DNA of 51,721 nucleotides from Clostridia bacterium (GTDB lineage Bacteria; Bacillota; Clostridia; Christensenellales; UBA1242). The notes under the pieces were generated by a model. The model did not search any database and was not told the DNA's origin. It worked only from the letters and a program-made list of their open reading frames with translations. This document shows positions 1 through 51,721 of this stretch, one piece after another. The first letter of the stretch is position 1, and each line of letters opens with the position of its first letter. The stretch is from positions 1-51,721 of the forward strand of contig JAFSVX010000025.1 of NCBI GenBank assembly GCA_017444785.1. The letters run 5' to 3'. Both the position numbers and the translations under genes were made by a program.

Positions 1-1584
1 ATCAAGAATAAGCATTGGAGGTTTTAAAAGCATAACCCTTGCAATACATAAAAGCTGTTTTTCACCAGCAGAAAGGTTACTTCCACCGTCAGTTATCATT
101 GTGTTATATTTATCAGGCATTTTTTCAATTAAATCATGAATACCAGCAAGTTTTGCAGCCTCAATAATTTCTTCCATAGGTATATTTGGATTACCATAAG
201 CTATATTTTCTTTTATAGTAGCATTAAAAAGCCAAGTTTCTTGTAATACCATACCATATTTACTTCTTAAACTACTTCTTGTTATATCTTTTATATTATA
301 TCCACTCACACTTATATAACCATTATTTACATCATAAAATCTCATTAAAAGGTTGATTAAAGTGCTTTTACCACAACCAGTTGGGCCAACAATAGCAACT
401 TTCATTCCTTGTTTAACTTCAAGATTTAAATTTTCAATAAGTTTAACTTTTGGAGTATAACTGAAATCTACATTTTTTATAGATACTTCACCATTACATT
501 CAGGTAACTCTGGAAGCATAACATCACTTACTTCATCTTGTTCTTCAAGTATAGAAAAAATTCTACCAGCCGCAGCAAAAGCTGATTGAATATCAGAAAT
601 TTCACCACTTATTTCATTAAATGGAGCACCAAATTTATTTGAATAAGAAAGAAATGTGCTTACTATATCAATAGTAATTTTACCACCAAGAACCTCTAAT
701 GCTCCAAAAAGTCCAACAACACCATAAACAATACCATTTATAAATCTTGTTGAAGGGTTTGATAAGTTACCATAAAATTGAGACTTTTCACCAACTTTAT
801 AGTACTCTTCATTTATTTTATTAAAGTTTTTAATACTTTCATCTTCATGGTTAAAAGCTTTAACAACTCTTTGTCCAGAAATATATTCTTCCAAATATCC
901 TGAAAGATCACCTTGAGTTTTAACTTCCATTTTAAAGTATTTTTTAGATTTTTTGACTATATATAATGATATAATAAGACTAAGTGGTGTTAAAATAATA
1001 ATTATTAAAGCAAGTTGAATATTTAAAATAAGCATTGCAATAAGTGTTCCGACTATTGTTTCAAAACCAGAAATTATTGCTGCAAAACTTTCCAAAAAAC
1101 CATCAGTCATAACATCAATATCATTGACCATACGGGATAAAATATCACCATGAGATGTGGTGTCGATATATGAAAGTGGAAGTGTATTTATTTTTTTAAA
1201 TAATAAATCTCTTATCTTATATGTTGATTTATATTCATATGCGTTAATAGTTAAATTTCCAAAAACATCAAACAAAACATATCCAATAACACAACCAAGC
1301 ATTATTAAAATATTGACTGTTATAAGGTGAAAATCTACTTGACCTGCGCCAACAGCCGCACCAATTGCTTTACCAAGATAAATTGGTACCATTATTTCAG
1401 CAACTGAGGCAATAAGGTCAAATATGAATGTAAGATAAAGATACCATCTGTATTCATGAGCGTATCTGAACACTTTTTTCAAAGTGTTTATTGCATTTTT
1501 ATTTCTAAGGTATTTTTCTTTAGCTTTTCTTTGTTGTTTTTGTCTTATTTCTTTTAAGGAAAGTCCAGGGTTTAAACTTGCCAC
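1..1584 (-). CDS. ABC exporter, fused permease/ATPase subunit (3' end cut by window edge)
   Basis: Uninterrupted minus-strand frame from GTG at 1582-1584 down to position 1. Hand translation gives a TM-rich N-half, then Walker A GPTGCGKST and signature LSAGEKQ. The start lies 1 nt after the stop of the upstream ABC gene, as in a heterodimer pair. Confidence 0.8.
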   Translation of the reverse strand, partial: MASLNPGLSLKEIRQKQQRKAKEKYLRNKNAINTLKKVFRYAHEYRWYLYLTFIFDLIASVAEIMVPIYLGKAIGAAVGAGQVDFHLITVNILIMLGCVIGYVLFDVFGNLTINAYEYKSTYKIRDLLFKKINTLPLSYIDTTSHGDILSRMVNDIDVMTDGFLESFAAIISGFETIVGTLIAMLILNIQLALIIIILTPLSLIISLYIVKKSKKYFKMEVKTQGDLSGYLEEYISGQRVVKAFNHEDESIKNFNKINEEYYKVGEKSQFYGNLSNPSTRFINGIVYGVVGLFGALEVLGGKITIDIVSTFLSYSNKFGAPFNEISGEISDIQSAFAAAGRIFSILEEQDEVSDVMLPELPECNGEVSIKNVDFSYTPKVKLIENLNLEVKQGMKVAIVGPTGCGKSTLINLLMRFYDVNNGYISVSGYNIKDITRSSLRSKYGMVLQETWLFNATIKENIAYGNPNIPMEEIIEAAKLAGIHDLIEKMPDKYNTMITDGGSNLSAGEKQLLCIARVMLLKPPMLILD

Positions 1585-1585
1585 C

Positions 1586-3334
1586 TTACACCTCCTTTTT
1601 ATTTTGTGAATTATGAATTTCTTGATATAATTCACATCTTTCAAGTAATTCTTCGTGAGTGCCAATATCAACAACATCACCAGATTTAAGAACTATTATC
1701 TTATCAGTATTTTTAAGAGAGTTTGTGCGTTGTGAAACAATAAATGTGGTTGAGGTAAGATTTGTCTTGATTGACTTTCTGAGTTTTGCATCAGTTGTGA
1801 AATCAAGTGCACTTGTGCTGTCGTCCAAAATTATGATTGGTGGATTTTTTACAAGCGCCCTCGCAATAGTAAGTCTTTGTTTTTGTCCACCAGAAAAATT
1901 ACTGCCACCTCTGTTTACTTTGTGATCAAGAAAGTCAGGATATTCTTTCACAAAATCATAAGCCTGAGCAATTTTCAGTGCTTTAATTAAGTCTTGGTCA
2001 GTCGCATCTGGATTTCTCCATGTCAGATTTTCGCGAATAGTTCCACTAAAAAGCATAGGATTTTGAGGGACTATACCAATTCCTGAACGTAAATTTTCAA
2101 CATTATATTTTTTTACATTTATATCATTTATTAAAACTTGGCCTTTTGTGGCATCATAAAAACGAGGTATAAGGTTAATGATTGAACTTTTACCACTGCC
2201 TGTTCCACCAATAACACCAATAGTATCTCCAGGATTTGCAACGAAACTTAAATCACTCAGTGCATTTTTGATATTTCCATAAGAAAATGACACATTTTTA
2301 AATTCTATTTTTGTACCTTTATTTGCGTTTAGGTCTAAGTATACTGGATTTTCTGGTGAAACTATGGAATTTTTAGTTTCCATAAGCTCGTTTATTCTTT
2401 CTTTTGATGCTGTGATTCTTGTAAGGATTGTGATTATTCTGGTGAAAGCAATAAGCGCCATAGCAATTTGACTGAAATAATTGATAAATGCAAGTAAGTT
2501 ACCTTGGCTGACTCCACCGACATTGATTTGTATTCCACCAAAATAAATAACTGCGATGATTGCAAGGTTTACAATAAGATAAATGGTTGGATGAAGAACA
2601 GCACCAAGATAACCTTGTCTTAAATTGTTATCAAGCAGGCTACTGTTGGCTTCGGTAAAGCGCTGTGTTTCAAAGTTTTGTTTATTGAAAGCTCTTACAA
2701 CTCTGACACCACTAAGGTTTTCACGTGTAACTTGGCTGGTTTTATCAAGTCTTACTTTTCCTTCATTAAGGAGCGGATGAAGTTTTTTGATGAAAAACAA
2801 AACAGTAAAAATCAAAATAGGGGAAACGACAAGGAAAATAAGAGAAAGTTTTAAGTCAATGAATAAAGCCATAATAAGTGAACCGATGAATAAAAATGGA
2901 ATTCTCATCACATTTCTTAAAATTTGAGATGTTCCTTCTTGTATATGGTAAACGTCATTGATTGTTCGGTTTAAAATTGTTGTTGTATTGTATTTATCAA
3001 GTTCTGCATGTGAAAATGTGTTTACATGTTTGAAAATATCATTTCTTATATCTCTGCCCATACCCTCAGAGGTGATGGCTGCACACTTTTGACCTAAAAC
3101 TGCAAAAACCATTCCAAGAATATTGATAACAAGTATAATTATTGCCATTTTATAGATATAAGGCTTATCATTATTCTTTATACCAACATCAATAATATAT
3201 GACATGATGAGTGGAGAAAAAATCTCACTTAATGCTTCCAAAGCTTTAAAAAGTGGGCCAAGTATTACTAAACCGGTGTATTTTTTCAAATATGGTGCGG
3301 TTTTAAATGTTAAATTTTTCTTATTCTTCTTCAT
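1586..3334 (-). CDS. ABC exporter, fused permease/ATPase subunit
   Basis: 582-aa ORF with a multi-TM N-half, Walker A GGTGSGKSS, signature FSGGQKQR and Walker B IIILDDSTSALD. Confidence 0.9.
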   Translation of the reverse strand: MKKNKKNLTFKTAPYLKKYTGLVILGPLFKALEALSEIFSPLIMSYIIDVGIKNNDKPYIYKMAIIILVINILGMVFAVLGQKCAAITSEGMGRDIRNDIFKHVNTFSHAELDKYNTTTILNRTINDVYHIQEGTSQILRNVMRIPFLFIGSLIMALFIDLKLSLIFLVVSPILIFTVLFFIKKLHPLLNEGKVRLDKTSQVTRENLSGVRVVRAFNKQNFETQRFTEANSSLLDNNLRQGYLGAVLHPTIYLIVNLAIIAVIYFGGIQINVGGVSQGNLLAFINYFSQIAMALIAFTRIITILTRITASKERINELMETKNSIVSPENPVYLDLNANKGTKIEFKNVSFSYGNIKNALSDLSFVANPGDTIGVIGGTGSGKSSIINLIPRFYDATKGQVLINDINVKKYNVENLRSGIGIVPQNPMLFSGTIRENLTWRNPDATDQDLIKALKIAQAYDFVKEYPDFLDHKVNRGGSNFSGGQKQRLTIARALVKNPPIIILDDSTSALDFTTDAKLRKSIKTNLTSTTFIVSQRTNSLKNTDKIIVLKSGDVVDIGTHEELLERCELYQEIHNSQNKKEV

Positions 3335-3610
3335 AATTTTTATTATGTTTTATTATAGAATATTCAAAAAAATAAGTCAAACGAATAATAAATATATGGA
3401 ATTTTAATAAAATTTTCTTAATTTTGCAGAAAATGAAAAAAATGTTAAAATTTGAATTTATAATATTTTACATTCGAAATTATTATGTCAATAAATTTTA
3501 AAATAAAATAAAATTTTTACTTTTTAATGAAAAAACTTTAAAAATTAAATTTCAAGAAATTTATGTTTAAAAAACAAAAATTTGACAAAAATTAAAATGG
3601 AGGATATTAT

Positions 3611-4195
3611 ATGGATTTTAAAAAAAGTGAAACTTTACAAAATTTAACAAGAGCTTTTGCTGCTGAATGTCAAGATGGGGCAAAGTATCAATACATGGCG
3701 GATGAGGCAACACAAAATCAAATGTCAAATGTATCAACAATTTTAAAGGCTTTGGCGACAAATGAAATGTCACATGCAAAAGTTTTTATGGATATGATAG
3801 AAAAACACCATAAAGGAGGTGTAAATCTGATAAATATTGAGGCATCATATCAGATGCAATGTGGAAAACTTGAAGAACTTTTGAAAATTAAAGGTGATAT
3901 AGAGAAAAAAGAGGCAGAAGAAATTTACCCTAAGTTTGCTGAAATTGCAAGAAAAGAGGGTTTTGCAGATATTGCTAAAAAATTTGAAGAGATTTCAAAG
4001 GTTGAAAAATATCACTCTGAGATCTTTTATAAACTTGACAAACTGATAAAGAAAAATCAACTATATAGCTGTGAAATGGAAAAATTATGGAAATGTGTAA
4101 ATTGTGGCTATGAAGATTTAAGCAAGCAGGCATGGGATAAGTGTCCTCTTTGTGAAAAGAACCAAGGTTATGTCAAAATAACTTTTAATGAATAG
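3611..4195 (+). CDS. rbr: Rubrerythrin
   Basis: 194 aa with a GGAGG RBS upstream. It has a ferritin-like four-helix half (NEMSHAKVF, EKYHSEIF) plus a C-terminal rubredoxin-type CVNCGY...CPLCEK. Confidence 0.85.
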   Translation: MDFKKSETLQNLTRAFAAECQDGAKYQYMADEATQNQMSNVSTILKALATNEMSHAKVFMDMIEKHHKGGVNLINIEASYQMQCGKLEELLKIKGDIEKKEAEEIYPKFAEIARKEGFADIAKKFEEISKVEKYHSEIFYKLDKLIKKNQLYSCEMEKLWKCVNCGYEDLSKQAWDKCPLCEKNQGYVKITFNE

Positions 4196-4447
4196 AAAAC
4201 TTTAAACATTATTATTCAAATAAAAAGTGTTGAAAATGTATTATTTTTGTAAAAAATGCTATTTTTATATCAAATTTCAATAAAAATTTATAAAAAATGC
4301 ATTTTTTATTTTTTTGTTTAAAATAAAATTTTAATTAAATTTTAGAAAATTATTGAAAAATGCTGGTCAAATTACTGTAAAAGTTATATTATATAATTAT
4401 ATCGTAAGAGATAAAATAATGATTTTTCAATTAAGGAGCCAAAATTT

Positions 4448-5254
4448 ATGGGGAAAATTATTGCATTTACAAATCAAAAGGGAGGGGTTGGTAAAACCAC
4501 GACCTGTATAAACATGTCAACATGCATGGCGCTTATGGGAAAACGTGTGCTTATTGTTGATATTGATCCTCAAGGCAATGCGACAAGTGGGCTTGGACTT
4601 GATAAATCTGGTGAGATTAAATCAATATTTGACATAATTGCCGGTGACTGCAAAGTTTATGAGGCAATTCAGAAAACTGAAATTAAAGGCCTGGATATTA
4701 TCCCTGCCAATCTTGATCTTGCTGGCGCAGAAGTTGAACTTGTTTATATGAAATCAAGAGAAAGTAAAATTAAAGAGATTTTGACCGGGCTTTTGAATGA
4801 TTATGACTATATCACAATAGACTGCCCACCAGCGCTTGGTCTTTTGACAGTCAATGCTCTTACAGCATCTGACGGTGTTATAATTCCAATCCAATGTGAG
4901 TTTTTTGCACTTGAGGGACTGAGCCAGCTTATGAATACAATAAGACTTGTTAAGAAAAAGGGTTTGAATCCAAGACTTAATATTGAAGGGGTTGTCCTGA
5001 CAATGCGTGACAGCAGAAGTAATCTTGGACGCCAAGTTGCTGAGGAAATTGGTAAGTTTTTTGGAAGCAGTGTATTTAATACAACAATTCCAAGAAATGT
5101 AAGACTTGCAGAGGCGCCAAGCTATGGACAGCCAATCTATCTTTATGATAAGTCATGCGCTGGCAGTATTGCCTATGTTAAATTGACTGAAGAATATTTT
5201 GATAAAAATAATATTAAATACAACAAAATTGATAAAAAGAACGATAAAAAATAG
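4448..5254 (+). CDS. parA: Chromosome partitioning ATPase ParA/Soj
   Basis: Deviant Walker A NQKGGVGKTT at the N-terminus, AAGGAG RBS, and directly followed by parB. Confidence 0.9.
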   Translation: MGKIIAFTNQKGGVGKTTTCINMSTCMALMGKRVLIVDIDPQGNATSGLGLDKSGEIKSIFDIIAGDCKVYEAIQKTEIKGLDIIPANLDLAGAEVELVYMKSRESKIKEILTGLLNDYDYITIDCPPALGLLTVNALTASDGVIIPIQCEFFALEGLSQLMNTIRLVKKKGLNPRLNIEGVVLTMRDSRSNLGRQVAEEIGKFFGSSVFNTTIPRNVRLAEAPSYGQPIYLYDKSCAGSIAYVKLTEEYFDKNNIKYNKIDKKNDKK

Positions 5255-5266
5255 GAGATGACAAAG

Positions 5267-6184
5267 ATGAAAAAAGGTTTGGGAAGAGGCTTAAGCTCAC
5301 TTTTTGGCGATTATGACAAATATGATGTCGATGATATGAGCGAAGAGAAAAAAACAGAAAATAAAATTACACAGCCTTCAGTTGAAGAAATAAAGGAAAA
5401 TGATAAACCAGGGGATAAAGTATATCAAATTGAAATTGGGTTGATTGACAGAAACGAAGAGCAACCAAGAAAAATCTTCGATGAAAAAGCTTTGAAGGAA
5501 CTTGCTGTGTCAATCAAGCAACATGGCATAATCCAGCCATTGATTTTGCAAAAAAATGGTGAGCGCTATATAATAGTTGCAGGTGAAAGAAGGTTTAGGG
5601 CGGCAAGAATAGCTGGTCTTAAAGCTGTTCCTGCAATAGTTAAGGATTATAACAAAAGGGAAGTAAGCGAAATTGCAATTATTGAAAACTTGCAAAGAGA
5701 AGATCTTAACCCAATCGAGTCAGCAAAAGCCATAAAAAATCTTATTGATGAATTTAATTTAACACAAGAAGATGTCGCCGATAAAATAGGTAAAAGCAGA
5801 CCAGCAGTTGCAAACACATTAAGACTTTTAACACTTCCACAAGAAATTGTTGAATTTGTCGAAAACAATAAACTTTCAGCAGGACACGCCAGAACATTGC
5901 TTTCTGTCGAAAATGATGCTCAGAAAGTTGAAATTGCTAAAATTTGCATACAAAAAAAGCTTAGTGTCAGAGATCTTGAGGTGTTGATTAAAAAACTGCA
6001 AAAACCAGCTAAAAGTAATAAAAAAGTTGAACAAAGCCTTGAATTAAAGGATTTTGCCAATAATTTAAACAAAATTTTATCTACTAAGGTGTCAATTATT
6101 GGGAATGACAAAAAAGGCAGAATATATATTGATTATTACAGCCAAGATGATTTGCAAAGAATATATGATATCTTAAATAAATAA
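5267..6184 (+). CDS. parB: Chromosome partitioning protein ParB/Spo0J
   Basis: N-terminal GLGRGLSSL, ParB box VAGERRFRAA and an HTH region. The AGGAG at 5253-5257 abuts the ATG at 5258, so the ATG at 5267 (MKKGLGRGL) is the better-spaced start. Confidence 0.9.
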   Translation: MKKGLGRGLSSLFGDYDKYDVDDMSEEKKTENKITQPSVEEIKENDKPGDKVYQIEIGLIDRNEEQPRKIFDEKALKELAVSIKQHGIIQPLILQKNGERYIIVAGERRFRAARIAGLKAVPAIVKDYNKREVSEIAIIENLQREDLNPIESAKAIKNLIDEFNLTQEDVADKIGKSRPAVANTLRLLTLPQEIVEFVENNKLSAGHARTLLSVENDAQKVEIAKICIQKKLSVRDLEVLIKKLQKPAKSNKKVEQSLELKDFANNLNKILSTKVSIIGNDKKGRIYIDYYSQDDLQRIYDILNK

Positions 6185-6378
6185 CCGTCAGTCGGACAGT
6201 CATATATAATAAATGACGTTAGAAATATTAGGTTAAACAAAACCAGACAGTAAATATGATAATGAAATAAACTTAATAATGGCATAGCGAGATAATGAGA
6301 TAATAAAATAAAAAGATTATAAAATCATGAGATAATAAAATAATAAGATATTAGAATAATGAAAAAAAATAAAAGGAG

Positions 6379-6394
6379 TGTTTCACGTGAAACA
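6379..6394. promoter_or_regulatory. parS site 1 (TGTTTCACGTGAAACA)
   Basis: Perfect 16-bp palindrome matching the Firmicute parS consensus TGTTNCACGTGAAACA. It extends to a 24-bp perfect palindrome (6375-6398) followed by a T-rich run, so it may double as the parB terminator. Confidence 0.85.
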
Positions 6395-6472
6395 CTCCTT
6401 TCTTTATTTATTTGTGTTTATTTTAAATTTCTGCCATGTGCAGTAAATATAAATAATTAAACACTAACAAAA

Positions 6473-6488
6473 TGTTTCACGTGAAACA
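6473..6488. promoter_or_regulatory. parS site 2 (TGTTTCACGTGAAACA)
   Basis: Identical 16-bp core, extended to the 24-bp palindrome AAAATGTTTCACGTGAAACATTTT (6469-6492). Confidence 0.85.
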
Positions 6489-6550
6489 TTTTATTATAAA
6501 TAATTTGCTTGTTATTTAAAATATGGAATATAAGGATTTAAATTATTTTT

Positions 6551-6587
6551 GTTAAAAAGAAAAGCTCGCAAGATTGATTTGCGAGCT
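6551..6587 (-). terminator. Rho-independent terminator of cvpA
   Basis: 9-bp stem AGCTCGCAA/TTGCGAGCT (6563-6571 / 6579-6587) with a 7-nt loop. On the minus strand it is followed by TTTTCTTTTT. Confidence 0.7.
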
Positions 6588-6589
6588 CG

Positions 6590-6605
6590 TGTTTCACGTG
6601 AAACA
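6590..6605. promoter_or_regulatory. parS site 3 (TGTTTCACGTGAAACA)
   Basis: Identical 16-bp core, 2 nt downstream of the cvpA stop codon. Confidence 0.85.
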
Positions 6606-6607
6606 TT

Positions 6608-7363
6608 TTATGGGTGAAGATGTTTATAAGTTTCCTCTGCAATGGTTTTAAAGTTGACATATTTGTCAATAATATTGTTGACAGTTGTGTAAACCCAATC
6701 ACCGATTTTTGAAGCATGTATGTATTCAAATAAGCCACTCAAGAAACCGTCCTCACTGAAAAATGAAAGTATTGCAAAGACAGAACATATGATGAGGGCT
6801 CCTTTTACAAACCCGAAGATAAAGCCAAGCGTCCTGTCAACAGCTCTTATGCCTTTTACCTCTTGTGCTTTCTTGGAAATTTTACCAATTATAAAGAGAA
6901 TAATATAAATCAATATAAACAGGACAACAAAAGTTATAATAAGTGAAAAGAATGAACCAAGCGATCTTGAAAGAATGTCGTTTAGTGTGCAAGATGTTTT
7001 CCCTTCGATTTTTTCAGGAGTTACTTTCAACATGTTGCCAAATAAACCTTTTAATGGAAATTTGCTTTCACTGAGGGTTGTTGATATATGAGAAGAAATC
7101 TCATCTTTTGACATGCCCACCATATTTACATCAAATTTTGCAGACATACTTGTAAGTTTGGAAGAAAGACCATTTGTTAATGCTCCTTCAAATCCAAACC
7201 ATCTGTTTAATAAATTTGTTGTTGGCCTTGTGAGAAGAAGGGAAATGAAAAAGTTGATTGTGCTGCTGAAGATTGAAAGCACTGAGAAAACAAAACCCTT
7301 CCATGTTCCAATAACCACAAATACTACCATAATTATTATAATTGCAATGTCAATCCAGTTCAT
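6608..7363 (-). CDS. cvpA: CvpA-family membrane protein
   Basis: 251 aa. The N-terminus MNWIDIAIIIIMVVFVVIGTWKGFV and the multiple TM helices are typical of the colicin V production protein family. GAGG RBS. Confidence 0.7.
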   Translation of the reverse strand: MNWIDIAIIIIMVVFVVIGTWKGFVFSVLSIFSSTINFFISLLLTRPTTNLLNRWFGFEGALTNGLSSKLTSMSAKFDVNMVGMSKDEISSHISTTLSESKFPLKGLFGNMLKVTPEKIEGKTSCTLNDILSRSLGSFFSLIITFVVLFILIYIILFIIGKISKKAQEVKGIRAVDRTLGFIFGFVKGALIICSVFAILSFFSEDGFLSGLFEYIHASKIGDWVYTTVNNIIDKYVNFKTIAEETYKHLHP

Positions 7364-7542
7364 AGAACCTCATTTACAAACATATGTTTGAATATTTTAT
7401 ATTTATATATACATTATATCTAAATATTTCAGCTTAGTAAAGCAAAGTTGATAAAAAATGCAAAAGTTGATGATTTTTTTGAAAAAAGATAGTTAAAAAG
7501 TTTAGTATTTTTCAATTTTGTCAATAATTCTCTTAATAATTT

Positions 7543-8040
7543 ATGGACAGTCTTGAAATATCAAAAATATTACATAATATTGATTTGGTAAGCCAAATTG
7601 AAAAACTAAAAAAGATTTCAAATACGCGTGAAGTGGTCTTTTTGTGTGTTGGTAACTCTAAAATTTGGTATGACAGTTTTGGACCAATGATGGGAACGCT
7701 TTTACAATATCTTGGTGTGGAAAACTATGTCTATGGGAATATAAAATCAAACATTGATGTAAGTAATATTCAATATTATATTGATGTTATATATAAATTT
7801 CACTATAATCCATATATAGTTGTGTTTGATAACGCCTTGTCTTCAAATGATGAGTTTGTTATTAAGATAAATGATAAGTCAACCACTTGCGCGGCATTAA
7901 GTAAAAATGCAGTTGAGGTGGGTGATGTTTCAATAACGTGTTTATCGCCTTTCAGACTTTTAAAAAACAATTGCTGTTATTATCATATGCTTGGTGAAAT
8001 AAAAAGGCTGGGACTATATTTCAAAGAGTTTTATTTGTAA
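7543..8040 (+). CDS. YyaC-like (DUF1256) putative sporulation protease
   Basis: The motif VFLCVGNSKIWYDSFGPMMG resembles the YyaC signature (xCIGTDRSTGDSLGP). Its position next to parB matches B. subtilis synteny. There is no clear RBS. Confidence 0.5.
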   Translation: MDSLEISKILHNIDLVSQIEKLKKISNTREVVFLCVGNSKIWYDSFGPMMGTLLQYLGVENYVYGNIKSNIDVSNIQYYIDVIYKFHYNPYIVVFDNALSSNDEFVIKINDKSTTCAALSKNAVEVGDVSITCLSPFRLLKNNCCYYHMLGEIKRLGLYFKEFYL

Positions 8041-8155
8041 AAAATGGCATATTTGATATTGTTTTTATATATTTTTGTATGAATTTTGCAGAAAATTGAT
8101 GAGAGAGGTTACGTCTTTTTATTTGGATTTTAAATTTGAAAAATTTTCTAAACAG

Positions 8156-8184
8156 TTGATATATTTGATAATATTTGCTAATAT
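8156..8184 (+). promoter_or_regulatory. Putative sigmaA promoter of ftsH
   Basis: TTGATA (8156-8161), 17-nt spacer, TAATAT (8179-8184), about 34 nt upstream of the ftsH ATG. Confidence 0.45.
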
Positions 8185-8217
8185 ATAATATGTATATTTA
8201 TTATATAGGAGATTTTG

Positions 8218-10644
8218 ATGGACAATATGAATAATAAACAGGGACAAACCCCTGTCAGATCAAAAAATAATATTTACAGAACTATGCTTGTGTTTCTGCT
8301 TGTCATTGTGGCATTTTGTGTGGTCTATTGGCTTACAACCGCAGGAAGCAATGGTGAACAAATTGGCTATGAGGTGTTTGTAAATGAGGTTGAGGCAAGC
8401 CATGTTGACCAAGTGGCAATTACAAATAAAGAAATCGACATCAAATATAAAGACGGTAAACGTGCTTGGTTTTATAATCGTGAATCAGTTGAAGAAGACG
8501 TAATTGCTGTTGTTAAAGAATATAACTCTAAGGTTGAGGCGAAAAATCAGGCAAACCCCTCATTAAAGTTAACAAAAATCAATCTTCAAGTTGGAACTTC
8601 AACAACTGTCAATATTTTCAATATTTTATTCCCAATTTTACTTGTGGCTTCAACAATTATAATGATTGTATTTTTTGCAAGAATGTTCAGGAGCGCAAAC
8701 AGAAGTGGTATGGACTTTGTGAAAAACCGTGCAAGAGTTATTCCAAGTAAGGTTAAGTTTGATAAAGTTGCAGGCGCAGATGAGGAAAAGGCAGAACTTG
8801 AAGAAATAATCGAGTTTTTGAAAAATCCAGACAAATTCACTCAAATTGGTGCAAGAATTCCAAAAGGTGTGCTTTTGGTGGGCCCTCCAGGAACTGGTAA
8901 AACTCTTCTTGCAAAAGCTGTTGCAGGTGAGGCAAATGTTCCTTTCTTCACAATAAGCGGTTCAGACTTTATGGAGCTTTATGTTGGTGTTGGTGCATCT
9001 CGCGTTCGTGATTTGTTTGAAAATGCAAAAAGAGCAAAACCATGCATTGTGTTTATTGATGAAATTGATGCAGTTGGTCGTCAACGCGGAACCGGCCTTG
9101 GCGGTGGTAATGATGAAAGAGAGCAAACACTTAACCAGCTTCTTGTTCAGATGGACGGATTTGAACAAAATGAGGGTATCATTGTTATGGCTGCGACTAA
9201 CCGTGCTGACATTTTGGATCCAGCGCTTACTCGTCCTGGCAGATTTGACAGGCAAATCTATATCAGCACCCCTGATGTTAAGGGCAGAGAGGAAATCCTC
9301 AGAGTTCACAGCGAAGGTAAACCTCTTGCAAGTGATGTTTCGCTTAAGGACATAGCAAGGGTTACAACCGGCTTTACTGGTGCTGACCTTGAAAATCTTA
9401 TCAACGAGGCTGCCATTTTTGCGGCAAGAAAAAATCAAAAAGAAATCAAAATGCAAGACCTTAATGATGCAATTGTGAAAGTGTCTATGGGGCCACAAAA
9501 ACGTTCACGCGTTGTTACTGAAAATGACAGAAAAATCACTGCTTTCCATGAAGCAGGACATGCGGTTGTGGAAAAATGTGTCAAGACAAGTAACCCTGTT
9601 CATGAGGTTTCAATCATTCAGCGTGGTGGCGCTGCGGGTTATACTATTTCAAGACCTGCAAATGATGAATCACATATGACAAGACAAAAACTTATCGATA
9701 TGATAACTATGAGTCTTGGCGGAAGAGCGAGTGAGGAACTTTTCCTTGATGATATTACTACCGGTGCTTCAAGCGACCTTTCAAGAGCAACTGAGCTTGC
9801 AAGAAAAATGGTTACTGAATGGGGCATGAGCAGCGAGATTGGGCTTATGACTCTTTCTGGCGAAGGTGAGGTTTTCCTTGGCAGAGATTATCAAAATCGT
9901 GCAACATACAGCGACAAAGAGGCTGCGCTCATTGATCAAGAGATCAAAAAGATTATTGATGAATGCTATGTAGAGGCTAAGAAAATTCTTGATAAACATA
10001 AAAAACACATCAAGACTATGGTTGATGTACTTTTGGAAAAAGAAACAATCTATGCAGAAGAAGTTGACATGATTATGAGTGGCAAAACTGCAAAAACTGT
10101 CATTGCTTTTATTGAAGAAAAACAAAAAGAAAAAGAAGCGAAAAAACAAGAAGCTGCAAATACAACACCAGCCAGTGAAAATCAAGAAAATAATGACGAG
10201 GATTATGTGGATAAGTTGCTTAAAATGGCAGAAGAAAGGGCTCGGCAGAAACTTGAAAACGATGGCGCCACTGAAGTAAAAGAAGAAAATAAAAAGCAGT
10301 CAGATATACAATCTGAGCAACCAAATAGTGAAAAAACAGAAACTAAGTCTGGCGATAACACTGAGGTAAAAGATAATTCAGAAGCTCAGACAAATGCTGA
10401 TAAAATTGAAATTGTTAAAGAACAAAATGTAGAAACTGAAAAGGATTCAGTGGCTGCTGAAAAAATTGAAAAACAACCAAAAGCAAAGGCTGTTAAGAAA
10501 ACAAAATCTGCTGCTGATGGCAAGCCTAAGGCAGAAGAAGGCTTAAAGAAAACAAAGAAAAAGACTTCGACAAATGCCAAATCAACTGCAAAAAAATCAA
10601 TAAGAAAATCAACTAGAAAAGATACTGATGAAGGAAATAAATAA
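8218..10644 (+). CDS. ftsH: ATP-dependent zinc metalloprotease FtsH with long K/E-rich C-terminal tail
   Basis: Two N-terminal TM segments, Walker A GPPGTGKT, Walker [13 protein letters not shown] region and zinc motif HEAGHA. The ATG at 8218 has an AGGAG 6 nt upstream, whereas the track start at 8215 is a TTG. Confidence 0.95.
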
Positions 10645-11210
10645 TGAAATTTAAAAAGTTTTCAATAGTCGCTTCCATTATTGCGGCACTGATTGTGATT
10701 ATGGTTGTGATTTTTGGTTGCCTTAAGGTTAACAATGGGCTTTCAGTCAATGATCCGGACAGCATATTGGTTTACAGTAAGTCAACAATAGCAAATGAGT
10801 ATACAAAAACTGATACGCCAAAAATTTATGGTGAGCTTTTAAATCACTATAAAGAAATGACAAATATGACCGTGTTTGACTATATGCTTTCAAAAAATGA
10901 TATCAATACCAAGCCAACACAGGATCTTGAAAATAAGTATAAAGAGTGGACAAACGTTAACAAGCAAAATGGCTATTGCGTTGAGTTTTTGTATAATGAA
11001 AAACAAACAGTCATTGTTTCAATAGATGGCGATACAAAAGTGATTGAGTTTTACAGCCTTATTATGCAGGTCTCAGAGACTTCTGGCGTGCAAAACATAG
11101 CGCTTTACTTTTCAACCACTATTGGCACAAGCAAGACCTATTCTGACAGTCCTATTGTGGTGGTTGGTAAACATAATCAACTTTTAAATTATGTTAGAAA
11201 CATAAAATAA
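10644..11210 (+). CDS. Hypothetical single-pass membrane protein, translationally coupled to ftsH
   Basis: 188 aa. Its ATG overlaps the ftsH stop (TAATG). It has an N-terminal TM (FSIVASIIAALIVIMVVIFGCL) and no recognisable motif. Confidence 0.6.
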   Translation: MKFKKFSIVASIIAALIVIMVVIFGCLKVNNGLSVNDPDSILVYSKSTIANEYTKTDTPKIYGELLNHYKEMTNMTVFDYMLSKNDINTKPTQDLENKYKEWTNVNKQNGYCVEFLYNEKQTVIVSIDGDTKVIEFYSLIMQVSETSGVQNIALYFSTTIGTSKTYSDSPIVVVGKHNQLLNYVRNIK

Positions 11211-11236
11211 AAAGGGGCGATAGCCTCTTTTTTGTT
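11211..11236 (+). terminator. Rho-independent terminator
   Basis: Stem AGGGGC/GCCTCT with loop GATA, followed by TTTTTTGTT. Confidence 0.6.
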
Positions 11237-11245
11237 GGGGGATAT

Positions 11246-11728
11246 ATGGAAATTATTAAATATGATAGAAAATTCAGCGAAGATGTGAAAGACCTTTTGG
11301 TGGAGCTTCAGGAATATATTGTTTCAATCGATAATTGGCACCTTAATATTATGACTTCGCAGTATCGCAAGCTCTATTTTGAAAAGACAATGAAAGAGTG
11401 CGGAAAAAATCAAGGCGTCATGTTTTTGGCAAAAGAAAATGAGAAGATTGTAGGTATGATTTGTGGGCATCTTTCGGTCTATGACAAGTATGACAGGGCG
11501 GACTATAAATGCCTTAAAAGTGGAATTATTGAAGAATTGATTGTGTCAAAAAATGCAAGAGCCTCTGGTGTTGGCATGGCACTTATGGAGAAGATTGAAA
11601 CCTATTTTAAAGAACTTGGTTGCGAATATTGCCATGTTGATGTTTTTGAGCCAAATGCGATAGGAAGAAAGTTTTATGCAAAAAATGGCTATACAGAAAG
11701 GTTGATAAGTTTGTCAAAAAGAATTTAA
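11246..11728 (+). CDS. GNAT-family N-acetyltransferase
   Basis: 160 aa. The acetyl-CoA-binding-type segment ELIVSKNARASGVGMALM and the C-terminal FYAKNGY are typical of GNATs. Confidence 0.7.
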   Translation: MEIIKYDRKFSEDVKDLLVELQEYIVSIDNWHLNIMTSQYRKLYFEKTMKECGKNQGVMFLAKENEKIVGMICGHLSVYDKYDRADYKCLKSGIIEELIVSKNARASGVGMALMEKIETYFKELGCEYCHVDVFEPNAIGRKFYAKNGYTERLISLSKRI

Positions 11729-11803
11729 AATTTTATTCTCAAAGATATTGAAAAAATCAAAATGATGTATTATAATTTGTTTAATTAGTTAAAGGAGATA
11801 ATT

Positions 11804-12073
11804 ATGACTATAAAAGAACTTTATGATTATTTAGGTGAGTTTATAAAAAAACATCCAAAATGCAAAGATCAAAAAGTTATGGTGAAAAAATTGGATGACG
11901 AAAGTACTTGGGAAGAAGTGACTTCAGTTTCAGATACTGTGGTCGAGTCTTGCCCTGAATATGGATCTCCACTTTATTTTCACTCAAAAACTCAAGAAGA
12001 AGTTACTAAAAAATATTATGAAAAATTAAAAGAAAAAAATGATGAAGACGATGATGATGAGTATTATTTATAA
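11804..12073 (+). CDS. Small acidic hypothetical protein
   Basis: 89 aa with an AAGGAG RBS and an acidic tail NDEDDDDEYYL. A bidirectional terminator follows. Confidence 0.5.
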   Translation: MTIKELYDYLGEFIKKHPKCKDQKVMVKKLDDESTWEEVTSVSDTVVESCPEYGSPLYFHSKTQEEVTKKYYEKLKEKNDEDDDDEYYL

Positions 12074-12104
12074 TCAAAATAATTTATTGTTTTAATAACA
12101 AAGC

Positions 12105-12138
12105 AAAAATGAATGTTAGCAATTAACATTCATTTTTT
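12105..12138. terminator. Bidirectional rho-independent terminator
   Basis: 10-bp stem ATGAATGTTA/TAACATTCAT (12109-12118 / 12124-12133), flanked by an A-run and a T-run, between two convergent genes. Confidence 0.75.
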
Positions 12139-12156
12139 AATTTATCAATTCATCGT

Positions 12157-13254
12157 CTACACATTAAATCTGAAAAGCATCACATCGCCGTCTTGAACGA
12201 CATAGTCTTTGCCTTCAACGCGGACTTTACCTTTCTCTTTTGCCTGAACATAGCCACCACATTCAACAAGTGTTTCATATGGCACAACCTCGGCACGAAT
12301 AAACCCTTTTTCAAAGTCTGTGTGAATTTTGCCCGCCGCCTGAGGAGCTTTGTCCCCTTTATTGATTGTCCAAGCGCGAACCTCTTTTTCGCCGGCAGTA
12401 AGGAAAGATATTTGACCAAGAATCCTGTAACCAATTTTTATAATCCTGTCAAGACCGCTGCAAGGAAGACCAAGATCTTCAAGAAACAGTTGTCTTTCTT
12501 CTTCGTCAAGTTCAGTAAGTTCTTGCTCAACCTTTGCGCTGATGACAAGCACTTCTGAGTTTTCATTCTTTGCATATTCTTTCACACGTCTTACATATTC
12601 AATCTCGTCCTCTGGTTTTCCAAGGTCGCTTTCCGCAATGTTGCAAGCGTAAATTACAGGTTTTGTTGTAAGCAGAAACAGTCCATCTGCAATTGATTTT
12701 TCATCTTTGTTAAGATTTGCAAGACGTGCAGGTTTGCCCTCGTTTAAAAGCACCAAAAGTTTGTCAAGCACTTCAACTTCTGCACGGGCATCTTTGTCGC
12801 CTTGTCTTGATTTTTTCTCTGCTTTTTCAAGTCTTGCATTCACACTTTCAAGGTCTGCAAGCGAAAGCTCTATGTTGATTGTTTCAATGTCGCGAATAGG
12901 ATCAATAGTGCCATCAACATGGGTTATATTCGGATCGTCAAAACAACGAACAACGTGAACGATTGCTTCACACTCACGAATGTTTGCAAGAAATTTATTT
13001 CCAAGCCCTTCACCACGAGATGCCCCTTTAACAAGCCCTGCGATATCCACAAATTTAAGTGCTGCATGTGTGATTTTCTTTGTATTATATAATTTGCCAA
13101 GAACATCAAGTCTCTCGTCTGGCACGGCAACCACGCCTACATTTGGTTCTATTGTGCAAAATGGATAGTTTGCACTTTCTGCCCCTGCTTTTGTGATTGC
13201 ATTAAATAGTGTACTTTTTCCTACATTTGGAAGTCCAACAACGCCAAGTTCCAT
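12157..13254 (-). CDS. ychF: Ribosome-binding ATPase YchF
   Basis: G1 motif GLPNVGKST, a TGS-like C-terminus and the ending LFRFNV. The start is set at MELGVVG (13254), which has an AAGGAG 6 nt upstream; the longer track ORF lacks an RBS. Confidence 0.95.
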
Positions 13255-13358
13255 ATTTTTCTCCTTTACGAACATATTATACACAACTTTTTTAAAAAAA
13301 TAAAGTCTTTTTGATATTAAATATCTTCAGTTGGCATAAAATTGTTTAAGAGGGTTTT

Positions 13359-14141
13359 ATGACATTTATCTATGCAATCATCTTAGGGATTTTGCAAGGG
13401 CTTACCGAGTTTCTGCCGGTGTCATCAAGTGGACATCTTATTTTGTTTGAAAGTATTTTTGGTATTTCTGAAAATAACATGTTTTTCAATATTGTTGTGC
13501 ATGTCGCCACGCTTGTTGCTGTTGTTATCATCTTTTGGAAAGATGTTGTGGGTATCATCAAACACCCTTTTGGAAAAGATATGCAATTTATTGTTTTGGC
13601 GACAATACCAACAATTGCGATCGCACTTATCACCAATCATTTTATTGATGATTTTGCCATGAAAACCTTTCTTGGATTCGGATTTTTGATCTCTGCTGTT
13701 ATAACAGGAGTAACTGCTATTTTGCAGAAAAGGAAACATTTGTTTAATGGTGATGTCACATATGGAAAATCCTTCATTATCGGTGTTGTTCAGGGATTGG
13801 CAGTGATGCCGGGAATAAGCAGATCGGGAAGCACAATTTGTGCGGGATTACTTCAAGGTGTAAGGCGTGAAAAAAGTGCGTCATTTAGCTTTTTGATAAG
13901 TATTCCTGTCATTCTTGGAGGTATGGTTTTTGAGCTTGCTGATGGCATAAAAAATGGTTTTGGAGCTGTTGATTTTGTTTCTTGCTCACTTGGTTTTATT
14001 TTCGCATTTATAACCGCACTTTTCACAATAAAACTTATGATGAGATTCGTTAAAAAGGGGAATTGGATTTGGTTTTCACTTTATCTTTTTGCACTTTCTA
14101 TAATAGTTCTTTTAAATCAATTTGTCTTTGCTTGGTTTTGA
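13359..14141 (+). CDS. uppP: Undecaprenyl-diphosphate phosphatase
   Basis: Signature LQGLTEFLPVSSSGHL, a second motif PGISRSGSTI and a polytopic membrane protein. Confidence 0.9.
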   Translation: MTFIYAIILGILQGLTEFLPVSSSGHLILFESIFGISENNMFFNIVVHVATLVAVVIIFWKDVVGIIKHPFGKDMQFIVLATIPTIAIALITNHFIDDFAMKTFLGFGFLISAVITGVTAILQKRKHLFNGDVTYGKSFIIGVVQGLAVMPGISRSGSTICAGLLQGVRREKSASFSFLISIPVILGGMVFELADGIKNGFGAVDFVSCSLGFIFAFITALFTIKLMMRFVKKGNWIWFSLYLFALSIIVLLNQFVFAWF

Positions 14142-14249
14142 TAAAAAATAAAAAATTTAAAAAAATCTCAATAAATTCACTATTGACAATAAGGGATTTG
14201 TGTATTATAATAGTCTAACTTTTCAATAAAATAGTTTAGGAGAAAAATT

Positions 14250-15740
14250 ATGAATAAATATACAATACCAAACTTGTTCAAATTTAAAAAACATAAAAAA
14301 ATAAGTGCCACATTGGCAGCTGTAGAATACAGAAATAAAAATAAAGGTTATGCTATTGTTGTTGGTGAGTGCTTTGTTGATACAGGAAAAATTCTTGCTG
14401 ACAATTTGGACTATATTTCAGGGGTTAACAAAGATAAGTTTTTTGCAGAAAAACAGGACGGATCTTTGGTTATAGCTGACTTTTATAGTGGAGATTGCAA
14501 AGAAATTAAAATTGCAAAAGATCCAAATGAAATCAATGAAAATGATGGATATGTTGGATTTAAAGTGCCAGAAGGATACTTAATCAAAGATAAAGAGCAT
14601 GACTTAACTTATATAATCTATGCAAATAAGGAAAATGGAAAATTCACAGATAAAAGTTTTATTTCTGAGGGATATAACCATATTTCTGTTGTAAATAACG
14701 AAAATGGGCTTAGAAGAGTTGTTCCGGCCAGACTGCATGATAATGGTTTCCTTGTTTTTGAAGATAATACAGAAAATCTTTATCACTATATTGATAAAGA
14801 AGGTAAGAGGACATCAATTGATATAATCAGTGAGGAAAAAATTGATGAAAATGATAATAGAATCATCTATGGCCTTGATAAAAATAATGAATCTGCCAAA
14901 TACTTTATCGCTGGTAAAGATTATGAGACAAAGACAATTGGCTATGATAAAATAGAGGCAATTGCTGATAAATATATCGTAACAAATTATGAAACAAAAA
15001 AGAACAATCTTGGACTTAACGCAAAAGTTCAATGCAGTAAAATAATTGATAAAGATGGTCATAATTTGACAGCAATTTTCAGCAATTATTATATGCTTTC
15101 AAATGGCGACTTTTTAATTCGTCCACAGGGCATGAATAACTTTAAGCTTATTGATTGGGTTTCATTTAAAGTTAAAGAGAGTGATATTAAAAATCCTGTC
15201 GTTTCTGAGAAATTTGATATCTTCTTTGCAAAACAAAAAGGCGTTCCAACACTGTTTGGTAACGGCACCAAAACCACAACAAACCTTGATCAGAATGTTG
15301 CAATCGCTGTTATAAATAAATTAAATAACAAGAAGATATCTGCATCAATAATTGATAAGATTATAAATGATCAGATTGATGTTGAACCAACACTTGATAC
15401 TTTTGCTGATATGCTCCACTTTAACACAATGACTCGTCCAGAAGATGCTGATTTCAGAAAATCTTGCGAGAAAATTGTTAAGGACGTAAGAAGAGCACTT
15501 TATACATCATCTTCAAAAAGAATAAAGAAATATAATAGACAGTTAAAAGATATTAAAAAAGTAAACGAATTAACTGAAAAATTCAAGGTTGCTCTTGGTC
15601 AAAGCAAATATGTAAGAAAAAGAAAGCCTGCTGAAGATAAGACTGTTAAATCTTACACACAAAAAGAAATGGATTTATCTGAAATTGATGGTTATAAACA
15701 ACTTGAAATTGACCTTTCAGATGAAGGATTAAACAAGTAA
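14250..15740 (+). CDS. Hypothetical protein (496 aa)
   Basis: Strong RBS (AGGAGA) and a long ORF with no antisense competitor. There are only weak WG-repeat-like motifs (YHYIDKEGK) and a basic C-terminal third. Confidence 0.6.
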   Translation: MNKYTIPNLFKFKKHKKISATLAAVEYRNKNKGYAIVVGECFVDTGKILADNLDYISGVNKDKFFAEKQDGSLVIADFYSGDCKEIKIAKDPNEINENDGYVGFKVPEGYLIKDKEHDLTYIIYANKENGKFTDKSFISEGYNHISVVNNENGLRRVVPARLHDNGFLVFEDNTENLYHYIDKEGKRTSIDIISEEKIDENDNRIIYGLDKNNESAKYFIAGKDYETKTIGYDKIEAIADKYIVTNYETKKNNLGLNAKVQCSKIIDKDGHNLTAIFSNYYMLSNGDFLIRPQGMNNFKLIDWVSFKVKESDIKNPVVSEKFDIFFAKQKGVPTLFGNGTKTTTNLDQNVAIAVINKLNNKKISASIIDKIINDQIDVEPTLDTFADMLHFNTMTRPEDADFRKSCEKIVKDVRRALYTSSSKRIKKYNRQLKDIKKVNELTEKFKVALGQSKYVRKRKPAEDKTVKSYTQKEMDLSEIDGYKQLEIDLSDEGLNK

Positions 15741-15810
15741 TTTAAAGCATAAAAATAAAAGAATAAAAATGCATAACAAAAATAAATAATGATAATCAAT
15801 AATGATAATA

Positions 15811-15846
15811 AAAAATCCGCTGACTGATGCCAGTGGATTTTTTGTT
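15811..15846. terminator. Bidirectional terminator
   Basis: AAAAAATCCGCTG-loop-CAGTGGATTTTTT hairpin (one G-T pair) between two convergent ORFs. Confidence 0.65.
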
Positions 15847-15851
15847 TACTC

Positions 15852-15953
15852 TTAGTGACAATCGCGCGTTGAACAGTTGCTTGTTTCACCAGAGTTTCTT
15901 GTGCAATTTCTTGTTTTTTGAGATTTGCACTTTTTGCTTTCGCGTTTACTCAT
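15852..15953 (-). CDS. Unannotated small basic Cys/Ser/Thr-rich ORF (33 aa)
   Basis: Hand translation gives MSKRESKKCKSQKTRNCTRNSGETSNCSTRDCH. An AAAGGAGA RBS lies 7 nt upstream of the ATG and a terminator follows immediately. The ORF is below the track size cutoff. Confidence 0.4.
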   Translation of the reverse strand: MSKRESKKCKSQKTRNCTRNSGETSNCSTRDCH

Positions 15954-16022
15954 ACCGTACTCTCCTTTTAAGTGTACTGCTAGTAGTATGAGTAATTTTT
16001 TGTAAATTATGCACAACTAGAA

Positions 16023-17759
16023 TTATTTTTGTCCAACAGTCTTGCTGAATGGTGTATCGACAGAGATGCTTGACAAAGATTTTTCCTTGTCAGAAGGCAT
16101 TTCGCTGATATTTCCATTTTCGATCATAAAATGTCTTGTTATGATGTCGTCAATAGGATTGCTTGCCGAGAAAATCAGAATAGTATGACGACTTTTAAGG
16201 TTTTCAATAATATTTTTTACTTGTTTGATTTCTTTATTTGAAAGGCCTATTGGAAATTCATAGATCATAAATATTTCACATTTTGTGAGTAGTGTTCTTG
16301 CAATTCCAAGCAAAAACTTTTGTCCGTCAGTGAGGGCTGAAGGGTTGAGGCTTAAGTTGGTGTTATATCCTTCTGGAAGTGCCATGATAGTATCATGAAT
16401 TCCAACCTTTTTGCATGCTTCATAGATATGTTTTTTATTTGGATTTATAAGCCTTAAATTTTCCATAATTGTATCAATATAAAAGTAAGGTTTGCTTGTT
16501 GTATAACTGATATTTTGTTTATATGTGTCAGAATCAAAATCATAGATATTGACAGCGTCCAAGGTTATTGTTCCACTGTCTGGGCGAATGGCACGCCTGA
16601 GCATATAGAAAATGGATCTTTTACCACAATTTCGTTGTCCTTCAAAAAGGACTATTTCACCTTTTTGGATCTGAGTATTGAATGTTTTTATTGTGTTTAT
16701 TGATTTATCTATTTTATCTTTTGCCTTGTATTCTACGTTAGTAAACGTAAGGGCTCCGGTGATTTTATTTATGCTGTTTTTACCAAAATTGACTATGTCT
16801 TTTTCGCTCATGTCAAGCAGAGTTTTTACCCTGAGTGCAGAAATATTCGCGGTTTCGAGGTTGTCGATAAGTCCAAAAAAGTCGACAAATTTTGTTATTG
16901 CTGACGTAAGATAAGGCGTCAGCACAAAATAGAGTGTCAGTGTCAAACTGTTGTCTGAAACAAGCTTTACAATATAGATTGTGGCAAGCAAAATTATAAA
17001 CGTATAAAGCACATAAACCCAGTTGTCGCGAATAGATTTAAGGATATTACGTTTTTTATACTTTTTTACAATGGTGCCAATACGGCCAAAGTATTTATCA
17101 TGCAATTTTTCTTTCAGGTTCATATCGTTTGACATATCCCTGCTGTCAATCATGTCTGCAAAAGACTCGGTCAATTTATCACGTTCATCATATATTGTGT
17201 TGCTAAGTTTCGCTATTCCATGGTTAAGTGCGTTCATGATGAAAAACACAAGCAGGGCTATGCTGAAAATTAAAATTCCAATCAGCCAATTTGTTGAAAA
17301 GATGATTACAAGAGTGATGATTGCTTGGATAAGATAAGCGCTTTTAAAAGCGGTATAGTCGCAAAAATCTGATAGTGTTGTTATGTTGTTGGTGATTGTG
17401 TTGATGATTTTTTCTTTTGATGTATACTTAAAACTTGCGTCTGAAGCATTGAATATTTTATTAAACAATTTTTCTTGAATTGATGGATATACGTGCCTGA
17501 GTTGTTTGATGTCAAGCAGATATTGGAAGTGCCAAGACAAACTGCCAAGAAGGGTGAGGGCAAAAGTGATACAAAGATAGGTGATTGCACCTTTATAATC
17601 TGCGACTGTCATACATGTGATTACTTTTGCAGTTGGGATTGCAGCGATAACGGTGCAGGCAGAAGGTATCATTGATGTAAGCCATTGCAAAAACCATATG
17701 GTTTTGTTTGGTTTTGTAACGGTATACCAATTTTTAAATGATTGTCTTAATTTTCCCAT
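16023..17759 (-). CDS. Orphan ABC half-transporter with degenerate nucleotide-binding motifs
   Basis: TM-rich N-half. Walker A is GQRNCGKRS (R replaces S/T), the signature is LTDGQKF (not LSGGQ) and Walker B is IFMIYEF (Y replaces D). The start is set at MGKLRQ (17759), which has an AAAGGAA RBS; the track start is a TTG lying inside the -10 box. Confidence 0.8.
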   Translation of the reverse strand: MGKLRQSFKNWYTVTKPNKTIWFLQWLTSMIPSACTVIAAIPTAKVITCMTVADYKGAITYLCITFALTLLGSLSWHFQYLLDIKQLRHVYPSIQEKLFNKIFNASDASFKYTSKEKIINTITNNITTLSDFCDYTAFKSAYLIQAIITLVIIFSTNWLIGILIFSIALLVFFIMNALNHGIAKLSNTIYDERDKLTESFADMIDSRDMSNDMNLKEKLHDKYFGRIGTIVKKYKKRNILKSIRDNWVYVLYTFIILLATIYIVKLVSDNSLTLTLYFVLTPYLTSAITKFVDFFGLIDNLETANISALRVKTLLDMSEKDIVNFGKNSINKITGALTFTNVEYKAKDKIDKSINTIKTFNTQIQKGEIVLFEGQRNCGKRSIFYMLRRAIRPDSGTITLDAVNIYDFDSDTYKQNISYTTSKPYFYIDTIMENLRLINPNKKHIYEACKKVGIHDTIMALPEGYNTNLSLNPSALTDGQKFLLGIARTLLTKCEIFMIYEFPIGLSNKEIKQVKNIIENLKSRHTILIFSASNPIDDIITRHFMIENGNISEMPSDKEKSLSSISVDTPFSKTVGQK

Positions 17760-17780
17760 AAAGTGTTTCCTTTTGTTAGT

Positions 17781-17808
17781 ATTATACAAATTAAATATTT
17801 TATTTCAA
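17781..17808 (-). promoter_or_regulatory. Putative sigmaA promoter of the orphan ABC gene
   Basis: On the minus strand: TTGAAA, 16-nt spacer, TATAAT, with a TG extended -10 element. Confidence 0.5.
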
Positions 17809-17933
17809 AACGCTTTTGTAATTTTTTTACAAAAATTTTATAAAAATTGCCAAATTAGGCATTTTTGACTTGAATTGGTTATAATATTATGCTATAATAT
17901 TATAAATATTGAGTAAACAAGTGAGAAATTATT

Positions 17934-18413
17934 ATGGAAAACAAACAACCTGTTATTGATCAAAAATGGGATTACAGATTTATGGATATGGCAAAGACGG
18001 TTGCCTCTTGGAGCAGTTGTGTAAGAAATGGCAGACATGTCGGCGCGGTTATCGTGAAAAATAAAAGAATACTTACAACCGGCTATAACGGGGCGCCAAT
18101 TGGTGTGCTTAATTGTCGTGATAAAGGTTATTGTATGCGCGATAAACTTAACATTCCAAGCGGGACAAGAGCTGAAATGTGCTATGCTATCCATGCAGAG
18201 CAAAATGCAATTATTCAAGCCGCAAGAATGGGCGTGAGTGTTGAGGGTGCAACAATTTATGTCACTCATCAGCCTTGCAGTGTCTGCACAAGAATCATAA
18301 TCAATGCGGGAATTAAAAGGGTTGTTTATGAAGTTCCTTATCCAGATGATTTCTCTGCTAAGCTTTGGGAAGAATCTGGACTTGAAGTTATCAAATTACC
18401 GGAGAAAGTTTAA
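17934..18413 (+). CDS. comEB: dCMP deaminase (ComEB-type)
   Basis: Zinc motifs HAEQNAI and PCSVCTRII, 159 aa. Confidence 0.85.
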   Translation: MENKQPVIDQKWDYRFMDMAKTVASWSSCVRNGRHVGAVIVKNKRILTTGYNGAPIGVLNCRDKGYCMRDKLNIPSGTRAEMCYAIHAEQNAIIQAARMGVSVEGATIYVTHQPCSVCTRIIINAGIKRVVYEVPYPDDFSAKLWEESGLEVIKLPEKV

Positions 18414-18422
18414 AGTTAAAAT

Positions 18423-21400
18423 ATGAAAAAGTTTTTTTCTTATCTTTTGACATTTGCTGTGTTATTTGTTATGGCTGCCACTGGTACCATATTTTTATCA
18501 ATCACAGATGGTGATAATGGCAGTGTTCCGGTAAATGTCGATGTCGAGGGAGCCCAGGAAGCTTCGTTTTTCTCGGGCTTGCTTGCTACTTTTGAAGAAA
18601 ACAAACAATTCAATGTCAGCGGTGATGTCTTGGTGGAATATCAAGAAACACAAATTCCTTTGTATATTTATGCTAACATTGATATTGCTGATGAAAAGAA
18701 TATTAAAGTTGATGGATTTTTAACTATTGAACTTAAGGAAGGGAAGGTTTCTGTTGCCTTCAGTTTTTATAATGAAATAATCTATGTTTCGTTTAAGGAT
18801 TTTAACCTTAAGGTCGCGTTAAGTGATATTGAAAATCTTAAGGATTCTGTTTCAGAGATTTTCGGCATGCTTGACTTAAACCTTGAAGATATGCCATTGG
18901 CTCTGCCTGCGTTTAATATCGACATGAGCAGTCTTATGATGTCGCTTAATAATGTGGTATCTGAAACGCTCAGAAATGGTGATGTCAAAAATACTATCAC
19001 AATTGACAATCTTGCAGTTGCAGACATCATTGTTTCTGCTGATAATAAAATAAAATCAGTAAAATTGTCTACTGAAGAAATCATGGGTATTAAAATTTCT
19101 GCCGAGCTTGGCGTGAGATTTTCTGATAACATTTTGATTTCAAATCCAGAAAACAATGATATGAGAAGTTATATTGACATTGTCAACCTTTTGGATTTTG
19201 CAAAGAATTTAATAAATTTAAACAAATTTGATTTAAGCTTCACCCTTGATGTTCAAAGTTCACTTTTAAGCGGATATATAAGTTCAACGCTTCGTGCAGA
19301 TGTTGAAAACCACGAGGTTGAGTGGCATGTGTATGATACAAGTTTAAATCAATTTGAAAAAGCAAATGTTGTGTTTAAAGAGGGCAATTTATATTTAAAC
19401 GTTGATGATGTCTATGTTTGTATTTCAAAAGATGCACTTTCTCGCACCCCTGAACTTGTAAAATTGATTTATCAAAATTATTTTAAAGATTTTTCACTGC
19501 AAAACGTTTTGTCAAATTATAAGTTTGATTTATCAATAGTATTTGACATTTTAAACAATATTGAAAAGGCAAGATTTGATGAGAGTGGCTGTTTTATAAA
19601 ATATGGCGAAAATGTCATAGAAATCAAAATTCAAGACAATATGTTGTCAGAAGTTAATTTGTCAGTCAGTGCGTTTGACAGTAAAATCAATTTAAATGCA
19701 TATATTGATAAAACCCAAAAATCCGTTGAGATTGAAGATGCTGAAAAATATCTTAATGTTTACAGTTTGTATGAAAACGGAAAAGAGTTTATTGCTCCAC
19801 TTAAGTTTGACTTGTCAATGAATTCAAATGTAAAAATTGCAGGTAAGACCTATAAGGTTTCTGCTGATGCGCTTTTTGATGTCAATAACAAATATTTGCA
19901 CCTTACAGGGCTTACAACATTAAATAAAAAATATAATTTTGATATTATTTATAAAGATGATATAGCCTTTGTCAATATCAATAATACCTTTATCAAATGT
20001 GACAAGTCAAGATTGTTTGATTTGCTTAATATGTATGACATTGATATTGAAAAACAGTCTGAGGAAACTATTGATGACTTTATAACTGAGAGTGTTGAAA
20101 AATATTCAAACTATTCTCTTGATGACTTTATTTCAAAACTTGATAGTTTGAGAAAAATTGAAATCAGCGCAGATAAAATTGTGATTTCTCTTGATCTTTC
20201 TAAGTTTGATATTGATGCAAGAGGCGTTGCAACCATTTCAATTGAAAACAATATGATTTCAGTTGTCAAGATTGAGGACTTTGATTTTGCTGGAAAGTAT
20301 TTTGGCGATATCGAAATCAAAGTCAATTCAAATGAGTTTGAAGAAGAGAATTTTGATGATACGAAATATTTTGATATATTCGCAGTCTATGATGATGTGT
20401 TTAACATTGCAAAACTTGATGAGGCGACTTACTATACTGATGTCAAAGTCAATTATCAAGAAAAAGCAATTGGAACTTACTTTAAGTTTGCCTATAACAA
20501 TACAAATAAATATGTTGATTTAAACGGCAGACTGACAATTGATAACGAACGCAGAAATTTTGATATAAGATATTATGACGATGAGTTGTTCGTAAATGTT
20601 GACGATATCTATGTCAAGGTAAATAGGACAGATATTGAAAAAATAGCCGCTTTGCTTAAAGGATATTTTGATTTTGGACAAATTGATACTGATGAACTTG
20701 CGCAAAACTTAAGCCAGCTTCATATTATTGAGAAATTTAGGGCTTTTGCTGACAACCTTTCAATAAACAGTCTTAATGCAGTAAGAAATGTAGTCATCAA
20801 TAATAATTGTGTTAAAATTACGGTAAACGGTGATGTTGTTGGGCTTGAAAAAGACGTATTCTTGATTATCAATCTTAACAATAATGCTGTGAAAGATGTT
20901 GAAATTATCAATTTACAACTTACTGAAGATATAAATATTTCATTTAAAATAGCGCTTTACAGAAATAAAGTCAAGACTGAAAAAGTTGAAGAAGAAAAAT
21001 ACCTTGATATCTTTGGCATGATTGATGACCTCTTTGCATTGAAAGACTTACGCGAGGCAAGCATTACCCTTGATGCAGATGTTGAATATGCCGGCAACGA
21101 ATATGGCGCAAACATTGCAGGTTCATTTAATCTTGATACAAATTATTATAACCTTGCAGGTCTTGTGAATTATAAGGGAAATAACATAGATCTTGCGCTT
21201 TCATATTATAATGATGAGGCGTACATCAAATTTAATGATATTTTCGTGAAAGCCAATAAAGAAAATATTGATAAGATTATCGCATTGATCTCACAAAATG
21301 TTACTATTGATCCGATTGATAAAACGGAGATTCTTGAAAAAGTATTCTCACTGAAATTATTTAGGACAATTGAAGCGGTAATTGAAAACTTTAAATACGA

Positions 21401-24400
21401 GGATATTGAAAACCTTAAACAGCTTGCAATCAACTCTCAAGAGTTTGTTATGGTTGTGGACAAATCAATTCTTGACACAGAAAAAGACTTTGAACTGAGA
21501 ATTCAGTTTACAAATGGAAAACTTGCCGGCCTTGAGATAAACAATCTTGAACTTGATGACGAGATCAAAGGCTCAGTCAAAGTTACACTTGACAGAAGCC
21601 CGGTTGAAACCATTTCTGTTGATGAAAATAAATACCTTGATGTCTTTGGTATGATTGATGACCTCTTTGCCTTGAAAGACTTACGCGAGGCAAGCATTAC
21701 CCTTGATGCAGATGTTGAATATGCTGGCAACGAATATGGCGCAAGTCTTGAGGGCGCATTCAATCTTGATACGAATTATTATAACATTGTAGGATTTGTG
21801 AATTATAAGGGAAATAACATAGATCTTGCGCTCTCATATTATAATGATGAGGCATACATCAAATTCCAAGATATTTTTGTTAAGGTAAGTAAAGAAAACA
21901 TCGAAAAAATAATTGCAATGTTGTCTCAAAATATTTCAATAGACAGCGTTGACACTGATGCGATTGTTGAAAGCGTGCTTTCTATGAGATTGATAACAAC
22001 AATTCAATCAATCTTTGAGAATATTTCTGAAGAAGATATAAAACTTATTAAAGATATTCAAATTGACTCTTCAAAGATTTTGCTTATCCTCGATAAAACA
22101 ATGCTTAACACAGCTGATGATTTATATATCTCAATTAGTTTTAACAACAGTAATATTTCAGCTATTGAAATCAACAACCTCGAGCTTGATGATGATATCA
22201 AAGGTTCAGTCAAGGTTACACTTGACAGAAGCCCGGTTGAAACCATTTCTGTTGATGAAAACAGATACCTTGATATCTTTGGCATGATTGATGACCTCTT
22301 TGCTTTGAAAGATTTAAGACAGGCGAGTGTTACCCTTGATGCAGATGTTGAATATGCCGGCAACGAATATGGCGCAAGTCTTGAGGGCGCATTCAATCTT
22401 GATACGAATTATTATAACCTTGCAGGACTTGTGAACTATAAGGGAAATAACATAGATCTTGCGCTTTCATATTATAATGATGAGGCGTACATCAAATTCA
22501 AAGATATCTTTGTTAAGGTAAGTAAAGAAAATATCGAAAAAATAATTGCATTGATTTCAAGCAATGTTTCATTTGAAAGTGTTGATGTTGAAGAATTACT
22601 TGATAATTTAATGTCAATGAAACTTGTTGATACAATAAAAGATTTGATTGCAAACTTTACTGAAAGCGACATCAATGCAATAAAACTTATGAAGATTGAT
22701 TCATCTGAAATCAAATTGATTGTCGATAAAGTATATGTTGATACATGTGAAGATTTGATTATTACAATTTCACTTGACAGCAGCAATATTTGTGGCATCG
22801 AGATCCATAATCTTGAACTTGACGATGATATCAAAGGCTCAGTCAAGGTTACGCTTGACAGAAGTCCTGTCGATACCGTTTCAGTTGATGAAGGAAAATA
22901 CCTTGATGTCTTTGAACTTATTGAGAATATCCTTGGTCTTGAAAATGCTGATGTTATAAATGCAACGGTTGACTTTGCTTTGTATGACCTTGTAAGCGGT
23001 AATTATCAAAGTGATCTTGGATTTGTTGGGACAATCAACAAAAATAAGACCGAAGATAATTTGATGGCACTTGCAGACTTTGTTTTAAGATATAAAGAAA
23101 ATAACTTTAATCTTAAAGGCAAGTTGGAAAATTCAAACATCTTTGCGGATCTTAATGGATTTAAGATAAGAATTGACTCTGACAAAGTGCTTTATACTCT
23201 TCACAAAATTCTTGGTCTTGCAGACATGGATACTGATGAGTATGATGACCTTATCACAAGAATTTTGAATGTTCTTGGTGGTGAGGCAATATCAAAAGCT
23301 TTTGAGGGATATGACTTTGGTGATGGGTTTGATGATAAAGTTGAAGAGATCAAAAATGATATTGATATCGACATTGATTTGACACTTTCTCAAATTCTTG
23401 AAAATGTTAAAATTGACAGCGACAAAATCATGCTTTCAGTCGATCTTGCATGCATTGGTCTTGATATCAGACTTGATGTTGTGATTCATATTTCTGATAG
23501 CTACCTGACATATATTCAAGTTGATAAGTTAAAACTCGGTGAAAAATACATTGATCTGAAGATGACTCTTGATCAGACAGCGGCAATGATTGACGCACTC
23601 AGCGAAGAAGAGAAATTGCCATATCTTGATATTAAATCTCTTGCAGATTTGGCCGAGATAACCTATGAAACCATCAAAAATGGATCAGTGAGTGGAGTTG
23701 TCGAGTTTGACTTTAAGTTCAATGGAAATGTAAACCATATTATTGCAAACTATGGTGTGAAGATTGCAGACAAAAAATTGACAGCATTTTTCACAACAAC
23801 CTTCAATGGTCTTAATATCAATATATATTATGTTGACGGCGTGTTCTATGTCGACCTTGGTGGAGTAAGTAACGACGCAGATAACAGGCTTCAAATCAAG
23901 GCTACATTTGAAGAGCATGAAGCATTGTTTGATTGGGTTCAAGAAACATTTGGTATTGATATCCTTGAAGAAATCAGAAACCTTCTTGGTATGGAAGAAA
24001 AACTTGATCTTAATAATATCAGAAGCGTGATCAGAGGGGAAACTTCACTTGACTTTAATTTGGATGAAATCCTTAACATCCTTGCAAACTTCGATTTAGA
24101 TATCATTGAAAAAGCAGTGTTTACTGATGGTCAACTTAAAGCATCTCTTAAACTTGGCCTTGATATTGGTGCATACTATGACGACATTGTAAACCGCGTA
24201 ACAATTGGATACAATAAAGAGACAGACAATAAGTATCAATATTTTGCAGATATCACGATTGTTGACTTTGATGACATTGTCCTTGACAATATTGACGCCG
24301 GTAAGTATGTTTCGTATACGGTTATAACTGACACTATTTCGGCAATAATGAACACCTTGAATTCAGATGACCTTGCATTTATTGCAAATGCCAAGTTCTA

Positions 24401-27400
24401 TGAAAACAACAAACTCAGCGAGCAATACCTTGACGTTGGCTATCAAGATGATAAGTTCTATGCAGACTACTATGGCATGAAACTCAGTATCTCAAGAAAC
24501 AGCCTTTCTCAAGTGCTTTCTATGGCTCTTGAAATTCTGGGAATGGATCCAAACCTTGCAAGCATTATTGGCGAGGTTGCTGACACAAGCGATATCAATA
24601 CCGACAACTTGCAAGCAGCAATTCCTGCAATTGACCTTGGAAATCCATTCACTATGCTTAATTACTTAAAGAGTATAACACTTAAAAATGGTGTATTCAC
24701 AATTGTCATTGACAGTGAACTGTTTGGAAGCTCGACCGGTAAAGATGTTGAATTCAAGATCACAACAGCGAATAATAAATTATCAAAACTTGAGGTCAAC
24801 AACATCTATACATCAGCTGAAAATAACAACTTTATAAATGTTGCAATCAGATTTGAAAAAGGTATTTCAAACAGTGCTGCTTCATCATATATTGACCTTT
24901 CAAACAGTGTAGACTTAATCAAGGCATTCCTTAATACTTCTCAACTTAATGACTACTTCATCGAAGGAAAAGTTATGCTTTCAGTGTCAAGCATTGATGC
25001 AGCTAAGATTGATGTTGATGCAAAGATCAAACTTGATGAGAACAAAAAACCAACAGTGGTGGTAACTCTTTCAAATTATCCAATGATTGTGTTGGTCAAT
25101 GACGTCAACACTAATGAAAGAGGTGGAACACTTCTCAATAAACGTTACAGAGAGATGACAATTTATTATAAAGATGGCGAGCTTTACCTTAAGACATATG
25201 ATGATTCGTATAGGTATTTGCTGGTCACTTATGATTCTTATGAACGTATCACTCGTGTAACACCTGGTTACTTGATTGATAACATCAAATACTATCTCAA
25301 CTGGCTCCTTGGTTTTACATCATCAATTCAAGAAAAGATTGACGAAGCTATTGATGTTTCAATGAACTATAACGGAAATGACGATTATTCAAATATCATT
25401 TTAAGTTACTCTAAGTCAGGCAACAGCCACTATATCAAACTCAACTTGCAGAAGATTGCACACAATGACGACATTGGTGAGCTCAGCATAACCCTGACAA
25501 CAACAAACAACGCATCAACCGGTTATAAAGATTATCTGTATGCTATGGATATTGATATGAAGATGCTTGACAACTTGTTGTCACTTAAAACTGACAGCAG
25601 CAATAAGCTTTATCTGAAAAACATTGGTCAGACAGTTAATATCTCTGCTGCAAACAGCTTTATCAATAGCTATGCTTACAATCCATATGGCGAGTATGCA
25701 AAAGAGGGCAGTGGCTCATTCAGTCAAACAAACAAAAAGACAATCACAATCACATTGAATAAAGACGGCGGAACAGGTGTTTCAAGTTTGAGTGGAAATC
25801 TTGGTGCAAATATGACACTTCCAACACCAACAAAAATTGTGGACAATGGTGTTACAAGAACAACTTATAACTTCCTTGGTTGGTTTGACGCGGACGGAAA
25901 TAAGTGCACGCTTACTTACTTCCCAGCAAACAACATGACGCTTACAGCACACTGGGAGGTTGCGACAGTTCAATACTATAAGACATTGACTGTCATAAAT
26001 AATAATGGCTCGGCAGATCAGACATATAAACAGCTTCAATATACAAGCGTGAATCTTCCTGCACTTAGTGATTATGTGATTGATGATGGAATAACAAGAA
26101 AGACATACACATTCCTTGGCTGGTCGCTTGGTGGAGTGAATGTTGGAAAGAACATCACAGTCAATCTTGACGATAATAAGACAATAGAAGGCTTGTGGCA
26201 AGAAGATGTTGTATATTATCGCACTGCAATATTTGACAGCAATGGTGGAACTCCGGTTTCAAGCAATAAACAGCTTGAAGGCACAGTGATAACCCTTCCA
26301 AATATCACCAAGTCAACCTATGATGACGGCATATTAAGAATTGAATACACATTCCTTGGTTGGAGTGGTGATGATCAAGTACTTGCAGGTGGAACAGCTT
26401 ATACGCTTGCAAGTGATGTTCAATTTACAGCAGTGTTTGACGAGTTTGTAAGAGAATATCATACAATCCATATCGTCAATGAAATGCTTGGCATCAATCA
26501 AACAATAAAAGAGTTGAACGATCATGAAACTTATGTTCTGCCAACACACGAAACAAAGCTTGTTGAAGAGGCAAATGTCAGATACTACTTTGACTTTGTG
26601 GGCTATAAAGATCAGAACAACAACATTATTTCTGAATATGACTTTAACAGAGATGTTGTTGCAACGGCGGACTATGAGGAAGATGTTTCAAGACGTGTTT
26701 ATATCAGCACATTGACCGTTTATAACTATGATAACAGCGTTATCCTTTGCGAGACAAAGATAAATGGTCAGACGGTTGAATTGCCAGTGCTTCCTGCGGT
26801 TGTTGAGACCGAGGAAATCGTGGACGGCAGGGCATATCAAGTTATCCGCAATTTCATCTCTTACAGTGAGAGTTTGACGCAGATGCCAAGCCATGATGTT
26901 GATATCTATGCGATCTATGAAGAGGTTTCAAGAAAAGCTTACTATACGTTGGATATCTATGACATCAACACCTCAACAGGTCAAATCACAAACAGCCTTG
27001 TTTCAACAAGATTGTTTGCGGGTGATGTAATTTCTTATCCAACACTTGCTGCAACTGAGTATAACCTTACGATAGGTGGAGAGGCTGGGCGCTTCGTATT
27101 CAATGGTTGGGATACTACAATTTCAACAATGCCAACAAGTGATGTTGTTATAAGGGCAACCTATTTGACATATTATACATTGACGTTCTATGATATCAAT
27201 TCTTCAAATGGCCAAATCACAAGGCAATTGTCATCAACTCAAGTTTTGGTGGGATCAAGCATATCTTATCCAACAATTTCAACTACATCATACAGAATAA
27301 ATAACAGTGATGGATCGTATAAGATTTATACTTATACCGGTTGGAACAACAGCGCTACAACCATGCCAAACAAGAACCTTACAATAAGCGCTTCTTACAG

Positions 27401-27692
27401 TGTTACAACCTATTATAAAGTCCAGTTTGATGTGTCTTGGTATAAGCCTTCTTGGTGGCTCACTAATGGAACAATTAAGACATCTCCAACGGCACCTGCA
27501 ACACAGTATGTTGCTGCCGGAACTGAAATGAACCTTTCAAGTTACAGCGCAACAATCAAGGTAAGATATGGTATTAACTATACTTACAGCACGAAAGGTT
27601 GGTCAACATCAAAGGCAAGCAACAGCTCAACAGCGTTGAAGAAAGTGACAGTCAACAGCAACTTGACGCTCTATGCAGTTTGGGATCACTAG
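18423..27692 (+). CDS. Giant membrane-anchored modular repeat protein (3089 aa) with C-terminal Listeria-Bacteroides-type repeats
   Basis: Single 9.27-kb ORF with an N-terminal TM/signal anchor FFSYLLTFAVLFVMAATGTIFLSI. About nine modules of 205-250 aa each open with a KYLD-type motif. The C-terminal ~650 aa consists of ~75-aa repeats with Y(T/N)FLGW motifs. Confidence 0.85.
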   Translation: MKKFFSYLLTFAVLFVMAATGTIFLSITDGDNGSVPVNVDVEGAQEASFFSGLLATFEENKQFNVSGDVLVEYQETQIPLYIYANIDIADEKNIKVDGFLTIELKEGKVSVAFSFYNEIIYVSFKDFNLKVALSDIENLKDSVSEIFGMLDLNLEDMPLALPAFNIDMSSLMMSLNNVVSETLRNGDVKNTITIDNLAVADIIVSADNKIKSVKLSTEEIMGIKISAELGVRFSDNILISNPENNDMRSYIDIVNLLDFAKNLINLNKFDLSFTLDVQSSLLSGYISSTLRADVENHEVEWHVYDTSLNQFEKANVVFKEGNLYLNVDDVYVCISKDALSRTPELVKLIYQNYFKDFSLQNVLSNYKFDLSIVFDILNNIEKARFDESGCFIKYGENVIEIKIQDNMLSEVNLSVSAFDSKINLNAYIDKTQKSVEIEDAEKYLNVYSLYENGKEFIAPLKFDLSMNSNVKIAGKTYKVSADALFDVNNKYLHLTGLTTLNKKYNFDIIYKDDIAFVNINNTFIKCDKSRLFDLLNMYDIDIEKQSEETIDDFITESVEKYSNYSLDDFISKLDSLRKIEISADKIVISLDLSKFDIDARGVATISIENNMISVVKIEDFDFAGKYFGDIEIKVNSNEFEEENFDDTKYFDIFAVYDDVFNIAKLDEATYYTDVKVNYQEKAIGTYFKFAYNNTNKYVDLNGRLTIDNERRNFDIRYYDDELFVNVDDIYVKVNRTDIEKIAALLKGYFDFGQIDTDELAQNLSQLHIIEKFRAFADNLSINSLNAVRNVVINNNCVKITVNGDVVGLEKDVFLIINLNNNAVKDVEIINLQLTEDINISFKIALYRNKVKTEKVEEEKYLDIFGMIDDLFALKDLREASITLDADVEYAGNEYGANIAGSFNLDTNYYNLAGLVNYKGNNIDLALSYYNDEAYIKFNDIFVKANKENIDKIIALISQNVTIDPIDKTEILEKVFSLKLFRTIEAVIENFKYEDIENLKQLAINSQEFVMVVDKSILDTEKDFELRIQFTNGKLAGLEINNLELDDEIKGSVKVTLDRSPVETISVDENKYLDVFGMIDDLFALKDLREASITLDADVEYAGNEYGASLEGAFNLDTNYYNIVGFVNYKGNNIDLALSYYNDEAYIKFQDIFVKVSKENIEKIIAMLSQNISIDSVDTDAIVESVLSMRLITTIQSIFENISEEDIKLIKDIQIDSSKILLILDKTMLNTADDLYISISFNNSNISAIEINNLELDDDIKGSVKVTLDRSPVETISVDENRYLDIFGMIDDLFALKDLRQASVTLDADVEYAGNEYGASLEGAFNLDTNYYNLAGLVNYKGNNIDLALSYYNDEAYIKFKDIFVKVSKENIEKIIALISSNVSFESVDVEELLDNLMSMKLVDTIKDLIANFTESDINAIKLMKIDSSEIKLIVDKVYVDTCEDLIITISLDSSNICGIEIHNLELDDDIKGSVKVTLDRSPVDTVSVDEGKYLDVFELIENILGLENADVINATVDFALYDLVSGNYQSDLGFVGTINKNKTEDNLMALADFVLRYKENNFNLKGKLENSNIFADLNGFKIRIDSDKVLYTLHKILGLADMDTDEYDDLITRILNVLGGEAISKAFEGYDFGDGFDDKVEEIKNDIDIDIDLTLSQILENVKIDSDKIMLSVDLACIGLDIRLDVVIHISDSYLTYIQVDKLKLGEKYIDLKMTLDQTAAMIDALSEEEKLPYLDIKSLADLAEITYETIKNGSVSGVVEFDFKFNGNVNHIIANYGVKIADKKLTAFFTTTFNGLNINIYYVDGVFYVDLGGVSNDADNRLQIKATFEEHEALFDWVQETFGIDILEEIRNLLGMEEKLDLNNIRSVIRGETSLDFNLDEILNILANFDLDIIEKAVFTDGQLKASLKLGLDIGAYYDDIVNRVTIGYNKETDNKYQYFADITIVDFDDIVLDNIDAGKYVSYTVITDTISAIMNTLNSDDLAFIANAKFYENNKLSEQYLDVGYQDDKFYADYYGMKLSISRNSLSQVLSMALEILGMDPNLASIIGEVADTSDINTDNLQAAIPAIDLGNPFTMLNYLKSITLKNGVFTIVIDSELFGSSTGKDVEFKITTANNKLSKLEVNNIYTSAENNNFINVAIRFEKGISNSAASSYIDLSNSVDLIKAFLNTSQLNDYFIEGKVMLSVSSIDAAKIDVDAKIKLDENKKPTVVVTLSNYPMIVLVNDVNTNERGGTLLNKRYREMTIYYKDGELYLKTYDDSYRYLLVTYDSYERITRVTPGYLIDNIKYYLNWLLGFTSSIQEKIDEAIDVSMNYNGNDDYSNIILSYSKSGNSHYIKLNLQKIAHNDDIGELSITLTTTNNASTGYKDYLYAMDIDMKMLDNLLSLKTDSSNKLYLKNIGQTVNISAANSFINSYAYNPYGEYAKEGSGSFSQTNKKTITITLNKDGGTGVSSLSGNLGANMTLPTPTKIVDNGVTRTTYNFLGWFDADGNKCTLTYFPANNMTLTAHWEVATVQYYKTLTVINNNGSADQTYKQLQYTSVNLPALSDYVIDDGITRKTYTFLGWSLGGVNVGKNITVNLDDNKTIEGLWQEDVVYYRTAIFDSNGGTPVSSNKQLEGTVITLPNITKSTYDDGILRIEYTFLGWSGDDQVLAGGTAYTLASDVQFTAVFDEFVREYHTIHIVNEMLGINQTIKELNDHETYVLPTHETKLVEEANVRYYFDFVGYKDQNNNIISEYDFNRDVVATADYEEDVSRRVYISTLTVYNYDNSVILCETKINGQTVELPVLPAVVETEEIVDGRAYQVIRNFISYSESLTQMPSHDVDIYAIYEEVSRKAYYTLDIYDINTSTGQITNSLVSTRLFAGDVISYPTLAATEYNLTIGGEAGRFVFNGWDTTISTMPTSDVVIRATYLTYYTLTFYDINSSNGQITRQLSSTQVLVGSSISYPTISTTSYRINNSDGSYKIYTYTGWNNSATTMPNKNLTISASYSVTTYYKVQFDVSWYKPSWWLTNGTIKTSPTAPATQYVAAGTEMNLSSYSATIKVRYGINYTYSTKGWSTSKASNSSTALKKVTVNSNLTLYAVWDH
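20997..22895 (+). repeat. Three tandem 633-bp (211-codon) in-frame repeats inside the giant gene
   Basis: Unit starts at 20997, 21630 and 22263, with a diverged fourth unit at 22896. All three copies share long runs such as TTACCCTTGATGCAGATGTTGAATATGC and GGCAACGAATATGGCGCA. Duplicated shadow ORFs with the identical N-terminus MNAPSRLAPYSLPAYSTSASRV appear on the minus strand. Confidence 0.9.
25741..27689 (+). repeat. About eight ~70-80-aa Listeria-Bacteroides (Flg_new-type) repeats (protein level)
   Basis: Recurrent pattern Y.T..F..NGG......(L/Y)P.......Y.F.GW........T..A.W/Y. Examples are TYNFLGWFDADGN, YTFLGWSLGG, YTFLGWSGDD, FVFNGWDT and YTYTGWNN. Confidence 0.7.
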
Positions 27693-27698
27693 TAAATG

Positions 27699-27730
27699 AA
27701 AAACTCCATCTTTCGAGACGGAGTTTTTTA
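27699..27730 (+). terminator. Terminator of the giant gene
   Basis: AAACTCCATCT-TTCG-AGACGGAGTTT hairpin (one mismatch) followed by TTTTTTA, 7 nt after the stop. Confidence 0.65.
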
Positions 27731-27755
27731 TTGGTATTTTATATTACTTTTATAA

Positions 27756-27790
27756 AAAATAAAAGGCAGAAAATTCTGCCTTTTTATTTT
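27756..27790. terminator. Bidirectional terminator
   Basis: AAAAGGCAGA-AAAT-TCTGCCTTTT with a flanking A-run and T-run, between the convergent giant gene and the DUF1846 gene. Confidence 0.7.
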
Positions 27791-27852
27791 GTTTTTTACT
27801 CTTTTTATATTTATAAATTTGATTATTTCATTTGTTTTCCTATGTTTTATTT

Positions 27853-29331
27853 TTATGACTGATAAAGGTTAGTGCTTGAGAAGATTGGCTCGGTTGTGAT
27901 GAAAAGGCCAAGTTTTTTAAGAGTTTGCTCTTCCTCTTTGTCAAGTATGCAAGAAGAGTGCGCCTCAAGACCTTTCAGTTTACCTATGTTTGCAAGTGCG
28001 TCTTTTGCAAGCGGGTTGATAACACTTGAAATTGAAAGCACCATCAATGCTTCTTTAATGTTAAGTTGACCTTTGCGAACGTCAAGCACATCTTTTTTAA
28101 GGGCGCAAACAGGCTTTAAGAATTGTTCGGAGAGAAGCTCGAATTTGTCGTCAATCTTGGAAATCTCTTTAAGTGCGTTCAAAACAACTGCTGCGCTTGC
28201 TGAAAGCAAGTCTTTACTCTTTCCATAGACAACTTTTTTCTTCAGATCTATGCCACAAATTGGCATGTCAAATTGGTTTGCATACTCACGGACTTTTTCA
28301 ACAACTGGCCTGTCGGCAAGGCTTATATTCATTTGGCTCATAAGAAGCTCTATGCGTTTTGGAGCCTCTTTGCTTCCGCCGGCTGTGATTTTATCCACAA
28401 GGGATTTTTGATATCTTCGGATAACTTCCATTTGTGCAGCGTGACGAACTTTTTTGTCATCACTTATGCAAAATCCAACCATGTTGACGCCCATATCAGT
28501 AGGGGATTGATAAAGTTTTGGGTTTCCGGTGATCTTTGTTAAAATATTTTGTACAACAGGGAAACATTCAAGATCGCGGTTATAGTTGATTGCAATTTTG
28601 TTATATGCTGCAAGGTGGAAGCTGTCGATCATGTTGATATCGCCAAGGTCTGCAGTTGCGGCCTCATAGGCAATGTTTACAGGGTGTTTAAGTTCCAAAT
28701 TCCAAACCGGGAAGGTCTCAAATTTTGCATAGCCAGCCTTAATGCCTCGTTTATATTCGTGATAAAGTTGACTTAAACATGTTCCAAGTTTTCCACTTCC
28801 AGGTCCTGGCGCAGTGATGACCACAAGAGGTTTTTTTGTTTCAATATATGGATTTGCGCCATAGCCTTTGTCGCTGACAATGGTTTCAACATCATTTGGA
28901 TAGCCAGGGGTTGGTGCATGGAAATAAACTTTCTCTCCACGGGCTTTAAGCTTTTCAGCGAACTCAACAGCACCTTGTTGGCCGGTGAAAAGAGTGATTA
29001 CAATACTGCTGACATAAAGTCCTTCTGCACGAAGGTTGTCAATTTGACGCAGAACCTCTGCATCATATGTGATTGAAAAATCTGCCCTTACTTTGTGTTT
29101 CTCAATGTGTTTTGCACTGATAACAAAGATTATCTCGGACATATCTTTAAGTTTCTTTAAAATCTTGATTTTGACGCCTGCGTCATAGCCAGGAAGAACT
29201 CTTGCTGCGTGAAGGTCATCAAAAAGTTTTCCGCCAAATTCCGTATAAAGTTTGTTGGAAAAATTGTTGATTCTTTTGGTTATTTCCTCTGTTTGAAGTT
29301 TGATATATTTTGCATTGTCGAAACCTGCCAT
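27853..29331 (-). CDS. DUF1846 / UPF0371-family protein
   Basis: The N-terminus MAGFDNAKYIKLQTEEI...FGGKLFDDLHAARVLPGY is characteristic of UPF0371. The start is set at 29331, which has an AAAGGAG RBS. Confidence 0.75.
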   Translation of the reverse strand: MAGFDNAKYIKLQTEEITKRINNFSNKLYTEFGGKLFDDLHAARVLPGYDAGVKIKILKKLKDMSEIIFVISAKHIEKHKVRADFSITYDAEVLRQIDNLRAEGLYVSSIVITLFTGQQGAVEFAEKLKARGEKVYFHAPTPGYPNDVETIVSDKGYGANPYIETKKPLVVITAPGPGSGKLGTCLSQLYHEYKRGIKAGYAKFETFPVWNLELKHPVNIAYEAATADLGDINMIDSFHLAAYNKIAINYNRDLECFPVVQNILTKITGNPKLYQSPTDMGVNMVGFCISDDKKVRHAAQMEVIRRYQKSLVDKITAGGSKEAPKRIELLMSQMNISLADRPVVEKVREYANQFDMPICGIDLKKKVVYGKSKDLLSASAAVVLNALKEISKIDDKFELLSEQFLKPVCALKKDVLDVRKGQLNIKEALMVLSISSVINPLAKDALANIGKLKGLEAHSSCILDKEEEQTLKKLGLFITTEPIFSSTNLYQS

Positions 29332-29510
29332 AAATTTGCTCCTTTTTAAATAGTTTAAAATTATAAGCAAATCCTTGTCAACTTTTTGACAAAATTTTCT
29401 GAAATTATATAAATTTTACAAAGTTGAGAGTTTGATAACAATTCACCTGTTAATCATTGTTTTTAATGAAATTTTCATAAGATTTTTTAATGAATATTAT
29501 AGGAAAAGAA

Positions 29511-29549
29511 TGAAGCAAGAAAAGCCCACAGGAAAATCTGTGGGCTTTG
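29511..29549 (-). terminator. Terminator of nifSU
   Basis: AAAGCCCACA-loop-TGTGGGCTTT hairpin (29521-29549), followed on the minus strand by TTCTTGCTTC. Confidence 0.6.
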
Positions 29550-29593
29550 AAAAGATTATTTTATAATTTGTTTTTATTTTTTTCTTTCTTTTC

Positions 29594-30037
29594 TTATTGT
29601 TCAATGTTGTCATGTTCATGAATGCAAGGACAAGTGCCTACTGAATATTTTGAGCAGTCATAAGTTATGTGGTTTTTATCATAATAATCTTTGACCGCCG
29701 CCTTGACCGCTTCTTCTGCAAGCACAGAGCAGTGAATTTTGTGTGCAGGGAGTCCGCCAAGGGCTTCAACCACAGCCTTATTTGTTAAATCAAGAGCATC
29801 ATCAATAGATTTACCTTTGATCATCTCGGTCGCAATAGAGCTTGTTGCAATGGCACTTCCACAACCAAAAGTCATAAATTTGACATCAGTTATAATATTA
29901 TCACTGACCTTTATATACATTCTCATTATGTCGCCACATTTTGCGTTTCCAACTTCGCCAATACCATCTGCATCAGGTATTTCGCCAACATTTCTTGGAT
30001 TTCTGAAATGGTCCATAACTTTTTCACTATATAACAT
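29594..30037 (-). CDS. nifU: Fe-S cluster scaffold NifU/IscU-like
   Basis: MLYSEKVMDHFRNPRNVG, then the cysteine motifs GNAKCGD, FGCGSAIA and KIHCS. The start at 30037 overlaps the nifS stop by 11 nt. Confidence 0.9.
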   Translation of the reverse strand: MLYSEKVMDHFRNPRNVGEIPDADGIGEVGNAKCGDIMRMYIKVSDNIITDVKFMTFGCGSAIATSSIATEMIKGKSIDDALDLTNKAVVEALGGLPAHKIHCSVLAEEAVKAAVKDYYDKNHITYDCSKYSVGTCPCIHEHDNIEQ

Positions 30038-31211
30038 GTTTGATTTCTCCTTTTTTAAGTTTGTCCCAAACCGGGCTGATGCTTCGTAAATATTCAACAA
30101 CTTCTGGCACTGCTTTTATTGTCTCATCTATTTCTTTTTCGGTTGTATATTTTGAAAGGGTAAGACGCAGGCTTCCGTGTGCAATTTCGTGTGGAAGGCC
30201 TATTGCAAGTAAAACATGGCTTGGATCAAGTGATCCGCTTGTGCATGCAGATCCACTTGATGCGCAAATTCCTTTGTCATCAAGAAGAAGCAGTAAGCTT
30301 TCACCCTCGATACCTTCAAAGCTCATGTTAAAATTGTTTGGAAGTCGATTTATAACATCTCCGTTAATTTTTGAGTGCGGAATTTTTGAAAGATTAGTGA
30401 ACAATTTATCGCGAAGTTTACTCTCTTTTTCTGCGACCCATTTCATTTCATTAACTGCATCTTCAAGTGCAACTGAAAGACCAATGATTCCTGCAAGATT
30501 TTCTGTTCCTGCACGTTTGTTTCTTTCTTGTCCACCACCATTTATAAAAGAAAACAATGGGGTAGACTTATTGCAGTAAAGTACTCCAACCCCTTTGGGA
30601 GCATGGAATTTGTGACCAGAAATGGACATCATGTCAATGTTTTGATCTTTCACATTGATTGAAACATGGCTGGCGGCTTGAACAGCGTCTGTATGAAATG
30701 GAATGTGTGCATTTTTGCAAATTTCACCAATTTCTTTTATTGGCTGAATTGTTCCGATCTCATTGTTGGCATACATTATTGTGACAAGACATGTGTCTTC
30801 ACGAATTGCATTTTCCAAATCTTTAACTTTTATAATACCATTTTCATAAACGGGAAGATAGGTCACTTCAAAACCTTGCTTTTCTTTTTCTTTGAGTGTG
30901 TTAAGGATTGCGTGATGTTCAAAGGCGGAAGTTATAATATGTTTTTTGCCTTTGATTAAACCATATTTGCAAGCGCTTTCAATTGCCCAGTTGTCACTTT
31001 CAGATCCGCCAGATGTGAAGTATATTTCTTTAGGCTCTGCTCCAATACACCTTGCAACAGCTTCGCGAGCGCTCTCCAATTTTTCTTTTGCAATTTGACC
31101 GGCAGTGTGAAGAGAGCTTGCATTGCCATAGATTTCATCAAAATAGGGAAGCATTGCATTTTTTACTTTTTCAGAAACGAGAGTTGTTCCCGCATTGTCA
31201 AGATATATCAT
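30027..31211 (-). CDS. nifS: Cysteine desulfurase NifS
   Basis: PLP-lysine motif SISGHKFHAPKG and active-site loop SSGSACTS. AAGGAG RBS. Confidence 0.9.
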   Translation of the reverse strand: MIYLDNAGTTLVSEKVKNAMLPYFDEIYGNASSLHTAGQIAKEKLESAREAVARCIGAEPKEIYFTSGGSESDNWAIESACKYGLIKGKKHIITSAFEHHAILNTLKEKEKQGFEVTYLPVYENGIIKVKDLENAIREDTCLVTIMYANNEIGTIQPIKEIGEICKNAHIPFHTDAVQAASHVSINVKDQNIDMMSISGHKFHAPKGVGVLYCNKSTPLFSFINGGGQERNKRAGTENLAGIIGLSVALEDAVNEMKWVAEKESKLRDKLFTNLSKIPHSKINGDVINRLPNNFNMSFEGIEGESLLLLLDDKGICASSGSACTSGSLDPSHVLLAIGLPHEIAHGSLRLTLSKYTTEKEIDETIKAVPEVVEYLRSISPVWDKLKKGEIKHVI

Positions 31212-31307
31212 AAAAACTCCTTAAATTATTAAATCATATCAACATTATAGTAATAACCGCAAACAAAATAATAAACATTCTATATCCTACTAAAACGGTA
31301 TGATATA

Positions 31308-31336
31308 ATTATAATAAATAAAGGTGTTTATGTCAA
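31308..31336 (-). promoter_or_regulatory. Consensus sigmaA promoter of nifSU embedded in a hairpin
   Basis: On the minus strand: TTGACA, 17-nt spacer, TATAAT. The -35 box sits in the loop of the inverted repeat AAGGTGTT/AACACCTT (31322-31341). Confidence 0.6.
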
Positions 31337-31342
31337 CACCTT

Positions 31343-31747
31343 TTAATAAGTTTTATCAATAATATTTTGAATAGTAATTTTTTTAAGATTGTCAATAATC
31401 ATCTTTTGCAGAGTATCCCAATAGCCAATACTTGTGCATTTATCTTTCATCACACATTTTTGTGATGAATTTTGGCAGGGTGCAAGGGTTGGTGTGTCGC
31501 CAGTCAGCAAAAGAATATCGTAAACAGAATAGTCTTTTGGTTGTCTTGTCAGCTTATAGCCGCCATTTGAGCCTTTCAAACTTTCAACAAGCTTACCTTT
31601 GACCAAAATATTCATAATTTTTTCAAGATATTTCACTGAAATATTTTGTCTTTCAGCCATTTCAGTAATACTGGTATATTCGCTTTTTGATGTTGCTAAA
31701 TCTGTTAAAATTCTAACAGCATAGCGCCCTTTTGATGATATGTGCAT
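31343..31747 (-). CDS. Rrf2-family transcriptional regulator (IscR/CymR-like)
   Basis: MHISSKGRYAVRILTDLA wHTH N-terminus and a C-terminal Cys cluster (CQNSSQKCVMKDKC). The start is set at 31747 because the longer track ORF runs through the nrdG terminator. Confidence 0.85.
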   Translation of the reverse strand: MHISSKGRYAVRILTDLATSKSEYTSITEMAERQNISVKYLEKIMNILVKGKLVESLKGSNGGYKLTRQPKDYSVYDILLLTGDTPTLAPCQNSSQKCVMKDKCTSIGYWDTLQKMIIDNLKKITIQNIIDKTY

Positions 31748-31811
31748 AGTTGCCTCCAACACATATATTATATCACAATATTTTCTTTTTTGCATTAATA
31801 AAGAATAAATT

Positions 31812-31848
31812 TCAAAAACAAAAAAGTCTGCAAGCATTTGCAGACTTT
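31812..31848 (-). terminator. Terminator of the nrdD-trxB-nrdG operon
   Basis: 11-bp stem AAAGTCTGCAA/TTGCAGACTTT with loop GCAT, followed on the minus strand by TTTGTTTTTG. Confidence 0.8.
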
Positions 31849-31870
31849 AAAATGTATTAAATTTAAATTA

Positions 31871-32557
31871 TTAATAACCTCTTAAAAGGACATTGTCTAT
31901 TGTTTTACTGAGTATGCCGGCGAAGTAAACTGCGGTCATCTTGTCAACTTCGGTAAGGCCATGCTCGAAACAGGTGTCGGTGTCAACAAACTTTTGAAGA
32001 TACAAAACATGTTCACCAGCAAGGTCTTTTGCGAGCTTTTCCATATTTTCTTCTTTATGAAATTCATTGACTATGGTTGTGCGAAGTTCATAAGGAACAT
32101 TGTGCTTGTGCAAAATATCTAGTGATTTTTTGATGTTTTCAATATTGATATCTTTTATTCCAGTGATCTTGCCATAGTCCTCAAAATTGTTTTTGATGTC
32201 CATTGCGATATAGTCCACATTTCCACTTTCAAGAAGGCGTTTAAGCATGAATGGGTTGGAGCCATTTGTATCAAGCTTGACAAGGTATCCAAGCGATTTT
32301 ATCTTTGCAATAAACTCTTCAAGGTCGCTCTGAAGGGTTGGCTCGCCACCGCTGACAACAACCGCATCAATAAGTTTTTTTCTGCTTTCAAGATAGGCAA
32401 AAAACTCATCGATATCAAGCACATTATATTCCTGTTTGACTATGCCAGAGTTGTGGCAAAATGGACAACGGAAATTACAACCGCCGGTAAATACGGTTGT
32501 GGCAATCTTGTTTGGATAGTCCACCATTGAAACTTTTTCAATTCCAAGTATTTGCAT
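31871..32557 (-). CDS. nrdG: Anaerobic ribonucleotide reductase activating radical-SAM protein
   Basis: CNFRCPFCHN radical-SAM cluster motif and GGEPTL, 228 aa, in the nrdD operon. Confidence 0.9.
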   Translation of the reverse strand: MQILGIEKVSMVDYPNKIATTVFTGGCNFRCPFCHNSGIVKQEYNVLDIDEFFAYLESRKKLIDAVVVSGGEPTLQSDLEEFIAKIKSLGYLVKLDTNGSNPFMLKRLLESGNVDYIAMDIKNNFEDYGKITGIKDINIENIKKSLDILHKHNVPYELRTTIVNEFHKEENMEKLAKDLAGEHVLYLQKFVDTDTCFEHGLTEVDKMTAVYFAGILSKTIDNVLLRGY

Positions 32558-32559
32558 TT

Positions 32560-33474
32560 TTATTTCTCCATGCTGTCAATATATCTGCAAGCGGCCACCG
32601 CAGCTACGGCTCCGTCTGCAATTGCTGTTGTCACTTGGCGAACTTGTTTAACCCTGCAATCGCCAGCAACAAACAATCCGTCAGTTTTTGTTGTGCATTT
32701 TTCGTCAGAGATTAGATAGCCAGCCTTGTCAAGATCGGCAAGCTCAGAAAATGCTTTATTGTCAGGAACTTGACCAATTGCAACAAATACTGCATTTGTT
32801 TTATAAACCACCTCTTCGCCGGTGTTTTTATCCCTGAAAAGCACACTGTCCAGTTTATCTTCACCCACAAATTTGATTGCTTCCATGTTGAAACGAATGT
32901 TTATGTTTTCAGTCTTTTTCACTGCATCTTGTAAACTCTTTTCACCAAAGAGATGATCAAAAAGTGCAATCATATGAACTTTTGTGCAGTATCCTGAAAG
33001 CATAAGTGCATATTGCATAGCGCTGTTGGCGTCACCAATCAAAACAACCTCTTGGCCGGCGAAAAATGGGCCATCACAGATTGCACAATAATAAACGCCT
33101 TTGCCAAGTAATTTCTCTTCATTTTCAATGCCAAGCATTCTTGGTTTGCTTCCTGTGGCAACAATAACAGATTTTCCCTCAAAAGTGTTATAATCGCAGG
33201 TCACTTTGAAAATGTTGTTTTGTTTTGTTACTGACTTGACTTCGTCAAGTTCAAACTCTACGCCAAGTGCCATTATCTGATCGAAAAGTTGATCGGCAAG
33301 CTCGGTGCCTGAAATTTGCTTGATTGTTGGATAGTTCTCCACTTTTGGAGACTTGGCTATTTGTCCGCCGACTGCCTCTTTTTCAATAACTAAAACTGAT
33401 TTATTATTTCTTAAACAGTAGAGGGCAGATGTCATTCCTGCCATTCCGCCCCCTATGATAATTACGTCAAACAT
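32560..33474 (-). CDS. trxB: Thioredoxin-disulfide reductase-like flavoprotein
   Basis: FAD motif IIIGGGMAGMT, redox-active CAICDG, NAD(P)H motif VLIGDANSA, 304 aa. Confidence 0.85.
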   Translation of the reverse strand: MFDVIIIGGGMAGMTSALYCLRNNKSVLVIEKEAVGGQIAKSPKVENYPTIKQISGTELADQLFDQIMALGVEFELDEVKSVTKQNNIFKVTCDYNTFEGKSVIVATGSKPRMLGIENEEKLLGKGVYYCAICDGPFFAGQEVVLIGDANSAMQYALMLSGYCTKVHMIALFDHLFGEKSLQDAVKKTENINIRFNMEAIKFVGEDKLDSVLFRDKNTGEEVVYKTNAVFVAIGQVPDNKAFSELADLDKAGYLISDEKCTTKTDGLFVAGDCRVKQVRQVTTAIADGAVAAVAACRYIDSMEK

Positions 33475-33482
33475 ATTTGCTC

Positions 33483-35846
33483 CTATTTTGCTTCAACGAA
33501 TTTTTTGATGTCTGAAACGTTTTCAAGTTTCATTTTCTCACCATTAACATTAACGAACATTGTTGGTGCTTTGACAACGCCATATTTCTTTGTAAGATCA
33601 GCGTTTTCGTTTGCGTCAATGATTTCAACATCAATGCCTGCTTTTGAAAGAAGCATTTTTGCCATCTTACAATTTGGGCAAGTCTTTGTTGTGAAAAGAA
33701 TTGGACGATCAACATTCACATCTGTCTCTTCAAGGTCGGTGTTTGAGTGGCACGCGCAACCAGAGTGAGTGAGGTGAGAGTTTGCAATGTCATATTCTTT
33801 TCGTTGCTTAAACTCTTGTGTTTTACCGTCGTTCCAGTTTGCGATTGGACGATAGTATCCAGTGATTCTGCTGTAAACCTCGGTTGTCTTTCCGCAGTCT
33901 GGGCAGATATATTTTTCACCCTCAATATAGCCGTGAGTTGTGCAGATTGAGTATGTTGGGCTCATTGTATAGTATGGAAGACGGTAGTTCTCAGCAATTT
34001 TTCTTACAAGGTTCATTGTAACTTTCCAGTCATCAAGTTTTTGTCCAAGGAATGCATGGAAAACTGTTCCTGATGTGTAAAGTGTTTGCAACTCGTCCTG
34101 AATGTCAAGAGCTTTAAATATATCATCAGTATAGCCAACTGGAAGGTGGCTTGAGTTTGTATAGAATGGAGTGTCGTTGGTTGATGCTGTGATGATGTCT
34201 GGATAGCGTTTCTTGTCGTGTTTTGCAAGGCGATAAGATGTTGACTCTGCAGGGGTTGCTTCAAGGTTGTAAAGGTCACCATACATCTCTTGATAGTCAG
34301 AAAGTTTGTTTCTCATAAAGTTAAGAACTTTCTTTGTGAACTCTTGAGCTTCTTTGTTTGTCATGTCTTTTTGGATCCATTTTGCGTTAAGACAAGCCTC
34401 GTTCATACCAACAAGACCAATAGTAGAGAAGTGGTTGTTGAATGTTCCAAGATATCTCTTTGTGTATGGATAAAGTCCAGCTTCAAGAAGTTTTGTGATG
34501 GTCTCACGCTTAACTTTAAGGCTTCTTGCAGAAATGTCCATCATCTTTGTAAGTCTGTCAAAGAATTCATCTTCAGTTTGTGAAAGATATGCAATTCTTG
34601 GCATGTTGATTGTTACAACACCCACACTACCGGTGCTTTCGCCTGAGCCGAAGAAACCACCAGATTTTTTACGGAGCTCACGAAGGTCAAGACGAAGTCT
34701 GCAACACATGCTTCGAACATCACTTGGCTCCATGTCAGAGTTAATATAGTTTGAAAAGTATGGCGTTCCATATTTTGTGGTCATTTCGAACAATAATTTG
34801 TTGTTCTCGGTTTCAGACCAGTCAAAATTTCTTGTGATTGAATATGTTGGGATAGGGTATTGGAATCCACGGCCGTTAGCATCACCTTCAATCATGATTT
34901 CGATGAAGGCTTTGTTGACCATAGCCATCTCTTTTTCGCAATCTTTATATTTAAAGTCTTGCTCTTTTCCGCCAACTATACAGTTAAGTTCTGCAAGGTC
35001 GGCAGGAACTACCCAGTCAAGAGTGATGTTTGTGAATGGCGCTTGAGTTCCCCAACGTGATGGAGTATTGACACCATAAACAAATGATTGAATACACTGT
35101 TTAACCTCTTTATAAGAAAGGTTATCTTTCTTTACAAATGGAGCAAGGTAGGTATCAAATGAAGAGAAAGCTTGAGCTCCTGCCCATTCATTTTGCATGA
35201 TACCAAGGAAGTTTACCATTTGGTTGCAAAGGGTTGAAAGGTGAGATGCTGGAGAACTTGTAATTTTTCCAGGAACACCACCAAGGCCTTCTTGTATAAG
35301 TTGTTTAAGGGACCAGCCGGCACAATATCCGGTAAGCATGCTTAAATCGTGAATGTGAATGTCTGCGTTCTTGTGAGCTTGGCCAATCTCAGTGTCATAA
35401 ACATCATTCAGCCAATAGTTTGCAGTTATTGCGCCAGAGTTGGAAAGAATAAGTCCACCGACAGAGTAGGTTACAGTAGAGTTCTCTTTAACACGCCAGT
35501 CAGCAATCTTAAGGTATTTTTCAACAGTATCCTTATAGTCGAAAAGTGTGCCTTTGATATTTCTGAGTTTCTCATGGTCGCGGCGATACAAAATGTATGC
35601 TTTTGCAACATCTTCATAGCCGTTTTTCATCAAAACGCTTTCAACAGTGTCTTGGACATCTTCCACACTTGGGATTTTGTCTGTGAACTTTTCTGTCAAA
35701 TAAAGTTCTGTGATTTTTGCCATTTTCTTGACATCTTTAATCTCACCATAGCCAAGGCTGAGCATAGCTTTTGTTATGGCATTTTCAATCTTTGAAATGT
35801 CGTAATCAACAATTCTTCCGTCTCTTTTAATAATAGATTTGATCAT
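33483..35846 (-). CDS. nrdD: Anaerobic (class III) ribonucleoside-triphosphate reductase with C-terminal thioredoxin-like domain
   Basis: ATP-cone N-terminus (IIKRDGRIVDYD), glycyl-radical motif SRITGYYRP and a Zn site CPDC. An extra ~100 aa ends in a Trx-fold ILFTTKTCPNCKMAK. The start is at 35846 (MIKSIIKRDG) with an AAGGAGA RBS. Confidence 0.95.
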   Translation of the reverse strand: MIKSIIKRDGRIVDYDISKIENAITKAMLSLGYGEIKDVKKMAKITELYLTEKFTDKIPSVEDVQDTVESVLMKNGYEDVAKAYILYRRDHEKLRNIKGTLFDYKDTVEKYLKIADWRVKENSTVTYSVGGLILSNSGAITANYWLNDVYDTEIGQAHKNADIHIHDLSMLTGYCAGWSLKQLIQEGLGGVPGKITSSPASHLSTLCNQMVNFLGIMQNEWAGAQAFSSFDTYLAPFVKKDNLSYKEVKQCIQSFVYGVNTPSRWGTQAPFTNITLDWVVPADLAELNCIVGGKEQDFKYKDCEKEMAMVNKAFIEIMIEGDANGRGFQYPIPTYSITRNFDWSETENNKLLFEMTTKYGTPYFSNYINSDMEPSDVRSMCCRLRLDLRELRKKSGGFFGSGESTGSVGVVTINMPRIAYLSQTEDEFFDRLTKMMDISARSLKVKRETITKLLEAGLYPYTKRYLGTFNNHFSTIGLVGMNEACLNAKWIQKDMTNKEAQEFTKKVLNFMRNKLSDYQEMYGDLYNLEATPAESTSYRLAKHDKKRYPDIITASTNDTPFYTNSSHLPVGYTDDIFKALDIQDELQTLYTSGTVFHAFLGQKLDDWKVTMNLVRKIAENYRLPYYTMSPTYSICTTHGYIEGEKYICPDCGKTTEVYSRITGYYRPIANWNDGKTQEFKQRKEYDIANSHLTHSGCACHSNTDLEETDVNVDRPILFTTKTCPNCKMAKMLLSKAGIDVEIIDANENADLTKKYGVVKAPTMFVNVNGEKMKLENVSDIKKFVEAK

Positions 35847-35874
35847 AGTTGGTCTCCTTAGTATTTTGATTTGA

Positions 35875-35923
35875 ATACAATATATTGTGGTTGATTTTTC
35901 ACTACTACCCCAACAGATTGTGT
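35875..35923 (-). promoter_or_regulatory. Two candidate NrdR boxes upstream of nrdD
   Basis: On the minus strand: CCACAATATATTGTAT (35875-35890) and ACACAATCTGTTGGGG (35908-35923), compared with the consensus ACACAATATATTGTGT. Centres are 33 bp apart. The second box is weak. Confidence 0.4.
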
Positions 35924-36130
35924 TTTTAATATATACCTTCAAAAATCATTTGTCAAACAATTTTTCAAAAAAAATAAAAAAATTTTTAATTTGTACAAGT
36001 TGCACAAACTTAAAAAAGTTGTAAAAAATATTTGGTCAAAAATGGTAAAAAGCAAAAACAGTAAATAGTTGTTTAATTTGATAGAAATTTTACATTTTGT
36101 CGAATTTTTGAAATAAATAATTTTGTAAAT

Positions 36131-36189
36131 GATTTTAATTTGTTTCCGAAGCGATTTTAATTTGTTTTTAAACTGATTTTAATTTTAGT
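36131..36189 (+). repeat. Three direct repeats GATTTTAATTT(G/T) with 22-bp period
   Basis: GATTTTAATTTGTTT at 36131 and 36153, and GATTTTAATTTTAGT at 36175. Confidence 0.8.
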
Positions 36190-36462
36190 CAATATTTAAT
36201 AAAATTTTGTGTAAAATTTTTAATGAAATAATAATAGAATAATAACAAAATGTAGAGTTGTAAACAATATTATATATATGCTATATTAAAATTATATGAC
36301 TAGATATAATCACTAAAAGAATTTTTAGCAATTCAAATTGAAATAATTTTAAGATAATTTAAAATAATAAAATAATAAAATGATAAAATAAAGATGCAAG
36401 CATCTCTTTTCAGTTTTCTGAAAAAATATTAAAATATTTAGAATAATAAAAAAGACTAACGA

Positions 36463-36491
36463 TTGACAAAAATGAAGCAATGTGTTATTAT
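36463..36491 (+). promoter_or_regulatory. Near-consensus sigmaA promoter facing tRNA fragment 1
   Basis: TTGACA (36463-36468), 17-nt spacer, TATTAT (36486-36491), preceded by TGT (extended -10). Confidence 0.6.
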
Positions 36492-36547
36492 TTACTCGTT
36501 TCCTAACGCATGACATAATATGTAAGCAAGAAGGAATTTGACGCCAT

Positions 36548-36587
36548 GCAGGGTTGGCGTAATTGTATAACGCAATCGCCTCCTAAG
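36548..36587 (+). pseudogene. Truncated tRNA-Arg(CCU) 5' half, copy 1 (degenerate D-loop)
   Basis: GCAGGGT-TG-GCGT-AATTGTATA-ACGC-A-ATCGC-CTCCTAA-G. The following GACCT cannot pair with ATCGC and there is no T-arm. The D-loop lacks GG. Confidence 0.6.
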
Positions 36588-36612
36588 ACCTAACCCGACC
36601 AAAGTGAGAAAC

Positions 36613-36652
36613 CCCGTAAAGTGCTGTATTTATCGGCATTTTAGCGGTTTTG
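36613..36652 (+). terminator. Hairpin plus T-run after tRNA fragment 1
   Basis: ~13-bp bulged stem CCGTAAAGTGCTG / CGGCATTTTAGCGG followed by TTTTG. Confidence 0.45.
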
Positions 36653-36722
36653 AAAATTTAGCAAAACAAAAAAGTGTTACCAAATCTGTACATTGTTCCA
36701 ATTTTACATTACCTGCAAAATA

Positions 36723-36751
36723 TTGCATTTCAATACATTTCGTGCTAAAAT
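36723..36751 (+). promoter_or_regulatory. sigmaA promoter facing tRNA fragment 2
   Basis: TTGCAT, 17-nt spacer, TAAAAT, with a TGC extended -10. The -10 box ends 19 nt before the fragment. Confidence 0.55.
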
Positions 36752-36770
36752 TTGCACCAAATGACAATAT

Positions 36771-36810
36771 GTCTCAGTAGCTCAGCTGGATAGAGCACCT
36801 CCCTCCTAAG
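36771..36810 (+). pseudogene. Truncated tRNA-Arg(CCU) 5' half, copy 2
   Basis: GTCTCAG-TA-GCTC-AGCTGGATA-GAGC-A-CCTCC-CTCCTAA-G has canonical 5'-half geometry. The following TATCG cannot pair with CCTCC and there is no T-arm. Confidence 0.8.
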
Positions 36811-36890
36811 TATCGACTTGGACAAAATTAAAACCTCTAAACACCCCTAAAATACTGACAATTTGCAAGTAATCCAAACTCACACAAAAC

Positions 36891-36912
36891 CAAAGTTCAC
36901 CAAAAGTTCACC
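36891..36912 (+). repeat. Tandem 11-bp direct repeat (C/A)AAAGTTCACC x2
   Basis: CAAAGTTCACC at 36891-36901 and AAAAGTTCACC at 36902-36912, 25 nt upstream of tRNA fragment 3. Confidence 0.8.
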
Positions 36913-36936
36913 CAACGCCAATAAAGATCTTAATAT

Positions 36937-36976
<40 letters not shown>

Positions 36977-37007
36977 GGACTGACGATTTCTCTTTTTTAT
37001 GGGATAT

Positions 37008-37060
37008 AAAAAGTGCCGAAAAGCCCGATTTTATGGGCATTTCAGCACTTTTTCTTTTTC
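37008..37060. terminator. Bidirectional hairpin terminator at the ICE end
   Basis: 15-nt arms AGTGCCGAAAAGCCC / GGGCATTTCAGCACT (13 of 15 positions paired), flanked by AAAA and TTTTTCTTTTT. It lies downstream of the integrase on the minus strand. Confidence 0.65.
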
Positions 37061-37085
37061 CCTGATTTTTGTTAAATCGCACTTT

Positions 37086-37107
37086 TTCCTACGAATTTCC
37101 TACGAAT
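37086..37107 (+). repeat. Tandem 11-bp direct repeat TTCCTACGAAT x2
   Basis: Exact duplication at 37086-37096 and 37097-37107, 8 nt from the integrase stop. Candidate arm-type recombinase site. Confidence 0.8.
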
Positions 37108-37114
37108 TTTATTT

Positions 37115-38512
37115 TTACATTTCTTCATCTAATTTGTTCTTCATTTTCTCACGCCATCTTAAGAATGCTTGATATTCCTCAAAGTCGGCATCAAAGGTGC
37201 TTTCTTTTGCTTCTTCCTTTGGCATTGTTGGAACAACTTTTGATGTAAAATCTTCCGTTATTTCTCGCTTGTTTTTATAAGGATCATGCTCAGATTTAAC
37301 GAAGTTATTTTCACTGTTTTCTGCAAGTTCTCGCTCGTTCTTATCTGCATAAACACCATTGAGTGCGTTGGCGATATTTTGAGCACTTTCAATCTTGCTA
37401 GAAAAGTCAAGGTGGGAATAAATATTTGCAGTAGTGCTGAAGTCAGCATGACCAAGCCATTCTTGTATTTGCTTCATGTGTATTCCGGTAGATAAAAGCA
37501 AACTTGCACAACTATGTCTTAGATCATGAAACCTGATATTTTTTAGATTGTATTTTCTGCAGACCAAATGGAATTGATGTGTTAAATTGTCAGGATACAT
37601 AATTTTGCCGAGTTCATCGACAATTATATAATCTTTGTAAGTGTTGTCATACTTGCTACCATAATATTGCTTATTTAGTTTGATTTGCTCCTTTTTAAGG
37701 ATCAAATCTTTTTCTATTTCAGGTATAAGTGGCAGTGTTCTGAAACTGCTTTCGGTTTTAAGTTTATCTTCACACCATATCTTTCTTCTGCAAATAGTAA
37801 CTTTGTGTTTGATTGTGATTGTTTTTCTGTTGAAATCAATCGCATCCCATTTAAGTCCAATAATTTCGCTTCGTCTAAATCCATAATAACAAGCAAGTTT
37901 AAATGCCAGCTCATTCTTATGTCCTTTAATGCATTGCAAAAACTTTTCCATTTCTTGTTTATCGAAGTATCTTATTGGAGGTTTACTTTCTCTAAAATTT
38001 GGCACTTGTTGAGTGATGTCCTTGCTCAAAATGTCTAATTGATAAGCATTTCTAAGTGCTGGATGTATTATATTTGCGACCTTTTTAATGGTTGAATCTT
38101 TACACCCTTGACTTCGTTTATAATTGTAATAACTAATTAAATCTTGTGCTTTTATATCAATTAGTTTTTTATCCTTAAATAAAGGATATTTTCGCAATTC
38201 TTCAACTCGTCTGCAATAGTTCCAAAATACATTTACACTTAGTGAATTTTCTCTTGAATTTACATAGTCCTGAATCCAGTCTGTAAAGAGAATATTCATG
38301 TATTGTTTTTTGTCAGGTGTTATTGAGTAAAAGTTTGCATATTTGATATTGTATTCTTGGATAATCCTTTGCAATTCTTTGTTTGCTTTTGCTTTGGTTA
38401 TCTCTTTTACATCTCCAATTTGCACCCATTTGGTTTTGTATTTTTTATCAATAGACGGAAGATTTAAAATTGCGTAGTATTTATCGTCTTTGATGGTTAT
38501 TCTACCTGTCAC
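37115..38512 (-). CDS. int: Tyrosine site-specific integrase with ~95-aa C-terminal extension
   Basis: Catalytic signature GFRRSEI (R), HDLRHSCASLLL (H-x-x-R) and GHADFSTTANIYSH (H...Y). The tail after the catalytic Tyr ends KMKNKLDEEM. Confidence 0.9.
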   Translation of the reverse strand: MTGRITIKDDKYYAILNLPSIDKKYKTKWVQIGDVKEITKAKANKELQRIIQEYNIKYANFYSITPDKKQYMNILFTDWIQDYVNSRENSLSVNVFWNYCRRVEELRKYPLFKDKKLIDIKAQDLISYYNYKRSQGCKDSTIKKVANIIHPALRNAYQLDILSKDITQQVPNFRESKPPIRYFDKQEMEKFLQCIKGHKNELAFKLACYYGFRRSEIIGLKWDAIDFNRKTITIKHKVTICRRKIWCEDKLKTESSFRTLPLIPEIEKDLILKKEQIKLNKQYYGSKYDNTYKDYIIVDELGKIMYPDNLTHQFHLVCRKYNLKNIRFHDLRHSCASLLLSTGIHMKQIQEWLGHADFSTTANIYSHLDFSSKIESAQNIANALNGVYADKNERELAENSENNFVKSEHDPYKNKREITEDFTSKVVPTMPKEEAKESTFDADFEEYQAFLRWREKMKNKLDEEM

Positions 38513-38729
38513 TATTAACCTCCAAGAAGTTGGTGTTTAAAAACTCTATCAAATGGCATTTCGCAATTTTATATTCTCGTCCAACCTTACAGCTTTTCAA
38601 CTTGCCCTCTTGGAGTAGTTTATAAGCCACAGGTTTGCTAATTCGTAGAATTTCCATAACATCTTTGACTAATAATACAGGAGAGTAATCATCTAATGTT
38701 TTTACTTTAAATGATTGCTTGTTATCCAT
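38502..38729 (-). CDS. xis: Excisionase-type HTH DNA-binding protein
   Basis: 75 aa. LLVKDVMEILRISKPVAYKLLQEGKLKSCKVGREYKI matches the excisionase/HTH_17 pattern. It overlaps the int start by 11 nt. Confidence 0.75.
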   Translation of the reverse strand: MDNKQSFKVKTLDDYSPVLLVKDVMEILRISKPVAYKLLQEGKLKSCKVGREYKIAKCHLIEFLNTNFLEVNSDR

Positions 38730-38746
38730 AATCTTGTCCTTATATT

Positions 38747-39094
38747 TTATTCAATTTCAATATCTTCAGTTGTTTTCTCTTGCTCATCATCTTCGTCATC
38801 ATATTCATAGAAGCTGATAATTTCTTCGCACATATCATCGTAAGTATAATAAGTGTCATTGTCTAGATAAAGGATAAATAGTTCATCCAAAATCGAGCCA
38901 TCAATTGCAAGCAAATTATTAATTATTTTATCGCTCAATTCGTTTGCATCGTTTTGCAAATATTCTGTGAAATAAGTTTTAAAATCAATCTCAAATCCTG
39001 CATCAAAAATTTCTTCTTTTGAAAGTTCCAATGTCCTTGCTTTGAAATCTTCATAATCTTTTTGTATTCTTTCGTTAAGTGTTTGTCTTTCCAT
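38747..39094 (-). CDS. Small highly acidic hypothetical protein
   Basis: 115 aa with an AAAGGAA RBS. It is D/E-rich with the tail YEYDDEDDEQEKTTEDIEIE, and shares the motif Y..FK....L..E.IF....I.F.....YL with the next ORF. Confidence 0.65.
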   Translation of the reverse strand: MERQTLNERIQKDYEDFKARTLELSKEEIFDAGFEIDFKTYFTEYLQNDANELSDKIINNLLAIDGSILDELFILYLDNDTYYTYDDMCEEIISFYEYDDEDDEQEKTTEDIEIE

Positions 39095-39111
39095 ATTATC
39101 GTTCCTTTTGA

Positions 39112-39453
39112 TTAAATTTCTTCAAGTGCTAAATCCAATATATTTCTCATTTCAAAAATAAAATCAAAACTAAATTCAGTTGAGAATATGTATTCTTTGA
39201 ATGCTTTGTAGCATTTTTCCATAAGTTCATATTCACTTTGTAACTCACGCATTTCATTTAAAGACAATTCTGTCAGTAAATATTTTTTTAATAATTTCAT
39301 AAAAGAGATTTTATAAGATTTGTTAAAAATTTGCTCAGAATTCAAGTTTTTTAATGAATTTTTGAATTTTTTATACTCATTTTTCACTTTTTCTTCAAAT
39401 TTTTGAATATCTTGCAAATCTTCATCTCTTAATTTATTTGTTGCTTCTATCAT
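39112..39453 (-). CDS. Small helical hypothetical protein (weak paralogue of 38747..39094)
   Basis: 113 aa with a GAGGTA RBS. KNEYKKFKNSLKNLNSEQIFNKSYKISFMKLLKKYL aligns with KDYEDFKARTLELSKEEIFDAGFEIDFKTYFTEYL. Confidence 0.65.
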   Translation of the reverse strand: MIEATNKLRDEDLQDIQKFEEKVKNEYKKFKNSLKNLNSEQIFNKSYKISFMKLLKKYLLTELSLNEMRELQSEYELMEKCYKAFKEYIFSTEFSFDFIFEMRNILDLALEEI

Positions 39454-39457
39454 TTGA

Positions 39458-40204
39458 TTACCTCAAAATAAAACTAGTTTGTCCATTTGCATCACAGCCA
39501 TCAAGTCTATCTAGTGCAACCTTATACCATTTAGGATTTATCTCAATTCCAATGTAATTTCTATTTAGTTCTTTGCAAGCGACTGCAGTTGTGCCGGAGC
39601 CAAGAAAACAATCTAATACCAAATCATTTTCTTTACTACTATTTCTTACAAGAGTTTCAATGATGTTTAGTGGTTTGCAAGTTGGGTGATGGAAGAAGAA
39701 TTTATCAACCTTGTTTGTTGGGTTTCTGAATACTGTTCTTGCATCTTCATAAGATTGTGGATTGCATACACCGGCACCTCTAAAGTAGAGGCAATATTCA
39801 ACATCATTCAAATATTGGTGATTGTAAAGTGGCATTACATTCGGCTTGTTCCAAACTAATATTTCAAAGTTCAAATCTTGTTTGTTAACAAAATAATTTA
39901 AATACATTGGAATTTGTTTTCTGTTGCACCAAATATAGATATTGGGGACTTTCATTATTCGCATAAACTCATCAAAGATTTCTTCTCTGATTCCTTGCGT
40001 GATATTGTTGTCCATTAGTTCATTGTTGAGTCTGTTAATGCATTTAGTTATCTCATTTGTTGTTCTAGAAAGCGATTCTTCGGATTTTGGTTTGCCATCA
40101 ATTTGATAAGGAGGATCTATGACAATCAAATCAATGCTTGCATCATCAATTTGTTTTATCATTTCATAGCAGTCGCCAAGATAAATGTTGTTCTTTTCTA
40201 ACAT
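39458..40204 (-). CDS. Orphan beta-class N6-adenine/N4-cytosine DNA methyltransferase
   Basis: Motif IV IVIDPPYQ lies near the N-terminus and motif I DCFLGSGTT near the C-terminus. No restriction endonuclease gene is adjacent. Confidence 0.85.
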   Translation of the reverse strand: MLEKNNIYLGDCYEMIKQIDDASIDLIVIDPPYQIDGKPKSEESLSRTTNEITKCINRLNNELMDNNITQGIREEIFDEFMRIMKVPNIYIWCNRKQIPMYLNYFVNKQDLNFEILVWNKPNVMPLYNHQYLNDVEYCLYFRGAGVCNPQSYEDARTVFRNPTNKVDKFFFHHPTCKPLNIIETLVRNSSKENDLVLDCFLGSGTTAVACKELNRNYIGIEINPKWYKVALDRLDGCDANGQTSFILR

Positions 40205-40515
40205 TACATTTCCTCGTCTGACTCTTTTCTTGCTTTTTTAAATTTAGCATCAAAAAGTATTCTTCCTATGGTTTGTGGCATTAAGTAATCAAAATCTTTT
40301 ATTTCATAATCCTCATATAAATCCCACGCTTTCTTTAATATGTGTTTCTCATTTAAGAGAGTTTCAATTTGTTGTTCATTGTATTCGTTTTCTTTTACTT
40401 CACGAATTAAGGCTTCCATAAATTTGGCTTTTAAATTAAAGTTATTTAAGCCATCCTCAACTAAAACCTCATATTCGTTTTCCATATCTGAAATAAGAGC
40501 TTCTTTGTTTGACAT
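40204..40515 (-). CDS. Small hypothetical protein ending KKARKESDEEM
   Basis: 103 aa. Its stop overlaps the methyltransferase start (ATGTAATG). Confidence 0.65.
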   Translation of the reverse strand: MSNKEALISDMENEYEVLVEDGLNNFNLKAKFMEALIREVKENEYNEQQIETLLNEKHILKKAWDLYEDYEIKDFDYLMPQTIGRILFDAKFKKARKESDEEM

Positions 40516-40558
40516 TTTATACCTCGTAGTTTAGTTTTCGCTCTTTCAAATATCTCTT

Positions 40559-41077
40559 TTACATTTCTTCGTCTGATTGTTTTTGCTTCTTTTTAAAGAT
40601 TTGATATTGCTTGATTTCATCTGCATTGAAATTGTCTGAATCAACAACATTTTCTTCATAGATTTCTTTTAAATCCTGTTTTACATCTCGTTCATTTACA
40701 TGATTGTAATCATAATATTTCCATTCATTTTTTAAGGTGAACACATAGAAGTAATCTATAAAATCATTGTTGTAAAACATCTCATCCTTTGTGACATAAA
40801 ATGGCTTTTGATTGCTTTCGTGTCCATCTCTGCCATAAGCATAGCAAACATCATCTTGCTTGTGGTCATGGTCATGTGGCTTTTTAGGATTTGGATTTAT
40901 TTTAGATCCAAGACTTCTCAAATCTCCAAGATTAAGCAGTTCATCCAGCTTTTTTCTGTTTGAATAATGGTTAAGAAGAATTGCACCATTATGTGTTAGA
41001 TAACCATCAAAATGACAGTAAATTCCTTTGTAGTGACCATCTTCTAATTCCATCAAGATATGACTTCGTGTACTCAT
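40559..41077 (-). CDS. Hypothetical protein ending KKKQKQSDEEM
   Basis: 172 aa. The N-terminal segment GHYKGIYCHFDGYLTHNGAILLNHY looks like a conserved mobile-element domain that I cannot name. Confidence 0.65.
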   Translation of the reverse strand: MSTRSHILMELEDGHYKGIYCHFDGYLTHNGAILLNHYSNRKKLDELLNLGDLRSLGSKINPNPKKPHDHDHKQDDVCYAYGRDGHESNQKPFYVTKDEMFYNNDFIDYFYVFTLKNEWKYYDYNHVNERDVKQDLKEIYEENVVDSDNFNADEIKQYQIFKKKQKQSDEEM

Positions 41078-41430
41078 TCCATACCTCCATCTTCTTCAAA
41101 TTCTTGCATTTGATGAATGTATTTTTCAACTGCTCCTGAACAGATTTGACTGTTGTGCATTGGGAGTTTGCCCAGTGCACAGTCAACCAAATCATCAAGG
41201 ATTTCAGTGTTTTTATGCATGACTTTTAGTTCATCATCAGAGAATGTTTTTGCCATTTCAGATATGTAGAAATGCATTTGGTTATAAAGGTTTATAACTC
41301 CTGCATTTTTTACAAATGAATCCAAACTAAATGTTAATAGTCTATGCATTTTATAGTGTTCAAAGTTTTTGTCTGAATTGTTTTTTAAATTGTTAATCAT
41401 TTCTTCTCGTGATATGTCACATTTCTTCAT
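41074..41430 (-). CDS. Small hypothetical protein
   Basis: The start is set at MKKCDISREEM (41430), nested in the stop region of the upstream gene (ATGAAGAAATGTGA). The longer track ORF would overlap that gene by 110 nt. Confidence 0.55.
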   Translation of the reverse strand: MKKCDISREEMINNLKNNSDKNFEHYKMHRLLTFSLDSFVKNAGVINLYNQMHFYISEMAKTFSDDELKVMHKNTEILDDLVDCALGKLPMHNSQICSGAVEKYIHQMQEFEEDGGME

Positions 41431-41887
41431 CGCTGTCATCCTCATCTTCAAAATCTTCATCACGATAAACAAATTTGAATTTGCCATCGCATTCGTAAAT
41501 TGAGCCGATTTTTGCTTGCTCCTCATACTTTACAAGTTTTTCACTATTCAAGTATTTATCTGACAAATCTTTGAGAATAAATTCATAGTCGCCATCATCA
41601 ATAGCACGGTCAATTTTGTCAAGTATAAGTTGACTTTCAGGCATATATTTATAAAGCCAATTTGCATAAGAGGATAGGTCATTAGCCCAACCCTCAAGGT
41701 AATGACTGTTATCATATACATCGCCATCGTTATACCATTTATAAACAAGTTTATTTATGGCTGTAACTATTTGTGTTGCCATGTTTTCACCCTCGCCACG
41801 ATCAGGCAAGTATTTGTCATTTATTTCTCTAAATCTGTCATAATATTCCCATTTAACACGCTTATCAAAGTTCTGCATCGCCATCAT
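41417..41887 (-). CDS. Hypothetical acidic protein ending EDEDDSDEEM
   Basis: 156 aa. The start is ambiguous (41887, 41884 or 41878) and overlaps the end of the upstream gene. Confidence 0.6.
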   Translation of the reverse strand: MMAMQNFDKRVKWEYYDRFREINDKYLPDRGEGENMATQIVTAINKLVYKWYNDGDVYDNSHYLEGWANDLSSYANWLYKYMPESQLILDKIDRAIDDGDYEFILKDLSDKYLNSEKLVKYEEQAKIGSIYECDGKFKFVYRDEDFEDEDDSDEEM

Positions 41888-42677
41888 CCTCTATATCTTC
41901 ATAAGTTCCTGTTTCTTCATTATATCTAAAGAATTCTTCGCCACCCCAAAGTTCAAATGATTGTTCGTACGCTTCCTTTGAATAATTATCATTTACTCGC
42001 TGTGAAATTATTTCTCCATTTTGACAAGTGCAGGATCCAGTGTAATACCCAAGCTGTTCTTCTGCATATTTGTAAGAGAAAGTGTTTTCAGGATGCTTTG
42101 CTGATAATTCCTTTATAAGTTCACGAACATCTGACCATGCTGTGTCAAATTGCACTTTATTTGGAGTGTCTTTTTCATAAATCGTTTCACAAGCATTCCA
42201 TTTTGTACCCCAATTTTCAACGCACCAATCATACCAATCTTTGGCTCCATAGTTTATGATGTTGTCGTAAACTCTTTTGCCATAATTAATTACATCTTGT
42301 TTGGTTTTGAATACTGGGAACATTGGATCATCTTCTTGTGGCTCTCTATGACTTTTTAAACAATCATCAATTATTTTTTTAATCTCTGATTGTGATTTTA
42401 GATATCTATCTTCTTTGAAAAATTCAGGAACTCTGCAAGCTTCGTAAAATGTTTTTAATACAGAAAATTTTTCAGGTTTTGGGAGAGTAGACAGATAGAC
42501 AGCGAAGCAATCATCTGTTGTTGTCCCTGATATGATTAACAAATCTTCAGGCATCTTTTTTATTAAGTTAAAATCAAAAACCGTATCTCCGTATTTATTC
42601 TTATGAATATATTTTTTTAATACTTTGTCGGCATCTTTACCATCAACTTTCAAGACACCTCGTACCCAGTTAGGCAT
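41865..42677 (-). CDS. DUF1281/Api92-like ferredoxin-fold protein (tentative)
   Basis: The N-terminal MPNWVRGVLKV and internal ENWGTKWNA resemble the MPNWC...NWGTKW signature of plasmid and phage DUF1281 proteins. Confidence 0.45.
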   Translation of the reverse strand: MPNWVRGVLKVDGKDADKVLKKYIHKNKYGDTVFDFNLIKKMPEDLLIISGTTTDDCFAVYLSTLPKPEKFSVLKTFYEACRVPEFFKEDRYLKSQSEIKKIIDDCLKSHREPQEDDPMFPVFKTKQDVINYGKRVYDNIINYGAKDWYDWCVENWGTKWNACETIYEKDTPNKVQFDTAWSDVRELIKELSAKHPENTFSYKYAEEQLGYYTGSCTCQNGEIISQRVNDNYSKEAYEQSFELWGGEEFFRYNEETGTYEDIEDDGDAEL

Positions 42678-43500
42678 TTACACCTCCAATTGGTTGAAAT
42701 TTGTCGCTATATAATGACCATAAGTTGTGAGTTTTGTATTGCTCAACAAGTTCAGCAGGAACATAAATCGTTTGTAGATTTGGACAGTTAGAGAATGTTT
42801 GGTAAACCTCAGTCATTGAAGTTCTAACAACTGAATCGTGTCTGATATAGACCGTTTCAAGTTTTGAACATCTGTTAAATGCTCCAAGTCCAATTGATTC
42901 TACATTTGCAGGAATATCGATTGTTTTAATTGATGTATTCCAAAATGCGTATGGCTCAATCTTTTTAAGGTTGGCAGGGAGATGGACTTCTTCTAGTGAA
43001 ACACAATTCCAAAAGCAACTATCTCCAAGTGATTCCAAACTATCTGATAGTGTTAATGATCTTAGATTCCTACATTCTCTAAAAACAAATAATCCAATTC
43101 TTGTAATTTGATTTGGCATTATTACTTGTTCAATGGTTGAATTATTGTAAAACAAATTATCTTTAATTTGAGTTACGCCATAATCTTCGCCATTGACTGT
43201 GTAATGTGTTGGTATATTGATAATTGTGTCGTTGCCACTATAACCAATCAATACATTGTTTTTGAAAGTAAATCCCTCAACGACTACAGCTGTGTTTGAT
43301 GTGTCATCTGTTCTATAAGTTTCGTAAACAACTCTTGAAACTAATGCGAACAAAAAGAATACACTAGCACAGCAAATAATTAGTAGTTCTCCCCAAGAAA
43401 TTGTCTTTGTTGCCACTTTTTCTGCATTTTTTGGCGTTTTTTCATCAATTTTTGCAGTTTTTTCTTTTAATTTTTCATTTAGGTTAAAATTATTTATCAT
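42670..43500 (-). CDS. Membrane-anchored BspA-type leucine-rich-repeat protein
   Basis: N-terminal TM (WGELLIICCASVFFLFALVSRVV) followed by ~23-aa LRRs: FRECRNLRSLTLSDSLESLGDSCFWNCVSLEEVHLPANLKKIEPYAFWNTSIKTIDIPANVESIGLGAFNRCSKLETVYI. Confidence 0.75.
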   Translation of the reverse strand: MINNFNLNEKLKEKTAKIDEKTPKNAEKVATKTISWGELLIICCASVFFLFALVSRVVYETYRTDDTSNTAVVVEGFTFKNNVLIGYSGNDTIINIPTHYTVNGEDYGVTQIKDNLFYNNSTIEQVIMPNQITRIGLFVFRECRNLRSLTLSDSLESLGDSCFWNCVSLEEVHLPANLKKIEPYAFWNTSIKTIDIPANVESIGLGAFNRCSKLETVYIRHDSVVRTSMTEVYQTFSNCPNLQTIYVPAELVEQYKTHNLWSLYSDKFQPIGGVNA

Positions 43501-43910
43501 AATTCAACCTCGCTTTCACGCATTTTCTTTACTGCTTTTTCAATAAGTTCCTGTGAGTGAAAATATATATCTTCGCCATTATGAAGTTCATAATCTTTGA
43601 GATAATCATTTATCGTTTTCACTTGTTTATCTGTCAGGCTGATATTATCTCCACTTTCATCTGTTGCTGAAAAAATACAAGTTCCCAAAATACAATCTCT
43701 GAACTCAGGAACAATGAAGTTTCCAGCTCTGCCAAACATTTTTCCGTTATCATCAATAATCATTGAGATATCTCTGTCTATTGGTAGCGAACACATTTCA
43801 ATCAAATCGCAATTTATTATTTTATAAAATGTGTGTAGGTCATTTTTAATATTATCTTCATAAGCCGGTTGATAAGGTTTTTTAATTACTACTCTTATTG
43901 TTTCTTCCAT
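43497..43910 (-). CDS. DUF3846-like protein
   Basis: 137 aa. The pattern VVIKKP...DLIEMCSL..DISMIIDDNGKM resembles DUF3846 of conjugative elements and polyvalent proteins. Confidence 0.5.
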   Translation of the reverse strand: MEETIRVVIKKPYQPAYEDNIKNDLHTFYKIINCDLIEMCSLPIDRDISMIIDDNGKMFGRAGNFIVPEFRDCILGTCIFSATDESGDNISLTDKQVKTINDYLKDYELHNGEDIYFHSQELIEKAVKKMRESEVEL

Positions 43911-44151
43911 TGTTTGCTCCTGTTTCTACTCGTGATTTACAGTAGCCTTTGTATCTGACCAGCTGATTTGGATTGGTGTAGAATGCTTGTTGAATTGCAA
44001 CACCGATCATGTCATAAAATTCTTGATATTTTGTGTTTGGAGCCAAGTTTGGATTTTTTCTTAAAGAGCGAAGTTTTGTCATAAGTTCGTCTTTGTTTTC
44101 AAAATCTACATTGTCAACAAACGATGTAATTTCTCCATTTATTCTTAACAT
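43882..44151 (-). CDS. Small hypothetical protein
   Basis: 89 aa. Its ATG overlaps the ArdC-like stop (ATGTTAA) and its 3' end overlaps the next gene by 29 nt. Confidence 0.45.
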   Translation of the reverse strand: MLRINGEITSFVDNVDFENKDELMTKLRSLRKNPNLAPNTKYQEFYDMIGVAIQQAFYTNPNQLVRYKGYCKSRVETGANNGRNNKSSN

Positions 44152-45164
44152 TGTTCCACCTCAGCTTTCTTTGTTGTTTTTCTTGTTCTTTTTGGCTTTT
44201 CAGGTGCTTTTTCTTCGATTTCAGGCTCTTTTTCTTGTTCTTTGGTTAATTCCTCAGGCTCATTTGCGTTTTCTTGAACTTGTGCTTTTTCTTGCTCTCT
44301 AAGGTGAGATTGAAGTGCCGGCTCAACTTTTGATAAAATTTGATAACTTACACTTCTGATTACATCAAGGTTGTTTTTAAACTTGTCAATGTCGCCATCT
44401 GCCCATTTTGTAATATAGCCCATATTAAAGTCTGCAGTATGAAGTCCAAGTTTGTTTGAAACAACTAGAGCAATGCTTTCAGCTTCAATTTCTCTGATTT
44501 GTGTTTGTTCTTTCTTTGTCAGTCCATTAAAGTTTGTTCTAACTCTTTCTTCTGCAAGAGCATGACCAATTTCGTGAATAAGAGTAGTGAGAGTTCTTTC
44601 AAGTGGCATTCCATCTTGAATAACAATCACTTTATGAGTGAAATCACAATATCCATCAACACCATCGTTTTCGATGTTTGCAAAGTTAACATCGTAGCCA
44701 CGAGGAACGCTTACAAGTGCGTCTTTGATTGTTTCAAAGTTCTCTTTTGCAATATTTTCATCACACTTAAATTCGTAAAGTTCACGCCCCTCAGTTTGTG
44801 AAATGTCAAATACATGAGCTACTTTATAACCCATAACCTCAAATTCTTTTGTTTCTACAACATTGCCATCTTCATCGAGAACATCTTCTTTTCTTATTTC
44901 TCTTAAAGGGGCAATGATTTTTATTGCTTTTTGTCCTTTGATTACATTTCTGTGGTTGTAGTTCCAAACTTTCATTCCATTTACACACCTTGCTGTTGGC
45001 ATTTGTGAAAGGATCAAAAGTTGGTTGGTGATGGAATAGCAATTCAAGTTGCTCATTGAAAGCAAAATGTCTTTATATTTTCCATCTTTTATAAATTGTC
45101 TGAACTGTTCTTCGGCTTGTTTTATTAGGTCGTCAACAGTCGTGTATGTCTTAGTTTCTTCCAT
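44145..45164 (-). CDS. ArdC-like protein (ssDNA-binding N-domain plus zincin metalloprotease)
   Basis: The N-half (YSITNQLLILSQ...VWNYNHRNVIKGQKAIKIIAP) is like ArdC-N/DUF1738. It has the HEIGH zinc motif (LIHEIGHALAE) and a K/E-rich tail. Confidence 0.65.
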   Translation of the reverse strand: MEETKTYTTVDDLIKQAEEQFRQFIKDGKYKDILLSMSNLNCYSITNQLLILSQMPTARCVNGMKVWNYNHRNVIKGQKAIKIIAPLREIRKEDVLDEDGNVVETKEFEVMGYKVAHVFDISQTEGRELYEFKCDENIAKENFETIKDALVSVPRGYDVNFANIENDGVDGYCDFTHKVIVIQDGMPLERTLTTLIHEIGHALAEERVRTNFNGLTKKEQTQIREIEAESIALVVSNKLGLHTADFNMGYITKWADGDIDKFKNNLDVIRSVSYQILSKVEPALQSHLREQEKAQVQENANEPEELTKEQEKEPEIEEKAPEKPKRTRKTTKKAEVEQC

Positions 45165-45172
45165 GTTTTCTC

Positions 45173-47794
45173 CTAATTTTCAAATATTTCTCTAACAAGT
45201 TCGCTTGCAACAATCTTTATATTTGTCCTTTTTGCAGGACCTGTGATAAAGAATGCACAACCTCTTGGTAGATTAACGATGTTATCACTTTCAGTTTCGT
45301 TTATTTGTCCAGCTCTTTCATAAAGAGTACACAAGTCATTCATATCATTTGGTGCAAGTGAGAAGATGAGTGAATATTGGCTAACATTGATTATGGCTGA
45401 TGATTTTCTCGCAATTTCAGGACTACCGACAAAGTCCTTAACATTTTGAGTAATGACAATTTGCATTCCATCATATTTTCTGATTCGTTTTGCAAGGTTG
45501 TACATAAAGTCCAGTGCTATTGGGAACTTTTCATCAATAAACACATGGGCTTCGTCAATTGCTATTATTATTTTTCTACTGGTGTTGTAGAGTCTGTTGT
45601 AATCCCTATTTCTAATGACTTCGTTATCAAGCCATTTAAGGACTAATAGCATTTGAGCATTTGCTAAAACATTGTTTTTATTTGCTAGTAATTTTTGAAA
45701 ATTAAAGCATATAAAATTCTCTTGTGGAGCAAATGTTGTGTAGCCATTCCATAGTGCCGAATTTCTTCCACCTTTTCTAAACTTGCTAAGGTAATTTGAT
45801 ATGGTTTTTAAACAAGATTTATTGTATTCATCTGTTTCTTGATCAAGCTTCGCATCAACAATGTTTGCCAAGTCTTGAAAGATTGGATAGTCCTTTGGTG
45901 TTAGCGAAGTTAAATCAGTTTTTTCTGTTATGTGTTTTTGCCTGTATGTTTCAAGTATTAATTTGTTTAGAAGTTCCAAGCTATCTGCATTAATTCCAAC
46001 TAATATCAATCTGAAGAACTCTTCCAAGAATTGCAGATGTGCATAGAATGAGTTGTTTGTTCCATCGGAGTTTTCATCATCCAATGAATCAATAATTTGA
46101 AATGGATTTATAATTCCATCTTTACTACTTGAAACATCAATTGCTGTTCCGTGCATATTTCTTGCTAGATTTGTGTACTCGTTTTCAGGATCAAGTATGA
46201 ATACTTTTGAATTATCACTTGCTAGCCCTGTTAGTATTGTTTTAGTTGCAAATGATTTACCAGATCCTGATTTACCAATAATGATCATATTTGAGTTTAC
46301 TCGTTCATCATCTCGTCTGAAAAAGTCAACAAAGGTTGGTAGTTTGTTTTCTCCAATAAGAATACCTTGCTCATCTAATATCGCATTGCTAACAAATGGG
46401 AAAGCAGAGGCGAGAGAGGATGAGTTGAGACCTCTTGAAATGTTAAGTTTGTTTTCTTTGCACACCTGACTTGCCATATAGCCATCAATTTGTCTGCCAA
46501 ATAATTCTGTAAACTTGAAACCCATTTCTCTTAATTTTCTTCTAACAAATCGTTTGTTTGTGGTTTGTTTAACATCGTCATAAGCAGTTATTACAAGTGT
46601 AGCATCAAAGAATGCTTCATTGTCATTCTGAAGTCCAACGAGTGTGCTTTGTAAACTTGTTAGGTGTGTTTCTTTATCAATTTGAAAACTTGCTTTTCCA
46701 AGATCTCTTTGACTAAGCAATTCATTTATTGCGCCATCAATTCGTTTGATGGCTTTGAGCTTGTCCACTGGGACAGCTTTTAAAACAACTTTTGTGTTTG
46801 GCAAATCAAATAGTTCTTGAGCCCATGCATTTGGGACTTGCAAAGGATAGTCCGTTATTGCAAAATGCGTTAACTGTTTGTTGTCTTGTATGACCTTTGA
46901 TGCTTTGAAACTTACTACATCCGGAACGGATAAACTTATATAATCTTTTGGTTGTATCTTTTCAAAATCTCTTTCATCAAAGTTGTTTGTGTATGAGTAT
47001 TTGATAAATAGGGCTAATTCTTTATCATTCAACTGTTTACTTTCAAGATTATTATTGTTAAGTGAGTTTTTTATTAGATTTAATGATTGCTGTAAACTTT
47101 GTCTATCAATGTCGTGAAGCACAATGTAATATACACTTGTTAAAACTCTTTCATTTGAGTTTAATCTGTCAACAATATTGATTCTATCTTCTAGAACTAA
47201 AGCTCTTGATCTGAATTCATCTTCTGATAAATTCTTGTTTTCATTTGCAAGTATTAAGTCCTGCATTTTGTTTAATTCATTTGATATGTAGTTATCAAAA
47301 ATTATTGGTCTTTCAAGTTTTACAATGTTTATTTCTTGATATATTCCAACATTTTTCAGTATTGTTGAAAGCACTCCATCAATAAAGTAATTTTGTTTTG
47401 ATTCACTTAACATATTGAATTCAATAGGTTTTACTTCAATTACTCCTGTGAAACCATTTACTTTTTGTTTTATGATATTATTCTCAATTTTCTCGTATGG
47501 AACTACACTAGCAATATTGGATCTTCCGTGTTTATTTCTTCTAAATGTTTTTTTAGAGAATGCAAATTTCAATCCATAAATCATTGCATTATATAGTTTT
47601 ATTTCTCCTATTGGAATAAACAATGGAGCAAACACCATAAGAATGACAATTGCAATTATAAATTTATTTGGTAGATTACTTGATACTGCTAGTGCTAAAA
47701 AGCCAAGTCCAATAACTGCTAAAATAACATCGGCAATAGTAATTCCTTTATAAAATTGAAGTTTGACCTTTGTGTTTTTAGGTATGATTCTCAT
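45173..47794 (-). CDS. VirB4-like conjugative T4SS ATPase with N-terminal VirB3-like TM segment
   Basis: 873 aa with two N-terminal TM helices, Walker A IIIGKSGSGKSFATK and Walker B IIIAIDEAHVF. Confidence 0.85.
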   Translation of the reverse strand: MRIIPKNTKVKLQFYKGITIADVILAVIGLGFLALAVSSNLPNKFIIAIVILMVFAPLFIPIGEIKLYNAMIYGLKFAFSKKTFRRNKHGRSNIASVVPYEKIENNIIKQKVNGFTGVIEVKPIEFNMLSESKQNYFIDGVLSTILKNVGIYQEINIVKLERPIIFDNYISNELNKMQDLILANENKNLSEDEFRSRALVLEDRINIVDRLNSNERVLTSVYYIVLHDIDRQSLQQSLNLIKNSLNNNNLESKQLNDKELALFIKYSYTNNFDERDFEKIQPKDYISLSVPDVVSFKASKVIQDNKQLTHFAITDYPLQVPNAWAQELFDLPNTKVVLKAVPVDKLKAIKRIDGAINELLSQRDLGKASFQIDKETHLTSLQSTLVGLQNDNEAFFDATLVITAYDDVKQTTNKRFVRRKLREMGFKFTELFGRQIDGYMASQVCKENKLNISRGLNSSSLASAFPFVSNAILDEQGILIGENKLPTFVDFFRRDDERVNSNMIIIGKSGSGKSFATKTILTGLASDNSKVFILDPENEYTNLARNMHGTAIDVSSSKDGIINPFQIIDSLDDENSDGTNNSFYAHLQFLEEFFRLILVGINADSLELLNKLILETYRQKHITEKTDLTSLTPKDYPIFQDLANIVDAKLDQETDEYNKSCLKTISNYLSKFRKGGRNSALWNGYTTFAPQENFICFNFQKLLANKNNVLANAQMLLVLKWLDNEVIRNRDYNRLYNTSRKIIIAIDEAHVFIDEKFPIALDFMYNLAKRIRKYDGMQIVITQNVKDFVGSPEIARKSSAIINVSQYSLIFSLAPNDMNDLCTLYERAGQINETESDNIVNLPRGCAFFITGPAKRTNIKIVASELVREIFEN

Positions 47795-49166
47795 CAGATT
47801 TCTCCTGTGGTTTTATTGGCTTTTTTAGTGATTGTGCATGATTAAATAAAGTGTCGCCTTTAATCACATTGTTAACTCTTGGCACAAAGTTTTTGCCCAT
47901 TCCAACAATTCCACCATTGGCAAGGTCTTTCATCATGCCAATAGGAAGTGTTGCTATTCTTGAAGGCATCTTTGCATATCTTGACAGCTTGCTTGGATTA
48001 TCCATTGCTTCAACACCTTTACTAACGGGGGATGAGAAAGTGCTTTTCATTCCACCTGCGAATCCACTAGACTTATTTTGATCCATAAAGTGTTTGCCAC
48101 CAAGAATTGCTCCACCAATACCCATAGCTGTTGCACCGACAGCTCTTGTGATATTTTTGCCAGTTCTCATATTTGCAATGAGTTCTCGAGTTTCACTGCC
48201 ACCTGCGTGACTGCCTGTGAGGTTGGCTATAACTATGTTTGCTTTTGTAACAGCAAACGCTCCACCGATAAGGAATAGAAGTTGCACAATTCCATTTTTG
48301 AAAGCATTACCAAAGAATGCTATTTTCTGAACTTGTGGTATGATGATGAAGAATAAATTCATTGAGAGGATTATTCCATACGCTCCCAGCACTTTTCCTA
48401 TCATCATTTCTTTCCATTGCTTAAACCGTTGTCCATCGTCTGTTGGGATAGTGGACACACTTATCGGCGACACTATGTAAAGTAAGATGATGTCAAAAAT
48501 CCTTTGTATAAAACTTATTGAGCTCATGACGAACATTACTAAAATTACAAGTCCACCAACTATTCCAATAAAGAAATCTAAATCTCTTATTTTGTAATAT
48601 TCTGCGACCACATCTTTATTGTTGTAATCGAGTTCGCCAGTTATAAATTTCAGTTCAATTTCTTCTCGTTCGCTCGGATCTCCAATGTAGGCATAATATC
48701 CACTTGTCACTAAAATCTGACCACCGATTGTTGCTTCTTGACCAGATTCTAGCGTGTATGGATTCATTGCTGTATTGACAGATTTTACTACTGTATTTGA
48801 CAGTGCAATTCCTGATATCAGGATGAATGGAACAATAAGGAATATCATAAAACTTTGAAATGCTTTGCCCATTATTAAAGTCTTACTTTTCTTATTTTCT
48901 CCATTTGCATATTCGCTTCTTATGATTGCAATTATTACGAACATAATCAGCAATGCAACTGCTACAAGCATGACGAGTAAAAATGATTTTTTGACCTTGT
49001 CAGAAAGTAAAAAGTTTGATAATAAATCAGTCCTTTGTCCATTTATTTCTACGGGATCAATACCTGCCAACATATAGAAAATTTCTTTTATGAAATCGAT
49101 AATATAGCAGATTGTTTTTTGTATTCCGTAGAACAAATCAAAGATCCAATTAGTTAACCAATCCAT
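47778..49166 (-). CDS. Polytopic membrane protein, candidate VirB6/TrbL-like channel subunit
   Basis: 462 aa with at least 6 predicted TM helices and a Gly-rich C-terminal region. It lies immediately upstream of VirB4 and overlaps it by 17 nt. Confidence 0.5.
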   Translation of the reverse strand: MDWLTNWIFDLFYGIQKTICYIIDFIKEIFYMLAGIDPVEINGQRTDLLSNFLLSDKVKKSFLLVMLVAVALLIMFVIIAIIRSEYANGENKKSKTLIMGKAFQSFMIFLIVPFILISGIALSNTVVKSVNTAMNPYTLESGQEATIGGQILVTSGYYAYIGDPSEREEIELKFITGELDYNNKDVVAEYYKIRDLDFFIGIVGGLVILVMFVMSSISFIQRIFDIILLYIVSPISVSTIPTDDGQRFKQWKEMMIGKVLGAYGIILSMNLFFIIIPQVQKIAFFGNAFKNGIVQLLFLIGGAFAVTKANIVIANLTGSHAGGSETRELIANMRTGKNITRAVGATAMGIGGAILGGKHFMDQNKSSGFAGGMKSTFSSPVSKGVEAMDNPSKLSRYAKMPSRIATLPIGMMKDLANGGIVGMGKNFVPRVNNVIKGDTLFNHAQSLKKPIKPQEKSDENHT

Positions 49167-49169
49167 TGT

Positions 49170-49688
49170 TTACTCCTGCAGGAAGATGACTAAACTATCA
49201 AATTGAAATGGTGATAAATTGTCATCTTCATTTGTTTTGATTTCTTCTACTTCAATGTAAAATTCAGTCGTGTAATTACATTCAATTGCTTGTTCAAAAA
49301 ACATAGCGACATCTCTTGTTTTTCCACTTGTGAGTTCTACGGTTTTTGTAGACAAATTTTCTTCTTCAATGTAAGTTGTAAATTTCAGTGTGCAATTTTT
49401 AGAACTTCTAACAATAAATGCAACGCCTTTAATTTGACAACTCTGTCTTAAATAAATATCTAATTTGCAGTAAGGTTTGCTTTGAATACTACTATTAAAT
49501 TCTGTGTTATCCACAAGAGTTCTCATCTGATAATAGGTTGTGTTTCCCATGTTGTCTTGTGCATCAACACCGTCAAATAATTCACAGTATTGCTCCTCAG
49601 AAACTACTCCTGAAACGCATCCTGTAAAACTAAAAATTGCAATTAAAATAAGAGAGAGTAAACCGATTATTTTGAGAACTTTTTTCAT
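49170..49688 (-). CDS. Lipoprotein
   Basis: Signal peptide MKKVLKIIGLLSLILIAIFSFTGC with a lipobox Cys, 172 aa. Confidence 0.7.
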   Translation of the reverse strand: MKKVLKIIGLLSLILIAIFSFTGCVSGVVSEEQYCELFDGVDAQDNMGNTTYYQMRTLVDNTEFNSSIQSKPYCKLDIYLRQSCQIKGVAFIVRSSKNCTLKFTTYIEEENLSTKTVELTSGKTRDVAMFFEQAIECNYTTEFYIEVEEIKTNEDDNLSPFQFDSLVIFLQE

Positions 49689-49702
49689 TTAATTTTTCCT
49701 TA

Positions 49703-49993
49703 TTATGATATCTGAGTTGATACCCAGTTTTGTAAAATTGGCATCAATACTTTTAGTCCTACGATCAATACGAAGATGACCACAAAACCGATAATGGCTC
49801 CGATCAAATCTTTCTTTGCTTTCTCTCTCGATCCTGCTTCGTCAGCCTTTGCAAGCTTAACTCCAAGTATGATGCAATAGATTGTTCCTATTGCTCCGAC
49901 TAGCCCAATGGCTGGCCACAAAATAGCATTAATAATTTCTAAAACCGGTGATGTAACTGGTGTAAAATCAACGGCAGCAAGTAAACTTTTCAT
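49703..49993 (-). CDS. Small two-TM protein, candidate VirB2/TrbC-type pilin-like subunit
   Basis: 96 aa with two hydrophobic helices separated by a charged loop (KADEAGSREKAKKD). GGAGGA RBS. Its position is upstream of the channel and ATPase genes. Confidence 0.45.
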   Translation of the reverse strand: MKSLLAAVDFTPVTSPVLEIINAILWPAIGLVGAIGTIYCIILGVKLAKADEAGSREKAKKDLIGAIIGFVVIFVLIVGLKVLMPILQNWVSTQIS

Positions 49994-50090
49994 TTATAAA
50001 ATATCCTCCAAAATTTGTTATTTATCTCAATCAATTTTGAAGTTCTTATAAGCAAATTACTGCACAAGTTAAAGTGGGTTTCCCACTTCT

Positions 50091-50211
50091 AGCAGGGAGT
50101 TAGAGGTGCAACAAAAATGTATCGCTCATTTTATTGCTGTAACAAAATACTGCCGGTATTTAGGGACTTTTAGGCACTAAATCCGTATTTTGTTGCAACT
50201 CTTTTCCTGCT
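50091..50211 (-). other. Highly structured intergenic element (function unknown)
   Basis: The long-range interrupted stem pairs 50091-50099/50203-50211, 50102-50105/50199-50202 and 50107-50116/50188-50197. An alternative 12-bp helix pairs 50139-50150/50185-50196. Inner hairpin at 50156-50184, and an extra hairpin AGTGGG-TTT-CCCACT at 50073-50087. Confidence 0.6.
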
Positions 50212-50245
50212 TAATTAAAGATTTAAGAGAATACGCCTCAAAAAT

Positions 50246-51721
50246 CTATTTTTCTTCAATACTTTCAATTTCTTCAGTTGTTTCTTCTGTCGTAGTTATT
50301 TCTTTGCTTCCTTTGTAGAATCCTTTTCTATTTTTCACGAGGAATATTATAAGAATAACTACTATTGCAAGCATTCCACCAAAGAGTGCAATGGTGGCAC
50401 CGTTGAACGAATAAACAATTGTAAATTGATATTCTGTTTGGTTGCCTGCTTGGTCACTTACTAGCAATTTATAACTTCCAGCATTTGTCATTTTATCTCC
50501 AACATTGTATTCAAATTCTTCGCCATCAGCCGATGCTTGAATGTAGATTGGAGTTTCAGATGGGCTTCGTGTTGACACTTCATTTTTTGTAAAACCACCA
50601 TTTTCAACGCCCACCAAAACTAAGGCAGGTGGAGTCGTGTCAATACGCAATTTGAAGCTGAAATTTTTGATTTGTGATTTATCAAAAACGGTGACTGTGT
50701 ATTCAGCTTCATCGACTAAATAAAGTGTGTTGTCTTGTATGTCAAGAGGGATAATTTCATCGTTCATTTGTATCTCAATTATCTCCACACTTTCATCTAA
50801 TCTTTTCTCAATTCTTCCAAGTGGTGTATTCAAAATTGTGAAGTCAAAATATAATTGATTTCCAATTTCATCTGTAAGAATAAATTCATAAAATCCATCG
50901 TCATATAAGATTTGCTCAAAGTTATAATCTATCTTTTCTTTGTTCCTGTACATATCAATTTTAAGTTCTTCTTTGGCAATGACTCTGACGCCACCATTTG
51001 AAATTCCACCCTTGAAAGTGTTAATATCAAACATTATTTTATTGTCAATTTGGAAGTTAAATTTGACATAATTTCCAGCTCTGTCTTGAACAATGACTTC
51101 GTATTTTCCGTTCAGTTTTATCTCAGTGCCACTTGAATATGCTCCCTGTGAGACGCCATCACGGGAGATGGTAGAAGTGACATTTTCTTCATCCCAAACG
51201 ACCTGAACGAAGTCACTTGTTGTGCCATTATTTTCCACTCCAATTAGAGAGGCAATGGGACTTGTTTTATCAATTTCAAATTCAAAATATTTATTGTTTC
51301 CAAAGTCGTCATATATCCTTACAAGATAGTTACCCTCGTCATTAAAATATGTTCCAAATGAGTAAGGATAATTTTCAGAATCTTTGGTTATCTCGATGTG
51401 TAAATCTTCAAAGTTTACGATTACAAGGCTTTTATTTGTGTACCTTATTTCTTCAATAGTTTTCTCAATATCTTCTTCATAGATTTTAAAGTCTAGTGAT
51501 TTATCTATTTCAAAATATTTGGTGTTTTGGTTTCCTAATTCATCTGTGAGTGTGATTCTATAAGCTCCCTCAATGGTCAAAACTTGACCATTATTATATG
51601 CCTTTTCATCTCCATCATTTAGACTGTAAATCGCTTTGTATCCACTTTGAATTTCCCATCTTGCAAACACATCACTTGAGGTCGTTCCATTTTCATCTAC
51701 GCCATTAAGTGTAAATTCAGG
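50246..51721 (-). CDS. Ig-like-repeat surface protein with C-terminal TM anchor (5' end outside window)
   Basis: The frame stays open to position 51721 (PEFTLNGVDENGTTSSDVFARWE), so the GTG at 51670 is not the true start. There are six ~75-aa repeats with D.(A/L/F)GN....F.F.ID motifs. C-terminal TM ATIALFGGMLAIVVILIIFLV. Confidence 0.75.
   Translation of the reverse strand, partial: PEFTLNGVDENGTTSSDVFARWEIQSGYKAIYSLNDGDEKAYNNGQVLTIEGAYRITLTDELGNQNTKYFEIDKSLDFKIYEEDIEKTIEEIRYTNKSLVIVNFEDLHIEITKDSENYPYSFGTYFNDEGNYLVRIYDDFGNNKYFEFEIDKTSPIASLIGVENNGTTSDFVQVVWDEENVTSTISRDGVSQGAYSSGTEIKLNGKYEVIVQDRAGNYVKFNFQIDNKIMFDINTFKGGISNGGVRVIAKEELKIDMYRNKEKIDYNFEQILYDDGFYEFILTDEIGNQLYFDFTILNTPLGRIEKRLDESVEIIEIQMNDEIIPLDIQDNTLYLVDEAEYTVTVFDKSQIKNFSFKLRIDTTPPALVLVGVENGGFTKNEVSTRSPSETPIYIQASADGEEFEYNVGDKMTNAGSYKLLVSDQAGNQTEYQFTIVYSFNGATIALFGGMLAIVVILIIFLVKNRKGFYKGSKEITTTEETTEEIESIEEK

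Follow-up and report, generated by a model that had tools for sequence, protein, structure and literature searches.

A short C-terminal motif ending in Glu-Met on unrelated proteins of integrative conjugative and mobilizable elements, putatively a recruitment signal for type IV secretion

The window, i.e. the whole 51.7-kb stretch of DNA analysed here, carries an integrative conjugative element (ICE) whose features are listed in Table 1. As the earlier note described, four minus-strand open reading frames share the C-terminal peptide DEEM, and, counting from the integrase, their genes are four of the first nine of the ICE. Translated in all six frames, the window contains DEEM four times, and each copy immediately precedes the stop of a genuine ICE gene. 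The DNA pattern GAYGARGARATGTRA has four matches in the window compared with none in 100 dinucleotide-preserving shuffles. The proteins are otherwise unrelated, as had been stated: blastp with the tails removed gave no similarity between the four. The description of the tails as Lys-rich holds for the integrase, the 103-aa and the 172-aa protein but not for the 156-aa protein, whose tail is acidic and lacks a basic run. The relaxase of this ICE lies beyond the window and ends in Glu-Leu (…VIEL before the stop codon); its coupling protein is also encoded outside the window (L084:3301-5334).

Table 1. Tagged, variant and untagged features of the ICE in the window
Feature	Position	Strand	Remarks
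Tag KMKNKLDEEM-COOH of the integrase	37118..37147	-	stop codon 37115..37117
Tyrosine integrase, last ICE gene, tagged	37115..38512	-	Pfam Phage_integrase + Phage_int_SAM_5
Tag KKARKESDEEM-COOH on 103-aa protein	40207..40239	-	
103-aa orphan protein, tagged	40204..40515	-	weak DUF3848-like similarity, Pfam match below threshold
Tag KKKQKQSDEEM-COOH on 172-aa protein	40562..40594	-	
172-aa "family 0" protein, tagged	40559..41077	-	invariant MSTRS…IYCHxDGY core
Tag EDEDDSDEEM-COOH on 153/156-aa protein, acidic	41420..41449	-	
153/156-aa "family 50" protein, tagged	41417..41887	-	likely start 41878, as called in L084
Leu variant DDGDAEL-COOH on DUF1281_C protein (41865..42677)	41868..41888	-	
Leu variant ESEVEL-COOH on DUF3846 protein (43497..43910)	43500..43517	-	
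Met-Glu variant DGGME-COOH on 118-aa protein (41074..41430)	41077..41091	-	
Untagged ICE backbone, for contrast: LRR surface protein, 89-aa protein, ArdC (…AEVEQC), VirB4, TrbL/VirB6-like protein, 172-aa protein, pilin, start of large adhesin-like protein	42670..51721	-	Pfam; range also contains the tagged DUF3846 gene 43497..43910

The codon differences between the tails had been reported correctly. Ser precedes DEEM in three tails and is encoded by TCA, TCA and AGC, Asp by GAT, GAC, GAC and GAT and the first Glu by GAA, GAG, GAA and GAA, while the stop codon is TAA in three cases and TGA in one. From these differences the earlier note had deduced conservation at the peptide level. However, the differences between the four tail 15-mers are confined to three wobble positions and the stop codon, and because the 15-mers are so alike, the window alone cannot separate conservation of the peptide from that of the DNA; comparative data can separate them, and it is on these data that the deduction holds. 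Some tails also serve neighbouring genes. The Glu codons GAG GAA in the tail of the 103-aa gene double as the GAGGA Shine-Dalgarno sequence of the methylase gene (its start and the stop of the 103-aa gene overlap in TAATG), and GGAGGTATGGAATGA, the DGGME-coding end of the 118-aa gene, also contains the Shine-Dalgarno sequence and the start of the next gene. The integrase has no coupled gene downstream.

For comparison we used about 90 related elements, and ORF ends were counted in 84 loci with 1524 ORFs. Met is the commonest last residue in these loci (279/1524). Among the ICE-strand ORFs 21% end in Met and 11.4% in Glu-Met (EM), compared with 2.3% and 0% of the other, neighbouring host ORFs. 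Another 5% of the ICE-strand ORFs have one residue past Met (EME, EMS, EMC). In 80 phage loci with family-0 homologues, whose hosts differ from the ICE hosts, 1.1% of the ORFs end in Met, and in an Enterococcus pLS20-like plasmid 1 of 35 proteins does. The form of the ending can change for a whole element: L021 lacks M-ending ORFs and has six EMx tails, and in L037 nine ORFs end in Met, all without Glu at -2. DEEM proved to be one form among several.

To take DEEM as the conserved unit is too restrictive. What is kept is a terminal Met that follows a basic run and mostly has Glu before it, and DEEM represents, as far as sequence comparison defines it, the variant used in this ICE of a short linear motif that forms the very end of the protein. 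This motif consists of a Lys/Arg-rich run from about -12 to -6, Gln, Ser or Asn at -6/-5, Asp or Glu at -4, a variable -3 (often Glu, Met or Ala), Glu at -2 and Met with the free carboxylate. Lys and Arg make up 23–35% of the residues at -12 to -6 and at most 4% at -4 to -1, where acidic residues dominate (Glu 54% at -2, Asp/Glu 39% at -4). According to the low AF2 confidence in the tails, the motif is probably held on a flexible tether of variable length after a folded core. The motif does not match the beta-clamp binding motif (QL[SD]LF), in which hydrophobic residues alternate after Gln up to a final Leu or Phe; there is an enrichment of Gln at -6/-5, but the residues at -4 and -2 are acidic and not hydrophobic. 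We found no published description of such a C-terminal motif in the literature. Judged by their predicted genes, its bearers are integrative conjugative or mobilizable elements with a MobL relaxase, a VirD4-type coupling protein (T4CP) and a VirB4/VirB6 type IV secretion system (T4SS) in gut Clostridia and relatives.

The tag occurs in thousands of integrases and in many more protein families than the four of the window. In the window integrase it forms the end of a C-terminal extension of ~80 residues, for which the AF2 model has pLDDT values below 50 at residues 403-443 and 460-465 and a predicted helix at 442-464. In the best 120 clusters of integrase homologues 91 end in Met, 86 of these in EM. 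The integrase linker is hypervariable, with lengths of 25–110 aa, and leads into a conserved K/R run and D-x-E-M. The 172-aa protein, for which neither a Pfam match nor a PDB fold match was found, shows the same division in its AF2 model (pLDDT > 90 for the core, residues 1-144, vs 64–73 for the tail, 145-172), and its homologues with 39–53% identity keep the K-rich run, followed by (S/A)DEEM, LEEEM or QEEM, with a linker of varying length. In family 0 as a whole 52/83 members of ICE loci end in Met vs 0/73 in phage loci. For family 50, 5/5 ICE homologues end in Met; in the wider family only 2/150 representatives end in EM. The tail of this wider family is an acidic run with a terminal W, Y or F, and the domain is mostly embedded in larger multidomain proteins (118/150 representatives > 200 aa). 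The only relative of the 103-aa protein in a search of 5.8 billion proteins is a 98%-identical copy.

The carriers in the related loci are a limited set of soluble proteins from particular families. M-ending members are found in Cys-rich family 6 (29/29), integrases (19/24), amidoligases (6/7), pentapeptide-repeat proteins (15/24), DUF3846 proteins (17/27, e.g. …MAEM, …ITEM and …ESVM, and 6/6), DUF1281_C proteins (15/25, with the orthologous ends …DSDAEM in L001 and …DDGDEEM in L085), DnaG-like (8/18) and prim-pol (6/9) primases, ArdC (6/34) and MobL relaxases (12/27, where the "…GLKM" count stems from a single closely related clade). In the same loci no M-ending member was found for the machinery proteins VirB4 (0/65), TrbL (0/52), T4CP (0/24) and pilin (0/13), nor for LRR proteins (0/31), methylases (0/43), Xis (0/9) and DUF3991-Toprim proteins (0/25), and the regulators carry no tag either. 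The tagged integrases examined belong to T4SS ICEs or small MobL elements. The latter have three tags, namely on the relaxase (…SQNEM, …AHEME), the integrase and one further protein. The tag is confined to particular families of proteins and to these elements.

It has to be considered that the tails might be a by-product at the nucleotide level. In that case purine-rich GAR-GAR-ATG-stop would act on the next gene, as its Shine-Dalgarno sequence or in translational coupling, and the peptide would be without function. In many tightly spaced gene pairs GGAG or GAGGA does lie in the tail codons 5–9 nt before the next start, for example at 40204 in the window (GAGGAAATGTAATG), GAG at -2 is more frequent with a downstream start within 12 nt than otherwise (35% vs 22%), and the ArdC tail SEVEQC is fully explained as GGAGGT-N7-ATG of the next gene. 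However, the Met codon of the tag lies before, inside or far away from the downstream Shine-Dalgarno sequence and start, with no fixed spacing, and the frequency of Glu at -2 is independent of coupling (0.56 if a start follows within 12 nt, 0.57 if not). The Glu(-2) codons (GAA 109, GAG 40) agree with the background of 76:24, and stop codon usage after the tags is near background. A frame-blind signal would put about one third of GAR-ATG-stop in frame, whereas 149 were found at called ORF ends, 46 elsewhere on the same strand and 27 on the other strand. The Leu variants mostly use CTA, TTA or CTT, none of which is a start codon, and integrases keep the tail without any gene downstream. An embedded Shine-Dalgarno or coupling signal was found in single cases such as window 40204 and ArdC SEVEQC and is not a general feature of the tails. 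As a general explanation the by-product is already contradicted by these sequence data, and we regard it as very improbable.

The tails could also be alike through copying, if the repeated tail DNA were a recombination junction at which gene cassettes are shuffled or deleted. In L085 an exact deletion, running from the acidic tail-coding end of DUF1281_C to that of family 50, has removed the family-50 gene and left the hybrid tail …DDGDEEM, and the orphan 103-aa protein has a perfect tail. Nevertheless, one tail has AGC for Ser where the others have TCA, the Asp, Glu and stop codons differ, and diverged elements share the amino acid pattern only; neither a conserved DNA site nor a dedicated recombinase has been seen so far. 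Tail-to-tail recombination seems to result from the shared sequence rather than to have caused it, and we give the junction as an explanation next to no credence. Due to the background use of synonymous codons, the frame lock, the free spacing to downstream starts and the retention of the tag on element-terminal integrases, selection on the peptide is well supported, and with it the earlier suggestion that the tail may serve as a shared recognition tag.

The best-fitting function of such a tag, considering which proteins carry it and its restriction to T4SS/MobL elements, is a recruitment signal for the T4SS, putatively marking proteins that are sent into the recipient cell. The tag is present on putative substrates (integrase, primases, some relaxases and ArdC proteins, accessory proteins) and absent from machinery and surface proteins. 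The earlier proposal of a T4SS translocation signal is circumstantially supported by this distribution, with transfer and T4CP binding both putative. We tentatively assign this reading a probability of about 0.45.

The tail, an exposed and disordered peptide that several proteins have in common and that ends in a hydrophobic residue, could also be a degron or stability tag read by a host or element protease of the Clp, Lon or FtsH type. It would limit the integrase, primases, relaxase and accessory proteins to a brief presence after induction or entry, and the carriers are proteins that should be active for a limited time. In MuA-type ClpX signals a basic run likewise occurs together with a hydrophobic end, and both ssrA- and MuA-type signals resemble the tag in being short C-terminal peptides with a hydrophobic last residue. 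In contrast to ssrA/ClpX-type ends (…LAA), the tails have the form [DE]-x-E-M, with acidic residues in the last four positions, no Ala-Ala end and no enrichment of Ala at -1 or -2. In addition, Xis, the classic unstable partner in phage systems, is untagged, as are the regulators, and the tag is restricted to element proteins, being absent from neighbouring host ORFs and phage homologues; the phage control comes from different hosts, so that a host-specific degron stays compatible with it. The element-wide change of flavour in L021 and L037 points to a reader encoded by the element, which argues against a degron. We consider a degron unlikely.

The tail might instead bind a common hub other than the T4CP, such as a relaxosome or transfer-complex scaffold, an element-encoded chaperone or adaptor, or the transferred ssDNA. 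In the ssDNA variant the basic run would bind DNA and the acidic end would be an autoinhibitory lid, so that the proteins ride with the DNA and are not secretion substrates. The bipartite architecture, basic and then acidic, is the same as that assumed for a T4SS signal. Disordered acidic tails with a hydrophobic last residue bind hubs in several systems, and those of SSB (…DDDIPF) and T7 gp2.5/gp4 are generic docking peptides. They resemble the acidic run with W, Y or F in which the wider family of the window's 156-aa protein natively ends; in these systems, however, one tailed hub serves many partners with pockets, whereas here many proteins have tails, with a terminal Met and an upstream basic run. 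The TraD tail is another hub-binding tail of this kind, and the binding of the F-plasmid TraD C-terminal tail by TraM was reportedly described by Lu and colleagues in 2008. This acidic tail inserts its last hydrophobic residue and carboxylate in a pocket and couples the relaxosome to the coupling protein (PMC8406263). Its polarity is reversed, with the tail on the coupling protein and the pocket on the accessory protein, and one tail has one partner compared with many tagged proteins here. Against a hub, the 10-kb flanks examined contain no candidate gene that all tagged elements share, apart from T4SS, T4CP and MobL, and small MobL elements without accessory genes still have three tags. A hub of this kind appears doubtful.

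For a T4SS recruitment signal there are two close precedents. Legionella and Coxiella Dot/Icm (T4BSS) effectors carry a Glu-rich "E-block" signal in their C-terminal ~20 residues that is bound by DotM. Like the tag it is a degenerate motif of acidic residues near a disordered C-terminus, and it is read by a coupling-protein complex, by analogy the type of receptor that we propose for the tag. T4B effectors, however, enter eukaryotic cells and have no invariant last residue, whereas the tag belongs to a conjugative T4SS and has a terminal Met; the system here is of the VirB4/VirD4 type and contains no Dot/Icm components. The Agrobacterium VirB/D4 transport signal of VirE2, VirF, VirD2 and others (Vergunst et al. 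2005, as cited in PMC8406263) is likewise unstructured, located at the extreme C-terminus of otherwise unrelated proteins of one system, and contains a positive cluster. In the account cited there it is Arg-rich and, over the last ~20 residues, net positive to the end, in contrast to the tag with its acidic last four residues, at most 4% Lys/Arg there, and invariant Met. The unstructured extreme-C-terminal location expected of a VirB/D4-type signal is predicted for the tag from AF2 pLDDT values and variable linkers. The hosts here are Gram-positive-type Clostridia, unlike Agrobacterium, and the signal function is putative.

Some observations do not fit a T4SS signal. The relaxase of the window's own ICE ends in …VIEL and not in EM, DUF3991-Toprim proteins and methylases are untagged though potentially useful in the recipient, the EME, EMS and EMC variants agree poorly with strict recognition of the Met carboxylate, and part of the C-terminal conservation in the operon is nucleotide-driven (ArdC SEVEQC, GAG at -2 near starts). 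On the other side, conjugative primases (TraC1, SogL) and ArdC are co-transported with DNA (PMC5512222), several plasmid proteins are moved by the F-plasmid T4SS (PMC8406263), and a 1992 study, by its title as listed in PMC5812530, also belongs to this established background. A similar repertoire is known from polyvalent proteins, in which ArdC-N, a zincin-like peptidase, primases and small domains presumed to accompany the DNA into the recipient are fused in one polypeptide (PMC5512222), whereas here separate small proteins each have their own tag.

We hypothesize that the tag is read by a common receptor, most probably the type IV coupling protein of the element. The side chain and carboxylate of the terminal Met would be seated in a receptor pocket, and the acidic residues together with the upstream basic run might provide electrostatic steering. 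The T4SS would carry the tagged proteins into the recipient, either together with the transferred strand or in parallel to it. The cargo would comprise the integrase, primases, some of the relaxases and ArdC proteins, as well as DUF3846, DUF1281_C and small acidic proteins, the last three of which may be anti-defence factors. In the recipient these proteins could act before expression of the incoming DNA is possible.

DEEM occurs four times in the six-frame translation of the 51.7-kb window, each time immediately 5' of a stop codon, and the DNA pattern GAYGARGARATGTRA has four matches in the window versus none in 100 dinucleotide-preserving shuffles. A chance origin of the tails can thus be dismissed, because no shuffle matched (n = 100) and DEEM is confined to ORF ends. 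All four occurrences terminate the ORFs for which the earlier note had claimed them (Table), the integrase ending in …REKMKNKLDEEM. The proteins are otherwise unrelated, as had been stated; with the tails removed, no mutual similarity was detectable. The K-rich character ascribed to the tail holds for three of the proteins but not for the 153/156-aa protein, whose tail is acidic.

Pfam annotation assigned this part of the window to a conjugative element (ICE). From the integrase end it encodes a tyrosine integrase, an HTH_17 excisionase, two DUF3848-like proteins and an N6/N4 methylase, followed by the tagged small proteins, DUF1281_C, a BspA-type LRR protein and DUF3846, and then by ArdC with a zincin-like peptidase domain, VirB4, a TrbL/VirB6-like protein and a T4SS pilin. 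The part of the ICE beyond the window, present on the near-identical metagenome contigs L084-L087, encodes a MobL relaxase, a VirD4-type coupling protein and a 1478-aa surface-type protein. Pfam places NrdD on the host side of the window; it is an anaerobic ribonucleotide reductase (ATP-cone and NRDD) with a fused C-terminal glutaredoxin/thioredoxin-like domain. A single ORF of 3089 aa is also found on the host side. Several public gene calls on L085-L087 read through TGA, e.g. …DDSDEEM-stop-HITRRND. The gene caller apparently took genetic code 4 on these low-GC contigs, while the window itself fits code 11. We regard code 4 as an artefact, since code 11 gives the 3089-aa ORF and a full-length NrdD in the window; that the tails terminate equally at TAA, TAG and TGA also counts against it. 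The interval from NrdD to the integrase-side end of the ICE contains three segments resembling the 5' half of a tRNA, each with acceptor and D arm (TAGCTCAGCTGGATAGAGC) and the anticodon loop CTCCTAA (Arg-CCU-like) and ending at …CCTCCTAAG. Neither ARAGORN nor Rfam called a tRNA at these segments. They look like attL remnants from serial integration into the 5' half of a tRNA gene, in which case the true ICE end may lie near 36977. Just 3' of the integrase stop, the 11-mer TTTCCTACGAA is repeated twice in perfect tandem and may represent a putative pair of arm-type integrase binding sites.

Table. Coordinates of the tagged ORFs and of other features in the window and in related loci.
Feature	Sequence	Positions	Strand	Remark
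Integrase	window	37115..38512	minus	tail …KMKNKLDEEM-stop
103-aa protein	window	40204..40515	minus	tail …KKARKESDEEM-stop
172-aa protein	window	40559..41077	minus	tail …KKKQKQSDEEM-stop
153/156-aa protein	window	41417..41887	minus	tail …EDEDDSDEEM-stop
Part of conjugative element	window	37115..51721		Pfam
Single host-side ORF	window	18423-27692		3089 aa
NrdD	window	33483-35942		host side
tRNA 5'-half-like segments	window	36556-36587, 36776-36810, 36940-36977	plus	putative attL remnants
Tandem 11-mer	window	37085-37106		putative integrase arm-type sites
ArdC tail SEVE(QC)	window	44145-44165		GGAGGT-N7-ATG
ArdC tail SEVE(QC)	L001	6892-6912		GGAGGT-N7-ATG
Coupling protein	L084	3301-5334		VirD4-type
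Deletion of 153/156-aa gene homologue	L085 vs L084	18080-18200 vs 18080-18620		~450 bp
Tandem integrase genes	L021	11244-14003		379 + 534 aa
Small integrative element	L169	5248-11266		also L170, L177

Alignment of the 172-aa protein with its homologues (39-53% identity) confirmed the conservation of the tail: they keep the K-rich run, followed by (S/A)DEEM, LEEEM or QEEM, with a linker before the tail that ranges from absent to ~40 residues. Many of the more distant homologues are still Met-ending (…TQTM, …EQTM, …GVM). A syntenic ICE at a different insertion site (L001) encodes five Met-ending proteins (…DSDAEM, …DYDDEM, …HADEEM, …QSDEEM, …NLDSEM) and one further tail, …DGEMS. We took 80 genome loci around 172-aa homologues from MAGs of Clostridia, Christensenellales, Oscillospirales and related groups and called ORFs mechanically. 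Met was the commonest last residue (279 of 1524 ORFs), with up to nine such ORFs per locus; 21% of the ICE-strand ORFs end in M and 11.4% in EM, compared with 2.3% and 0% of all other ORFs. A position profile of 213 distinct tails revealed a bipartite peptide. Lys/Arg account for 23-35% at positions -12 to -6 and are nearly absent from the last four, Gln/Ser/Asn are enriched at -6/-5, Asp/Glu reach 39% at -4 and Glu 54% at -2 before the terminal Met, and position -3 holds Glu, Met, Ala or Ser, with Met fivefold enriched.

The last residue varies. Leu replaces Met in DUF1281_C (…GDAEL), DUF3846 (…SEVEL) and the relaxase (…VIEL) of the window ICE; an alternative start codon does not account for terminal Leu, as TTG encodes it in only 4 of 42 cases. 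Locus L021 has no Met-ending ORF and instead six tails with one residue after EM (SEMT, KEME, EEME, EEMV and SEME twice); its tandem integrase genes both end in …SEME. Such EMx variants are not simply broken tags, because the extra residue is no nearer to a stop codon than expected: 32 of 56 extra codons are one step from a stop, equal to the baseline of 0.54, and an origin by stop loss was rejected. Readthrough fusion to the next ORF is unsupported, the next ORF being in frame in 33%. In locus L037, none of the nine Met-ending ORFs has Glu at -2, and in most window-like elements nearly all tails end in EM. Tails are more alike within one element than within one family across elements, a pattern that would be expected from co-evolution with one element-encoded reader.

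The earlier note had placed the conservation at the peptide level. Its statements on codon differences among the tails are correct, but the window alone cannot separate a peptide from a DNA signal, since the four 15-mers are identical apart from three wobble positions and the stop; the comparative data establish the point. The tail is selected as a peptide on seven counts. (i) Glu at -2 is encoded by GAA 109 times and by GAG 40 times, equal to the background of 76:24, and stop codon usage is near background. (ii) GAR-ATG-stop occurs 149 times at called ORF ends, 46 times elsewhere on the same strand and 27 times on the opposite strand, whereas a frame-blind signal would be in frame in only ~1/3. 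(iii) The Met codon may lie before the Shine-Dalgarno sequence of a downstream gene, within the spacer or far from any start. (iv) Glu occupies -2 at a frequency of 0.56 where a start follows within 12 nt and of 0.57 where none lies within 60 nt; the GAG share is the sole quantity that rises when a start follows closely. (v) The integrase gene forms the element end with no coupled gene downstream, and is nonetheless Met-ending in 19 of 24 cases. (vi) Leu variants mostly use the non-start codons CTA, TTA or CTT. (vii) Ser in the window tails is AGC in one and TCA in two. The codon, frame, position, coupling and integrase data rule out Shine-Dalgarno sequences or translational coupling as the general cause, although this cause is real for a few individual tails. 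The GAG-GAA codons in the tail of the 103-aa protein double as the Shine-Dalgarno sequence of an overlapping methylase start. The conserved ArdC tail SEVEQC is a clear case of a nucleotide-driven tail, formed by the Shine-Dalgarno sequence and start of an overlapping 89-aa gene. In L085, the deletion breakpoints lie inside the similar acidic tail-coding ends of the DUF1281_C and 156-aa genes and yield the hybrid tail …DDGDEEM; tail-coding DNA shared between genes is recombinogenic as a side effect. Taken together, nucleotide-level and recombination explanations of the tail are highly improbable.

ORFs of the related loci were grouped into families and representatives annotated. Besides the integrases, of which three more end in …EME or …GME, Met-ending members are found in the 172-aa family (52/83), a Cys-rich ~135-aa family (29/29), DUF3846 (17/27 and 6/6), DUF1281_C (15/25), pentapeptide-repeat proteins (15/24), Amidoligase_2 (6/7), prim-pol (6/9) and DnaG-like primase (8/18, others ending in …DEME or …EEMS/C). 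A 197-aa family (n = 33) ends in M in 15 and in L in 17 cases, ArdC in M in 6 of 34, and MobL relaxase in 12 of 27, largely from one clade. No Met-ending member was found in these loci among the machinery proteins VirB4 (0/65), TrbL/VirB6 (0/52), coupling protein (0/24) and pilin (0/13), among the surface proteins (LRR 0/31, adhesin-like 0/14), or among methylases (0/43), Xis (0/9) and DUF3991-Toprim (0/25); NlpC/P60 hydrolase has one in 34. Within the recombination module, Xis is untagged whereas Int is tagged. The requirement for Xis is limited to excision in the donor; that for Int extends to the recipient.

Among the best 120 clusters of integrase homologues at 90% identity, M is the last residue in 91 and is preceded by Glu in 86, typically with a [KR]-rich run followed by D-[FIAM]-E-M. 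Their alignment comprises the core, a hypervariable linker of 25-110 aa, a conserved EELExxLEEKKK segment, the K/R run and D-x-E-M; a few homologues have no C-terminal module at all. The AF2 model of the integrase is confident to ~residue 385, disordered at 403-443 and helical at 442-464, and the last six residues have pLDDT <50. For the 172-aa protein, the core (residues 1-144) is modelled with pLDDT >90 and the C-terminal extension with 64-73. The core has no PDB fold match at E ≤ 0.001 from which a function could be derived. Distant homologues of this core (MSTRS…IYCHxDGY) occur in jumbo phages, cyanophages, Enterococcus pLS20-like plasmids and Salmonella plasmids adjoining pndC, and the protein seems to be widely distributed among mobile elements. 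A search of 5.8 billion proteins gave no homologue of the 103-aa protein besides one 98%-identical copy. Queried against 1.84 billion representatives, the 153/156-aa protein had 352 matches, the domain residing mostly inside larger proteins of up to 1482 aa (representatives P0211-P0360). Pfam recognised almost nothing in nine of the long proteins; these are at best putative polyvalent proteins of the classical kind. The native C-terminus of this family is typically a poly-acidic stretch with W, Y or F as the final residue (…DEEDY, …EEEEW, …DEDDF), resembling SSB or gp2.5-type docking tails, and an EM end was seen in only 2 of 150 representatives. Since the relatives end in this way, Met replaces the aromatic residue on an ancestral acidic tail in this ICE clade, which again suggests that Met is selected for in this setting. 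Binding of the tail to a hub other than the coupling protein, to which docking tails of this kind would be a parallel, is an unlikely explanation of the tag as a whole.

The tag is bound to particular elements. The 172-aa family core has a wide distribution among phages and plasmids; in 80 IMG/VR loci with this core, 1.1% of 2364 ORFs are Met-ending, and none of the 73 family members is, the stop following directly after the core. Of 35 proteins of a pLS20-like Enterococcus plasmid that encodes MobL and VirD4, one is Met-ending. All tagged integrases looked up lie in a T4SS ICE, beside MobL and a coupling protein, or in a small MobL element; none of them was seen in a phage context. For instance, the T4SS ICE L172 carries six tagged proteins, and in L176 the tagged integrase adjoins a coupling protein and a MobL ending in …AHEME. 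The small element (L169/L170, L177) has some seven genes, MobL, xis and int among them, and no T4SS genes in the 10 kb upstream of the integrase; tags occur on its relaxase (…SQNEM), a 228-aa protein (…KLDFEM) and its integrase (…KKKDFEM). It is probably mobilizable and dependent on a helper ICE. A second short integrase and restriction-modification cargo were also observed in it. An untagged relative lies in a small Rep, xis and int element.

The comparative data show a peptide-level, tethered C-terminal tag that is family-specific and element-specific. We propose, at a probability of roughly 45%, that it is a signal marking its carrier proteins for delivery via the T4SS. The tag would be read by one receptor common to these proteins, for which the VirD4-type coupling protein is the likeliest candidate. 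This reading is based on which proteins are tagged and which are not, on the restriction to T4SS/MobL elements, including small mobilizable ones obliged to use helper machinery, and on the likeness to T4SS signals in being extreme C-terminal and disordered with a cluster of positive charge. Bringel's 1992 work on Tn916 (listed in PMC5812530) is reported to have found int to be needed only in the donor, which we count in favour. This was reportedly interpreted as possible transfer of Int protein. Counted against T4SS delivery are the …VIEL end of the relaxase of the window ICE, the untagged DUF3991-Toprim proteins and methylases, and the EMx variants, which fit poorly to strict recognition of a Met carboxylate. 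A degron would also be a peptide-level tag and is an improbable reading. More tentatively, …[KR]n-x-[DE]-x-E-M-COOH may be the general export signal shared by a large group of conjugative and mobilizable gut-microbiota elements of the Gram-positive type (MobL/VirD4). The C-termini would then list the injected protein set of each element, integrase included, and access to helper T4SSs would be the reason for small mobilizable elements to copy the tag.

Known systems come near the ICE tail but do not match it in detail. Agrobacterium VirB/D4 substrates carry a C-terminal positive-charge signal, Dot/Icm effectors a Glu-rich E-block, and SSB-type proteins acidic tails; the TraD tail bound to TraM is acidic with a hydrophobic last residue, the polarity of the pair being reversed. 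The earlier remark that no described motif of this kind was known agrees with the literature on Gram-positive T4CP signals, C-terminal methionine, DUF3846 and ICE protein transfer, in which we found no description. The bipartite form, basic and then acidic, the invariant terminal Met and the setting in Gram-positive-type ICEs and IMEs are apparently new. We classify the tail as a C-terminal targeting peptide of the conjugation system with putative function.

To our knowledge, the choice of protein substrates in Gram-positive conjugation, and which proteins besides the relaxase enter the recipient, are largely unknown. How an ICE such as Tn916 integrates in a recipient that does not express int is an old puzzle. 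Should the tail prove to bind another hub or to act as a degron, about a fifth of element proteins would still share a regulatory device that has not been described. If it is a recruitment signal, the substrate question becomes directly testable, as a tag of 10-12 residues is portable and can be fused to a reporter. If this holds true, the tag would predict the injected proteins, candidate anti-defence proteins included, for thousands of elements of gut Clostridia, would account for the access of small MobL elements to helper systems, and would provide a handle for protein delivery into hard-to-transform gut anaerobes.
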